The notes below the pieces were generated by a model that searched no databases, was not told the DNA's origin, and saw nothing but the letters and a program-made list of their open reading frames with translations. A stretch of 64,000 nt of DNA from Curvularia clavata (Eukaryota): contig CP089281.1 in assembly GCA_023920165.1 (NCBI GenBank), forward strand, positions 1 through 64,000, in the 5' to 3' direction. Position numbers and translations under genes: made by a program. Below, piece after piece: positions 1-64,000 of this stretch. How positions within the stretch are numbered: the stretch's first letter is position 1; each line of letters begins with the position of its first letter.

Positions 1-54
1 AGTTACGTATTGCTAAGGTTAAAGAACGACTTCCATACTCGTGTGACAGCACCT
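1..54 (+). other. Oxford Nanopore adapter end plus native barcode and flanks (sequencing artefact)
   Basis: AGTTACGTATTGCT (1-14) matches the 3' end of the ONT ligation adapter. AAGGTTAA (15-22) and CAGCACCT (47-54) are the native-barcode flanks around the 24-mer AGAACGACTTCCATACTCGTGTGA, recalled as barcode 13. Confidence 0.93.
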
Positions 55-175
55 AACCCTAACCCTAACCCTAACCCTAACCCTAACCCTAACCCTAACC
101 CTAACCCTAACCCTAACCCTAACCCTAACCCTAACCCTAACCCTAACCCTAACCCTAACCCTAACCCTAACCCTA
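55..175 (+). repeat. Telomeric repeat (CCCTAA/TTAGGG)n, 20 copies
   Basis: Perfect AACCCT tandem array at the contig start, C-rich on the + strand as expected for a left chromosome end. Confidence 0.98.
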
Positions 176-3100
176 TAATATTATTTTAGGACTTCTATAG
201 CTATGAGAACACAACCCGCGGATCAACTGGAAGTTAAAAGTGTTTAAATTCGAGTGCTGCGGACTAGGCGCAACCACAAGCTAGCCTACGTATCGGTAGA
301 GTTCGATAGTAGATAAGAGTAATATTGCCAAATAGTGTAATAATATAGAGAAACGAGCGTACTTGAAAGGTAGTTCCCAGAGCAGAAAGCCAAACTTAGT
401 AGGTACTGAAACCAGGCTAACAGACCACAAAGCTAGAGAAAAGGAGAAGAGCGCAACTCCGGAAATCCCTAAATAATACAGAGACCTAGAACATTTATTT
501 TAGGAAGTGGTAGACGAGCACGCGTTACTAAAGTATCAACTCTAGGACCACAGGATTGTGATCTAGGAAGGAAAGGAACCACTTTTCAGCCCAATATATC
601 AACTAATGGAACAAGAACTCGAAATGCTACGAGAGTACTTAGATAAAGCCTAAAAGAAGGGGTATATATAAAAATTAGAATTACTAGCTGGAGCACTAAT
701 TATATTCGTACTAAAGAAAGACGGATTAGATTAACTATACGTCGACTACTGAGGGCTTAACAATATTACTATTAAGAACCGATACCCGCTACCAAACATC
801 ACAGAATTAAGGGATTGACTGACACGAGTAAAGATCTTTACAGTACTAGATCTACAAGACGGCTACTACTTTATTAGAATTGTAGAAGGCGAAGAATAGA
901 AAACGGCTTTTAGGATACGATACGGGCATTTCGAATATACGGTTATGCCGTTTGGACTTACGAACGCCCTAGCTATATTCTAAGAACTTATTAATAACGT
1001 ATTTAGGCCCTACCTAGATATATTCGTTGTCGCATACTTAGACGACATCTTAGTCTACTCTGAGAATGAGAAACAATATACTAAATACGTCTATAAGGTG
1101 CTGACCGCCCTAGACGAGTACAGCCTTAGACTTAAACTTTAGAAGTGTAAATTCTATAAGACTTAGGTTGACTTCTTAGGCTACACTATAGGTAAATAAG
1201 GGGTATAGATAAGTAAAGAAAAGATTAAAGTTATTATAGAATAGCTATTACTGGATATGCTTAAGGAAGTACAATTCTTTCTAGGATTTATAAACTTTAA
1301 TAGAGTATTTATTAAAGACTTCTCTAAAATCGTAGCTCTACTTATATAGTTATTGAAGAAATAAGTAGCAGACTACTTTAATATGGGACCCGAAGGAGAA
1401 ATCGTATTCGAAACACTTAAGAAAGTATATATAAAAGCACTATGTCTTAGAATATTCGAACCAAACAAACTACTATAAATTGAGACTGATGTATTAGACC
1501 TAGCTTTAAGAGGATGCGCATGCTAACTACACGAAGATAAATGGCATCTAATTATATACTATTTAAGAAAATTTTCAGGATCTGAAGAACGATACGACAT
1601 ATATGACAAAGAACTACTAGCTATAGTAGCCTGTATACAATACTGGAGAGTCGATGTATATAGCTGCTTAGAACTCACTATATACACGGATTATAAGAAC
1701 TTGACCTACTTTACCACCACTAAGGTTCTTAACCGTTGACAAACCTGATGGGCTGAATTGCTCGGGCAATATAAGTTTAAAATTGTATATATACTAGGAA
1801 AAGATAATGGTAGAGCAGACGCTCTTAGTAGAAGACTAGATATCGTAGGAACTAAAACTATTGTAGACTGACCGATACTCTAGATAAATAAAGATAGAAT
1901 ATTGAGCCTAGTATACGAGCTTAACCTACTTATAATAATTAGAAACGATATATCTGAAGACTAGTAGGAAGTAATTATTTAGTAATACTACGACGACCCC
2001 GTACACGGACACCCCGGGATCGCCAGAATAATAGAACTGATTTGAAGGAACTTTGAATTTAGCAAAATGAAAGAAAAGGTTGCAGCTTTTATTGCTAAAT
2101 GCGAACACTGTTAGAAGAATAAGTATGGCACACATGCACTATATGGAGAAATGTAAGCACTAGAACTACCAAGCACCTCTTGGACAGACATCTCCATGGA
2201 CTTCGTTATAGGACTACCACCATCAACCGACCCTGTCACTAGTGTAATCTATAACGCGATACTAGTTATTATTGACAGATTCACGAAATACGTAGAATTT
2301 AGGAAATTTAAGAAAGACTATAATGCAGTTAAACTGGCGCATGTCTTTCTGGACGTTATTATTAGACGATACGGAATACTAAGGTCAATTATTAGCGATA
2401 GAGACAAGCTCTTTATATTAAATTTCTGGACCACACTCGTGGCAGAAATAGGCACTAAGCGGAAACTATCTATAGTATACTACCCCGAAACCGATGGATA
2501 AACGGAAAGAACAAACTGTATAATGAAAATATACCTACGAATATACGCTAACTATTAGTAAAATAATTAGGTATAATTACTATCTATAGTATAACTAGTA
2601 TATAACAATAAATTATTAGACTTAACGAAATAAATACTATTTTACGCAAACTACGGAAGACACCCGAATCTCTTTACTAGAACGCTACCAAGTTTGAAAA
2701 TAGAAGTAGCTATCGCCACGGCTAAAGAAATGAAGAAAATATACGAAGAACTACGAAAATTACTTGAAAAGGCTTAACGTTAAAGCATCTTATATGTTAA
2801 CTAAAAAAGAAAAATGGTATTTTAGCTAAAGAAGGGGGATAAAGTATATCTGCTTACGAAGAACCTTCGCACGATATAACTAAGTAAGGGATTGGATAAC
2901 ATCTATGTCGGGCCATTTTTGATTAAAGCCTAGAATGGACTAGTTACCTATACACTCGATCTACTACTAGATGTAAAAATATACCTAAGGTTTTATGTCA
3001 AGTTATTGAAACTAGTAGACCCCGAAACGCTATTATAAAAAACATTCCATTTCGAACTAGAAGAAGAAGACGAATTCGAAGTTGAGAAAATCCTAGCACA

Positions 3101-3210
3101 CCGAACCACGCGCAATAAAACCAAGTATCTAGTTAAATAGTTAGAATACGATAATAGTAAAAATATATAGGAACTAGAGGACAATTTTAGCAATTGTTAA
3201 AAGACATTAC

Positions 3211-3419
3211 TGTCAGGACCTGGTCCAAATTGGGACATGTTGGTCCAATTCCCTCCTTCTTCACGCTAGTTAGTCAGCTAGGGCTTACCTAAGGCTATAA
3301 AGCCTCCACGATCGCTAGAGGTGCTCGATAGCGATTCGTCTCGTGAATACATGGCTGTTAAAGCATAGTTCTCTCTCATCTATCTCGTGCTGTACCTTCA
3401 CGCCACTAACAGTCTAACA
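3211..3419 (+). repeat. 5' LTR of inner element
   Basis: TGTCAGG...TCTAACA, identical to 10333-10541; TATAAA at 3296. Confidence 0.97.
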
Positions 3420-3451
3420 TTCGAATCGCTCTCCTCAAGTACACCTACGAG

Positions 3452-4684
3452 ATGTCAGAGAGAGCCATGCCGAACCCAGGTAGTCGCCAAACTCGGAGCC
3501 GCCCAAGGTCAACTCGAAACACGGTAGTAGGGGACTCACAGCCCACTCTAACTAGAGACTCAACCCAGCCATCTTCAAGTGAACTATCCGAGCCTGCCGT
3601 CACGGAGGCAGATCAGGCCGAACTGGCACAGAGAAGCCCAATTCAGGGCAGCCCAGCTCGACTTGAACCACCTCAGACCACCATTGCTCAACAGCTAGAC
3701 GAACTGCGCGCTTGGAGGCAACGAGCGCTTGACGAGCAAGAACTGAAACGTCTCCAGGAAATCAAGCGTCGGTTCGACCAAGGTGACACGACAGCACTGA
3801 CAGAGGACCTATATGAACCACACCGTGCGGTGGGGATACAACTAGAACCAAACGTGGGAGCTCCACGACCAGAAAAACCAACACAGTTCACAAGCCGCGA
3901 TCGTGCCGAGTACAATCGCTGGGAACGCGAATGTGAGGCAACGTTTAGGGGAAGCCCTAAAACGTTCCAAACAGAGGCAGTCAAGATCGATTTTGGGCTT
4001 AGGTATATCACTGACCCCCTACGCTCCACATGGGACGCCTATCATCACGACTACTGTAGAAAAGACACGAATTGGACACCCACGTGGCTAGACCTGAAGA
4101 CTGTAATGGTGGATTCACTGGGACCACCAGAACAGCGGAAGCTTGAAGCCCACCGAGCTCTCAAACACATCAGACAGGACTGGTCTCAGGACCCAAACGA
4201 CCTGTTGGCCAAATTGGACACACTTTGGTCCGAATTGGGCAATGCCTACTCGGAAGAGCAGAGAGTGAGGGACTTTATGGGCGCTTTGACAATGACAATA
4301 CAGAAAGAGTTGCTTTTACTCGAACCAGGTCAAAGAAGCACAATCTCAGACCTAAACGCGCGAGCGCGACTTATCTGGGACAGAACGAAAAGAGAGAAGC
4401 CTAGCAACGCTAGAACAACGCAGAACAAGCAAGCCAGGAGCGGCACACCACCAAAGAACACAAGAGGGTACGAAAAAACCCTGAAAAAACAAAGACGGAA
4501 CCCTGCGGATACAAAAGGTTCATACGCGGCAAACAAGGTTCGAGGACGCGACGCAGAGGGCAAAATTGTCTGTTACAACTGCGGGGAACCCGGACACATC
4601 AGCAGGAACTGTAGTAAGCACAAACAAAGCCAAGCGGCACCTGAGGAACCCAAACTGGAAAAAGGCAAGGGGCGGAGAACCTAG
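3452..4684 (+). CDS. gag: Gag protein (410 aa) with CCHC zinc knuckle
   Basis: CYNCGEPGHISRNC knuckle; ORF directly after the 5' LTR. Confidence 0.93.
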   Translation: MSERAMPNPGSRQTRSRPRSTRNTVVGDSQPTLTRDSTQPSSSELSEPAVTEADQAELAQRSPIQGSPARLEPPQTTIAQQLDELRAWRQRALDEQELKRLQEIKRRFDQGDTTALTEDLYEPHRAVGIQLEPNVGAPRPEKPTQFTSRDRAEYNRWERECEATFRGSPKTFQTEAVKIDFGLRYITDPLRSTWDAYHHDYCRKDTNWTPTWLDLKTVMVDSLGPPEQRKLEAHRALKHIRQDWSQDPNDLLAKLDTLWSELGNAYSEEQRVRDFMGALTMTIQKELLLLEPGQRSTISDLNARARLIWDRTKREKPSNARTTQNKQARSGTPPKNTRGYEKTLKKQRRNPADTKGSYAANKVRGRDAEGKIVCYNCGEPGHISRNCSKHKQSQAAPEEPKLEKGKGRRT

Positions 4685-4702
4685 TAGCCCTACTCTCCGC
4701 CC
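4657..4702 (+). promoter_or_regulatory. Putative -1 ribosomal frameshift signal
   Basis: G GAA AAA heptamer in the gag frame (4657-4663), 6-nt spacer, then stem GGGCGGAGA (4670-4678) / TCTCCGCCC (4694-4702). The pol frame is -1 and open from 4645. Confidence 0.75.
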
Positions 4703-4731
4703 ATATTGCAAGGCTAGAGCTAGAAGAGGAC

Positions 4732-7700
4732 TTGAAGACACTTCGCGAAGCAATGTTCAGCAAACCTAGCCCTCTATTGACCATAACGGTGCAAATTGGC
4801 CAAGATCCACTCGAAGCGCTGATAGATGGAGGGTCTCAACTAAATCTACTCTCAATCCACCAAGCCAAGGATCACGATTTAACAATAACTCCTATACCGA
4901 ACTTAGTGGCAGAAGCCTTAAGCGGCGCGGAGTTTGAGATTTATGGCACTACAGAGGTGACCATGAAAGTCACAGACACAAGAGGGAGGACTAAAGTCCA
5001 GAATATACCTTTTGTGGTGACAGAAATGAAGCATTACCCAGTATGCTTAGGTATGCCCTGGGTCGACTTCTACAAGCCCAAAATAAGCCTCCGGTCGCGT
5101 CGAGTGCTATTTAGGGGCGTGAAATATGTAGATAGGGCTTCATATGAGAAAATCGCGACAGAAAGCGCCGAAGAGTTTGAGAAAACACTCCGAACGCCCA
5201 CGACGGACGTTTACGCGCTCAAAGTGTCCACTGTGATGGGTTGGGACCCAAGCGACGAGGAAGAGGACTGGGAGGGGTTGGAGAAGCCCAAGAACGCCCA
5301 GGTTGGCCCTGATCAAGCCAAGTTGCCTCAGTTGCCACCACAGTACGAGGACTTTGCGGATTTGGCCTCGGAAGAGGATGCCAAGTGCCTTGCTGAGCAT
5401 GGCCCGCACGATTTGGTGATAACCTTGAAAGAAGGCACCACGCCACCACATCAGCCGCTATATGGGCTCTCGAAGAGCGAGTTAGCGCTACTCCGGGATT
5501 ACTTGCGTGAGTATCTCGCGAGAGGGTGGATTAGACATTCGAAGTCGCCAGCAGGCGCACCAATACTCTTCGCGAAGAAGAAAGACGGCACGATGAGGTT
5601 ATGTGTGGACTATAGAGGTCTAAACAACATAACGCTCAAAAACCGTCACCCTTTACCCTTGATTACGGAGTCCTTGGATAGATTGGCTGAGGCAAAATTC
5701 TATACCAAGCTAGACGTCCGAGAAGCATATCATAGGGTGAGGATTAAGGAGGGAGACGAGTGGAAGACAGCCTTCCGCACCAGATACGGCCATTTCGAGT
5801 ATACTGTGATGCCTTTTGGCCTTACAAACGCTCCTGCACAATTTCAGGCGTACATACACCATATCCTTGCAGGATTGGTAGATGTGAGTTGTATTGTGTA
5901 TTTGGACGATATCCTGGTGTTCTCCAACACAGAAGAGGAGCACGAGAGACACGTGCGCGAAGTCTTAAACAGATTGCGCGAAGCCAAGCTGTATTTGAAG
6001 ACTTCGAAGTGTGAATGGCACACCCAACACACTGAGTTCCTTGGCTACACAGTTAGCCCCGAGGGTATAAGTATCGACCCAGATCGGGCCAAAACGGCCC
6101 AAGAATGGCCAGAACCGCGTACAGTGCGCGATGTCCGCGTGTTTCTAGGCTTCATGAACTACTATCGTCGATTCATTGCTAACTTCTCCAGAATCGCACT
6201 GCCTTTAACTGAGTTACTGAAAAAGGAGCCGAACGCCGCCAAAGGGGGCAAAGCTCAGCGAAAAGAGGAAAGCGTACTGCTAATTCTAGACGAAAACGCC
6301 AAGAGCGCGTTTAAGACGCTAAAAAACTCCTTTACGGCAGTACCTATCCTAACCCACTTTAATCCAGACAATCAGACTAGAGTACAGGTCGATGCGTCGG
6401 GAGGAGCGATTGCTGGCATCCTAAGCCAGTACGTGCCCAAAGAGGCTTGCTGGAGACCCGTAGACTTCTACTCGCGCAAATTAATCGCCGCGGAGTACAA
6501 CTATGACACGCATGACCAAGAGCTACTAGCTATCGTCGCTAGTCTCCAACACTGGCGAAGATATCTTGATGGGATACACTTTGATCTAATTACTGACCAT
6601 CGAAACCTGAAGTGGTTCATGGAAACCAAAACACTGAATCACCGCCAGGTACGGTCTTACTTAGCCCTATCAGGTTTTGATTTCACAATTGTACACCAAC
6701 CTGGGAAAACAAACCCCGCCGACGGCCCATCGCGCAGACCCGACTACATAAAAGCCGCCCAAGAGCCAAAGCAGAAGAATAATAGCGCATATGTGCCATC
6801 GCTACGCCATCTGCTCAAATTCAATGCCGAAGGGACTGCTATAGCTGCAGCTACCACCACACGATCACAAGGACGGCAGAATACAGCAGCGAAGCAACAT
6901 GAAGACCAGAGGCATGCAGCATTGGCTCAAGAGGCCGACTCAGAGACGGACGAATACACTTCGGACTCATGTAGCTCAGAAGAAGACGACGTGGCCAAAC
7001 CAAGTCCACAAAGGCTCAAACAGGGCCACTCTGGCCCAACCGTGCCCAAGACGGCACAGGAAAAAGCAGCAGCATTAAAACAAGGTCACGACGACCCGCT
7101 TTCTGGACATTTCGGCGCAAGACGCACATTAGAGAAACTAACGCGCCACTACAAGTGGGCTGGCATGAGGAAAGACGTGGAAGACTACTGCAAATCATGC
7201 CTTATCTGTCAAAAATCTACCCCGAAACGGCACCTGCCATACGGGCCCCTTGCACCATTACCACCACCCAATAGAGCCTGGGAGGAAGTAACAATGGACT
7301 TTATAACTGAATTGCCACCAAGCAAACTGCAAGGCGTAGTATACGACGCAATCCTCGTGATAGTCGACAGACTGACCAAAATGGCCCATTACGTGCCAGC
7401 ACGGTCCAATTGGGACGGAGTAGACCTAGCTCAGGCATGGTTGCGCGAAGTAATCCGTCTCCATGGCGTACCACGCCGAATCATATCAGATAGAGGCCCT
7501 TTAATGAACTCCACCCATTGGAAGACCTTTCTTCACTACCTTAACTCGAAACGTGTACTTACTTCGGCATACCACCCACAAACAGATGGCCAGACTGAAC
7601 GCCAAAATCAGACTCTAGAACAGTACCTCCGCTGCTACTGTTCCCTAGAGCAGGACGACTGGGCATTATGGATCTCAGTAGGGGAATACGCGTACAATGA

Positions 7701-8385
7701 CAGTGTACATTCGACTACCAAGGTCACCCCCTTCCAAGCATGCAACGGCATACACCCAAGAGGCGCAGAATGGCCCAAAGACGCCCAAACTGGGGGCGAA
7801 AACCCCCTAGCGGCAAGTACTGCCTCAAGAATAATCGAAATACAACAAGAGTGCAAGAACAATATTCTAAAAGCGCAAGAGTACCAAAAACGGCACGCAG
7901 ATAAGAAAAGACAACCCATTCCTTTTAAGGTAGGGGATAAAGTACTGCTATCTAATAAGCATATTAAATCCCTGCGACCAAAGAAGAAGATCGACTGGAA
8001 ATACGTTGGCCCAGGCACAATAACTGAGCAAATCGGCCCATCAGCATTTAAAGTAGATATGCCTGGCCTAAAAAACGTACACCCAGTGTTCCATGCATCC
8101 TTACTAGAGCAGTATCACCCCCCAGGTGATATACCACATCCTGAAGTCCCAACACAACACGAACTAGGCGAGACAGGCGACGATGTCTACCTCGTGGACA
8201 AAATAGTGGGACATAGGAAGAACAAGGACGATCAGTGGGAATACTTAGTGAAATGGACTGGATACCCCGACTCTGAAAACACATGGGAGCCAGCCGCCAA
8301 TGTTACCCAGAAAACGCTTCAAGAGTTCTGGAACAAATCAAATCAGGTCCCTCGACGCAGACGCGGGCCAAAACGGGCCAAATAG
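4732..8385 (+). CDS. pol: Pol polyprotein (protease, RT, RNase H, integrase, chromodomain); frame open from 4645
   Basis: ALIDGGS protease, YLDD RT, VDASG RNase H, H-H-C-C zinc finger, SDRG/TAYHPQTDGQTE integrase, YLVKWTGY..NTWEP chromodomain. Confidence 0.97.
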   Translation: MKTLREAMFSKPSPLLTITVQIGQDPLEALIDGGSQLNLLSIHQAKDHDLTITPIPNLVAEALSGAEFEIYGTTEVTMKVTDTRGRTKVQNIPFVVTEMKHYPVCLGMPWVDFYKPKISLRSRRVLFRGVKYVDRASYEKIATESAEEFEKTLRTPTTDVYALKVSTVMGWDPSDEEEDWEGLEKPKNAQVGPDQAKLPQLPPQYEDFADLASEEDAKCLAEHGPHDLVITLKEGTTPPHQPLYGLSKSELALLRDYLREYLARGWIRHSKSPAGAPILFAKKKDGTMRLCVDYRGLNNITLKNRHPLPLITESLDRLAEAKFYTKLDVREAYHRVRIKEGDEWKTAFRTRYGHFEYTVMPFGLTNAPAQFQAYIHHILAGLVDVSCIVYLDDILVFSNTEEEHERHVREVLNRLREAKLYLKTSKCEWHTQHTEFLGYTVSPEGISIDPDRAKTAQEWPEPRTVRDVRVFLGFMNYYRRFIANFSRIALPLTELLKKEPNAAKGGKAQRKEESVLLILDENAKSAFKTLKNSFTAVPILTHFNPDNQTRVQVDASGGAIAGILSQYVPKEACWRPVDFYSRKLIAAEYNYDTHDQELLAIVASLQHWRRYLDGIHFDLITDHRNLKWFMETKTLNHRQVRSYLALSGFDFTIVHQPGKTNPADGPSRRPDYIKAAQEPKQKNNSAYVPSLRHLLKFNAEGTAIAAATTTRSQGRQNTAAKQHEDQRHAALAQEADSETDEYTSDSCSSEEDDVAKPSPQRLKQGHSGPTVPKTAQEKAAALKQGHDDPLSGHFGARRTLEKLTRHYKWAGMRKDVEDYCKSCLICQKSTPKRHLPYGPLAPLPPPNRAWEEVTMDFITELPPSKLQGVVYDAILVIVDRLTKMAHYVPARSNWDGVDLAQAWLREVIRLHGVPRRIISDRGPLMNSTHWKTFLHYLNSKRVLTSAYHPQTDGQTERQNQTLEQYLRCYCSLEQDDWALWISVGEYAYNDSVHSTTKVTPFQACNGIHPRGAEWPKDAQTGGENPLAASTASRIIEIQQECKNNILKAQEYQKRHADKKRQPIPFKVGDKVLLSNKHIKSLRPKKKIDWKYVGPGTITEQIGPSAFKVDMPGLKNVHPVFHASLLEQYHPPGDIPHPEVPTQHELGETGDDVYLVDKIVGHRKNKDDQWEYLVKWTGYPDSENTWEPAANVTQKTLQEFWNKSNQVPRRRRGPKRAK

Positions 8386-8673
8386 GGCCAATAGGAGCCA
8401 AATTAGCACATGTACCTTCACCTACTTTTTTCCCCAAAGGGTTTTATAGGTGTTTAACGGCATAAGCTGATTAGGGCAACCTGGCCCAAATTGGTCCATG
8501 TTGAACTGACATTGCACAACAAAAACCAAGGAATGGAAAAGTAAAGAAAAGAGAATTTCAATTATCACCTCCATCCTAATGCCCTGGGTATCTCATATGA
8601 AAGGGAAGAAAACCACCATAGCCCATACTGACCCAATTTGGGCCAAAACGGACAAAACTAGACCCAACCACCC

Positions 8674-9739
8674 TTAATCACCGGCAACTGCGGCCTCGTA
8701 CTCCTTGTTAAGCCTTGCCTTGGCTTTTTCCAAGTTCTTGATGTCATTGGTGATCTTCCTCTTGGCTTGACCCTTGGCCCCCTCCTTCTCAGACATTTTT
8801 TGCAAAATCTCTTCATCAATGTCATTGATGCGCTTCTGAAGCTCATCAGTGACATCCTCGGCAACCTTGACCTAAAGAACCAAGTTAGTCCAAATTGGGG
8901 CAATTTGGCGTAAATAGGGGGGAAAAGGATCACAAACCTCCTTCTTGCGCCCACCAGAGCCATACTTGGACTTCTTGACCCTTGCCTCGACCAAAGTTTC
9001 CACCTCGATCTCATGAGCCTTCCTCTTGACCTCTTCATCCTTCTTGGAGCGGCCAAGGGCAGAAGTCTTCACACCAGAGCGGGGATCATCTTCCTCCTCG
9101 ATGGCACCAGAGGAAAGAGACAGATGAGTAGCATGAGGCTCAAACCTACACAAATTAGTCCAATTTGGGCCAGATTTAGGAAAATTGGATCACTTACTTC
9201 TTGAGTGACTCAACAATAGGCTTGCTGAACATACTAAGCCTAGTAACGGCCACCTCGTACATTTCCCTGCGCTCAGCACGAACTTCAGCCTCATTGGCAC
9301 CCTCGGGGATATCTTTGTCAATGGCATGGAAGGCATCCTCAACCTTCCCAATGAGCTGGCCAAGTCTCACCCAGTCGGGGGAGAACTTGTCGGGAGGAGG
9401 CACCTAACCACTCATTTAGCTCCAAATTGGACCAAATCAGAGCAAAACAGGGCAACTTACCGCAAAACAGACACGGTTGATGTAAGAGCAGCGAAGACAC
9501 TTCATCACCTGCCTAGGCATACCGCCAGACTCCGGTTCAACCTTGTAGCCAGACCAAGCCTCAGCTACCTCAGGATTGTCGATGTCCAACATAACGCAAC
9601 CCGCTCTGCCAAAAGTAACGGGCTCATTATCCCTGAAGGCGTTCAGACAGCACACACAAGCGTAGTAAGACCTCTGGCCCTTGCGTACGAACAGGTTTGA
9701 CACCGTACTGCGGTTGACGGATCCAAGTGCGTTCGTCAT
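8674..9739 (-). CDS. Antisense four-exon gene inside the retrotransposon (about 296 aa; Cys-rich N-terminus, charged coiled-coil-like C-terminus)
   Basis: Exons 9739-9461, 9403-9198, 9145-8938 and 8871-8674 splice in frame across GT..AG introns of 57, 52 and 66 nt with branch sites GCTAAAT, ACTAAT and GACTAAC. Confidence 0.8.
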
Positions 9740-10332
9740 GGTTCAAGTGGGTCTTGAAGGCCCCAATTTGGGGGTGTTTGGGACGAATCGGTCGAATCTG
9801 TCGCGAAATGGATCGTATGGGAGGGAACAGCCTAAAAAGAAAAGTCAGCAGAAAACTCCAAGTCCAGGGGAAGAACCTCAGAAAAAGGCAACAAAACCAA
9901 GGTCGACTGCAAACTGGCCCAAATTGGGCCAAACTGTTGCAAACAGACCGTGGGTGGAAGGTGTCGGGCCCAAACTGAGAAGACCCACAAAATGGGAGTC
10001 TACTTACCAAAGTGGGGTTGGTGGACTGTGGGGTGTACTGGGCTTAGTCAAAAACTGGCTATTGTATCCCTGGATCCGCACTAAATTAGCGCGTCACGTG
10101 ACTCTTGGCGCTGCCCAGGAGTACCCTGATGGGCCGGGTTGGCCCAAAGTGGGGCAGTCGGCTAGGCAGCAGCGCAAAACTCCGCTATTATGACGTCATA
10201 GCCCTGGGGCGGTGAGCAAGTAAAATACACCCTCCAACCCACACGGCGGCATCACCCAGTAATCGCTCAAACTGGGCGGCAAGCATGATAAGTTGCGCAG
10301 CTGGGACAGCTGCACCCTAAGAAGGGAGGTAT

Positions 10333-10541
10333 TGTCAGGACCTGGTCCAAATTGGGACATGTTGGTCCAATTCCCTCCTTCTTCACGCTAGTTAGTCAGC
10401 TAGGGCTTACCTAAGGCTATAAAGCCTCCACGATCGCTAGAGGTGCTCGATAGCGATTCGTCTCGTGAATACATGGCTGTTAAAGCATAGTTCTCTCTCA
10501 TCTATCTCGTGCTGTACCTTCACGCCACTAACAGTCTAACA
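10333..10541 (+). repeat. 3' LTR of inner element
   Basis: Identical to 3211-3419. Confidence 0.97.
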
Positions 10542-10569
10542 ATTACAAAACTATAAAAAGAACTTACTA

Positions 10570-11082
10570 TTAGAAAGAAAAAATAGGAGTATCGCCAGAA
10601 TTCGAGGACGACGCCAGGGCGTCTAGAGAACCCAAAGTGCTCTATATAACAGGCGAGAACCCCACCAACGCGTCGGCTGTGGGGCAGTTCAGGGACTCTT
10701 GCGCGTCCACGTTATCACCACCTTCGCGTAAAGAATTCGCTAAACACATAGTCTTCTTCGCAGCACGTTTCTTAGCCTGCTTTAGAATCTTCTTATTTCG
10801 CATTAACCGCGAAATTACTTAAGCCAACAATTACTTATCTTTATCTACTTTCTTTTGATACTCTTTACAAGTCTTGTCTAACGACACCTACGATATGTTA
10901 ACACATAGGTGATCTAGACGAGTGCACTCGGAGCACTTTAAACGCTTGCCGTTAACTTTGGGCATCGCGACGCACTGACGGTTGTTCGCAAAACAATAAT
11001 CGTAGGGGATGGGCGCGGGGAGACTATTGCGACGAATCTTAAGAGCAAGACGAAGATATTCTTTAGACCTGGGGGTAGATAT
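10570..11082 (-). pseudogene. RIPed antisense Cys-rich ORF of the outer gypsy element
   Basis: Single frame reading STPRSKEYLRLALKIRRN..YDYCFANNRQC..LKCSECTRLDHLC followed by a charged helix. The start is ATA (ex-ATG) and there are RIP-type stops. Confidence 0.65.
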
Positions 11083-11137
11083 TGTTAACTAGACATAAGG
11101 AAAAGCTTGAGGACAAGCTTAGAGAGGAGGAGGATGG

Positions 11138-11563
11138 TGTTACGAACCTAGGAGGAAGAGGCACGGCGGTTAAGTTAAGAAGTATCGACGACTAGTCGAC
11201 CTAGCCATATATAACGCGGGGGCACGTATTACGTGACCTCCTTAGTGGCGTATGTCTGAGGAAGGGTCTTGGCAGGCTCCTTGTATATAAGCCACGGAGG
11301 AATGCTCTTTATATATAAGCCACCGAGGGTTACTCGGACTCTTCTGACTGAGGGTTGCGAGCACTATAAGTATATAGGAATAGGCATTAGACTTTATAGC
11401 TCGATATATTCAACTTAAGTTACGAGTATAGTACCTACAATACAATAGTTACTGCAGAACCTCTGTTTATAACACACTGTTGCTTTATCTGCGAAAACCA
11501 ACTTAAGAAGGTCTTGACACCAGAAGTCTTATATTACTTCCACTCGAGATCATACTCTTAACA
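11138..11563 (+). repeat. 3' LTR of outer gypsy element
   Basis: Starts TGTTAC right after the polypurine tract and ends TAACA where the tubulin sequence begins. Confidence 0.75.
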
Positions 11564-12029
11564 ATTCAACCCTAAGAACATAATAACTACCTCAGACTTC
11601 TATAACGGCCGTTATCTTACCTACTCTACTTACTTCCGTAGTAAAATCTTAGTAAAGGAGATTAAGGACTAGATACGCAATATCTAAAATAAGAACTCTA
11701 TGTACTTTATTAAGTAGATCCCTAATAACGTCTAGACCGCCCTCTACTCAGTCCTGCCGCGAGGCTTTAAGATGTCCGCTACCTTCGTTAGTAACTCCAC
11801 CTCTATCTAAGAGCTCTTCAGGCGTGTCGGTAATCAGTTTACTACTATATTTAGACGTAAGGCTTTCTTATATTAGTATACTAGCGAAAGTATAGATAAG
11901 ATAGAGTTCACTAAGGCTAAGTCTAACATAAACGACTTAGTCTCCAAGTATTAGCAGTACCAGGAGACTTCTATCTCTAATGCCGAGAAAGAATACGATA
12001 AGGAGGCCCCTTTTGAGGCTGAGGAGTAG
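11564..12029 (+). pseudogene. TUB2: RIP-mutated beta-tubulin, C-terminal third
   Basis: Translates as [97 protein letters not shown]. This is beta-tubulin with C>T/G>A changes. Confidence 0.95.
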
Positions 12030-12442
12030 ATCGTCCTCGCAGTAGGAAGATGACCGTGGCTATCGCATGTGGCGATGCTCGCGCCATAATGCCGCTCTTG
12101 GAGCGGTTGGTTTCAACGTTAACTACCGTTACCCGATCCTTTTTATCTTGATCCCTTAATTCCAAAACATGTCTTCATAATAGGAGCGAAGTACGTTACT
12201 CAAGCGTCAGGGAAGAGACTTCGAGAGGGACCATAGTACTCCACTCAAGTAGGTTTAACGAATTTCGGCACCATATAGGGCTCTGAGTTGTAGAATTAAA
12301 TAATATATTAATATAGTCTCTGATAAGGGGAATATATAAGCCTAATTTCCTATTACGCCAGCATAAGTGACACTTTATTCAGTGCTATACCTCTGCAAAC
12401 TCTTTCCTAGATCTAGCTAGATTCCAAACCGTACTCTTCACC

Positions 12443-12921
12443 CTACTGTGCGTTTTTGCTTTTGTCAGTAGGCATCTGTTGGTGGAGGTGGCTAGCTTTT
12501 TTGACTTTATGACCCTCCTTTACACCTTTCTTTTGCTCACCAGAATCGTCAATATTGCTAGTAGCAGGAACAGGAGATGAAGGATGGGATATGCCTTCGC
12601 GAAGAGGGTGCTCTGTGCCGGTTTGTATCCGACCAATGTCAGATACGTTTTGCGCATGCGAGAGAGAAAAATCACCCGAATCGAAGTATTTGCGTCTCTG
12701 CAATTGAGTCTAGTCAGCTAATACACAACGTACTGACAAATATAGCGCGAAAATACCTCGAGTTGGTGATCAAGCAGGTCCCCCCTTGCTGGGAGCTTTC
12801 CATAGCGGCGAAGCAAACGAACATCTTGCTCGGTAAGAGGCTTCCGTGACGTGAGCATCTACACATAAGGCAGCGAGAGCAAACGTACCTCAGAGCCGTC
12901 CTGATCCTGAGAACGGTTCAT
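12443..12921 (-). CDS. Endosulfine/Igo1-family protein (PP2A inhibitor), 3 exons
   Basis: Spliced MNRSQDQDGSE|PLTEQDVRLLRRYGKLPARGDLLDHQLE|RRKYFDSGDFSL; YGKLP and KYFDSGD are the family signature. Confidence 0.88.
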
Positions 12922-15257
12922 TCCATAGAAATGCTGTGGGTTAGCGGAATATGGTAGGATTGGGGAATGTGGTAGGGTTGGGGAGGGCAGGAATAACGTG
13001 TGGTTGAAGAAAACCAAAGGTATTATGTAAATTGGAGTAATAGACGTTCTTCCTATTTGCTAAACAAAGCTAGAGCATAGCTCGTGGTTGCTTGACTGGC
13101 TGGCAAAACAGCCACGCGTTATACCGGTATGGTGTTTTGTCATCCACCTTCTAGCGTACGTTACTCCACAAACGCGTCTAGAAATTGCTAATAGTCTATA
13201 GTGTACAGATCGTCACCTTAGGTATCTTTATATGCTTACAGACTAGTACTAAACACTGCTGTGGGATTGAGAGCTACTCCTAAGCGCAAAGTGGTGGTAT
13301 GATACTTAGAGAGCTACCGCAAGTGAGCAAGCTCCGAATAAATGTCTTAGGTGCACTACGTCACTATGCGGTCAGCCGGTGTCATTGTGGCCCACATGTT
13401 CTAGAGCTGCTCCCCTTCGTCCTCGTCCCTCCGCGCGTCCCAGATCCGACTGACTAGGTTTTACTAGAATCGGATCTGCCAAAAGTTCCCTGTGCTGAGG
13501 GTTGCGCTAGGTTGGCATGATGTGCGCCTAGCTAGCGAAAGCTGGCTAGTATTCCTCTTAATAGTTAGAATTTTGTCCGTACGACTAAGAGGGCTTGCAA
13601 CCGAGGACAGCCAAACGAATTTAGTGACCCGTAAAATAAAACGAAGACTTCTAATTTCGCGCCAACTCGCTGATGAAAGAACAAGTAGGGGAAAGAGATC
13701 GTTTAGCTAGATGCGCTGCTGCTCCGCTTATCCTAGACGTGTTTATTCCTTTCTGCCGTAACTTAGTTCTAAAAATAACCTCCTGAGCGCTGTTGTCGTG
13801 CTGTCATACGTTGGATTTTCTCACCGAGGAGCTCTAGGATGCTAGGCCACACTACATAGAGCGCCGTGTCATATATGTATATGATACGCTGGGGAAGGCT
13901 TATTCTGGTTCTGCTATCGCGCTAAGAACAGGATTCGAACTCTGGCGCGAAGCTTAAATGGATCGAGGATTTGCAGCCCGTATAAGAGGGTGTAGTGAGG
14001 AGGCTCTCTTCCCGCAACACTTAGCCGTATCCTATAGGCGTCAGCTCTAGTTAAACGTTGCTATTTGTCCCACTATGCCGCTAACTTGCAGTTGATTTTG
14101 GTGGCGAGAGACCTACTCTGAAGGCATTACCCACTCCTTTCCACCCTTTGGCAGTTATTGGGATACCCTTCCAGCATTAGTTGACTCGTACATTGTTACT
14201 GTTCTCTGATTAAAATTTGGGTTGATCTAGATTACCGAGTCCTTGCGAAGGAAACATACAGCCTAGTTCCTTCCTCGAGTCGGTTGAAACCTGATGCCGG
14301 CCATACTCATGTGCCTTCTGGGTGCTCTGCATCGACAACTCCTAGTCCGAACTAGTCAAGGGCGTGCTATAGGGTGCAGAAAATCAATCCATATGTATGG
14401 GCCCAAAGCCTTGACATCTTTCATGCATAGAGCACAATTGCAACCGTGGGTAGAGTACAAACCCGTTGTGTCACTCTCCACTAAGGCTATGCGATGGATA
14501 TCGCTGACAGCGCACATAACACGCCAATCCCATGTCCGCAAACAAGGGCCCTCTCCAACTCCGCTTTAGGCAACTGGCTGCGAAATTTGACTCTTGCCTG
14601 CACAACGCGCCGCTATCGGACATTGAACTGCTTGAGCTCTGTTACTCCGTCAATATTCATGATAAAATAGCGAAGGAGGCCGCAATGCTAGAGCCTAACT
14701 TACGTCACCTAGTCGTACTCTGCAACATGAACGGAGGCCTGAGCCGACGCTACGGCTCAGGGCTCCAACACCACTAAGCTGAGCCTTAGTCCTTTGCCGG
14801 CCGCTCAGACTGTGTTGAGACAATTATATGGTATTCTGAACATTCCCTGTGCCTAGCCCTGAGGCGTCCCTGATACATTTGTTCCTGGCAACGCACGTGG
14901 TCAAGTACCCGGCAATGAGTAGTGCAGAACACACTAGTGTGACGTCAGTGCCACAGCTGATTGGCCACGGCTTTCTTCCCCACAGGCGGCGAATCCTTGC
15001 ACCTAGTCGGTCAACGGTGTGCATACGCTCTCCACCTTTGCAGTCCCTGCGTGACGCCGTCAAAACTCATAAAGCTCAAAAACATCGCTTTTGTTGTCGT
15101 AGGCTAGGCGCTGTTGTGAACACAGCCTAATGTGCATGGCAAGCTCGTGCACGCTAACCACACGAAAGCAGCACCTGAACTTGAGGTTAGCGAGGCCACG
15201 CACAACAGCCATGTTCTATGGTGGTGAGATCTATAGACCTTGATCGGACCCATAGAG

Positions 15258-16065
15258 CTATCTAAATTTGGCTTGGAGCTTGATTCTTCGGCCGTGCAGT
15301 GACTGAGCAGGTGATGGGCTTGCTGCAACACCTGGAGCTTTCCCACCACCCTGACGCTTCGTAGCTATCCTCTTTCTTATGGCTACGTCTGCGGTAGCCT
15401 TAAGGCTCGTTCTTTTGCCTTTTCGGGACGTTTTAAGAGCTTGTTCAAGTCGTTGAGTCCTACGAGCAGCTGCCCTAGAGGCTTGGCTAGCTGCCTTCTC
15501 TGACTTCTCTGCCTTCGCCTTCTCCCTCACTATCTCACTCGTCTCTCGTGCCCATGCCTTTGTTCCTTTGTTCCGTTGTTACAGGGCTTCGAATGCTTTT
15601 TCTCGTGAACCAGAATCTTCCCGAACCCCTTGCTTCGTGGGCAAGCGGGTCAACTCGAAAGAAAAGAGAGCGACTTGATTGGCTAAGCTTCTGTGCCTCC
15701 CTCCCTGTCATCCTTGTCCCTAGTAGTATCTTCTCTAAGGAACTACCTCTCTCTCCTCTAATCTGAGGGGCTGAGTACTGGAGTCGAGCTCTCTCCTGAC
15801 TCCTGATCATCTGAGTTGGTGTTGCTGAACCTCTTGAGTAAAGAAGAGGGGTCAGGGTGGCATATACCGGTGGCTTTGAGGGATCGGAGTATTTGTTCCT
15901 CCTGGAACGAGCGCTGCCAGGGCTTACAAAATTGGGGAAGCAAGTCTCTTTCTTTGATCGTTGATAGCCCTTTTTTGTTCTTTTCCAAGAAAAGCCATGA
16001 GATCGTCAGAGTAAGTCTCTGAGAGAGACTTGAACAAGCACACATCAAGCGGCGGTAACGTATGT
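15258..16065 (-). pseudogene. Degenerate pogo/Fot1-type transposase, C-terminal part
   Basis: SHTLPPLDVCLFKSL (HxLQPLDV motif), ILRSLKATGI and a K/R-rich tail, with frameshifts. Confidence 0.7.
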
Positions 16066-16637
16066 GACTGAATGCGCGCATAGATTGCATAAGAACGGTA
16101 CTGAATTCGTGCGCCCAGTGCGCATGACCGCGATGTGCAGCCATCGCCTGCCAGCTCGGACTGCACTTCGGAGCTCTCAGCCGACAATGAGGAGGTGTCA
16201 TGATTACAGACTAGCTACGGATTGGTCACCCTACACTGCTAGTGACTGCAGTGTAAGAGAGCACACCTAGAGACGGGGATTAATGAGCAGACTCGCGATT
16301 GTATAGCACGCATGTTGTTGAGACTGGTGGCATGCAACTCCAGACTACGTGTGGAGGCGCCGGGCAATCCTCTCAGCAGTCCACCCTGGAATCCTTCGAG
16401 GTTGCGTGTCCTGCAAAGCGCCGGAAGGCAAGCCCGTACCACTCTGGAGGCTAGGTTCACCGGTCCTTTTCCCCGGCACAACGTTCCGAGCCGCCAATGT
16501 CCCCAACTCATGCTAAACGCGTCTTCCATTGCGCTGAGAGTGGACGTAGTGGGAGAAATTGTTTGCTTCGATGTAACCCCCCAAAAATTGAGGCTCCACG
16601 CACATGTCGCATGCGAGCATCCTACGACTCCTCTGTG

Positions 16638-17423
16638 ATGAATAACCCAAACTTATACGCTGCCCAGTCGAATTTCGACTTTACACTCAGCGACGAATGG
16701 TGTTCGGAGCAGTCAAGCAGCCACTACCTCGTGGACACCTGCACTTCGCAGCTGGACGAGCTTCCCTGGGCTTTGCCTGACACCTTTATCGGCCAGGCCA
16801 CTGCGCGCTATAACCTTCCGAACGATTTCTTGTGCAGGTCCTCAGAGGTATCAACAACTGCCTTTGCCACTGCGGTCAACGTGGATGCGAACTCAACCCA
16901 GATTCTGTCGTCCGATTGCGTATCTCGACGACAAGCTACGCCAACGTCCCCTTCCTGTAGCGATATATCATTAGATGGTTCGTCTTGCACTCTGAAGTGC
17001 GAGTCTTCTTCACGGATTTCGGCTGATGCAGAGGCGGCACCCAAGCGCCAGATGGGAAAACCAGGCCCACCCAAACCCGATCCGATCGCACGCAGCGCAT
17101 CAGGCACATCAACGGAAGGTCAAAGCACCACTCGCATCCCACACAACATGGTCGAGCGGAAGTACCGTGATGGCTTGAATGCGCAGCTGGAGAGGCTGCG
17201 AAGAGCCGTACCGGCGCAGCTGCAGAGCGATGATGGAGACGGCACTAGCCAACCAAGACGAAGTAAATCAATGGTGATTGCCGCCGCTATCAACTACATC
17301 GAGACGGTCACACTGGAGCGCGATATGTTACAGGACGAGATCAACAAGATTAGTAGTTCGAAAGGCGGACGGGGGTCGAAGAGAAGGCGAGTGAATCCTG
17401 CTTCTGGGTCAGCCGTTTCTTGA
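16638..17423 (+). CDS. bHLH transcription factor (ORF open from 16497)
   Basis: RIPHNMVERKYRDGLNAQLERLRRAVP...SKSMVIAAAINYI; the Tyr in ERKYR is the SREBP-like variant. Confidence 0.88.
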   Translation: MNNPNLYAAQSNFDFTLSDEWCSEQSSSHYLVDTCTSQLDELPWALPDTFIGQATARYNLPNDFLCRSSEVSTTAFATAVNVDANSTQILSSDCVSRRQATPTSPSCSDISLDGSSCTLKCESSSRISADAEAAPKRQMGKPGPPKPDPIARSASGTSTEGQSTTRIPHNMVERKYRDGLNAQLERLRRAVPAQLQSDDGDGTSQPRRSKSMVIAAAINYIETVTLERDMLQDEINKISSSKGGRGSKRRRVNPASGSAVS

Positions 17424-18889
17424 GTGTTGTAGCGAGCTGCAACTCCAAGAATGTGCCCGACGATGTGGACACAATATTATCTCAGGGAAGCGTGTCGTCT
17501 ACACATGTTAAGATTGATAGACAAATGATATAGCTCACAAGACGCTCCAAGACCTGCATAGTTCTTTCTAGGAATCTTAAAGCTGTTACGTCTCCCAAGT
17601 CGTTGGGAGATACAGAGTGCCAACGCCTAGACTCAGCATTTAAACCATGCTGAGGGTGTTTGGAAGGAGGACCATACGGTAGGAGCCCGCATCGGCTCGG
17701 ATAGACTGGCAGCGGATCTCGTCTGTGTTTATAACACCGACGTGCCACAAACTCCTTCTTTTTCTCAGTGTCACCACACCTCTCATTGTGCCAGCAGGAG
17801 CCCCGAGCGCTGAAGATTACCAAAAGAAAGTCGGTAGACGAATGCAGACGTGCGACAAATGTTCAGGTATTACAAAGACGATCTGCTGATGTGCAGTCTT
17901 GTCAGACGATCGCGTGACGTACGATGGAGACCTGGCCATGAAGCAGGACCTCGAGTTCCAGGCTAGCAAGCAAAGTGACCAAAAGAGACACCAGGATGCT
18001 GTAAGCCGTCGCTGATGCCACTGGCACTCTAGTTCCGGAGTCCCTAAATACTCACTCAGTCTTAGGCCAAGCGTCGACTACTGTGGTTTCTTCATGACAA
18101 CGGAGTGGCGAGAAGCATAGGATTGGACAACAACAGATGATTGATACGATAGCAGCTTATCAAGAAGGGCTACGGCCAAGCTACAGAATCTAACATCAGC
18201 ACAGTGGGAGAGCTATCGCAAAGCTAAGAAAGAAAAGACGGACTAGAGAGAATTACCCAGTGGACAGCCTTCGATCAGAATGTTGGGGATCAGGCCATGC
18301 CTCAGCGGGAAGCTGGACGGAACATAAGCCCAGGGACGAGAAGAAGAGGGTTCGCTCTTCCTCTTCTCCAACACATCTGCAGCGAACACCTATCGCTATT
18401 TCTTAATTTTGCGCTCCCTCGGTAGTCGTTTCCCTCTACATCTTTCCACTCAGCTGCTCATTTCCCTCCCTTAGTCCATCCCTCTTATGCTGAATTTTCC
18501 CAATGTATGAAACCGCGCACGATAGCTGTCGTAAGCCAAGCGCTGTCGTGAACATGAACTCTATTACTAGTAGTGCCGAGCTCCGCCTAACCGACTCGAG
18601 CCACCTCTAAAGGTGCTTGCCATCAGTGGAGAGCAGGAGTAGACCCGCCGCCAAAGTAGCCACTCCTCGGCTTAGGCGGCCTGATCAGCAGACTGTTCTT
18701 CCGAAGCCTCTCCGTATTCGTTCCGAGACAGTGGATAAGGCAGTAAGTACCGTACTTCTACGAGTCAGCATCATGACGCTGATTGGACGTTTAGTGCAAT
18801 ACTGTAGATGCCGGAAGCGCAGTGTGTATAATCTTTAAACTAATAATCATTGCGTCCTGAGCTGCTAATGGCTTCGTGTGGACATTCTG

Positions 18890-19440
18890 TGCGAGCTAAC
18901 ATGTGCAGAAACGAAGTGCTCTGGGACCAGACCGCGCTGCATCGACGGTGGGATGCAGGATTTGAAATGCCCTCACAACGAAAAGCGCCGGGATCGCTTG
19001 AGAGAGTTTGTTGATCTAATCATTCTTATCTACGTTGTCTTACTTTTCACAGAGCATTATAGAGGGACTAGACCTTGACCACGCTATTAAACGGTGTTAG
19101 TGTCGATCTTGAGACAAGCAGGAAGAGAATTAAGGACGCTCTTAAAGATTTTGAGGACGACACACCTCTTACACCTCCCGTGCCGATAAAGTCAATTGGT
19201 AAACGACTAAGGCTGGCACCATCTTTTGATGAACAGGATGACCACAGTCCCAACTCCGGAGAAGCTCAGGCCGCAGCGTCAGTTGGATCCATCGAAGAAC
19301 TAGATTTCTTAGAGAGAGATCAACTAAAAAATGAAGACGCATGTGAAACAGGCTACATGGGCCGCAACTTCCAGGTTCAGTGGTTACGGAGCCCTCAGGG
19401 AAAACTAAGACAACCTGAAGAGGAAGTGTCTGTATCGTGG
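18890..19440 (+). pseudogene. Remnant of Zn2Cys6-type transcription factor, N-terminal part
   Basis: Broken cluster (KCSGTRPRC..KC..KRRDRL) and linker ASVGSIEELDFLERD..ETGYMGRNFQVQWLRS typical of fungal C6 factors. Confidence 0.6.
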
Positions 19441-19464
19441 AGGCAGCTAACAAAACCTGCAATT

Positions 19465-20130
19465 TCGAACCAGATCCATCGCCGTGCCATAGTCTGCGAT
19501 TATGGTAAGGCTGTTTATAAAGCAAGCTCACAAACTAGCCTGCTTGCTGCATTAGAAGGCTGCATCGAAGGATATGAGTTATTACACACACGGGCTGGCA
19601 TGCTTTAACGCGATGTCTCACCGAATAAGCTTATAGTAAATGAAGACGGCAAAAATCCCCCTCTTACGTATTTCTAATCGACCTCGACCTAGCGATTAAA
19701 GAAAAACGGGAGATGTCTTCAGAAATGCGTGGGAAGACTGGTACTTGAGCTATTATAGCAATTAGGGTGCTTCTCGATGAAAAGAACTATTCGTTTATAT
19801 ATGATCTCGAGTCGTTCTTCTGGGTCCTTTTTTAGATACGCATTTATTATAATAGACTAGCTAAAGATGTTAGGGCGACGGGATTAGAGAAGTAGGATTA
19901 CGTAAATATAGAGAAGTTGGCGGAATTAAAGTTAGGGCTTGTGAGTAGGGAAAAACATTTCCTCAACCGGATCACGAAGGCCTTCACGCCATAATACCAG
20001 CTGTTGATTCCTTGCGTGAACAGGCTGCGGCGAGCAGTCATTCCGATAGATAGACCGTGGGAGAAGGAAGATATGATATTGTACTCTCGAATGAAGGAGA
20101 TTCTTCGGGTGGCGCGAATGGATTTGGAAA
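19465..20130 (+). pseudogene. Fungal-type protein kinase (FunK1) C-terminal fragment
   Basis: HRRAIVCDYGKAVYKASS..AGML*RDVSPN..FLIDLDLA..GKTGT..DLESFFWV, with stops and a frameshift. Confidence 0.8.
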
Positions 20131-20834
20131 GCTTAGAATTATAATTGCCGTAAGAGGCAAGGTGTATTGGTTATTAGTGTGGAACTTACTCGCTATTAAT
20201 ATCTTTAAAGACATTTGAGTGTTCAATAATATTGAAATCTATTCTACTTCGCACTAGCCTTTACCTACCTCCCCGCTGATCGAGATTCAAGTAACGTTAC
20301 TCTATTAATAGAGTTGCCTGCTTTTATAACTATCTATTTTAATTTGCTTTTTAGGAGCGAAGTTAAAAACAAGAACGAGATAATAGAATTGGAGTCTAAG
20401 ATGAATTTAAGTTATGTCTATTTTCCTCTGGCACCCAACGCGCCCGACGATATTAGCGTCGGGAAGCTACATAGTGGCGTCTTAGTATCTATATCGCATA
20501 TATCACGTTGTAGGCTAACGAGCTAGTTAGTATTAAATATTAAGCTAGCGCTAATGCTGTAAGTATAAAAGTCGAGCGACAGCGTTAGGTATCTAAACTT
20601 ATGTATTAATTACTCGCATATTTTACAACTAAAAGACGATAAGAAGCACCCGTAGGGCGCTCAGAGAAATCACTATAATTTCGGACATAGACGCAGACAA
20701 TGTAAGCAAAACTATAAAGAAGAATAGGAAATATTAGAGTACACAGTTTATTAAAAGACTAAAAGAAGAAACCCACTACTATGTGATAATTTCTCTTCGT
20801 TATACTGCGCACTAGTAAGCGAAATGCAGACGTA

Positions 20835-23432
20835 TCAGTGAGACACACTATAAATATTAAGCGCATGTCTCTTAAAATACACTAAGTTAAACAGTATGTT
20901 AGAGCAACTAGAATAGCGGTATACAAACCCTGACTGAAGTTCGGGGACTCGGAAATAGGTATCTACGTGCTTCTTTAGGACGTCCTTCTGTAGAATATAG
21001 CGCATCCTCTATTCGTATGAGAACTCTTCATTCCCTATGCAGATAAGACACACCGGATAAGGAAGCACGGTTGGATAGAGCTTCCCGGATTGTACCTCCA
21101 AGACTTTTCTATACTTTGGTACGTCAAGCTCGTCTTCCGCAATCTCGCCATCCTAGTTAATCGGGCTCTTCCTAAAACCATCGGCGCCATTCTTTTGTTT
21201 GTTCGAGGAAGGTGAGTCATTAGTTTCACATATAACTAAACTCACCTTTTTTCGCTTAAGTGTCTTTGGTTGCCGCGTCTCTTGTTTGTAGCACAATCTA
21301 GCCAAGGTTCGCACAAATCTTACCCAAGCTTTGTCGTCCTAAATTGGCTTAAAGAGCATGCCGGCGATAGTAGCTCGCTCCCGAAGTTCAAACTCAACGG
21401 CTGGTAGCGTCAGGACTTCAGCTACGGCCATCCCACTAAGTTACTTAGCTATCTCGATTATATCGATCGATTTATAGAATTCACAGATGGCCGATTCTAA
21501 TCGTTCTCTATACAACCTCTAGTATATACTGCCAAACTTTTGCTTCAAGTCTTCGTATTTTTTATAAAGATCTGTCCCTTGACTCTTTGAGAGTAGGTGG
21601 AAGCCTTATTTATAAAGCTATCCTTTGTACGTTTCTCGCTCCTTTCGAAAGACTGCGAGTGCAGGATCGTTACGTAAGGCCTCCTATTGCGCGTCATCCA
21701 GTTCTGTGGGCGCACGTCAATCCCGTAATAAGCCCATGCGTATAATAGATTAGATAAGAAGGTCTTCTAAAGGGCTTCTAAAGTAGATAGACTAAAAGTC
21801 ACAGGCAATATGCGTTGGCGTGTAGTACTTTTCGTACATGCTCCCAAAATAACCTATAGTCTAGTTCCGTTCTACTAGGTCAAGCGCGCCTAGTAGATCC
21901 TATAAGCTTAGGCGAAATAAAAGCAATACGCGGTCTAAGACAGACTTACTATTAATGTTCCTCCCAGAAGCTCGACGGAGCTGGTATAGCTCTAATAATT
22001 TCTTAAAGTCTGCAACACGCCCTAAGCGCACAAAGATATCGCGGTATTTCGTATATAGAAACGCTTGCTCTATTAGTATACGAATATCTTCGCTAGTGTT
22101 CCTAACATCGCATAGAAAGGGTTAGGTTAGCAATTCTTTTTTCCATTTAATATAGAGTACGTCACGGCCCGCAGGTATATTAAGGTCAAATATATCCTGA
22201 ACACTAGTAAAGTCGTCCTTTAATACTCCTTAACTAATACTAATGCTTAGGATATACGAAACTATATAGAAGGCGAGGGTCCCTTCTAGATAGAAAGTGA
22301 ACTTCTTCCTGCAATACAGTACTAATTAGTAAGACCTCTTAACTCCTACATCTACTATTCAACTTACAGCTTTCTATCTTTTTCCTTATTCTTAATATTC
22401 TCGAGATTGACATTCGCTACAATAGTACTCCGGCTAAGATCTATAGTGCTGCGAACCTTTAGAAATTCGATATTCCTAAACGAAAGTGACTTATTGCTGC
22501 CCTTAGCGCTTGCGCTTTCGATAATGGCTCCTAGTCTCGTAGCTGTAGCAGCGCTAAGGAGAAGAAGAAGCGAAATTTAAACTCGGATATAGCTATAAAG
22601 GGGTTTAGTATCGTCAACCTAGAGCGCGTAGAAGATAGCGTAGAGATCCTAGACGTATATAGCATGCTTTTCTTTCTTGGATTTGTTAAGCATTAGGGTT
22701 GGAATCCACTACAGCTGTGTCAGTGCGCCGCCATGTAAGGGAGAAACGTGTCTATTAGAACATATATTACAAATATCGGTGAGGATATCAGCGTCTATTG
22801 TGTAGCGTGTGAGATCTATATAGCATATGCTAATCCTTTTCTAATAGCTCCGTATTAAGCTCTCTTTCTTAACCCGGGAATACTTCTTCCGCTAGCGGAG
22901 ATATGCTTTGAATGTCTCTAAGTTATATGCGCGTAGTTATTCTTCTGGGGACCTCTTAGTCTTTTTCATAATCTTAAAACAGTACTTAATATGTGTTAGT
23001 CAAGACTCTGTAAGAATAGGGTGCATACACACAAGATAGACCTTACCTCTCCTAGAACTCGCCTTCCCTCTTCTATAGTTTCACCGTATAAGAGGTATGG
23101 TTTAGCTTTGCTAGCCCCTCCGCCCTTAATTGAGCAATATCCTTTAGTATCTCTTCAGCTTTAGAATCTAGATCTGCGTCTGGTTTCTATTCTAAGATTA
23201 GGCCAGCATTTTCGCTCGTACTTAGCTCGATATTTATATCTGCCTTAGTATTGGGGTCTAAGTATATATTAGAGAACAAGTTAGTGTTCAACTCCACTTC
23301 CTAGCATAAGATGGCAGCTAGAGATGGGTTAGGTCGACGCAATAAGTAGCGATTTCGCACCAGAGCGGCATTCTTAACAACAGTAGAAGTGGCTAGCTCT
23401 CTTCGAATGCTTCGCTTCGTGGAGGACGGCAT
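20835..23432 (-). pseudogene. RIPed DUF3435 tyrosine recombinase (Starship captain-like)
   Basis: IRV*ISLLLLLSAATATR(L/P)GAIIESASAKGSNKSLSFRNIE (about 22.5 kb), LELYQLRRASG (21961-21995), MYEKYYTP, RAPTEL and a C-terminal CLLC...KRH zinc-finger-like region; introns and RIP stops. Confidence 0.85.
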
Positions 23433-23920
23433 TGTAGGAGACGAGCGACTAGAGGAAGTTTGAGAGAAGAAGTAGAAGAGGCGATAGCGGAAGGGATAGT
23501 GAGCATGCCATCACAATAAGTAGGCGCCGACCGATGAGCAAGCTGTAAGCGTAGTGCTATTCTTAGGTTTCACGGAGGCGCTGACGTATTTGCAGCCTTA
23601 TACCACCAGCAGGGTAGCATGATAAGGATAACAATACGGTGGAGTGAAGCCCCCCTTAGCTTAGGAAGTGGACATGGGTTGAGTTAAAGCGGTAATGTAA
23701 CAGAGGCTAAGCGAGGTGAAAACGCCTCCAAAAGCAGCGGCCAAAGACTTCCCAAAACGGATGCATTTCCACCGCCACATAGATATAGATAGATATATTA
23801 GTTTTAAGTCTAGTTAGTTACTAAAAGTTATATATCTCTAGTACTAGCGCCTCTAAAAATATTTGTTTAAGCTTATTAAAAACTCCTTATTATTTCTATT
23901 TCTATTTAAAATCTACTCTC

Positions 23921-24267
23921 TGTTGTAGATAAGCTACTCAGCTACTCTACGACAGAATCCGGGTGCTCAGTCACACCCGGATTCTACAATCTATAGTCGA
24001 TCTATCAAGACTATAATCGATCTATAGACATCTATCTATGACGCCAAAGATTACGCAAGCTACTACTAGATAGATTCTTCTAGAATCTACTCCAGCCAAT
24101 ATATATAGTAGTAGAATAGCTAGTAGATAGAAACCAGAGCAGTTTATACAAAGTCAATCGTGTCCATCAACTCTCTCCCCTAGCAATCTCTCGTCTATCT
24201 AGAGTCTCTCGATCAGGCTGTCTAAGTCTACTACTAGTAGTACTAGCAGCCACCCATTACTTCAACA
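23921..24267 (+). repeat. Solo copia-type LTR
   Basis: TGTTG...CAACA. The first about 208 bp recur inverted at 32728-32935, at the 3' end of a copia element. Confidence 0.82.
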
Positions 24268-24294
24268 AAGTTGAAACCCGGTCTGCTAGCTTAG

Positions 24295-25637
24295 CTTAAA
24301 AGTCTGTTCCCCCGAGCACGGGCCTACCTCACTATCCCAATTTCTTTAGACTAGTCTCTTCTTTAACACTATATAACTCTATCTAAATAAGATCTTTTTG
24401 TATAGAAATTTCGCGTAATTAAATGCTAGGTGGTAAATTATTAGATGCCTAAAGAATATATATTTTAGCCTAAGCGGAGGGTAGATGCAGTACGTCAGAA
24501 ATCGCGACGCGTCTGAACTGTACGCGCCGCGCAGTAAACAAGATTATCTATTAATAGGACACTAAAGGAATCTATACTAAGCACGATTGGATAGGCCGCC
24601 CACCTAAATTAACCTATAGAGACTATCGACAGCTACTCTAAGTTATAAAAAAAGATTCTAAGATCGAGTATAGCGCTCTATATCGCGAGGCAGACCTATG
24701 GGACTCTATCTCCGGCCGCTCCACCGTCTCTCATGCCACTATTTAACGAGTACTTGCTCGAATGGATTACCACAAGTTTAGAGCGAAGCGCAGGCCACTT
24801 ATTACCTAGATTGTAGCTAGAAAACGCCTACTTTTCGCTCGGCGTTGACGTTATTTTATGTGGGACAGTAATACTATTTTAAAGTTTTTAGACGAGTGTA
24901 GCATCGCCCGCGGTTCTGGCCACAACACCACTTGGGTATGGAGATTACCATCGCAGAAATGGTCTCACAAGATGATAGAGGCTGTCCCTACTGGTCAGCA
25001 GCCCGCTCGCATGGTGTGGGCTTCTATCTGGATCGGTCGTGGTGGTGTCCTAGGCAGGAGTCCTCTCGTGATCATGCAACGAGATGAGACACGACGACGA
25101 GCCGGATATACCGCATGGAGTTACTTGGAGGCACTCGAGGAAGGACTCCTGCCTCACTACAGACGCGGCTAGCTATTTATGGTGGATAACGCACCTATTT
25201 ATACTGCTTGTATCTCTAAGAGATAGTTGAAAGATCACCGCGTCAAGACGATCGACTGGCCCCCCTATTCTCCAGATCTCAACCCCATCGAACACCTCTG
25301 GTGGGCACTTAAAAAGAAACTCTATGAGCTTTACCCCGAGTTTAACTATATAGGCGACACTGCAGAGGAGTGGGAACAGTTTGAAAATGGGTTGCGAGAG
25401 GCCTAGTCTGCCATACCCGATTCTTTGATCGTCAAGCTGATTTCGAGTATGCCGCGCCGCCTCAACGCTGTGCGCAAGGCATCTGGGTACTAAACAAAAT
25501 ATTAAGATCAATAGCTTAATTTGATTATTTCAAAATTATTTTTAGACGTGGTTTGGTAGAGCTGCACGGGGTTGAAGTTGTGGGAAAAAGTGGTGATCGT
25601 GGCCCGTGCGCTCGGGGGAACAGACTTTTGAGACGTG
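24295..25637 (+). mobile_element. RIPed Tc1/mariner (DD34E) transposon
   Basis: TIRs AAAAGTCTGTTCCCCCGAG..CACGGGCC at both ends. Transposase about 24423-25503 with FLDEC, MVDNAP and WPPYSPDLNPIE, 34 residues between D and E. Confidence 0.9.
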
Positions 25638-26763
25638 ATTGTAAAAGAAAGCGAATTTAGAGAGAAGAGACTCTAATAGTTAAAGAAAGAGAGCGCTTAG
25701 CAGCTCTAGAAGAGTCTAGCGTGCGTGGTGATAGGAAGAAGGCAAAGAAGAGTGCGCGCCGAAGTGGGCGAGCCGTCGCAAAGGCACTGTAGACGCTGTG
25801 GCGAGGCTAGACATAAGATGCGTATGTACTGTAGGTGGTCAGTGCGCGCAACAGTTCAGTCAATGCAGCATCCCAACGAATATGCCTGCCCACCAAGAAT
25901 GAGGCTGTAGAGCACCACACAAGAGCTATTATCGCGAGATTTTTGGTGGAATATTCCGAATAGCTGCTTTGTGTGGGTGCGATCAAATCGATCTGTATTG
26001 TGTCTGCTATCTACCATCTTCATTTATGTGTAGTGTATAGCTAGTTATTGCTTTTTCTTGTTGAGGCAATGCATCCTTGCTGCCGTTACAGTGGCTTGTT
26101 GCTTCAGTTCAGCTGAAGTCATTGCTTCTGCAGCCCTGCCTCGGCTGCGACACGAGCTTGCTACACTGACGTTACGACTGAATGGCTTGCTAATATTCAC
26201 TATTCAGAAGCAGTCACCACTGCTCGCATCCCTATACAATAATTTGGGCACAGTCCCGTCTAAGATCCGAGTAAGATGCCCAACTGAGAGAGTATGCCCC
26301 TAGCTTTGCGCGGTTGCTTCTCAGCAGCTAGGCGGCCGACAGCCATTGCGCGTCTAATGCGATTATAGGGTTGTCAACGCGTTCTGCCGCAAATAATAAG
26401 TCCTACCACCAGCACCAGAAAATGACTATATCGGAGTACAGCTTCTGGCCTATCCCTTCTTACGTAACATTGCAGCTATTGTTCCCTTACCTGGGGGCCT
26501 TGTGGGAGGCGCGAAGCCCACTTTGGGAACTGTGGCATTTGGGTCAGAAAGAGTAGTAACTACTCCGTATCTCGAGCTCGACTCGGTGGGGATAACAACA
26601 CTGCACGGTGCAATCTCGGAAAGTTCTAGAGAAAATTGCATGACGCAACCTACCTAGCTACTTTCAGCAATAGTCTGAAAATTCTTATTTTGCTCTTCTT
26701 GTTTGAGTGCAAAGCCTTCTAAAGCCGCAACCAAAGCCACCTTGCGTGCAGACGATTGTTAAT

Positions 26764-28140
26764 ATGGCAGCGGCAGTAATCACAGCCGAGCGTGTCGAAC
26801 TCTCAAGTCTTCACGGCGAGTCTCAGATCCCTCCCACAACTTATACACCTGCGACTTCACGACCGATCAGCGCGGATCGGAGTTCCGAAGCCACTCGCTT
26901 CTCCACGACAGCGATTCCGGATGGCGGCTACGGGTGGATCGTTGTTGCCGCAGGCTTCGTCACTACGTTCTGCCAGAATGGAATTATCAACTGCTGGGGT
27001 GTACTGCAGGCAGCTCTGCTCGACTCAACCTTGAAACACGAGAAAGCGTCGACTCTGACCTTTGTTGGATCTCTCGGACTTGCTGGTGGACCTATGTACG
27101 GTCTACTTGTAATTCGCTTCATGCGGTGGTTTGGCGCCCGCATCACGGTCGTGCTTGGCGTCTTCCTCATGGGCATGGGCATGATAGCATCTGGCTTCTG
27201 CACTTCAAACACTGCAGGCCTCTTCGGAACGTTCGGCCTCGTTACTGGTGTCGGTATGGCGATGAATTACACTGTTTCCAACGCGCTGCCAGTGCAATAC
27301 TTCAGCTCCCGCTTAGGCCTAGCTAACGGAATCATCAAATTAGGAGGTGGGGTGGGAGGCTGCGTCATGGCCATTGCGCTCGAGGCTATGTACCAAAGAG
27401 TGGGTGTTGCATGGACATTCCGTTTCCAGGGCTTCTTAACATTGGCGATCGGGTTGCCGGCCGCGTGGATGATGAAAGACCGTACACCCCTCAAGCCCAC
27501 ACCCTTCTTCGACTCTAGCATGTTTCGCTCGATCCCTTTCGTGGCCACCTTTGTTGCTAGCGCAATCGGGGTCTTCGCGCTATACATCCCCCCATTCTAC
27601 CTACCTCTATTCGTTCAGTCAATTGGCTTAAGTTCAGCCACCAGTGCCGGGCTTGTTGCAGCTTTCAACGCCTGCAATGCCATTGGACGTTTCGTTGCTG
27701 GGCCGCTCTGCGACAAGATCGGATCTCTTAATATATTCGTCATAGTAATGGCTCTCAATGCTGTCAGTATGCTTGCTATCTGGTCAGTCTCGAATACGCT
27801 GGCTCCCCTCGTGATCTTCGCCATAGTGAATGGAGTCGCAAATGGAGCCTACTTCACAACGCAGCCCACTGTTGCGGCTGGCATCTTCGGGCCCGAGAGA
27901 GCCGCAGTTGCGATGAGCATGTCCATCACGGGCTGGACGCCTGGGTATCTGTTGGGCGCACCAATTGCAGGTTACCTTCTTCAAGCTGTAGGTGGTAGGA
28001 AGCAGAACGTGGGTATTGATCAGAGTATCGGAGTCTATCAGCCTGCTATCTTCTATGCTGGAGGCATGGCAACACTTTCAGCTATTGTTGTCATATTGGC
28101 AAGACTGGCCGTCGCGAAGAAGGTGCTCAAGCGCGTCTAA
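26764..28140 (+). CDS. MFS transporter, monocarboxylate porter (MCT/Mch-like) family
   Basis: PDGGYGW motif, about 12 hydrophobic segments, GRFVAGPLCDKIG loop; intact and intronless. Confidence 0.92.
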   Translation: MAAAVITAERVELSSLHGESQIPPTTYTPATSRPISADRSSEATRFSTTAIPDGGYGWIVVAAGFVTTFCQNGIINCWGVLQAALLDSTLKHEKASTLTFVGSLGLAGGPMYGLLVIRFMRWFGARITVVLGVFLMGMGMIASGFCTSNTAGLFGTFGLVTGVGMAMNYTVSNALPVQYFSSRLGLANGIIKLGGGVGGCVMAIALEAMYQRVGVAWTFRFQGFLTLAIGLPAAWMMKDRTPLKPTPFFDSSMFRSIPFVATFVASAIGVFALYIPPFYLPLFVQSIGLSSATSAGLVAAFNACNAIGRFVAGPLCDKIGSLNIFVIVMALNAVSMLAIWSVSNTLAPLVIFAIVNGVANGAYFTTQPTVAAGIFGPERAAVAMSMSITGWTPGYLLGAPIAGYLLQAVGGRKQNVGIDQSIGVYQPAIFYAGGMATLSAIVVILARLAVAKKVLKRV

Positions 28141-28950
28141 ACCGACGCGTTCAGATATCTGTGCAATCAGATCTCCATGCCAGTGCTAATGCACTGTCTA
28201 AAGTCGTTAGCATGAGCACCGCTGTTGGACGCAGGTTCAGCATTGCGGCGTCTATATATGCGTATATGAACGGTTTTAAGAAACCAGAAGCGGGAGATGT
28301 CGGGAAAGATTGCGGAGAGCATTGCTGTATTTGCTACATGATTGAATGTCAGATTAACACACAGCGCTAGCACATGAATGGATCTGCTAACTTGCAGCAA
28401 GCTTGTCTCAATAGCTTTTTATGGTTTGCGTGAAGAAGCTTTCTACTGCCTTACTACATCGCGTGGGATGAAATGCTGCAAGTCTCCTTCGCGTTGTATA
28501 CTAGATTTGATCTTTCTCGGCAAATATATGGCACTCTTGTAGAGATTACAATGCTCAGGCACCACACCGGGTAGTTACCGGATCAGACAAGGATTAGATG
28601 TTACTTTCTAATTTTTACGCTGCGACTTCTGCAGACTAAGCAACGAGCCGAGCGAGACGATGGATTCGTTTTGCACAGTGAGCTTGCAGGAAGCGTCCTT
28701 GCCAGTACTGTGATGAGAGGAGACTCGAGCCTCGGAAACTCAATCATAGCGGTCGGTGTTGGGCTACCGGTAATCTTTTGAGCTTGGCGCATTGTGGCCC
28801 AACTTTGCAGCACTAATTGCTACCTTTCAACCTAAATGATTGCAACTTGGAGAACCGCATTTGCATTGCAGAGCTCGTCTCTATATACGTGCCTCTTAGG
28901 CACAATTTTTCCCTCTTAATTTGGTCTAACCCTAGCCTTATATTTACTCT

Positions 28951-29958
28951 TCATGCCTTCGCTATGTCTGAAATCGTCTTTTCAAACCTTTCAGGCTCCC
29001 TACCAATTAATCTGCGCAGATTTTCAGTGACTACAGCTCCCTCTCCGTGCCTCAAAGCATCATACGACGTTGCCCAGTGCTTTGCCATCTCTCCTGCAAG
29101 GTACTTCGAAGCTCCTTTAACCGATTCTGCAGATGCCCATTCATCGACACTACACTGCCGGACCTTAATCTCTTTTCCAACCACGCGACTAATGGCGGCT
29201 ACGCTCTCCTCGATCGACAATTCTTCTGGACCAGACAAGAGAAGCGTCTTGTTTATGTATGGAAATGCTGTGGGATCACTTGCGTACTCTGCAAGCAGGT
29301 GAGCAGTGCCTTCACCAAGTTCATCACGCTTGACCCATGATATCCCAGGGCCTTTGCCATCGTGGGGTATTTTGAGTTCGCTTGGGGGATTTTTGAGATC
29401 GGGGAAGCCCAAGTACATGCCGTAAGACTCCGTGTACAGACCCTGTCGCACAACGGTGTAAGAGAACGAAGGTATCTCGATCGCGAGTCTGGCAAGGTAT
29501 TTCTCAGTGTCGAGATGCGCTTGCATTACGAAAGCGAGAGAGTCCGTAGTCGTGTTTGTGCCTGCAAAGCCCAAGGAAGAGTAGAAAACGTGAGTGATGC
29601 CGCACTTGACTGCTGCGTCAATCGCGTACTTCTGAACCTGTTAAGTTGTCAGATGTCGTACGTATACAGACAGAAGGTTTACATCACCTACTTGAAATCG
29701 GTGTTCATGCTCGATACTAGCGTAGGAGATGAGGTTAAGACATCGAGCGCCTTCAAAAGCATGGTCGAGTGTCTCGAGCCTATCGTAGTCGCCATATCTG
29801 ACGATGACCCCTGCGTCTTTGTAGCTGCTTGGAATGTTGGCAGGGTTTCTTGCCACGAGAATAACGCTTTTTGGGTCTGTTAGATTAAGGAGATGGCGGT
29901 ATGTGCTCCCACCAATGCCACCCGAAGCGGGGAAGATAGCGATAGAATTTCCGTTCAT
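28951..29958 (-). CDS. NmrA-like NAD(P)-binding atypical SDR protein, 2 exons
   Basis: IFPASGGIG, VRYGDYD, HVFYSSL, HLDTEKYL, VRQGLY. Intron 29691-29638 joins the two ORFs in frame. Confidence 0.88.
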
Positions 29959-30081
29959 GGTGTTTGATGACAAGAATTTCTATGCAGATTTCATGTTGGT
30001 ATTATAGTTATTGAACTCTTCATAGAAGCTCTTGATGACTTGGCTAATCTTCTGGGTAATGAACGGGGGCGTGATGCCAAT

Positions 30082-30158
30082 TATTGCTGAGTAATGCTGC
30101 TGAATAATATTGCTGAGTAATGCTGCTGAATAATACTGCTGAGTAATGTTGTTGAGTA
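30082..30158. repeat. Tandem repeat, about 26 bp x 3
   Basis: TATTGCTGAGTAATGCTGCTGAATAA repeated with variants. Confidence 0.7.
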
Positions 30159-31447
30159 ACGTGCGCCACCAGTAAGCGGCCCACCCCAGTAAGTGGCCCA
30201 CCCGACCAAACTTGACCTGACGTTCTGCGCAATTGAGCCACAACAACGTAATAAAATAAGATAAAACTTAAAAAATATAATTTATTATCTAGCTCTACAC
30301 TAAGTTCTTGTACGACCTTAAACGTGGCACTTTGTGTATGTTGGTGGCGCGCGCTGACGTCGCTGACTGCTCTCACCTTGTTCAGTCTCTATAACCACCC
30401 TTTCTACCTCTATAGCAAGCTGCTAAGCCCATCGCACCTAGAAAGCTCCACTAGAAGTGATATATTGACGGGGCTGATTCTGCTTTTATCGCTAGCGCTA
30501 ATTTTCTTTACGTAGCTTTTTGTTCTCTTCTGCGAGTATTACTACTAATTGTATTATAAGCTAAGCGCTTTTAGCAAGCTGGCGGATAGTAAAGCTTGTT
30601 GGACTCTCTAGCTGCCGCCGCAGTCGCTCTTGGAGATAGCGTACCTGCTGCTAAAGCCGCTCTACTGTATGTGGTGTCTCTGTCTACGCAGCTACCTACG
30701 CTGTAACGTTATTATCTACAGTTATCTGTGGTGGAGACGGCGTCTAGACGATAGTTAGCGACGACAGAATACGATCTAGATAAGAAAAGATAAGATCTAT
30801 TATCTGAAAGTCTAATTAGATATTCTACTACGTAAATATAGTTAGCCGGATCCGTATATAGGCTGTAAGGAAGTCTATCTTATCAATATGGTAGACGCTT
30901 TAGTAGGCGAGCTCCTTAATTTGACGTCTGTACGCGCGTTTAAGAGGAGAGTAGCAGCTTACGTCTAGAGGCTAGAGAAGATGGGAGGCATATAGCGGCA
31001 TATAGAGAGTGATAATCTTGTTCTCTGTATAATACTAGTTGAACTCTGGTATGGCGTGGCTACTATGGCCGTCTACAATAAGAAGTCGATAGACTCTAGC
31101 TGTCTGAGCCGCTGTATGCTGATTGAAATGCTTCACCTACTCTAAGCCTAGCTCGTCTGTCGTCCAGCTGTTGTCTGACACGCCGATAGTCTAGTCGAGT
31201 GGGAGGTCGCGGTACCAGCTGCTCTGATGGACTTTACTAGACAAGATTATAAACGGTAGTAGAGACTAGCTAGATGCGCTAACACACTCAATTACTGTTA
31301 CCCACTCGCGATTACCTGGCTGTATAACGACTACGCGGCCGACTCTATTAGAGCTAGTTACGACTTTTAACGTTGTAGCGACGTCTATAGCGAATCCAGT
31401 CTCATTAAAGTTGTAGATATTCTGGTTAAGAACGCCGTACGTCTGGC
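30159..31447 (-). mobile_element. RIPed pogo/Fot1 transposon, 3' part
   Basis: IYNFNETG, PGNREWVT, LLIVDGHSSH, SHLL*PLDV. Terminus TA|ACGTGCGCC.. with repeated CAGTAAG(C/T)GGCCCACCC. Cut at 31447 by an LTR. Confidence 0.88.
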
Positions 31448-32728
31448 TGTTACACGGGGTCCTACTTGTCAGTGGGAATATACTTACCTAGCCTAGATTC
31501 CGGGTTAGGGCGAGACCAGTTTCTACGAAGTATACCGTAAGATAGTTATCTAGCGATTTAGTAGTAGAGAGTAATAAAGATAGATAAAACTAATTCTATT
31601 AGAGAATAGAATAACTAAGTATCAATCTATATATAAAACAACTTATAAAAGAATACTTAATAAGTTAACTATAACGAGTATAATAATAAAATCTAATATA
31701 TTTTTATATCTATTACTTCTAGTCTTATTCTTACTATTTTTATAGAATAATCTCTATATTCTCTAAAATCTCTAAAGTCACTTTAGTCACGTATAGACTG
31801 GTAAACGGGTATTGACCCACTTTTCTTCTTTCATCAATATCTCATCAAAGACTAGTCCAAATCGAGTAATTCTGACGTCATTTTAATGCCCTAAGCTAGC
31901 GCATTCTATCATGTAATATAAAGCTAAGCCGTATCTAGCTTAGTTTAAAAGTTATTTAATAGCCCGTTTGTGAGCCCTAGGGCTGGGTTATGAGTCGGGT
32001 ATACCCCTATTTTTACTCCTTTTTTAGCTCTAGCACTAGTACTATTAGTGTTAAGCTAAAACAATATATTAGTAATATTTAGACTAGAGTGCTAGCTCTC
32101 TAATGACGTCAGAATTACTTGATTTGGACTAGTGTTGGCCAAGATAATCGATAGCCCTAGCTAAATACCCGATTTACCAGTCTAGTCACGTATAAGCGTA
32201 TCCTCATATACTAGCGTGGTTTCCTGGTCTTAGCCTAAGGCCAGTCACGTAATCGCCCTTCTGCGGGGATTATTACCTTCTAATGTATTATCTAATAGTC
32301 TTCTACCTACAGCTATCGTTAAGAAGAGATCTTTTTTTATTACTTATAACTATAGCCTTTTTGTTTCTAAAAAAGAGTAGGAGAAGATTAAAACTAAAAA
32401 GCAGCAAAAGCGTCTTAAGATTACTCGTGCTGAGGAGCGCCAGCTTTAGACTGCGATTGTAACCATGCATAGACCAAAACATACCCCAGCCAGGACAGCT
32501 GACCAAGATCCGATTGAGGGCCGGGTCAGATCCGATGAAGACCCGCCCCCAGGTATAAGTACCAGCTACCTTCCATAGATGTTCGGTAGATTTTTGATAT
32601 CCTTTCGTACCAGGCCTATGAGTGTCTACCGAATCCAAGGTGTTTCTGCTGTCCCACGCACTTCCATATGCATTTGAGTGACACTTCCCACCGGAACCGA
32701 TTCGACTAGTCTTGCTCGCGCCGTTACA
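31448..32728 (-). repeat. Probable solo LTR (TGTAAC...GTAACA on the minus strand) containing a MITE
   Basis: TG...CA termini coincide with the breakpoints of the pogo element (left) and the copia LTR (right); non-coding and RIPed. Confidence 0.55.
31794..32184. mobile_element. hAT-family MITE (391 bp)
   Basis: TIRs TAGACTGGTAAA/TTTACCAGTCTA shared with the 33090-39470 element; 8-bp TSD GTCACGTA (31786-31793, 32185-32192). Confidence 0.9.
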
Positions 32729-35067
32729 TCTACTAGCTATTCTACTACTATATATATTGGCTGGAGTAGATTCTAGAAGAATCTATCTAGTAGTAGCTTG
32801 CGTAATCTTTGGCGTCATAGACAGATGTCTATAGATCGATTATAGTCTTGATAGATCGACTATAGATTGTAGAATCCGGGTGTGACTAAGCACCCAGATT
32901 CTATCGTAGAGTAGCTGAGTAGCTTATCTACAACATAGTTAAGTTAGAAATCGCTGCTACTAGTTTACTAGGAGAGCTTTGGTGAGTCCATCTGCTATCA
33001 TTTCTGACGATTGGGTGTACGTGACTTTGATCTATCCGCTGGCGACTTCTTGTCTTAGCTAGTGGTTGTGGATATCTACGTGTTATAGCTAGACTGGTAA
33101 ATGGGCTGGGGCAGGGCTGGGGCAGGGCTGCTAAGAGTTGGGTAGGGGTAGGGCTGGGTCAGATGACTAAGCAACCCAGCCCTGCCCCTACCCAACTCTT
33201 GGCTAACCCAGCCCTACCCCAGCCCGCTTATTAGGCAACCCAGCCCTGCCCCTACCCAACTCTTGGCATTTAAGTTGGGTAGGGGCAGGGCTGGGTTAGT
33301 CAAGAGTTGGGTAGGGGCAGGGCTGGGTTGCTTAATAAGCGGGCTGGGGTAGGGCTGGGTTGCTTAGTACTAGGTTATGCTGGGTCTTAGTTATTAGATA
33401 TATATATACTCTGTATATATTAAAGACTTATTACACATAATTATTATAGTAGTAAATTAAAAATTAAGAACTTATAAAACTTTTATTTAACTTCTAGTAT
33501 ATAGCTAGTTCTTAATTATAGCTATCTCTTAATTATAAAAGCTATTAGTACTTAATACTCTATTATGAAAGCCCTCAGTACTTAATACCACCTATGCCAA
33601 GCCTATTAAGATAGTGCTTAACAAGATCCCCATCCTTCTTCTAAATAGTAACTCTCTTAGTATAGATAGCGTTTATATTATAGTCTAGATCCGTTAGCAG
33701 CTGTGATTAATATCTATAATAATATAACATATCTTTAAGAAATCTAACTAAGAAATACTCAGCAGTCTCTTAAAGACCTTCTAACGCCTCCTTCTAAATA
33801 CGTAGAGGGTGTTGCGGATATATATCTCCTATAATCTTTCTAATAAGTTTTATAAATCGAGTTCTTAGAATAAGTAGATTAGTAGACTTCTAGAATCTTT
33901 TAATCTCTTTTAGTATAATAGCTAGTAATTATTAGTCGCTTGCTATAATAAATAACTGTAATAAACTTACTACTAGGCTTAAACCTGCGCCTCTTAGAGG
34001 CGCTAGACGTAGATGGTTGAGCACCGGGCGGTGCAGGAGGGCTGGACTCGTCTTCCTTGCTGCTTTCCGACTCTTAATTCTTATTGTTGGGCTTAGGCGT
34101 GGGCGGCCTATAATTGACTGGCTGCTTACGAGCGGTTTTGCCACCTATACTATGGAATATAGTGCCAGTCCTACTATTAGTTAGCTATTACTTGTAATAA
34201 ATTACCGTGATAAACGTACGCAAAAGATACAAGATAGCCACTAGTCGAGATATGGGGTGGGGAGGGATAATTATAAGTAGTAGTCCTAGTATTTATTAGC
34301 CATTTCCTGTGATAAATTACTGTAATAAACTTATAGATTTAGTTGGCCACTTTTGGTAGAAAAAGTAGAATTACTAGTTATCTAAGCTCCCAAAACCTTA
34401 AATTTGTCTTTAAGAGCTTCTAATTCGCGAGGTGATAGTAGCTGAGACACCTGTCTTTTAGGCGATGGGAGCACATTTAACCGTTCTGCCATCTCCTCAA
34501 ACGACTTATCGTCTGGCCCCCCCACCTCGTCTACTGCTAATATAGTACGTAATAAATCTCTATAATAACTAGTAGGGTTGAGTTAAGAAATTTAGCGTTA
34601 GGCTGGGAAAGTTAGATTTGGATTGAGAGGATTGGTGGATAAATACTTAGCTATAGAATAGTTGAGAATTTTAGGGATATATAAGTAGATAAAGGTGAAG
34701 GTGAAAGTGAGTGCACGGATCACCTAGGGTCTTGCTAAGGGTCTGCGAGATAGTTAGCAAGAAATCGCCATAACTTAATAAAGTAGTAATTAAATACTAT
34801 AATAACTGGCTCGTTAGATAGAGCTACTCTAGGGCTTTTAAATGAGACTAAAATTAAAGCGCTCTAACTTTTATTATCTAAGATATTGGCTGTATAAAAG
34901 ATATTGTTCGCTAGCCTAACGCTAGCGCGAAATCCAGAGCGCACGGACCCCTAATTACCTTAATAGGTAGACTATTACCAAACTTCCTACTCTCTCTTAG
35001 TAACCATCTCTCTCCTCCCTACCCCTATCATACTAGACGTTATATTAGTACTTTATCACAGTCAATA

Positions 35068-36263
35068 ATGCCGCGCACGCTAGAAATTAAGCGCGAGTCT
35101 ACGACAGAGGCTGATGGCGACGTACCTAAAGATCTAGCACCTCTACGCGTTGTCTAAATACCTAAGGACTTTACTAAGTAGGAGTAGGTAGATTTTACTA
35201 AAGTAATAATTCTAGTCTATTATCACAGTAAATACTAACGTTAGTAGGGCTTTGAAAATAAGTAAGACGAGATTAATTTTATTATTGTGTAATGTAGATC
35301 TAGAGGTTCCTAAAAGAGTTGTCTAACTAGTCTACAAGTCCAATATTAAGGTCAGCTTAGTAATATAGCTCGAGCTATTACACAGAGAGATCTCGCCGCG
35401 TCACGTACTGAGGAAGAAGCCGCTCTCCAACGCGCTAAAGATGCTGACCGCGCTGCTCAGGCGAAATTTCTTAAGTTACTTAAAGAGAAAGAATGGTATA
35501 AGACCGCTGAAGAGGATAAGAAGGATAGGATTATAAAGAGCCATTTTAAAAAGCATAAATCTAAGCGCTTTAAAGAAAAGCGAAATAGTAAGTTATTACA
35601 GTCTTTTATCATAGACATCTACTAACAGTTATTAGCTAATTGGATGGCGTTTGCTCTCTAAGCTGTGCACGCGAAATGGTCCAAGATCTAGAATAAGATC
35701 GACAAAAGACGGTATTAGCTTATTCTCTAGACTACCTCTAGCGACGCCCCATCTAATACCTCTACTAAGGGGTTACGCGTTTCTGCTCGTCTCTATAGTT
35801 GAAAGGGGGTTATTAACTTACTTATACGCAAAGAATATCTTTAAGAATTGGCTAAGCTAAATAACAACGCCTTTAAGAGCGAGCAAGCACGAGATAAGTG
35901 GCTTAAGTTTTGCGAGAACCTTTCTCCTAAGGAAAAAGAACTTGCTATAGATAGTTTCTAGTAGTAAGTTTATTATAGTTTATTATTATATTTAAGAACT
36001 AACTAGTATAGACAAGAAGAGCCTACTTCTATTCTTGACTAGTTTAATCTAGATACGCATCTTAAGGATAATAAGCTATATATTGAGGGCTATAGTAGTG
36101 ACGAGTGTGAAGAAGAGGTTGATAATAAAGATGAGATTATGGACGAGGATGAGGATGGCTATAGTAGTAATAATAGCTTTTTGGCTCTAGAGGGGGCTAA
36201 TAGTGCTAAGATAGAGGAGGCTGAGGATCAAGACGAAAAGGCTAAAGAAGAGAAGTCTAAGTA
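35068..36263 (+). pseudogene. Accessory intron-containing gene in the hAT element with acidic C-terminus, function unknown
   Basis: ATG at 35068, coding-like charged segments separated by GTAAGT..CTAAC..AG introns, D/E-rich tract at about 36090-36250, RIP stops. Confidence 0.5.
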
Positions 36264-36561
36264 GTGCTAGCTATCCAAGCATATCTCTGACAATGCTCTA
36301 GTAGTTAGAGTTTAGAGTATTATACCAGGGTTTATTCTAGCTAATAATTATAGTATAACCTCTGTGTTAATCTAAACTTTCTCTTATATAAAATCTACTT
36401 TAGATATATATTAAATAACACTAGTATTTTAGACAATCTTAGCTATGCTAGAAGCTAGAGGACTTAGAACTTCCTACTATATCTAGTTTTCTATAGATAA
36501 TATTTATCTATCTAGTAACTTTAATTTATTATAGTTATTTATCACAGGTACAATCTTCACG

Positions 36562-39172
36562 ATGGCTGAGCCTCCTACAGAACCGCTAGATATCCTTGCG
36601 CATTTTAAGATAAATGCTCTATACCAAGACAAAGGTGGTCTTAAAGTCACACTTACACTCGTCTAGTATCTAGTACTTAAAAATAATAGCAATAAAGAGA
36701 ATAAAGCAATTATTTTAAACTAGAAGAAGTAGTAGAATAAAACACCATAGGCCCGAGATCCTTCGAAGCCAGTTCCACACTAGGGCTCTTCTTATCGTAC
36801 GAGCCAAATCTAAGTAAACTTTGGAGAGGCTGTAGAGGTCCTAACTAGCCATCTATATATCTTCTGCTCGAACTGCAGTTATATACTCGCGCACCCATCA
36901 GCTGGAAATATTAGTATAAAGCATCTTTATAGACATCATCAAACCCAGACTTGCCAGCTTATCTCTTCGCCTATACACAACGAGCTATTGAACTCACTCC
37001 ACTAAAGTATCCCACCGCTAATAAATATTAATCCTCGCGCAATACCAGCCTACTTAACTAAGATATACGAACAAGAATTAGTAAGAGTAGTAGTTAATAA
37101 CTACTAGAGCTTCCGAACACTTAAGCGGCCATCATTTCAACGATTTCTCTAGTTTCTCCAGCCCAACGCTGTGATTATTAGCCGTTATAAATTCAAGCTA
37201 GCGTTTGAGTTACAATTTGAGAAGGCTTCAGCTGAGCTTCTCAATAATCTTAGCTAAGAAATAAAAATATCACTTGCATTAGATGGTTGGGCTTCAAGTA
37301 ACTATCTTAGTTTCCTTATAATCAAAGGTTACTATATCAATACTCAATAGCAACTTAAAGAAAAGCTTTTAGATTTTATACCGATCCGTGGGAGACATAC
37401 TAGAGCTTTAATAGCAGATAAAGTTCTGAAACTTCTTTCTAGAAGTAAACTCCAAAAAAAATTGCTATCCATTACTTGCGATAATGCTAGCAATAATAGC
37501 ACTCTTACACAGTCTCTTCAGCAAGGTCTACAACAACTTGGTATAAGCTGGAGTCCAAATGAAAACACTATTCCCTGCTTAGCCCATATTATCAACCTCG
37601 TTGTCTAGAATATTATCCAGCACTTAAGGCTGTCAGCTTCTACCAAGTTAGATAATATACAAGATTTGCAGAGACAACAGATTAATGAAGTAGATGCCAA
37701 CATCTCAGTCCCCAATTCACTTCGCAAGGGAAGAATTTTTTATCACAGTTATTTATCACATACTAACTACAATATATATAGATTAGAGCAATCTGCATTA
37801 TAGTTGACTCATCTCCTCAGCGATACGAACGGTTTCTCGCAATACAACGGGATCTACCACCAAAAAAACGCCTTAGTGTTATCCGTGATGTTAGAATATG
37901 ATGGAACTCGACATATAATATGTGTGAGCGCGCAGTCAAGCTTCGGCAATATATCGATAAATGGCTTAAAGATGAGATCGCGTTAAGGGTTCCTATCTAT
38001 ACCAAAAACCTCTCAGAGGCCGATAATAATACTAATATTGATTCTCGGGATCTTAAGAGACTACGACTATCTGCACAAGAATGGTCGCATCTTAAGATGG
38101 TTACTGAAATGCTTAGCCATTTCAAGACTGCAATAATGTCTCTAAGTTAGAGTCGAAAACCTCAAATACCATATATCTAGCTCATATATAATTAGCTTTT
38201 TGATTTTCTTAATCAGATGGAGATTAATTTAGGAGAAGACTCAGAGAATAGCAACTGGCTACAAGTGGTGAGAGCTGCGGCGGCGAAAGGGAGGGCAAAG
38301 TTGAGTAAATACTACTCGAAAACTGATAAAGAGCGTGGCTTCTTATTTAACTGCGCGACGATTCTTGATCTAACGCAAAAGCTTACAGCCTACGAGGTAT
38401 TATTACAGATATTTATTACAGATAGATACTAATAGAAGATATAAAATAAGACATAGGAGTTTCAAGATAAGCATATCTACTAGCAGTAGTTTCTTGATTA
38501 TCTAGCTCGATATAATAATCAAGAAATTATACAGTCAACACTAAGCTTATTTCCTTAGAGGGTATTAAGCACAGAATGGTTTCGAAGGCCTACTTTACTT
38601 CGATCATAATTAAGCTAGATTTCTCTTTCAAGCCAAGATTCTTTAAGCTAGGAAATTGAGGAGAGTAGAGGGCCAACCTATCAAGAAGGGGAGCTATATC
38701 TAAGCAGCCCTAGTATTAATCTACGGGAATATATCGATATTTTAGAGTGGTGGAAAGCAAGTAAGATTACGTACCCCCACCTTGCCTAAGTTGCAAAAGA
38801 TATTCTAGCTATACCAATTGCGTAAGTAGGTATAGAAAGAGTTTTTAGTATTGCTAAGGAAGTTATTAGTGATCGTCAACATCAGCTTTCTGCTAAAAAG
38901 ATTCGATAACTTATGATTCTTAAATTTGCGAATTCTAATAAGATGGAGAGTCTTAATAGAGACTTGGACGAGCCTATAGAGGAAGCTACCTAACTTTCTA
39001 ATAATATTAGTAATTTGTTTGAGCTCCCAGCAGGTATAGAGGAGTATGGGAGTTAGTGTTAGAGTCAGGATATAAAAGAATCTCTAGAGGAAGTGGATGA
39101 GGTAGAGGACAAGTTACCACTTCCTCCACGAAAGCGTGTCCGCCCTGCGCGCTACCGTAATAGTCAACTATA
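36562..39172 (+). pseudogene. hAT transposase
   Basis: CSNC..H zinc finger, SLALDGW, ITCDNASNN, IPCLAHIINL, WNST and dimerisation motif ILEWWK..YPHLA..DILAIP..ERVFS. Confidence 0.92.
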
Positions 39173-42100
39173 ATAAATCCTATTAGTTTTATCTTAAAAT
39201 TCTTTTTAAAGCTACTATGATAATAAACTGTGATAAATTCAAATCTTTTCTAGCCTAAAGTTATTCGTAACCTAGCTAGGCAGGCTATACCTAGCCCTAC
39301 CTCTACCCGACTCTTTAGTAACCTAGCCCTACCCTAGCCCAAGTGCCAAGCAACCCAGCCCTGCCCCAGCCCAACTCTTAGCAGCCCTAGCCCTACCCCA
39401 GCCCGAGTCTCTATAGCCCCAAGCCCTACCCCAACCCGAGCCGGGTGCCCCATACCCATTTACCAGTCTAGTTATAGCTTAGTCTGGAGTCTTAATATCT
39501 CCTAAGTAACTAGCTTTATAGTTTGTTGATTATTGTATTAGATTTTAATCTAATCTAGTAGGTTAATTTTGAGTTCTTTGATCAGTCTTAACGTAAAGAT
39601 AGCTTCCTTAGCTACTTGCGATAGAGCTAGGAGTTCAGCTTTAGTGGTGGACGTAGTGACTATATCTTGCTTGCTGGCTCGCCAGGCGATTAGTCCACTA
39701 AATAGCTTAATCGTGTAGCCTTAGGAGCTTCTGCGATCTAGTATATTGTCCGCAAATAATATGTTACTAGCTACTTGCATAGAGTTGCCCGACCTTAGCT
39801 GCAGCGCTAGGTGCTTAGTTTCTTCGAGGTAGAGTAGCACTCGATCTGCAGCTCTCTAGTGTTTCTGGCTAGGATTGGAGAGAAATCTAGCTAAGCGGGA
39901 TGTTGCAAAGGCAATATCCGGCCAAGTATTGACTGCTGTATAGAGTAGGGATCTAATCTTGCGCTGGTATTTGTTAATTTCTAGTAGAGTAGCCAGCCTA
40001 TTTCTGGGCTTCAGCTCAGCACTGCCTATAGGGGTATCGTGCTAGATAGTCCGATTCTCAGCCAGTTAGCTAATCTTCTTATAGTAGGCACTTTGGGATA
40101 GGTGGATAAGTCGATTCTCTCGGTCTCTCCTCACTTCAATTCTAAGGAACCACTGGATATCGTCTCTACTAGTTATTAAGTAAGTCTTTCTGAGATCTTC
40201 TACTAGGGTGCTAGCCTTATATAGCTAGTTTCGATTATAGACTATATTAAAATCGTCCATATAGAAGAAGATTAGAGTACTATCCTTAATTATACAGTAT
40301 AGCTCATAGGGTACAGTCTGAAACCCAAGCTTAGTGAGCGTTGCTGTAAAGTCTCGTTGCCACAACGCTGGCGATATCCGCAGCCCATAGAGTGCTTTTT
40401 GGAGCTTGAGTATAGTACCTAGCTTCTAATATCCATAGGGCATACGCATGTACACTTCTCTGTCGAGTTGGGCGTGCACAAACGCATTAGTAACGTCGAA
40501 CTGCTTGACTTCAAGGTCATATTTGGTAGTAATTGCCATGAATAGACGGAAAGACTGTCCAGCTAGGGTAGCCGCGTAGGTGTCTTGAGAGGTAATATTC
40601 CACTGCTAATCGCCCCTAACTACCAGTCGTGCCTTGCACTTAAGAAACTAGTTTTCTTAATTAAATTTGTAGGTGAAGACCCACATACAGTCTAGGATCT
40701 AATATCCGCTTGCCTTGACTGCCTTGTGTGGTACTTCTACCCACGACTTAGTAATCTTATGGCTGTCTAGATGAGCGCGTTGCGCCTCTTTGAATAGCTC
40801 GCCCATTGGATGCTCGTCTAGATCTGATCTAGCTGTCGGCGGCTCAGGGAGTTGAGATTGATAGATTTTAACTCCTTTGGCTAGTAGTCGTTTGAGCTGC
40901 GCCTTATCAATCGCGCTGCCATTGTGATCTCCAATACTTCCGGCTTCTGTTCCAGCCATAAAAGCTGCGGCCCATAGGACTGTTCTTGACGATTGGATTT
41001 CTGGAGCGCCTGCCGCTTCTCCACTCATAAGCTAAGCCAGTAGTGCTACTGGTAGTGGAGTGGCTAGAGGCGTTAGATAGTGCTCCTGAATCTTTCTTCC
41101 CATGTAGTAGCCTGGTGGATCTTCTGATTCGTTGATCTCTTCTATTACGTTGATGGTATCATCTTCATGAAATGACTCCATACCTATGTCTAGGATTAGT
41201 GGTGGGAGCTCAATAGTCCTAACGTATACTACAATCTCTAATAGAGTACTATGCATAAAGCTGTCCATCAGGTCTTCGACTTTCCCATCAAATATCATAT
41301 CTTCGTCGAAGATCACATCTCTAGTACTGATAACTTTAGCCAGTGATAGAATCCAGATCTGATAGATTATTAACGCTTGATATCCGACTAGATAGCCAAC
41401 CTATGCCTTAGAATCAAGCCTCTAGAGTCTTAATTTGCCGCAGTGGGTATTATCAGTCATTACAAACGCCTTACACCCATATACCTTAAGGTGAGCTAGT
41501 TTAGGCTTCTTTAGCGGTGTCGCCATCCTATTAGCCTAGGAAACATAGGTGAAGAAGACTTCATAGGGTGTCTTCCACTAATTGACGTAGTTTGGCGTTC
41601 AATTATATAGGTATACCGCGGCTCGCGTGACCTCTGGCCAGAGTTCCCATAGTAGATTAGCGTCTAACCGTATTGCGCACGCCTTCTCCTTATTCACACC
41701 CCCTGAGCGTTCAGCGCCGCCATTTTATGCTTAAGTATCTGGCGCTAATGGCTCGACAGTGATACCCTGTGCTTGGAGCCAGCGCATTACTTCAGGCTTG
41801 ACAGTCGCGATCTCGTTGTCAGTTTCGACGACCTTAGGCGTGATATTATATTGATTTTGGAGGAATTTAAGGAAGTTGGTAAGTACTTTAATAATGGATT
41901 TGGCCGTCCGATTGTTAGTAAGATAGAAATCCTATTAGAATCGTGAGTGCTTGTCTATAATTAATAGCTGTGATAACTCCTTATTATAGGATTGCTTCTC
42001 ATAGCTATGGAAATCAATCGTTATCCTATCACCAGGTTTCTGATCATTTGTCCGAGGAGCGCGACTAATCTGTCGGCGGATTTTTGCTCTCCCACACGCG

Positions 42101-44597
42101 TTGCACTACACTGTCGTTACTCCCTTAACTCGCACCCCCTCAGCTTGCTGGACTAGGTGCTCAATCGCTACTAGCCCTAGGTGTCCCAGTCTTTTATGCC
42201 AGAGGAGAGCAGGCGCCTGTTGGGGTCGCCAACGCGGTCGGGACGTATAGGTGTACGCGTGTAGGGCTACTCTATCCACTGATCCAGCTGGCTGGTGCTC
42301 CAGCACCCATTGCCCATATAGCTCTGCCAGCTCGCAGATAGTCGATCCGTCTGATCGCTTGATTGCTGTGGGATCCAATTAGGTGTCCCACCAGACTCCT
42401 TGCTTTCTTAGTACTCTGAACGAGACGATATTGCAGAGGATATCTGGGCAGATGGCTACATTGTAGAGCACGAGTTTCACTGCTGTCTAGTTATGCTTCA
42501 GCTAGAGTATGATTGACCCATATCCTCTAATCCATATCTGGCTATTGCCTGCACATATGTAGTCTCCTTAGATTAGTGGGCGATAGTCATAGACCCAATC
42601 GGGGTTGTTCGTAATATAACACGTCAATCCCGAGTCAAAGATGAAAGAGTTTCTCAAAGAATATTCGTGGTGATCTGATATAGATATCGCGGAGAACACG
42701 GCATCGATCTTAGATATCTATCATCCAAATAGTCAGTTATCAGGTATATTAGATATAGGGGTTTGGGATTGATTAGGCGTTAGAGTCCTAGGCCTGCCTT
42801 AGGCTCTAAGTAGGCTCTAGAATTCAGCGTCATATTCTCGTCTGAGTTCCACGAACTGCGCTATTCTTAGATTTAGTTCCTACCACTCCGGAGCTTTCTC
42901 ATTATATATATAGAAGCAATCACGAAGGGCATGCCCCATATCACATGCTGGACATTTGGAGCTTCTGGCGTACGCGATCGCGCTTTTACCAGAGACGGCG
43001 TCTACTTTTGCAGTTTTACCGTAGGCGTACGACCTTCTGCTTTTGCCTCTTCCTCTTTAAGGGTATGAAGAGCCTAGAGCCTAGCGATCGTGATCGCTCT
43101 CCTCACTAGCTATACGTTGATATCGGGGTCTGCCCCGTTTTCTGCCATAAGAGTTTCCCATTTCCACATAGTAGGCGTCCCTATCTACGCACTGGTCAGC
43201 GTTGCTGTTCGCAGCAAGAAATATAGACGGTTCTTCCACTACAAACGCTGCCTTTTAGCTTCTTCGCGTGGTAGGGTGATTCAGCATCATATACTCTTAG
43301 AACCGTCTCATCATAGTCTGCCTAGTTATCCCAGGTTGATCAATTCTATTTGACTGGAACGTTGCTGCCCACATAGAGGCTACTTTGTTTACTGCTGACA
43401 TGAAGTCTACAGCCACTGATCTGAACTAAGTGGTATCAGGCACGTTGAGTGTCTCTACCTCAGTTGCAGCTTAATTATACTCGGCTAGCCAGATATTCTA
43501 GCTATTAGCCGATTGTGGTGGTTTAAGAGCGTTATGATATCGCTATCGCGCTTGCTCTCGTTCCGCTTTATCAGTTATGCCCACCTAGGCACGGAGGTTT
43601 GTAATCTAGTCACGGACTGACTGGTCTGGTCGACAGCAGCTTTGCTGTAGATGGGCCACAACTGTGGATTAGATAAAGGCTATAATATACTGGATATTCG
43701 ATTCCTCAGCTTTATACCTGGCGTAGGCAGCTTTATATCTATCTATTTGAAGCTTGTAGAACTTAAGATCGTCCTTGTATGCTCAGAGTCCTACTATCAC
43801 TAGATCAGACGGCCTCGTTGGAGTATCTCCTATAGGTGGTTAGGCCGACGGTGCATAGATAGAGAAATCCGGCATTTCTAGTTCAGTTGGCTCTACTAGA
43901 CGCGGCGTCGCTGTACTTAGATTGACCTGCTCCCATATATTATGGGAGACACAACGCGCTTGAAGCTGGTTATACCACGCGCGGTAGTCGTGTTCGTCGC
44001 GCAGCGTTACTGCTGCAGTCTGCTGATTAGATTGGGCAGCCATTATTGCGGATTGATTGGTTGAGATAGTTGTAGATTGGTAGAGGCAGTGAGACTCTTA
44101 ATTGTCAGACTATGAGGTGGTTTTTAATCAAGGACACATGCAGATTACTGTAATAAATAGCTGTAATAATTAATAGGAGGAAAAATTAATAGTATTGATC
44201 GCTCTAATCTTGTTGCTCTAGCGGCGCGCCTGCGCGCCACCTTATAAGCGCTATCGCTATTGCTTTTTGCATCAGGTAGGCGGCTGAGTATCAGCCTCGC
44301 CTAGGGTGGGCCTTGGCGCTCGCCTCTGATTGGCTGGGACCACAGAATCCGGGTGCTCGCGAGCACCCGGATTCTGTCACATATCCAACATCAAGATCTT
44401 CTAACGCCAAGTCTAATAATGCCGTGTGTACCGAGATTTGCAAGCTAGGAAAGGTTAGCGAATGTAAGGGAACTGAGCTGCGAACACCTTTTCTTTTTGC
44501 TTTAAAGCGAATATCCTGCTTAATTCAGCTCTAAAAGCTGAGTCCGAATTTTTGCCTTCGAAGTCTTGTTCATGTCATTCGCAGGTGTAAACACACT

Positions 44598-45479
44598 ATG
44601 AGACACAGCATCCTTATCTTCCTTGTGGCCATCGTGCGACACATAGTGGGACAAGGGATCCGCGACCCCCGTACGACAAAGGACTGCGTTCACTGGAGGT
44701 ATATTGAAGACAGCAGAGAACAGACCTGCTTAGAGACGATTCGAGAATGGAATCTTGATCCGCAGCGTTTCCATGCTTGGAATCCCTCTGTGAACTTGGA
44801 TTGCACGCCATGGTACCAGGGCTGGAGCTATTGTGTCATGACCAATGCTATGATAGCTGATAGCTTGAACGGTACTACGCGGATCGACAGCGACAGCTTG
44901 ACTGGCTATACCGTTACGCTTCCAAGCTTGACCACCAATTCAGACGGCTGGACAATCCCTGTGACACGCAGCGACGCCCCAGCGCGGACGACCAGCACAC
45001 GAGCGCCGATCCCTTCGCCAAGGGCATGGAAAGAGATGGGCTGCTTCGTTGACGATAAAGTCGATCTCGATATTGCGCCGCAGCTTTGGAAATGGACATT
45101 GGAGTTTCGTGGACTACCTCAGTCTTATAACGAGACAATGGAGAATTGCAAACAAAGGTGCTGGAAAATCTCGTACCCAGTTGCTGGCGTCAAGGGCGGA
45201 AGTGAGTGTTACTGTGGTAATGAGATTAATAGCACTCTAGCGGAAGACCAGAGCGAGTGCAACATACCTTGTGTTGGAGATACGAAGGACATCTGTGGTG
45301 GCAACAATCGCATGAGCATCTGGGGGGCAGAAGAGTTTGTGCAGAGTGCGGATGGGGTGGGGGACATAGCATCATCGGGTGCTGGTGTGAGTACCCAACC
45401 TGCATCGAGGACGTACGAAAGTAGGGCAACAGCAATAGTCACATTAGGTGCGAGGAGAAATGTGCCAGTGTTCTGGTAA
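44598..45479 (+). CDS. Secreted LysM-like plus WSC domain protein
   Basis: Signal peptide; C..FHAWNPSVNLDC..GWSYCV (fungal LysM type); T/S linker; GCFVD..CKQRC..ECYCGN..CNIPCVG..CGG (WSC). Confidence 0.85.
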   Translation: MRHSILIFLVAIVRHIVGQGIRDPRTTKDCVHWRYIEDSREQTCLETIREWNLDPQRFHAWNPSVNLDCTPWYQGWSYCVMTNAMIADSLNGTTRIDSDSLTGYTVTLPSLTTNSDGWTIPVTRSDAPARTTSTRAPIPSPRAWKEMGCFVDDKVDLDIAPQLWKWTLEFRGLPQSYNETMENCKQRCWKISYPVAGVKGGSECYCGNEINSTLAEDQSECNIPCVGDTKDICGGNNRMSIWGAEEFVQSADGVGDIASSGAGVSTQPASRTYESRATAIVTLGARRNVPVFW

Positions 45480-45892
45480 ATATCGTACGTCAATAGGTTC
45501 AAAGGGCGGATGAGCTTCGAAAATATCCACAGCAGGATATGTAATTGAATAGCGACAGGCTTGAGGCACCGCGATGGCGATGGGAGCATCGCAGCCTCCT
45601 GCATCGTCATTTCCCATGGTAATGGTTTCCAAGGTCAATAAATTTCATGTTACTTTAGTATCTTACTTTGTCTTCTACTTAGTAGCTGTAGGCCTAACAA
45701 AGCTAATTAAGCAGCCATTCGATTGCTGCTTACGCCACTTGCCCGCGCTAGCGTTGCCCGTCAAGCTGCTAGCGTTAGCCGAGTTTCAACTGACTTTCTA
45801 CTATAGATAGCTCTATCTTTATAGTATGTTATCTAGAAACAATCTATAGTTAGCTTAGTGTCTACTATTTTTGTGTCTTACATAGATTGTTG

Positions 45893-45924
45893 CTTCTTCT
45901 TCTTCTTCTTCTTCTTCTTCTTCT
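45893..45924. repeat. (CTT)n microsatellite
   Basis: About 10 tandem CTT units. Confidence 0.9.
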
Positions 45925-46824
45925 GCTTGTCCACTTGCACTACATGAAGTCGGTTTTACAGACTGGCCTCTCTGCCTATAACGAGTCAAACGTAGGTCAG
46001 ACATTGCAGTTAGATTGCAAGTAAATGATTTATAAATTCAAAATATCTAAAAGCATTGTCATGTGTATAACCTCCTTCAGGTTTGTCGTAAGATCATACT
46101 CTCACGTGATGTTCCATAAAGACGCGCTATACCGTATACGTCTTAGTGATGCACTAATATGCATGGTGCGTTCCCGGGACAATGTCCTCCGCCTCCCCAC
46201 TATGCTGACAATTCGACGTGCAGGTGGAGATCGTTACACTTTATCCACCAATCAAGAAGTGTAGATGCTTTTCTGCCTATACTGTCGTATCGATTGGTAA
46301 ATCTAATCCAAACTGGATTTAAGGTTTGGTATAATGTCATGCCGAATTGGTAGTAAGCTTCATCAGCCTGAAAAAGCGGCAGATTCTATCATGAACACAA
46401 GTTGTAGTTCCCAGATTTTGCTAAAGATTAGCATAGGTTGTGTTGACATTATCATATGTAACTACCACTTATACCTACATTAGAGAGGATCACACACAGA
46501 TATCGTTATCCAAGACCAACGTTCGTTACAATGAATTTACCGGCTCCAGATAAGCATGTTCTCACTCTAGTCCATAGGAAGTCCTGATGTGTACTATAGA
46601 ATTGTGGAATTGCGGCTTTAGTAATAATATGTCATGACGCCGCGAACGATCAGCGCAGTATAAGAAGCAATTTACCCGCTGACGGGGCAAGGAGCGATTC
46701 CGGAGTTATGCCCCGCAAAACATCTTCGCACTACGGAAGAATTCGAGTCTACGACGACCATAGAATACTTATAAACGCCTAATGTGGATAATATTCCGCA
46801 CAGAGTTTTCAAAGCACTTGGGAC

Positions 46825-49800
46825 ATGTCTGTTTTCCGTAGCATGAGAGTGTTAGGATTATTTCTCGCTTCATGTGCGCTGTGGCTGCCTACGACTCATG
46901 CACTATTGGAAGAAAAGTTTGTGAGTTTTACTGCTGAGAATGAATCTTTAGACATCGCTCGAGCTACGATTGTAGCTGATGCGGGGGATTACGTTGGTGT
47001 GCACATCGCATTGAAGAGCTTGGCAGACGATTTCAAGCAGATCACAGGGACCCAGCCAGTTCTTCGAAATCACACTGTTAATTCGACAAGACTTGTTGCT
47101 ACAAGTGGAATCATAGTGGGTTCCGTGAGCTCAGCACTGATCCGAGATCTCTCGGCTCGTGGTATTGTAGATATATCAGACATAGTGGGGAAGTGGGAGG
47201 TTTTCAAAACTGCAGTCGTTGAAAGTCCGCTCCCTGGAGTAGACAGGGCACTTGTCGTTACAGGAAGCGACAAGCGTGGGTCGATTTTCGGCATTCATAC
47301 ACTGGCCGAACAAAGCGGTCAATCTCCGTATGTCAAATTCATGTATGGATTAGCTCCAGTTAACAATCGCAACTAGGTATCACTGGTTTTCTGATGTCCC
47401 AGCAAAGAAACACTCCGCAATCTATGCACTCTCGAAATCAACTGTTCATGGACCGCCTACTATCAAGTACCGAGGACTGTTCATCAACGATGAGGAGCCC
47501 GCACTACAAACGTGGTGGAGCACACAGCACAATGCTTCGCATTATCCACTCAATAAGGAGTTTTATGCGCATGTCTTTGACTTGCTTCTTCGTCTCAAGG
47601 CCAATTACCTATGGCCGGCCATGTGGGCATCATCAACGCCAGCTCCCGGCAATATCTTCTTCACTGACGATCCAGGCAACATGCAACTTGCTAACGATTA
47701 CGGTATCGTCATTTCTACCAGCCATCATGAGCCTATGCAAAGGGCTACAAACGAGTGGAATGCCTCCGAGACTGGGCCCTGGGACTGGAGGCTCAACAAA
47801 GACAATGTGACGCGTTTCATGGAAGAAGGTATTCGTCGAATGGGCAATACTGAGAGTTATGTAACATTAGGAATGCGAGGTCCTAGCGATAGCGCCATAG
47901 TCGGCGATGATGCTATTGCAATTCTCAAGGAGGTTTTCGAAGTTGAGAGAGACATCTTCAAGAAGGTTCTTGGCGATCAGAAAGTGGATCGTACGATATT
48001 CCTTCACAATTATGAAGATCTTGATGCTAACCAGATGACAGAGGTTTGGACAATCTACAAAGAGGTTGCTACATACTACGCCGCAGGCCTTAGCCCACCG
48101 GACGATGTTACCATCATCATGCCGGATGACAACCAAGGCCAAGTCCAAAGGCTTCCGACAGGAAATGAAAGCGCAAGAGTGGGCGGTGTTGGCGTTTATT
48201 TCCACTTTGAATACTTCGGGACCCCAAGATCATATAAGTGGTCGAATAGCAACAATCTTGTAAGTGCTTAATCCTGCCTCTACCCATCAGATACCTAACT
48301 TCGGTAGCCGAAAGTCTTGAAAGAGCTCTTACAAGCCTATTGGCGCGATGCAAACCGTATTTGGGTAATTAATGTAGGCGATATTAAGCCTATAGAGCTC
48401 CCATTCGGATTTGCAATGGATTTAGCATGGAATGCCACCGGGTTCGACTTTGACATAATACCGACATATTTGTATCTTTACTCAGAGCGCGAGTTTGGCA
48501 CCGACCACGCAGGAGACATTGCACTGTTACTGATGGAGTTCAGTAATCTTGTTGGTATGCGGAGATTCGAAATGGTTCATCCTGGAACATATTCGGTCCT
48601 TAATTACCACGAGGCCGAGAGGGTGTTAGCAAGGTGGACAACACTTGCTGATCAAACCACGGCTCTATACGAAATCATTCCAGATGACTACAAGCCTGCA
48701 TTTTATGAGCTTGTTTTCTACCCGCTGGTGTCCGGTGCTACATACTATGCCGTTAACCTAGGAATAGCCTTCAACCAGCAACACGCCATGGAGCGTCGAA
48801 ACTCTGCTAATGCTCTCGCACAAAAAGTGCTCGATGATTTCGACTACGATTATGATCTGGTCGAAAGATTTGACGCTCTTCTAGGGGGGAAGTGGAAACA
48901 TATCATGTCACAAGCGAAGCTCGATGCTGTTGTCCAGCAACCACGAAATTGGGCCAATCCGTCGCGAGACATGGTTACAAATCTTTCGTTTGTACAACTA
49001 CGCCAAAACATGCAATTCTCCATAGGCAACCTCGGTATCTATCCTGAAGAGTCTACCAGTCCTATCAACCAAGGACGATGGGCTGAATCAATCGATCTAT
49101 CGATGCCGACGGTCGGATACCCTGCGTTAATGCCATTGATGGATCCATATGGTCCTACGATAAGAACAGTTGACCTCTTCATGAGGGGTGATTATCGCAT
49201 TCCTATCAACTGGACGCTTGATGAAATTCCAGTCGACTGGCTGTCAATTACACCGTGTGCGGGAGTTCTCCACAAAGAAAAATACGAACAGCGTCTGAAT
49301 GTCACGATTGACTGGACTAAGGTCCCAGAAGGTTATAACAAGACCATCAATGTAGGCGTTAGATCAACTCCAGCTCCATATCCGTATTTTGATCTTATAC
49401 GGATACCGGTACGGAACCAGAAAGTTCCAGCCAGCTTTGTAGGCTTCCCAGAGACAGCGGGGTATATCTCGATCGAAGGTCCGCATTTTCAACGATCGTC
49501 ACCTGCAGCACCCAACACTACATCCAATGCCACTGTTGCATTTAGCCGCATACCTTACCTCGGCACGCGGACTGAGTCTGGTTCTATCGCCCTCCGCCCA
49601 TATACAGCCTCCCGGGCTTCGCTTTCATCCTCCACAGCAGCTTACGCTGAATACGACATTTATCTTTTCAATCGCACTTCTGGGCTCAATGCGACTGTCT
49701 ACATTAATGCTTGTCTGGACACCGATCCTAATCTCCTCATGAAATTCTCGCTTAGCTTAGATGGAGCCGCTCAGAATTTTACACGTGTACTAGGCAATCC

Positions 49801-50017
49801 AAAAAATGCAGGAGATGTACCCCCAGAGTGGATGAGCGATGTTCCGAATCAAGTATGGACAAAAAGGATAGCACTTGGAGCGGCAGAAAAGGGTAAGCAT
49901 ACCCTAAGATGGAGTGTGAACAGCCCTGAGGTATACCTAGAGAAGATTGTGTTGGATACGCAGGGTGGTGTTAAGGAGAGCTATCTAGGACCACCGGAAA
50001 CAAAGATGGTAGATTGA
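46825..50017 (+). CDS. Glycoside hydrolase family 115 (xylan alpha-glucuronidase-like), spliced
   Basis: Signal peptide; GSDKRG, KYRGLFINDE, LLLRLKANYLWPAMW, SHHEPM, TLGMRG, NVGDIKP. Introns near 47328-47377 and 48261-48313, possibly also near 48.0 kb. Confidence 0.93.
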
Positions 50018-50439
50018 TGTTTAGTTTTAATAAGATTTGATGAGATATCGATACACTTCAAAGATTATACAACGACTTAGGGTGTAGTTTAAAGTGCTAC
50101 GCCTATGTACTTCACTAGTGGGGTCACATGACCAACTCTTTCGTACAACAAGTGTTGCAAGTAACAGGACGAAAGATCTCTGCTTAATGATAGCCGCAGG
50201 TAGGGGATCATTGGGAGACACGTCAGAAGGCGATGATCCCCACAGAGCGGTAATCACGTGACGGTCCTCATGCCAAGACTGGAAAACTACGCTAGTATAT
50301 AAGAACAAACATGTGAGTGACTAAATATCCTTAGAAACTTCAGAAAACATAGATATCATTCTACAGAGATAGTAAGAATATCTCCGTCCAACACTGTGGC
50401 GGGAGCAGACTTAGCCATGAATGATTTTAGATCCCATGT

Positions 50440-52425
50440 GAATTACCAGGCGATAGAGTAAGTAACGCTTTTGGTGTACCCTTCAAGCTCGTTATGTCTA
50501 CCAGACTGGGTGGAGGATCTATATTATGACCTTAGTAAAAGGCTACAAGTGCTAACAAAGTTGGCGTAACAGCATTGCTAAGTGCTTTCAGAAGTGGCCC
50601 CTATTCTTTCTCTAACAAAGTGGCGAATTTAGTAAGATCGCTCATTTTGATTTCAGAAAGTCTATTTTGGTTATTCAGATTTCTGGCGCGGTAAAATATA
50701 GCATACTCACATGCGATCTGTCAAAAAGACGCCAAGAAATGATAGTCTAGAAAGCAAGAGAACTAATATACTAATCCTAAAGCGCTTTTTGAATATCTGC
50801 AGTCGTTTTCCTAACTATCAGAAACATTTGACTTTATCGTAAATCGCCAAGTAATCGTCAGACGTATCTTCAATATCGGGGGTAACCTTAGAAGTCAAAT
50901 ACTTAATCTCAGCAGCTTTCTACCGCATCTAAGGATTGTCTCTTTGCTATATAGTTCTAAAACTAAAAGTTACTGCAGTTTCTACTTAAATGCTTTCGCG
51001 TAGCTAAGAGAACTGTTATCCATCCTTAAGAAACTTTATCGCGTAATACCGTTTCAACAAAATACAAGTAGTCCTCTTATTTTCGAGTCGGCATATTATA
51101 TTAAATACTATCGAGGCAGCCGAATAGAAAGTAGGCGGTAAAGTATAGGAGCGCCGCGCTTCCCTAACGCTTTAAAGCTGACTGGCAAAGTCAGCAAAAG
51201 TGTCCCAGCTGCTAATTGCCAGATACAAAAACTTAAGTATATAAATTAGATCCTTAAGCGGGGCAGTCTAGAAATACTCTAGATATCCTAGTAGTTTAGC
51301 GCGCTCTAGTTATAAATATAGCCCGATCTTCTGTCGCTCTGCATCTAACAATAACTCCAGCGCTACATCGACTCTACCTCTCTCTATTTAGGCTCGTTTA
51401 GTCTTCCTATCCAACGATCCTGTATCCTATGCCCTTACTGAGTCCTCAGGCTCTCGGTAGGATAAGGCCCGTTTTAACGTCACAGTAATAGATATACTAC
51501 TACCAGCTTCCCCAGATATTCTGAATTCTATAACTCTTTCCTAATTAACCGAGAAAACAGGTTGTACACGAATACCATATATTCCAGCTAATAACAATCT
51601 AGTAGTGGTTCCACGGTCATAATTTTCGTTAAAAAAATCCGCATTATCATGTTCTAGAAAAGGCTGTTAGTCTAGAAAGAACCACTAGGATGATAATTAT
51701 CCAGTTGCTAGGTCGTCATGTTCTTCCGAGACCAACTATAGTGGAAACACAGAAAAGTCTTCATATGTCTCAAGATTAGCTAAAGCTTCTGTCGTATTCA
51801 AGTCCTACACTATATTGCCCTCTTGTGTTTTAGACGTAGCTAATCCTAGTAAAAAGGCTAGTAAGCTACTCTTAGCGATAAGCGATATGTTTTAGTCGTC
51901 GCTAGCGGCCGTCGATAAATTAAGAAAGATGTCAATTTGGCCTAAGATTCTTGAAACAATATTGCATAAGTCGTTAATACTTCTATTCTAATCCTCGCAG
52001 TTACGCCAGACAGCACCAATTACAGCATTTAGCGCGAAATTCAACACTTCTACGGAAAGCTTTTGCCCACTCTGTCAAGCACTCCGGATAATACGTGGCT
52101 CCATATCCAAAACCTCGCATGCCTTCGCTACTTTCTTCTTATCTTTCTACCAATATCTACGACGATTGATATCGGCTATACTCATTATAACGTATTAATG
52201 TGTTCTTTCCAAAAAGTGCTTACTTAGACGCGCTTTCTTAACTATAACAGCATAGGAGATTTCTGCCATCTTAACAGCTAGCTGGCCGATCTGAACTAAC
52301 CCCCGGTTACTATCACTTACAATACTATTCTCTTCACTCCTATAAGCTGCAACAAAAGCATTTTCTAGATGCTCTTGGTGCGTAAAATTATAGCCTAGCT
52401 TGCTTTGAATAGATTCCATGGTCAT
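50440..52425 (-). pseudogene. RIPed gene with N-terminal RNase III-like domain; 3' end approximate
   Basis: IQSKLGYNFTHQEHLENAF..SNRGLVQIG and LNFALNAVIGAVWRNC resemble degenerate RNase III motifs (LGYxF..L..A; N.rLa.lG; EAiiGAvw.D). Stops downstream. Confidence 0.6.
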
Positions 52426-55400
52426 TCACAGTTACCGAACTAAAGAAGTATAAGATCAAGTGGCTGATAAGATGCCCTTATATCAGTACTTTCTATGCGT
52501 TAAAGTCTTGCACCCAAATATACATGCTAGACCACGTTTCGTACAATTGCCACAATGGCACAGCAACGCCAGCCGAGTGCTAGACTGCCCAGCAGAAAAT
52601 ATGCAAGCCATCGCATGGTCATCCCTTGGAGCTAAGTAGAATTGTAAGGATATTCTATGGTTGTCATTTAGCTAATAACAGGGGTTGTGGCACTGCTCGT
52701 GCGTAAGGGGCTGCATCGAGTTGCATACGCAATCATGACTCAATAATGCTGCAATCGAGTCCTCCCTCCATCAACAAGTAGTCATTTTAGTTCGTCACTG
52801 AAAAGACAGCTTCTAAGAGTTCACCCTGCCCGCGTTATTAATACAGCAGGCCCAGATCGGATAGTATCGCAGGAAAAGCAGCACAGCAAGGCGAATCGTG
52901 GGGCTGAGCTGGACGGCTCTAACTCGGGTAACCTGATCGTATTCAAAGAACCTAGATCGTGCGCTCTGACTGATCGGTTCTTCATAAAGCTCTCCAAAGC
53001 ACACACACTATCATACAACACATGGCAGGTAAGATATTATTTATCCCTGCTAATCTCTGCATCTGCGCCGACGGGCGAGTTTGAAAACGGGAATAGTAGA
53101 GACCACTGTATTTTTTTTGTTTTTTTTTGCAACGTAGAAATCATACTTGACATAGAAAGCTTTCCGTAGCGTAGCACTCTGTAATTCCCAGATAGACTTT
53201 CCCAACTCTAACAGTTCTCTATCAAAATTCGATAATGCCTAATCCGCAATACCATAGGATATATAGCAGTTATTTCTTAACTTTTTATCGCTTCCAAACG
53301 TTGCTATGTACCAATCTTCTTTCCAAAAGATTACAGAGGCTTAAAGTTATAGGCTCCGCGTTTATATTCGCTCAGCAACAATATAGAACGAGGACCTAAC
53401 TGCATACTTTCTCTTGGCTTGAACAGCTGCAATAACGAAAATCTTCTTAGAGTGTAAAGTAACAAGCCTATATCACAGGCTTCGAGCTTGTGTAGTAGGG
53501 TTAAGGTTTAACTATCTTGTCTAACACGCCAAAGCGCCAGTACAAGTTGACTTGCTAGTAACCGCCATGCCTCCCGTTTCTCGCGATACTCCGCTCTAAG
53601 ATGCGTTCACAGAATCTGACCGTTGCAAAAGACCAGATCAAAAGCTTCGCCATATAAAGAACAGTTAAACACAAAGTTAGCAGCATTAGAATATTCCGTC
53701 GGGATATTAGTAACATCCGTCTAATCTACTAGCATTATAGTATCGAGAAAACGCGCTCGTATCTTTAGATCACTTTGTTAATTAGGAAGTATTATATTAT
53801 GGCCGCCTCAGGATACAGGAAGACTGATTTCGTACAACCTAGAATAGCAGTTTTTTAACGACAGAGGCCGTGAAACCGCCAGGCGTCATGCAGAGATCAA
53901 GGATGGCGGGGTTTGTGATATATGACGGCGTTGATGGCAGAGCTGAAGTTATCTCGTGAAGCGTGTCGAAAATCTGGCACATGATATTGTTTAATATACG
54001 TTTTCCAGATTTATTTGCATAATCTACTCGATTCTATTGTAATCTATGTAAAATGATCATCCTCTTAGGGATTCTTCAATCCCTAATCATGCGATCATAA
54101 CGATGCATAAACAATCTTTTGACGAGACTTACCCTGCGCCGAAGACCTGTGAACTCCATGAATATGGCTGGCTGCTTGATGCAGTAGTCTCTAATAGCAG
54201 AATCAGGGCAAGGGGTTGATTACTCAGTCTGTGAGATCTTTTGGTTCACACCCTTGAAGATTTCATTTTGTAGCTGATTGATAAGCACACTCTTCAGACG
54301 AGTGTTCAGTAACGTTTAGCCTGAAGGTGTGGAGGTCGCAGACATCTTTGGCACCGGGAGTTTAGACATGGCATGCTTTTGATAGCCATTTTCTTTACCT
54401 CACTTGTATTTTGCATGAACGTTTGGAAAGAAAATCAGCGCTTCGGCCTGACATGTGTCACTGCGCTACTGGATATCTCGTAAGCCACAGTTACACAACA
54501 GCCTTCGCATGCATACATCAATGCATGGCGTGATCCTCGTCGATATGATGATTCGTGAACATTGGTGACCCCAAAATTCAAGCTGTAGTATATCCACGTA
54601 GTCTGGAGAATTTTGACTTACATCGGAGACGCGATGTGGCGATAGAGGTTGAACATATATCTTGATAGTTTCTTGTTCGGTTAAGCAGGAGAGGCAAAGT
54701 CACAAGCCTAATCAGCAACAAGCTATAGACCGCATTTCGAATGTTTATTTGATGCAAATTAACACATGGAAGCATTTTCAGGAACTCATTTATGAATGTT
54801 CTTATTGAATATTCGAGACTCCAGGTAGTCGCTAGGGGTAGCAAGCCACCTAAATTGCGCGTAGATGTACTTTGAAGACATAGTTTACAGCAAACCTGCC
54901 AGTTGCATTCTGACACATTATAGCCTTTGTTTTTTTGTTTTTTTTTGCACAAAATTAGTTGTCCATGTCATCCAAGCCTTCCTTTGTGGGAACTCGTTGC
55001 ATCGCGATATCTTTCAAGACATCCGAAACTCTCTTATTTGGAGGGAGAGGTCATCTTCGTAAAATTCATGTTGAATGAAACGAATAGCGCCCTCAATAAG
55101 CTGCAGTCTAAGGTCGGTGCGTTTAGCGAAACAAAGTCCATGTTTAGTGTGCATAAAACCTTGCGTGCTTTTAGCCACTTCCTTTAACTTCCGGTCGACG
55201 ATCGATATCTGCGCTCTGTAACAGCAGCCGTATATAAGGAATTAAAAGCGGTGACAAGTCTTGCTAAAAGTCGGCTGTCATTAATACCTGAGTTCATCCA
55301 GTGTATGCAATTGAGAGACGATAGTGAGATCTCAATATACACGGGAGCAGCCACCTCCGAACCAAGTCGGCGCTGAAAGAAATACTACTCCAAACTGACT

Positions 55401-55566
55401 TGCACTAATCGTTTTACACTAGGGCATGGATACTAGAAATAGTTCATAATACGACCAAATAGATCTAGCACTTCAAACAAACAACAAACGCGCAATCCAG
55501 CTAAAATAACACTATATTATAACTCCATATAACGTTGCGATAGGTCATCTCGTAGTACACCCAAAT

Positions 55567-56250
55567 TCAAAAAGAAACATACTCCAAGCATAGATTACTC
55601 TTATCTGTCTCCAAAAGACGCCTTACCAGTGCTACCCGCTCCCCCAAATCTTTAATAGCATTAGGTAGAACGCTATACGAGATTTTATACTCCCTTAGCA
55701 TAACAAAGAACGCTTCATTCAATACCTTCCACCTTACTATATCCTAATACTTCAACCTCACTTTGTCTGCGCTTAGCCACTCTATATTACCAGCCTCGCA
55801 AACTACTACTATAGCCTATTGCATTATCAACCTTAACTTTGCCCACTTTTTCGTGCTTGCTAGTGCTCTAAAAGCATTAATTCCCGTATATTCTTTCGTA
55901 TATACTAGCGTATCTAGTGCTGATCGATCTGCCAAGAACCACCGGTCCTTCAGCTGTTCTTCAATTTAATTTTATCTTAGCAAAATATGCATCTACAACT
56001 AGAGTCCTCGAACGCTATTATATAAGTCTTTTGCTTAAAATTCCTTTTTATACATTACGACTCGAACGACTTCTTCGACGATAAATGGCTGCTTGATAGG
56101 ATGAGATGCTGGGTTGTGGTTGGAGTAGAACGTCCTCAGTGCGTTAAGAAGAGTTGTTTTCCCACTGCACTGAGGTCCTATTAAGTAGAGATTCGATTGT
56201 CTTGGGGACCCGCTTCTGTTGGTGATGGTTTCAACGCTCGTAGAAATTAT
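55567..56250 (-). pseudogene. AAA_28 (NadR/Ttd14-like) P-loop nucleoside/nucleotide kinase-like gene, RIPed
   Basis: One 228-codon frame: NLYLIGPQCSGKTTLL, IVEEVVR, WFLADRSALDTLVY, VCEAG..WL; ATA start and RIP-type stops. Confidence 0.8.
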
Positions 56251-56436
56251 GATAGCAGTGTCCTGGTAGGGCTCAGTCGCTCGCTTAGATTCACTATTTC
56301 ATAGCATTCAATCGGCCTAAGAAGCCATATAGTTACTGTTAAATTCAATTAACTTATTTAGAAGTGTATGGCGTACTTCGCGGCTCGCAATATCAAACAA
56401 CCTGCATTTAGCCGGCCACTTGTTGGTCTCATGATC

Positions 56437-57399
56437 TTACCACTGTAGGTCTCGTTTATTTAGTCCACATGTACCGGCTGGCCTAGCCCAGTCGTACACT
56501 CCTCTACGATCCCTGAAAGCCTTCTCGTCCCAGTATACGCTTTGAAGTGCTTTTTCAACCCTAATGTCAAGGATTGATCCAGATGGCTGACGCCTGTCGC
56601 GGTCTAAAAATCTCAAGTACTCGTCGAGAATCAAATACGACTTGGCCATTACTCGGTTAGACTCTGGCACAAGTGATGTCTGGTTCTCATGTCGCCTACA
56701 AAAGCTGTCGTATTCTTTATCCGTAATAGTAAACTTGCGGGCGTCTCGAAGTGTCGCCTCGGAGTCGTTTTCCCCTGTGACAACTAAGACTTAGAAGTAT
56801 TTCCAGCGAAAAGGCTGAAGCTGATCGATCTGTCTATTCATATCTTCATTCTAATTGAGGTGACATACTACAGTGTTGATCTTAAACTTTATACCAAATT
56901 TCTTGCACCAAGAAGCAATCTTGTACAGCTGCGAGATCTGATCGCCGGATCTACAGCCAATCGCGATGTTGGTAGACTCGTTAAAAGAATTACACGAAAC
57001 CGCCAAGATATTAATCTTAGAACCGCACTGCCGAAAGAAGCTTTTCTTGACAAGACTTCCATTTGTAACGATAGAGACCGATTCGAGTTGTAATTTATCT
57101 TTGTAGAAAATCACCATCTCAGCTAGAAACTTTAGATAAAGGAATGGCTCTCTACTAGCGAAATTCAGCTTTCGTATGCCTGCTTTTTTGAGCAATGCAA
57201 GCCCTTTCTTTACGCGACTGGAACTTTCTACGAAAGAGGAGGTGGCAGTATAAAAGCAGAATCTACATGTTTTATTGTAGCGCCTCGTAAAGTGATAGTT
57301 AACAGCTATAGGGTATATAGCGCGACGGTGTTTGTAACGTAGGTATAAGGACGTGATACTGAGTAGCAGTAGTCCAAAGTAGATTGAGATGGAGTTCAT
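56437..57399 (-). pseudogene. RSAD2: Viperin (radical SAM ddhNTP synthase), RIPed
   Basis: VNYHFTRR(Y)NKTCRFCF, KLNFA(SR)EPFL, SIVTNGS, ILAVSC, FKINTVV, PFRWK, PESNRVMAKSYLILDEYLRFLD, RRGVYDW; N-terminal hydrophobic anchor; in-frame stops at 56851-56853 and 56791-56793. Confidence 0.95.
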
Positions 57400-57608
57400 T
57401 GTTGGAGCGTGAAACAAGAAATGGAATGGAGGAAGTAGGTAGAGTGCTGAAGATTTTTATCTGCTGCTATAGAATTTAATGATGTCTATTGATGCTATTT
57501 ACTGATGACGTGGGTATAACCCCGCTTTTGCGAGACATAAATAGAGGGCTGTGAACTCTTGTCGTCAGATAGTATTCTTTCCCCAGGCTAGTATCCTTAG
57601 AAATTGCC

Positions 57609-58348
57609 ATAGAGACTACTACAACAATTATCATATTCGTTATTGGTAAGTATGCGAGATTGTAAGTACGCGACTAATATTCACAGGAGCTCCTAGTTCT
57701 AGCAAGAGCACGCTATGCCGAAGACTTTCTGACAAATATAGATTCTATCACTTATCTATTAGAGATACGTTGAGGAGACTTATCTCCAACTCCATAATAG
57801 ACCCAATTGTATCATCCCAGGTGTAAAGAGGCGAGCTCGTTTCTATAGAGGTATTGGTCAATATTCTCCAAAATATTGTTAAGGAAAATTTACAAAGCGG
57901 CCGCCGCGTGATCCTAGCAGATGGTTTGCCAAGGCATCTAAATTAGGCTATACATATGGAAGAGAAAGTTAGTGTGTCTAACTGCTAATAGTCTCCCTTA
58001 CTATACTTACTTAGAAAGATCGGCTCGCCAGTATTAGTCCTGTTCTTTAACTATCGAGAAGAGGTCGCTAAAAATCGCTTTCTCACGCGAAAACTATCTA
58101 GAAGAGAAGCAGATAATGCGGTCGTCTTCTAGAAGAGATACGATAAGTTCGCTGCGGAGAACCCTAAGATCTTAGAGATGTATAATGAACGAGGCCTTCT
58201 TATTAAAGTAAGACTTATTGTGTAGTGCTTAGCAATGCTAAATAGTAGTTAGGTTGATACTAACGGAGAGACGGAGATTTCGTATAAAACTGTAATAAAT
58301 AGTCTACGTAATACAGAATTAGTATATTTTCTCGTAAAGACAATATAG
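57609..58348 (+). pseudogene. Adenylate/UMP-CMP kinase family gene, RIPed, spliced
   Basis: IIFVIG|APSSSKSTLC..FYHLSIRDTLR (RIP-derived from GAPGSGKGT..HLSIGD.LR), ILADGLPR (DGFPR), R.DN..KR; first intron 57646-57686. Confidence 0.88.
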
Positions 58349-58547
58349 GGTACATATCAAATAGATAGTCGAAAGATACAATATATGGAACAGGAGGCAA
58401 ATTTGTTGATCACGTGACAGTTACCGAGCGTTTCCTTCAGATGCGGCTCAATTAGCTTCCTAGAAGATCAATACCACTACGCTGCTTTGCACTCATACCT
58501 TGCCTCTTTCTTTCTAAAGCTTGCAGTCATAAATCATAGCGCCTTCC

Positions 58548-59186
58548 ATGTTTCCAAAAGCTATATCCCAAATCTTTCTTCTAGAGATAGAGCGCAAGTT
58601 TTGCGGGCTCGCAGTCACAGATCTTACCCTTCACGCCAGAAACCCGCCATTCCAGAGCATCCAGCAACAAAGCCAGCGCATATTCAAGGACACTTACTTC
58701 GACCGAGCTGGACTCCTCACAGCAGCAGGTGTGTAGGTCAGGCTACGCAATAGACAATAGGAAGCCAAAGTGAGAAAGGGTGGCAACTTCCAAAACTCGA
58801 GGTTCGAGGAGCTGTCTAACCCTTGCGAAATTAGTGTGCAAGTACGCACTATTACGGGACGAGTGTGCAGCGAGCGCGAGTTTTTCAGTCTCAATCCCAT
58901 TGCGACCATGTGCACGACAAGAAGAACGTGGCTGGCAGACGACAGGTTCACAATCGTGCTAGACACAATAGACTTTGGACACGAGGTCGGCGAGGTCGAG
59001 CTGCAGTCCGAGATGCGTCTCGCTCATACGGGCCAAGAGCTGGACAACCACAAGCAGAGGGCAATACAGCAGATAGACGAAGATATTGTTGCTTTCATGG
59101 AACATTATCGGTGGGCGTTTGCTGCTGGTGTGCCAATAGGAAAGCTGACAGCATACTTTGAACGCAAGGCCGCAGGCAGGCTGTAG
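58548..59186 (+). pseudogene. CYTH / thiamine-triphosphatase-like tunnel metalloenzyme, RIP stops
   Basis: LEIERKF (ExExK), DTYFD, GV*VRLR, EAK, TTRRTW, IVLD..FGHEVGEVEL; two TAG stops at likely Trp positions. Confidence 0.85.
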
Positions 59187-60151
59187 ATATGAAGCAAGGC
59201 TGCATATTGAGTCACCGTTGATGCGCTAAGCTGTATTCGGTTATTTGCGAACATGACATGTCGCAACACACGCTTTGCGTTAGCGTCGTAGGGCATTTTT
59301 AGTAACTACCATATGAGCAGGTAGAACTTCCTCCAGAGCAGTTATCTTCATACACTTTGCCAGCCACTGTTCACCAAGAATAGGTTTGTTTGGTCTGCGT
59401 TCCACAATTATTACCGTCTCTTCTATTTTGCATCAAGCCATAAAGAATGCAATAAGCATATGTTGCTACTAGTTATGACTGTGAGCCCGAGAACATGTCC
59501 TGAAAGAGATGTGACAAGACCTCGCAAATGTAACAAACTACTTCAACTTTTCAGTCAGGCTATAAGACAAGCGTATGGGAGCTTTTGAATCACGAGAATG
59601 TCGAATGATTCGACACGCGCAAGGATATTTCATGAATTTTGCATATGGTACTTAGCGACCTCTTTCTATCGACTGATCTAGCTCGTCTAGAAAGACTCCA
59701 ACCGACGGCTAGTCTGGATGCTTACAACGAATGAAATTTACAAGAATCTCATTTTATTGTCTCTCACTGTTCATTAGTGAAAAGTATGATTGGATTGCCG
59801 CAGTGATAAATTGGATAGCATGTAAATACCAGCAATTCAAACTATGGTGCAATAAATGGTTGCTTCAAGGAAAGAACATTGTAACCAGCATGTCAACATG
59901 GCAAAATTGACATTGTTTGCGCAATTCTTTTAAAATTATAAGACAACCTACACGAATTCTTCAATTTACTATAGGTTCCTCTTCTCTTCCTTTCCATGCT
60001 CATATTTTCCTGTTACTTTGCACTATTCCTACTCTACATGAGTTCTGAACATTATCTTAAGAGACTGAGGAATTAGCGCTCATCGTTAATAACGACTGAC
60101 TTGAAGACAAAAATAGATGCATAGAGATTAGCTGGTATCTTATCTTACCTT

Positions 60152-60400
60152 CTACAGCGTCGGAGTCAAAAGCACGGCAGCACACGCAGCCTGACAGGTA
60201 CCAAAGGCAGTGTTGCAAGCAATGATACTAGCAGGCGCGGAAGCACCAAGCGTAGCTCCCCAAGTGAAACCAGCTGCAGAGTAGCATGCCATAACTACTG
60301 CAGAACAACCCGCCTGACACAATCCATAGGCGGCTGGTCCTGCTGAAGCTGGAATAACAAAAGCAAGAGTGATTATAGCAACGGAGAGTGATAATGCCAT
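60152..60400 (-). CDS. Small secreted cysteine-rich protein (82 aa)
   Basis: Signal peptide, then GPAAYGLCQAGC..CYSAAG..CNTAFGTCQAAC with six Cys. Confidence 0.85.
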   Translation of the reverse strand: MALSLSVAIITLAFVIPASAGPAAYGLCQAGCSAVVMACYSAAGFTWGATLGASAPASIIACNTAFGTCQAACAAVLLTPTL

Positions 60401-60412
60401 GATGTGAATGTG

Positions 60413-60532
60413 AAGGTTGAGGTGGATGTAAAGGTTGAGGTGGATGTAAAGGTTGAGGTGGATGTAAAGGTTGAGGTGGATGTAAAGGTTGAGGTGGATG
60501 TAAAGGTTGAGGTGGATATAAAGGTTGAGGTG
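60413..60532. repeat. 18-bp minisatellite, about 6.7 copies
   Basis: AAGGTTGAGGTGGATGTA tandem array. Confidence 0.95.
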
Positions 60533-61404
60533 AAGGCTCAAACATAAACAAGCGTGAGAGTGGGTAGAGAAGTCAGTGGAACCCTTAAACTATCACGTTA
60601 GGCGAAAAACCACCCCAACAATACGTGATCCTTGACCATACAAGCATGATGACGACAAATGCTGTTGCACAGATTTCGATCCACCACCAGCATGTCTGGG
60701 GGGCTGCATTAGTGCAAAATTCGATGAAGTAATTTCAACCCCAACACCCGCCATACCCCACAGTTCCACTCCCGGAATCTCCAATGGATGAAGCTGCTGT
60801 AGCCCCCCAACGAAGGGGCTATATTAAACCTGTAAAGCTTAGACTTAACAGCGTTACCTCTTCCTTGGCGTGTTTGAAAATACTAAAGGTTTTGCTATGG
60901 TATCTCCTTCATTACAGAAAATGTTGTCTTCTACTGGTTTGTTGATGCATATGACTTGATCGAAGTGCTCATATAGCTCTAGCGATGATTTACTAATTAT
61001 CCTCAGCCTAGATCAAGCCTATCAAACCGGTGTTTCGATCCTGTTTTGCTGTGAATTCAGAAACAACTCAATTTACTATGACGTACTACATGCTTCAAGG
61101 ACGAAATGAGTAATACGATCGCGGTGATTATACTCTATTTTTTGCCGGGATGCTTACCGACGTAGGAATGCATGACACATAGCGCTGAAATTCCACAGAC
61201 CCGCGGTCGGTAAATGACCAATTACAATGGCCATATATTCACCCATTACCCGGCGATTCTTTGTAAGGTAGCGAACAACATCTACAGATTGTTTATCATT
61301 GACTTATGGAACCAGACAATTCTTTCTACAAGGTCGCGTGCACTACTACAATGAACGCGGATACAGTCCAGAATAGGCGCCCTGAAGTACGCTGGTCTTT
61401 CACT

Positions 61405-62582
61405 ATGCAGCAGGTATGTCCCCTTGATGAAATGCCCTGGCCAGCTATCATGACCGCGACAGGATTATGAAGCTTCATCCTCAATTGCTAGCGATCGGGA
61501 TCATATTGTTCTCCTGGACTCCAGAGGAGATGCTGTGCTCAAGTGCGTAGGTCAGGATGGTAACGTCGAAACTATGTTTCGAGTCTCGACTGCAATTCTT
61601 CGACTCGCATCTTCCGTATTTTCGAACATGTTTAAGCCTTCTTTTCAGGAAGGACAGCGCTTAGTAAACGAAGATTGCCCTGAATTTGAACTTGAAGACG
61701 ATGCTCATCTTATGGGCTTATTACTCAAGATCCTTCATTATCGGGGTAGCCGCTCAGATTACACTATAGATGCAGAGCAGTTGGCGCGTCTGTCACTTCT
61801 CTGCGACAAGTACGACTTTACAGAGGCCCTAGGTCCATGGATACCAACTTGGTTCCGACATTCGGAAAAATTGGGACATCTTACACACAGCCTTGGGTTC
61901 CTAGTTCTGGCCGCATACATGTTCAATGACGCCATGGAATTTAAAGCAGCATCCCAGAGAGCGGTACTTCAACTAACCCCGAAGTTTTCAGCAGAGTGGG
62001 AAAAGGAAGACTTGCTCTCGATACTTCCCCTCCGCATCATTGGTACGCTGCAAGGAGTTGGATTTACCGTGCTGTCGCTGAGATTATTCAGGATTGCTGT
62101 CTGAGCACATTCAGCAGATTCTAGACAACTTGGAAACAGAGCTGCAGCATGTGGAGCATTCTTTGCGTGGTAGTTCCAGATGTTACGATACCCGGCAGCT
62201 CCTTTGTACCCAATGTGGCCGAAGCCTTCCTGGAAATGCAAAGAAGTGTCATCCATGTCGCAACACAGAGCTTCCTACAAAATACTGTACAAGTGAGACA
62301 AGGGTTGCCGAGTATTTTGTAGCTCTACGGAAAGCGGAGTTATGGCCGACACTGAGCTCATTTGCGGTATGCTCTATTTCGGACATTGCATCAAGGTTTT
62401 CCCGCGCTAGGAAGGACATCAGACACACTTGTGAAGCAGGTAATTCCTGTTCGCTGGTGACAAGTCTCGACCTGTTGTCTAAAAAAGCCGAAGAAGCCAA
62501 GATGAGAGCTGTTGGGCTTTGCTTGTACTGCGTTAGAAATGATGATGGGGCTGGAGAAGGTGAGGAATGTGCTCACGAATAG
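61405..62582 (+). CDS. BTB/POZ domain protein with Cys-rich C-terminus, 3 exons
   Basis: DSRGDAVL..FRVSTAILRLASSVFSNMF..LEDD..LCDKYD. Introns 61414-61462 and about 62043-62092. CTQC..CHPC and GLCLYC motifs. Confidence 0.85.
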
Positions 62583-63479
62583 TGGAATGAAGATCAATAT
62601 ATTTCAAAAGTTAGCAGTAAACTGTCCATAAGTAATTACAAAGTCTCGGATGACTTGAGACCATATCTGACAATTGTCTGTCTGGATGTGGCGACATAGG
62701 AACCCGAACGCGGCGGCATGCCGGTTTTTTGCCTTCTTAGATTTGAGAATATGTAATGGTGGCCACATATATGAGCGTATCAAATTAGATAGTCAATAAT
62801 CTAAATATTGTGAACAGCATTAGCTTATCTTAACCCTCGCAAATGGTAAACACATTTATCCAATTATAGCCAAGATCTGAAAAGATGACATTTTCTACTG
62901 CGAGCTAACTTCTAAGGCGTAAAATATGCTGTTGATATGCTACAAGATTGCGGCAACGTATAGCCCAATTAGAAGTCAAATGAGATACACCTATATCTTA
63001 TATCTACTATTACAACAGTTAACTACTAGTATGTTGTTAGTTACACATGAGATCGATATGTTCGTAGATGCAATTACTATCCTTAAGAAACCCCGAAGAA
63101 CCATCGCTCCGTGGGATGAGACTCTTGTATCTATTCCTAAGTTTGCAGAGCCGGAAGAGAAACAGCCTATACTTGCTCCATCCTCCAAGGATGAGTCGCC
63201 GAGAAAGAAGCTATGGAAGAAAGAGAAGAGGACTCGGATGCACGCCAGAGCCTTCCGCAACAGTAATGCCCCTACCCATTCCAGAAGACAATGTTGAGCG
63301 CGCTAAGCCTTTCAGTGAAGCCTTGTCTGAGCAGCAAGGGCTTGTTCAAGATCCAAAATCAGCACCATAAATAGACAACAGAATAGAAAACCCAAATATA
63401 GAGCTAGCCGAACCCGCCTCAGGGCAGACAAATTTGAAAAAATATGAAATTCACTATCTCGTCTCGTCTCGCCACTTGA

Positions 63480-63900
63480 TACTAGCTTCGCCATAGTTTA
63501 GGCGCACGTCAACAAGAGAAGGGTTTATTAAATTCTCAAAAGACTCATTAGACGGACAGTAACATATAGAAGCTAACGATTGGGACGAAGAAGCCCTCCT
63601 CGTTCTTCTTAACATCTTTCACGTCCAAATACACCGGATCCCAGTAATTGTCGGCTTGGAGATGCTCGCAAGTCTTGTCGATTACTACGAGCTCGACAAC
63701 GCAGAGGCGATGGAGCGTGATGCCAAGGACTGTATTTCTAATGTGAGGCGTAAACCCCCGATTTTATTTTCTTATTGCCGCGACCTCATTTGGTGGATCG
63801 GCGTTTCTCGAGTGTTTTACATGAGCGAAGAATTCGAGAAAGCGATGACTGTGGCAATCTAAGAAAGTAAGGGCCGGATTAAAATCTTAGAATTGACGTT
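63480..63900 (+). pseudogene. BTB/POZ protein remnant
   Basis: DWDEEALLVLLNIFH..LEMLASLVDYYE flanked by stops. Confidence 0.6.
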
Positions 63901-64000
63901 CTACCATTAGATCACATGTAAGCTCTTGGCTTGCCTCAATATAGATTCTAATTGATAACTCTGGTTAGTTATTATCGACCGCAGTCGATGCAATCCCTTT

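Follow-up and report, generated by a model that had tools for sequence, protein, structure and literature searches.

We analyzed a window of 64,000 nt of Curvularia clavata DNA (GCA_023920165.1 CP089281.1:1-64000), the whole stretch to which all positions below refer. Telomere repeats (CCCTAA units) occupy positions 28-183, and the rest of the window is ordinary subtelomeric DNA of a filamentous fungus, whose other genes encode an HLH factor, an MFS transporter, and NmrA-like, WSC, GH115, radical-SAM and fungal-kinase proteins. An LTR retrotransposon, present as a single copy within the 64-kb window, is located 3 kb from the chromosome end. It is bounded by a target-site duplication, ATTAC, whose left copy (3206-3210) is matched by the right copy at 10542-10546. 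The 5' LTR (3211-3419, plus strand) is 209 nt long, has TG..CA ends and contains a TATAAA at 3296; the 3' LTR (10333-10541, plus strand) is identical to it at 209/209 positions. A stretch resembling a primer-binding site (3422-3433, plus strand) is complementary at 11/12 bases to positions 3327-3338 inside the LTR. A TGG-type tRNA primer site was looked for in the element and none was found, and this inverted repeat may represent a primer site of the self-priming type. Just ahead of the 3' LTR is a polypurine tract, AAGAAGGGAGG (10319-10329, plus strand).

Between the LTRs, gag (3452-4684, plus strand) comprises 410 codons from its first ATG and encodes a CCHC zinc knuckle (Pfam zf-CCHC, E=1.8e-8). 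It is overlapped by 40 nt by pol (4645-8385, plus strand), a frame of 1246 aa that is read in the -1 frame relative to gag and encodes protease, RT, RNase H, integrase, SH3 and chromodomain regions. The corresponding Pfam E-values were 6.8e-38 for RVT_1, 9.7e-31 for RT_RNaseH, 5.4e-19 for Integrase_H2C2 and 9.3e-17 for Chromo. The PR-RT-RNaseH-INT order, the C-terminal chromodomain and the CCHC gag are those of a Ty3/gypsy chromovirus, while the TG..CA ends, the polypurine tract ahead of the 3' LTR and the 5-bp target duplication are those of an LTR element. The element has a G+C content of 50%, a TpA/ApT ratio of 0.96 and a (CpA+TpG)/(ApC+GpT) ratio of 1.15, values free of a RIP signature, and such a signature is present in both of its flanks (indices 1.46/0.60 and 1.42/0.81). 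The host element is an intact Ty3/gypsy chromovirus with gag and pol both open. Its identical LTRs, target-site duplication, open frames and freedom from RIP together indicate the recent insertion of an apparently competent chromovirus, in keeping with the intact LTR retrotransposon that an earlier note on this DNA had named as the carrier of an additional gene.

The region of that additional gene, from the pol stop at 8385 to the 3' LTR at 10333, measures 1947 nt (about 1.9 kb in the earlier note) and contains no sense-strand gene. Three plus-strand ORFs occur here (9209-9700, 9669-10193 and 8914-9204). None had a Pfam match; they were rejected as genes and taken as shadows of a gene on the minus strand. 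This gene lies at 8674-9739, between the pol stop and the 3' LTR, which is the position of an antisense additional ORF. Its exon 1 (9461-9739, minus strand) starts at an ATG at 9739 in a good context, with A at -3, and its 279 nt encode 93 codons that include a six-cysteine domain. Exon 2 (9198-9403, 206 nt) encodes a helical segment, and exon 3 (8938-9145, 208 nt) encodes an F/Y-x-P..L-x-L-x-SGA stretch, an acidic patch and two basic clusters. Exon 4 (8674-8871) adds 65 codons and a TAA, forming a helical tail rich in K and E. All of these lie on the minus strand, and once joined they make up a frame of 891 nt that runs uninterrupted through 296 codons to a stop.

Three short introns of fungal type lie between the exons. 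Intron 1 (9404-9460, 57 nt, phase 0) runs from GTAAGT to TAG with the branch-point word CTAAA; intron 2 (9146-9197, 52 nt, phase 2) also starts with GTAAGT and ends with TAG, with the word CTAAT; and intron 3 (8872-8937, 66 nt, phase 0) runs from GTTTGT to TAG with the word CTAAC. In each, the branch-point word is 8-15 nt ahead of the acceptor. The minus-strand interval 8386-8673 is a probable 3' UTR, into which a spliced contig from an RNA library extends as far as 8639. The interval 9740-10318 would hold the 5' UTR and presumably the gene's own promoter. The earlier note had all coordinates of the four-exon structure right, including the junctions 9461/9403, 9198/9145 and 8938/8871, where each pair gives the last base of one exon and the first base of the next. 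Its three GT-AG introns do splice in frame to the roughly 296 aa that it gave. It had also remarked that the ORF track displays only fragments, and these measure 101, 69, 105 and 65 codons, because each of the three frames is interrupted by stops when the region is left unspliced.

How such introns could outlast retrotransposition follows from their orientation. The reverse complement of a GT..AG intron, which begins with CT and ends with AC, is not spliced from genomic RNA. Since the genomic RNA of this element reads CT..AC at the three introns, they would escape removal during each cycle; the earlier note argued the same way, and the argument is sound as established knowledge applied to this element.

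We next consider whether the open fragments and the GT..AG pairs could have combined by chance. Dinucleotide shuffles of the 1066-nt region, in which up to three GT..AG introns of 45-80 nt were permitted, attained 891 coding nt in 0/200 cases, with a median of 510 and a maximum of 786. A strict fungal-intron pattern matched 52 times in 128 kb (both strands of the window). Between 8300 and 10400, it matched five times on the minus strand and never on the plus strand; besides the three predicted introns, these five comprise another possible donor of intron 1 and a match within exon 1. Nothing except the missing annotation speaks for an accidental frame, which is already refuted by the shuffles, the homologues, the conserved intron positions and the spliced contig described below; we regard chance as practically dismissed.

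Evidence at the RNA level came from public sequencing runs. Seven rows from six studies covered part of the stretch; four runs were examined, as contigs only, and a metatranscriptome (X3) was the sole one of the four recorded as RNA. Parts of the stretch without run coverage were counted as evidence of nothing. One X3 contig (record 7, depth 4.1) fits 8639-8873, and its next 25 letters match 8940-8964 at 23/25, both mismatches being transitions. Because 8872-8873 and 8938-8939 both read CT, 8871 is followed directly by 8938 in this contig, precisely where the junction of exons 3 and 4 was predicted, and 27 letters lie past it. Another X3 contig (record 8) corresponds to 9578-9632, and its 29 loose letters match 9689-9717 at 26/29. 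The 56 nt skipped (9633-9688) are bounded by GT..AG on the minus strand only and are out of frame, and the skip looks like a minor or aberrant splice of a minus-strand transcript. These joints were matched by eye at depths of 2-4, the automatic mapping having listed no joint. A further contig from the RNA library covers 9688-9917, with ambiguous strand.

Other copies of the region were also represented in the runs. RIP-like transitions set the X3 copy apart from the window, and four of the five listed in the coding part are non-synonymous. Contigs of X1 and X2 are unspliced across intron 3, as is a contig of X6 across intron 2; these may be DNA, genomic RNA or pre-mRNA. Over 9591-9691, the X1 copy is heavily mutated by RIP and has lost three cysteine codons. 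RNA evidence for the three junctions had been called for in the earlier note, and one of them, 8938/8871, is joined in a single metatranscriptome contig. The antisense gene is probably expressed and spliced.

The spliced product of 296 aa has a mass of 33 kDa and a pI of 7.5. The residues CVCC and KCLRCSYINRVC, which the earlier note had picked out, are encoded in exon 1, and its K/E-rich description is borne out by 33 E and 30 K among the 296 residues. The cysteines of the exon-1 domain are arranged as C28-x2-C31-x16-C48-x32-C81-x2-C84-x6-C91, a pattern from which zinc binding is plausible and from which nucleic-acid binding may be proposed. Structure prediction, also suggested in the earlier note, yielded a model of this domain at pLDDT 73.9, a small alpha/beta unit with both C-x2-C pairs at helix starts; comparison with solved structures gave no match (Foldseek best E=3.1; VIA-align best Z=2.2). 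The best hit of the six-cysteine protein in a sequence search of the PDB was a Pygopus PHD finger at E=3, and it was set aside. Further along the product, the two basic clusters of exon 3 resemble nuclear localisation signals and may act as such. The exon-4 tail had a sub-threshold Pfam match to Seryl_tRNA_N (E=0.0018). It aligns with the part of an Alternaria gaisen protein (P0002) that is modelled, over residues 246-306, as a confident helix hairpin (pLDDT 86-97), and the Seryl_tRNA_N match would fit this predicted hairpin. Complex prediction with two copies of the exon-4 peptide scored 0.00, which is uninformative either way on oligomerisation.

To identify relatives, exon 1 was searched with phmmer over 1.84 billion representatives, which returned seven proteins at E≤0.001. 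One of these (P0004), a repeat protein matched in nine stretches, was excluded. The remaining six came from unrelated samples and share 30-47% identity with the exon-1 domain, the best of them (47%) being metagenomic. Five are ORFs of 92-104 aa from metagenomes or run assemblies, and the sixth is the Alternaria gaisen protein, a gene model of 309 aa annotated as a hypothetical protein. A profile search with an alignment of the domain (A1) added two shorter relatives, P0011 and P0012. Longer proteins were sought with exon 1, and with A1 among proteins of 542-2000 aa, and none was found in either search. Protein Atlas matches (best 0.76 for the Alternaria protein; 0.92, with 152 shared features, between P0008 and bacterial hypothetical clusters) were discarded, both being at chance level.

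The six cysteines (C28, C31, C48, C81, C84 and C91), together with N15, G44, G47, R83 and A93, are invariant in 9/9 aligned sequences, and the cysteine spacing is C-x2-C-x16-C-x30-34-C-x2-C-x6-C in all nine. In addition, 7/7 of the ORF-called relatives (P0001, P0003, P0005, P0006, P0007, P0009 and P0010) continue with 'A-V' after the last cysteine, which, read from their sequences, is translation into a GT donor at the same site. The spliced product and the Alternaria gene model run colinearly: in pairwise BLASTP, exon 3 corresponds to residues 187-232 of the model (E=0.002), exon 4 corresponds to residues 250-306 (E=0.013), and exon 2 gave no alignment. The F/Y-x-P...L-x-L-x-SGA stretch of exon 3 is common to the window, to Alternaria and to a related element described below.

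The number of cysteines invites comparison with transcription factors of the Gal4-type Zn(II)2Cys6 family. The protein shares with that type six cysteines, a second half of the form C-x2-C-x6-C and a helical region that follows. The Gal4 consensus is C-x2-C-x6-C-x5-12-C-x2-C-x6-8-C, and the spacing found in 9/9 sequences is unlike it. Among Pfam zinc families, including Zn_clus (PF00172) and DUF3716 (PF12511), none was matched by any of the 9 domain members at E≤10, a test in which the HMMER filters may lose very weak matches. The lack of a fold match and a repeated motif in the element that is free of CGG triplets also weigh against this identification. Because the cysteine spacing differs from that of Gal4-type clusters, we assigned the protein neither to the Gal4 type, which we consider highly improbable, nor to DUF3716.

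A search of metagenomes for related loci with a second alignment (A2) recovered one locus, L001, on a contig of 2189 nt. Viral contigs were searched for related loci and gave none, and two prokaryote genome contigs (L002 and L003) with matches of only 16 residues were regarded as chance. The polypurine tract and LTR start of L001 align with those of the window and are conserved between them. The related gene starts about 730 nt inside the LTR on the opposite strand, compared with 594 nt in the window. Its intron 1 (62 nt) follows codon 93 in phase 0, as in the window, and its intron 2 (57 nt) is in phase 2, within the codon that aligns with the split codon of the window. The 166 joined codons contain no stop, and 67/166 residues are identical to those of the window, including 15/53 aligned residues in the exon 2 part; exon 3 of L001 aligns with exon 3 of the window. 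Intron 1 begins with the same 13 nt in both elements. Intron sequence is conserved here between elements whose proteins are only 40% identical.

Comparison of the window with L001 by the NG86 method gave dN 0.61, dS 1.75 and a dN/dS of about 0.35, a rough value because dS is saturated. As judged from these aligned sequences, the antisense gene has been under purifying selection in related elements, the estimate coming from a single locus with saturated dS. The earlier note had made its proposal depend on the frame and splice sites being conserved in related elements. Reading from the sequence of L001, a sample of one locus, the frame and the positions and phases of two introns are plainly kept, and this is the case in 1/1 related locus with readable context.

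These data bear on the possibility that the antisense transcript functions solely at the RNA level, where it would pair with the genomic RNA and either feed RNA silencing or block it, with the frame being incidental. Such roles of antisense transcripts are discussed for LTR elements in excerpts of a review (PMC7264820). The gene overlaps no sense coding sequence, and an RNA role may coexist with a protein role. An incidental frame is hard to reconcile with conservation at the protein level (30-47% identity and six invariant cysteines), with intron phases that are kept, with 166 codons of L001 free of stops at a dN/dS of 0.35, and with a colinear Alternaria gene model. We consider an RNA-only function improbable.

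The same comparison addresses the origin of the gene. A host gene might have been captured once, by transduction, and been carried since as a passenger with no role in the life of the element. Transduction is known for retroelements according to the same excerpts (PMC7264820), and the relative from Alternaria gaisen is an ordinary hypothetical protein on a contig of 351 kb. In L001, however, the gene has the same place and orientation, as fixed by the conserved polypurine tract and LTR start, and its protein is 40% identical; capture, if there was any, would therefore be old and the gene retained. Both family members with known context, the window and L001 (2/2), are inside elements, and an element-specific motif fills the introns and UTRs of the gene. 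A passenger gene of this kind is unlikely, about as much so as an RNA-only role.

The motif in question is a palindrome, TGGCCCAAATTGGGCCA, found in every intron, in both UTRs and in the LTRs of the element, and it recurs in L001. Its core, CCAAWTTGG, has 10 exact copies in the 64-kb window against 0.34 expected, and 10/10 are inside the element. Two cores are in the U3 region of the LTRs (3225 and 10347), one is in gag (4209), two are in the 3' UTR of the antisense gene (8486 and 8633), one is just ahead of the branch point in each intron (8890, 9160 and 9422), one is in the 5' UTR (9763) and one is upstream of the gene (9919). The full motif was located at 3221-3237 and 10343-10359 in the LTRs. 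On the minus strand, the motif scan placed copies at 8374-8390, 8482-8498 and 8629-8645 for the 3' UTR, and at 9759-9775, 9915-9931 and 10140-10156 for the 5' UTR and upstream region, the copy at 9915-9931, around the upstream core, being a perfect 17-bp palindrome. Intron 1 holds one or two copies, intron 2 one and intron 3 two.

A matrix built from nine motif instances had 14 matches of at least 12 bits, all within the element and none in the remaining 56.7 kb. Applied to L001, it gave six matches of at least 8 bits, compared with 0.45 expected and with 0/300 shuffles that attained this number; the matches include both introns and the upstream region. Since matches are often paired 10 bp apart, an alternative reading of the unit is a tandem TGGSCCAAAT. 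The motif holds a CCAAT box on one strand and contains no CGG triplets. A host factor could bind it. In the literature, the 9-mer core was found in unrelated contexts only, and the 15-mer nowhere.

The motif also forms small hairpins in RNA. The folds of the intron RNAs are weakly better than those of shuffles (z from -1.4 to -2.5, and one of -0.3), and with values of only -0.3 to -2.5 a reading of the introns as structured RNA is unsupported. The stretch 8620-8655 folds at a z of -5.2. Our preferred guess, at low odds, is that the six-cysteine protein of the element binds the motif, the two being linked by co-occurrence.

Plants have been known to carry antisense genes of this type for more than 20 years, and one family of fungal elements since 2011, and to our knowledge none of the antisense extra genes of LTR retrotransposons has an established function. 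The gene brtn of Boty-like elements was reportedly described by Zhao et al. 2011, Virology 417:248. Excerpts of a review state, citing Zhao et al. 2011, that Boty of Botrytis cinerea and Sclerotinia sclerotiorum carries the antisense gene brtn (PMC7264820). Passages from other papers report that brtn is missing from the current B05.10 annotation and is displayed in a Figure S1 (PMC8365987), that a Boty-like element occurs with 'brtn-106' (PMC4227169), and that a Monilinia transcript is similar to BRTN (PMC5987419). As far as these excerpts go, Boty resembles the present element in being a fungal Ty3/gypsy element with a chromodomain and an antisense gene between pol and the 3' LTR that annotation has missed. 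The likeness is one of description only, and 0/7 matches of our exhaustive search bear the name BRTN, nor does any relative from the profile search. By analogy, brtn of the Botrytis Boty elements appears to be the closest precedent, so described, for an antisense layout that is already known, a precedent absent from the earlier note. Beyond the brtn citations, we found in the literature no six-cysteine spliced antisense gene in fungal chromoviruses.

In plants, antisense ORFs between pol and the 3' LTR occur in maize Grande, rice RIRE2, Silene Retand and Phaseolus PvRetro13, according to excerpts of a 2020 review (PMC7264820). A 2025 survey found antisense ORFs with a TRP28 domain in 97% of Retand clusters and suggested DNA binding (PMC11963269); the word 'intron' occurs 0 times in its text. 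Judging from the portions of these sources at hand, the plant ORFs (Grande gene23, RIRE2, Retand/TRP28 and PvRetro13) share with the present gene its position, its orientation and conservation within the family. They also include an own promoter (Grande) and nuclear or DNA-binding predictions (PMC7264820, PMC11963269, in the same portions). They differ in belonging to non-chromovirus lineages and in encoding unrelated proteins (TRP28, SMC-like), with no Pfam family in common.

HBZ of HTLV-1 is a nuclear regulator with a helical dimerisation region. It resembles the present case, in the excerpts of two sources, in its antisense position near the 3' end of an element that replicates by reverse transcription, and in an intron that can be spliced because it is antisense to the genomic RNA (PMC7264820, PMC11963269). 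HBZ is a bZIP protein, and its transcription is driven by the 3' LTR. For the gene described here, scanning the four exons and the Alternaria relative against Pfam found no match to a bZIP family. The window gene belongs among the antisense accessory genes of LTR retrotransposons, a class already known. By analogy, it can be regarded as a fungal counterpart of brtn, as far as brtn is described, and of the plant antisense ORFs, following the same logic as spliced HBZ.

Taken as a whole, we consider it likely that a young, intact chromovirus carries here a true accessory gene, coding for a protein and spliced in antisense. The gene would be transcribed opposite to gag-pol, within the 1.9 kb that separate pol from the 3' LTR, and its three fungal introns would then be removed. 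The introns would be inherited through retrotransposition since the genomic RNA is their reverse complement. The product would consist of a 93-residue N-terminal domain with six cysteines, putatively zinc-binding, a helical middle part with acidic and NLS-like basic clusters, and a C-terminal helix hairpin. Only tentatively do we suggest that the protein enters the nucleus and binds the nucleic acid of its own element, in which case the most likely site would be the repeated 10-bp unit TGGSCCAAAT. This unit builds the palindrome TGGCCCAAATTGGGCCA, which occurs in the U3 of the LTR, ahead of the gene, in the two UTRs and in each of the introns; by binding at these sites, the protein would adjust transcription in the sense and antisense directions or the chromatin state of the element. 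The interpretation given in the earlier note is partly supported by these results: they bear out a spliced four-exon antisense gene in an intact LTR retrotransposon, they make zinc binding plausible, and a role as regulator or anti-silencing factor is a hypothesis.

A more far-reaching and speculative idea, which we hold to be unlikely, is that the element encodes both a factor and its dispersed sites. Such an element would form a self-contained circuit for transcription or for protection from heterochromatin at the chromosome end, and its introns would persist, with their sequence conserved, as housing for the sites.

The locus offers several advantages. The element is apparently active, as indicated by its identical LTRs, freedom from RIP and open frames, and is favourable for experiments. 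Mutations can be made in the gene while leaving gag-pol intact, since no sense coding sequence overlaps it; its introns provide an internal marker for antisense expression; and a sharply defined, element-specific DNA motif is a concrete candidate target. The value of the locus is in the combination of an intact gene copy and an intact young element with a candidate cis-target. Repeat masking and views restricted to ORFs hide spliced antisense genes of this kind. If the protein does bind the motif, fungal retrotransposons, like complex retroviruses, would encode their own regulators.

The Ty3/gypsy element and its antisense gene share a palindrome, TGGCCCAAATTGGGCCA, which can alternatively be described as a 10-bp unit, TGGSCCAAAT, and is specific to the element. 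Its 14 sites lie between positions 3221 and 10359 of the window. They fall in the U3 region of the LTR, in gag, at the 3' end of pol, and in the UTRs and upstream region of the antisense gene, all three introns of which also contain the palindrome. At the 3' end of pol, three tandem units span the stop codon (8364-8390). The palindrome also occurs between positions 1109 and 2096 of L001, a metagenome contig with a related element; the two elements have it in common, with only 40% identity between the proteins of their antisense genes.

No tRNA primer site of the TGG type was found after the 5' LTR. At the position where such a site is expected, beginning 2 nt past the LTR, lies a stretch (3422-3433) in which 11 of 12 bases can pair with a 12-nt stretch within the LTR (3327-3338), about 30 nt downstream of the TATAAA at 3296. 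Self-priming of reverse transcription is known from Tf1 of fission yeast. The arrangement here looks like self-priming of the Tf1 type.

Upstream of the start codon of the antisense gene, both the window element (9975-10010, minus strand) and L001 (1316-1345) have short GTAAGT...AG stretches, which could be 5'-UTR introns; the stretch in the window, however, is only about 33 nt, below the typical length of a fungal intron.

Pieces of the element at least 99% identical to region 8300-10541 were present in all four public sequencing runs compared (X1, X2, X3 and X6, from four studies), among them a wastewater metagenome, a root metagenome and two organism runs. Run X1 additionally has a copy of exon 1 that is heavily altered by repeat-induced point mutation (RIP) and has lost three cysteine codons. 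In the metatranscriptome X3, one RNA-library contig (record 8) skips 56 nt of exon 1 (9633-9688), a piece with GT..AG ends when read on the minus strand. Because its loss breaks the reading frame and takes away the first C-x2-C, the contig, from a copy with slight RIP mutation, probably records a minor or aberrant splicing event.

Elsewhere, the plus strand of the window encodes a GH115 glycoside hydrolase in two adjacent frames (47354-48271 and 48308-50017; span 47354-50017), probably a single gene interrupted by a short intron. Telomere repeats, (CCCTAA)n, open the window at 28-183, and the retrotransposon lies some 3 kb in from this end of the chromosome. RIP-like composition is strong in the flanks of the element, while the element itself is clean. 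Together, these features fit chromodomain-guided insertion into heterochromatin.

Follow-up and report, generated by a model that had tools for sequence, protein, structure and literature searches.

Few immune enzymes are common to bacteria, fungi, and animals; viperin is among them, and a helper kinase is the sole partner that has so far been tied to it by gene linkage. Vertebrates pair RSAD2 with CMPK2, and fungi pair viperin with a CMPK1-type kinase; the fungal linkage has already been published in the preprint by Shomar et al. (bioRxiv 10.1101/2023.09.13.557418). According to the same preprint, two fungal viperins, one of Trichoderma virens and one of an Aspergillus species, mainly make ddhUTP, and fungal viperins produce it in a heterologous host without kinase, CYTH, or AAA_28 partners. 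A CYTH protein is therefore unnecessary for synthesis. Prokaryotic viperins (pVips) occur alone, associated with a kinase, or fused to one (PADLOC PDLC02903-5). They belong to the same family, as illustrated by the 230 bits with which the intact viperin P0002 scores against pVip, and their association with a kinase follows the same logic. The kinases neighboring pVips are of the thymidylate-kinase type (4 of 23 sampled loci), whereas the fungal ones are of the URA6/AK1 type.

Two further families are relevant for comparison, namely the mammalian 25-kDa thiamine triphosphatase THTPA (PDB 3bhd, 5a64, 2jmu) and the AAA_28 proteins of the NadR/Ttd14 type together with small nucleoside kinases. A second conserved viperin partner that cleaves triphosphates would indicate an unstudied step, the cellular control or disposal of the cell's own chain-terminating nucleotide, and would give the thiamine triphosphatase family a testable role. 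No published study of viperin with a CYTH protein or thiamine triphosphatase was found among the papers listed; Shomar et al. refer to viperins with a "triphosphatase" fusion, and their supplementary tables may hold more.

The window, a stretch of 64,000 nucleotides from Curvularia clavata (contig CP089281.1, positions 1 to 64,000), harbors a compact viperin locus (Table 1). An earlier note on this DNA had placed four nucleotide-handling genes at 55567-59186, separated by gaps of about 190-210 bp and arranged as two divergent pairs. The coordinates are borne out by Pfam and by orthologue comparison, and the gaps measure 186 bp between the AAA_28 start and the viperin stop, 209 bp between the starts of viperin and the kinase, and ~199 bp from the end of the kinase to the first codon of CYTH. 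The arrangement had been misread: AAA_28 and viperin lie on the minus strand and are followed by the kinase and CYTH on the plus strand, which makes two co-directional pairs with one divergent, head-to-head junction. Word counts of 7-mers and 8-mers in 22 viperin-kinase intergenic stretches gave no shared motif, and the only words found came from included coding ends.

The head-to-head placement of viperin and a URA6/CMPK1/AK1-type NMP kinase is shared with the known viperin-kinase systems of vertebrates and fungi, as is an N-terminal hydrophobic tail on viperin. The difference here lies in a THTPA-family CYTH gene as a recurrent third member and an AAA_28 gene as an occasional fourth, and in the fact that the window copy is dead. 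The locus is probably an allele, inactivated by RIP, of a viperin module that is conserved in fungi and in which the CYTH protein putatively acts on a triphosphate of the pathway.

Table 1. Positions of the genes and other features of the viperin locus in the window
Feature	Position	Strand	Basis or remark
AAA_28 P-loop pseudogene (NadR/Ttd14-type)	55567-56250	-	PF13521 match, Walker A GPQCSGKT
Viperin (radical-SAM ddhNTP synthase) pseudogene, single exon	56437-57399	-	Homology to intact P0002
Viperin/kinase intergenic region, 209 bp, head-to-head	57400-57608	.	Presumed shared promoter
URA6/AK1-type UMP-CMP kinase pseudogene	57609-~58348, 3' end uncertain	+	PF00406 match
THTPA-family CYTH pseudogene, single exon	58548-59186	+	Orthologue identity, profile search
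Block of RIP-like composition and substitutions	55000-58800	.	Signal fades inside the CYTH gene

Read-through translations, with stops written as X, were searched against Pfam. Three of the domains named in the earlier note scored above their cut-offs: Radical_SAM in viperin (35.2 bits, cut-off 29.5), ADK (PF00406) in the kinase (60.2 bits, cut-off 26.8), and AAA_28 (PF13521; 57.8 bits, cut-off 27, with 78.9 bits for the gene of locus L017). The fourth, CYTH, was recognized by homology. Its window translation has no Pfam match at E<=0.001, and the model PF01928 (cut-off 23.2) likewise gives no match for the CYTH of L003, 21.4 bits for that of L073, and 36.6 bits for that of L017.

Over 320 residues, the viperin read-through shares 78% identity with P0002. 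P0002 itself matches solved viperins at E 1e-141 and reaches 253 bits on NF038283 (cut-off 180) and 386 bits on TIGR04278, under the cut-off of 450 for that model. Two internal stops interrupt the window frame, and of the 124 residues that are invariant in the family, 13 are altered, among them a cysteine of the radical-SAM signature (C41Y in CxxxCxxC); additionally, the GG of NFAGGEPF has become SR. The CxxxCxxC motif and the open frame that are absent from the window viperin are intact in its relatives. The first exon of the kinase (57609-57645), which is followed by introns, starts with ATA where L002 reads ATG, the exons contain three stops, and the P-loop reads GAPSSSKS with its glycines turned into serines. 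The best solved relative of a kinase orthologue is the yeast uridylate kinase URA6 (1uky), and the linked kinase scores about equally to the AK1 and UMP-CMP kinase families. Between the kinase and CYTH, a splice signal on the minus strand is present at 58433/58498. In the CYTH gene, two tryptophan codons are TAG (58734-58736 and 58758-58760); the N-terminal ExExK is present as LEIERKF, and the translation is 54% identical to an intact orthologue.

The AAA_28 gene has seven internal stops and ATA at both candidate ATGs; the window reads II where L001 reads MM. Its read-through is 75% identical across the stops to the AAA_28 protein P0247 of Bipolaris maydis. The fold of an orthologue resembles nucleoside and NMP kinases and NadR; it lies near NadR (6gyf/8x7f), AbmG (8j5f), and deoxyadenosine kinase (2jaq), with TM scores of 0.6-0.71, and is closest to AbmG, the cytidine kinase of a nucleoside-antibiotic pathway. 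PF13521, the Walker A motif, and this kinase-like fold are common to the cluster protein, NadR/Ttd14, and small nucleoside kinases. The cluster protein differs from them in sequence, at 14 to 16% identity to any solved kinase, and a sequence search of the PDB returned no match. All four genes of the window are pseudogenes, and the window cluster therefore cannot act.

The intact form of the module was sought in other genomes. Eighty viperin loci from metagenomes were reduced to 68 non-redundant ones, of which 38 have at least 2 kb of total flank and 20 have at least 3 kb on both sides (well-flanked). Only two genes recur beside viperin in the 38 flanked loci, the kinase (23) and CYTH (22). In the well-flanked set the kinase is found in 17 of 20 loci, CYTH in 16, both in 14, and neither in one, counts that overstate independence because the loci share descent and several are closely related (L034-L036; L037 and L040). 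Viperin and kinase are divergent in 16 of the 17 kinase-bearing loci of this set. CYTH lies within ~4 kb of viperin in 16 of the 20, so its linkage is not due to chance. It takes up several positions: in some loci it lies on the far side of the kinase, in either orientation, and in others on one or the other side of viperin, upstream or downstream. This indicates that the linkage outlived rearrangement, and the proximity persists at viperin identities down to ~50%. Best hits to 38 named proteins gave the more divergent loci no taxonomic placement. In L064, CYTH and an animal-type viperin stand head-to-head.

The module of viperin, kinase, and CYTH is also supported by named genomes from three classes of Pezizomycotina. 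In Rhinocladiella mackenziei, Z518_04931 is CYTH and Z518_04933 is viperin, and the two genes apparently share a contig in Glonium, Melanomma, Periconia, Phaeosphaeriaceae sp., Amniculicola, Cucurbitaria, Parastagonospora, and Aspergillus ibericus. Fused gene models join CYTH with viperin in Mycothermus and viperin with AAA_28 in Alternaria panax. The earlier proposal of a conserved multi-gene nucleotide module thus holds for the trio, which is also what synteny in other fungi bears out; it does not extend to AAA_28 as a general member. That gene is present in one of the 38 flanked loci and additionally in L001, Alternaria panax, and Periconia, and L016/L017 carry all four genes within ~3.5 kb. 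The window shows that the cluster is able to acquire such a fourth, kinase-like gene.

Among solved proteins, the CYTH protein is closest to mammalian THTPA. A profile of 19 CYTH orthologues matches human and mouse thiamine triphosphatase, the best solved relatives, over the full length at E 4e-24. The columns E, E, K, D, Y, D, R, R, K, E, R, D, and ExE, which include ExExK and RxR, are invariant in 19 of 19 orthologues. Common to both groups are the ExExK motif, a Tyr/Lys dyad, a stacking tryptophan, and the acidic metal ligands; the fungal proteins, compared here by sequence, differ by their genetic tie to viperin. The equivalents of Y39 and K65 are present in 19 of 19 fungal proteins and that of W53 in 16 of 19; a review attributes to these residues the catalysis and the ThTP specificity of the mammalian enzyme. 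Since they are kept, thiamine triphosphate is a possible substrate of the fungal enzyme. A 2021 review reports that no specific fungal ThTPase has been identified. The label "thiamine-triphosphatase" that such proteins carry in UniRef and JGI rests on homology only.

In intact relatives the core consists of three genes, namely viperin, the divergent URA6/AK1-type UMP-CMP kinase, and the THTPA-family CYTH. Viperin converts UTP into the chain terminator ddhUTP, as published for fungal viperins, and in the proposed mechanism the UMP-CMP kinase would increase the pyrimidine nucleotide supply. In the lineage of the window and a few others, AAA_28 may phosphorylate nucleosides upstream of the NMP kinase. 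The CYTH protein would take phosphate off an organic triphosphate that the pathway produces, with ddhUTP as the likeliest candidate, which would either limit self-poisoning of host RNA synthesis or convert the product.

The residues shared with THTPA also fit a different role, in which CYTH is a true thiamine triphosphatase that leaves ddh-nucleotides untouched and clears ThTP arising as a side product of an AK1-type kinase co-induced with viperin. Cytosolic adenylate kinase turns ThDP into ThTP according to a review, and the near-equal scores of the linked kinase to AK1 and UMP-CMP kinases, together with the full-length match to human and mouse THTPA, agree with such a role. It is nevertheless unlikely. 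In L064 and L065, CYTH adjoins viperin and no kinase was detected in 3.8-10 kb of flank on both sides, and none was found in L030, L034, and L036, loci with a short flank on one or both sides. Many loci moreover place CYTH closer to viperin than to the kinase, and the AK1 side reaction is deemed probably physiologically irrelevant in the review.

The compact and seemingly co-regulated layout, which resembles that of fungal metabolite clusters, would also suit a small pathway for a ddh-uridine nucleoside that is secreted against competitors, in place of an antiviral immunity acting within the cell itself. Here the kinases would feed viperin, and CYTH would begin the dephosphorylation for export. 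A phosphate-removing enzyme is indeed among the conserved members, and the likeness of the AAA_28 fold to AbmG points in the same direction. Against this stands the absence of any recurrent transporter, further phosphatase, or other gene beside viperin in the 38 flanked loci. A CYTH triphosphatase, in addition, would typically remove one phosphate or pyrophosphate, and CYTH alone would therefore yield no nucleoside, which leaves secretion improbable. It is very doubtful that CYTH and AAA_28 accompany viperin merely as inherited gene order with no functional coupling: the loci do share ancestry, AAA_28 is confined to few lineages, and 4 of the 20 well-flanked loci lack CYTH (3 lack the kinase), but fungal gene order is usually lost at such evolutionary distances, and CYTH has stayed near viperin through several rearrangements, at ~50% viperin identity, and by the animal-type viperin of L064.

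The preferred reading, a CYTH protein that acts on the viperin product, can be extended beyond fungi in a tentative and rather doubtful form. The 25-kDa thiamine triphosphatase family may have arisen as the third component of the eukaryotic viperin system, and may remain so in fungi, as a ddhNTP triphosphatase that controls how much of the antiviral nucleotide is present or what becomes of it. If this were true, animal THTPA would be the descendant of an immune-pathway enzyme; its substrate ThTP is without a settled role. Because L064 pairs CYTH with an animal-type viperin, there are hints that the viperin-CYTH link is older than Dikarya-type fungal viperins. Birds retain viperin. THTPA has been lost in birds according to a review, so that the pairing is not obligatory in animals. 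Beside prokaryotic viperins, no THTPA-like CYTH, AAA_28, or AK1-type kinase was found in 61 loci. Pfam CYTH was likewise absent from 86 of 126 neighboring ORFs, the 40 left out being mostly the longest or outermost and including all of L085.

The decay of the window locus carries the marks of RIP, as the earlier note had claimed, and the excess of C>T/G>A changes, their CpA/TpG context, and the RIP index all agree. The composite RIP index is +0.08 to +0.61 inside the block versus -0.4 to -0.7 in its flanks. Compared with an intact relative, the locus has 115 C>T and G>A changes versus 51 in the reverse direction, and 55 of the 115 stand in CpA/TpG context versus 7 of the 51. All 13 altered invariant residues of viperin are explainable by C>T/G>A. 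Across the four window genes, C-to-T/G-to-A mutation has abolished start codons, introduced stops, and altered catalytic residues beyond function.

A duplicate that could have triggered RIP was found neither in the window nor, at a likeness of at least 80%, in the contigs of the DNA runs X1 and X2, a threshold that a paralogue below 80% identity would escape. Possibly the partner copy has since disappeared, or mutation spilled over from neighboring repeats. Comparison of the window with contigs that carry the same organism label gave 59 A>G and T>C differences and 12 in the reverse direction. The contigs of the runs X6 and X11, which may be RNA runs, bear this label and leave 55000-57285 uncovered; they have G at 58735 and 58759 and thus read TGG at both CYTH stops. 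In one isolate the cluster was so far dispensable that RIP could destroy it, and CYTH, at least, stays open in other isolates that carry the same organism label.

Reading the window as stop-to-stop ORFs and frame by frame gives four genes at 55567-59186, each broken by stops inside one single frame. They encode an AAA_28 protein, viperin, a URA6/AK1-type UMP-CMP kinase, and a CYTH protein of the thiamine-triphosphatase family. The intergenic gaps of 186, 209, and about 199 bp agree with the spacing of about 190 to 210 bp given in the earlier note, but the "two divergent pairs" described there are in fact two co-directional pairs that flank a single head-to-head viperin/kinase junction. A Pfam search of the pseudogene translations, with X written at every stop, confirmed the other three domains above cut-off. 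The CYTH assignment holds through its motifs, its identity to an intact orthologue, and a profile match to thiamine triphosphatase (THTPA), although the window translation has no Pfam match of its own.

Features of the window and CYTH orthologues with an N-terminal extension
Feature	Position	Strand	Description
AAA_28	56250 to 55567	-	Pfam AAA_28, 57.8 bits
Viperin	57399 to 56437	-	Pfam Radical_SAM, 35.2 bits
Kinase	57609 to about 58348	+	Has introns; Pfam ADK, 60.2 bits
CYTH	58548 to 59186	+	LEIERKF and DTIDFGHEVGEVE; 54% identity to intact orthologue
Ty3/gypsy retrotransposon, apparently intact	3410-8382	+	gag ORF with zinc knuckle, then pol
Retroelement relics, AT-rich, RIP-like	1-3000 and 30000-41400		Integrase and other retroelement pieces
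ORF with repeats, just outside the cluster	60152-60589	-	HLNLYI repeated about 7 times
Extended CYTH orthologues (metagenome loci)	L006:4186-4953; L034:1939-2652; L035:7071-7790; L064:2932-3684		
Extended CYTH orthologue (protein)	P0040, residues 1-35		

We regard it as near certain that a conserved trio has here been killed by RIP. AAA_28 has seven internal stops, and ATA at both positions where the close relative L001 has methionines. Viperin has two internal stops, and 13 of 124 columns that are invariant among 15 fungal viperins are changed, with the leading cysteine of CxxxCxxC among them; C>T or G>A mutation suffices to explain every one of the 13. The kinase starts with ATA (ATG in the relative L002), carries three stops inside exons, and has GAPSSSKS as its P-loop. 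In CYTH, two tryptophan codons read TAG. Compared with L002, which is intact and 81% identical in DNA, the window differs by C>T or G>A at 115 sites and by the opposite changes at 51, with 55/115 versus 7/51 in CpA/TpG context. Dinucleotide indices are RIP-like at about 55.0-58.8 kb and not in the flanks; the RIP damage assumed earlier is supported.

No duplicate able to trigger RIP was found in the window, nor in two public DNA runs that are probably the source of the window DNA and that contain the stretch once and hold no second copy of at least 80% likeness. Such a duplicate could since have disappeared, or mutation could have spread in from the many repeats nearby. Next to several AT-rich relics, the window has a Ty3/gypsy element free of interruptions, whose pol (1,246 residues, likewise uninterrupted) comprises RT, RNase H, integrase, and chromodomain; the DNA around the cluster is therefore rich in repeats and mutated in patches.

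Two further public runs (X6 and X11), guessed to be RNA and taken from other studies under the same organism label, cover 57286-57728 and 58004-59573 at 92-97% identity. In X6, A>G or T>C changes (window base given first) account for 59 of the differences from the window and the reverse changes for 12. At 58735 and 58759 both runs show G, so that the two CYTH stops become TGG; other isolates thus retain at least an open CYTH gene, and the window isolate carries a mutated allele.

Contigs of these runs skip 64 bases at 58433/58498, shortly before CYTH begins. The boundaries, CT..AC, are the signature of a minus-strand GT..AG intron; this hints at spliced antisense transcription across CYTH or, alternatively, at an indel of 64 bp between isolates. 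Another skip, of 50 bases (58307/58358, GT..AT), falls at the kinase 3′ end, where the last exon may therefore deviate from the model.

Scanning metagenome contigs with an alignment of fungal viperins yielded 80 loci (68 non-redundant at 97%). When all ORFs within 7 kb of viperin were clustered for the 38 loci with at least 2 kb of total flank, the only recurrent families besides viperin and alternative-frame echoes of the conserved genes were NMP kinase (23) and CYTH (22), in counts that include close relatives and are therefore not independent events. Where at least 3 kb was available on both sides (20 loci), the kinase was present in 17, CYTH in 16, both in 14, and neither in one. Four very AT-rich loci (15-18% GC) show neither partner, but the flank of each amounts to 3-10 kb on one side and to <400 bp on the opposite side. 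In nearly all cases kinase and viperin stand head-to-head. CYTH occupies one of four positions: past the kinase, oriented either like it, as in the window, or against it; directly 3′ of viperin; or head-to-head with viperin in loci that showed no kinase (L064, L065). In named genomes, Rhinocladiella mackenziei has CYTH as Z518_04931 and viperin as Z518_04933, eight further species have both proteins on contigs of equal size, and a 584-residue gene model of Mycothermus thermophilus runs the CYTH N-terminus into viperin; these genomes span Dothideomycetes, Eurotiomycetes, and Sordariomycetes. No THTPA-like CYTH occurs in 61 prokaryotic loci retrieved with the same query, and no Pfam CYTH in the 86 of 126 ORFs scanned next to prokaryotic viperins.

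L081:3950-6942 lies in a 6.65-Mb record whose title gives it as a bacterial MAG chromosome (Lapillicoccus sp.). Its viperin is 63% identical to fungal ones, its kinase is divided, intron-like, between two ORFs, and its CYTH is THTPA-like, with the genes placed as in fungi; the DNA is probably eukaryotic and misfiled as bacterial. The viperin of L064:2932-4811 matches mouse viperin better than fungal structures (341 versus 296 bits), and its CYTH, head-to-head about 240 bp away with no kinase nearby, has a C-terminal tail as in animal THTPA.

The synteny expected in other fungi thus extends to viperin, kinase, and CYTH, whereas AAA_28 was found in one of the 38 flanked loci (L017, with L016 a redundant copy), where all four genes lie inside about 3.5 kb. 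AAA_28 also occurs in L001, a short metagenome contig, in a single Alternaria panax gene model (P0003) that runs from viperin into AAA_28, and with viperin and CYTH on one 8,288-bp contig of Periconia macrospinosa. AAA_28 genes of this kind are widespread in fungi as the "NadR/Ttd14 AAA domain" group, labelled nicotinamide riboside kinase by JGI. The nearest folds to a confidently predicted model of an orthologue (pLDDT 86.8) are AbmG (a cytidine kinase), deoxyadenosine kinases, NadR, and thymidylate kinases, with TM-scores of 0.6-0.7 but identities of just 14-16%, which makes "P-loop kinase-like" a fair name for the modelled protein. In L001:6-1772, the viperin-then-AAA_28 pair is likewise decayed (four internal stops in viperin, two in AAA_28 downstream of its start) and shares with the window a TAG at AAA_28 codon 110 (read-through); decay of the pair is thus old or recurrent in the lineage.

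That viperin pairs with a kinase is already known. Among the matches listed, no relevant literature on a viperin with a CYTH or triphosphatase partner appeared besides the main text of the preprint by Shomar et al. (bioRxiv 10.1101/2023.09.13.557418), according to which two fungal viperins mainly made ddhUTP and the fungal viperin-linked kinases are of the CMPK1 type. What the window contributes is AAA_28 as a fourth member, inactivation by RIP, and a contrast to the open alleles of other isolates. In the intact module, the kinase would boost the supply of UDP and hence UTP, AAA_28, where present, may supply a nucleoside-to-NMP step, and CYTH would hydrolyze the pathway's triphosphate product, so that host RNA synthesis is protected or the product altered. 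We hold this scheme as a whole, with the trio RIP-killed in the window, to be fairly probable; the chances that CYTH has the proposed substrate are about balanced.

A profile built from 19 CYTH orthologues finds human and mouse thiamine triphosphatase as full-length matches (E 4e-24), followed by an archaeal CYTH (E 1e-4), and the tunnel residues are invariant in all 19. THTPA has a Tyr-39 and Lys-65 catalytic dyad and a base-stacking Trp-53, as described in a review that, in its passages on the activity, places specific ThTPase in metazoans with none identified in fungi (Bettendorff, PMC8615392). The dyad is kept in 19/19 fungal sequences; Trp-53 has an equivalent in 16/19, with Tyr in two and TAG in the window copy. 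Given the homology and the metazoan placement, these fungal proteins belong to a family otherwise taken to be animal; they are homologous over the full length and genetically linked to viperin. The conserved stacking aromatic fits a ring-bearing organic triphosphate; judged by sequence, this could be ddhUTP but equally ThTP. Databases assign the name "thiamine-triphosphatase" to the fungal proteins by homology. That CYTH is a true ThTPase that clears a kinase side product is a reading we consider unlikely. A secreted-nucleoside pathway has a similarly low probability; across the 38 flanked loci, no transporter or other enzyme recurs at up to 7 kb from viperin. Linkage of the genes without function is less likely still.

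Several CYTH orthologues, unlike the window copy and others, carry 25-35 residues ahead of ExExK that are rich in Arg, Ser, and Thr and almost devoid of acidic residues; by composition, the extension looks like a mitochondrial presequence. In the repeat-bearing ORF just outside the cluster, 18-base repeats make up the upstream part, and a short signal-peptide-like sequence rich in Cys comes after them; the product is possibly a small secreted protein.
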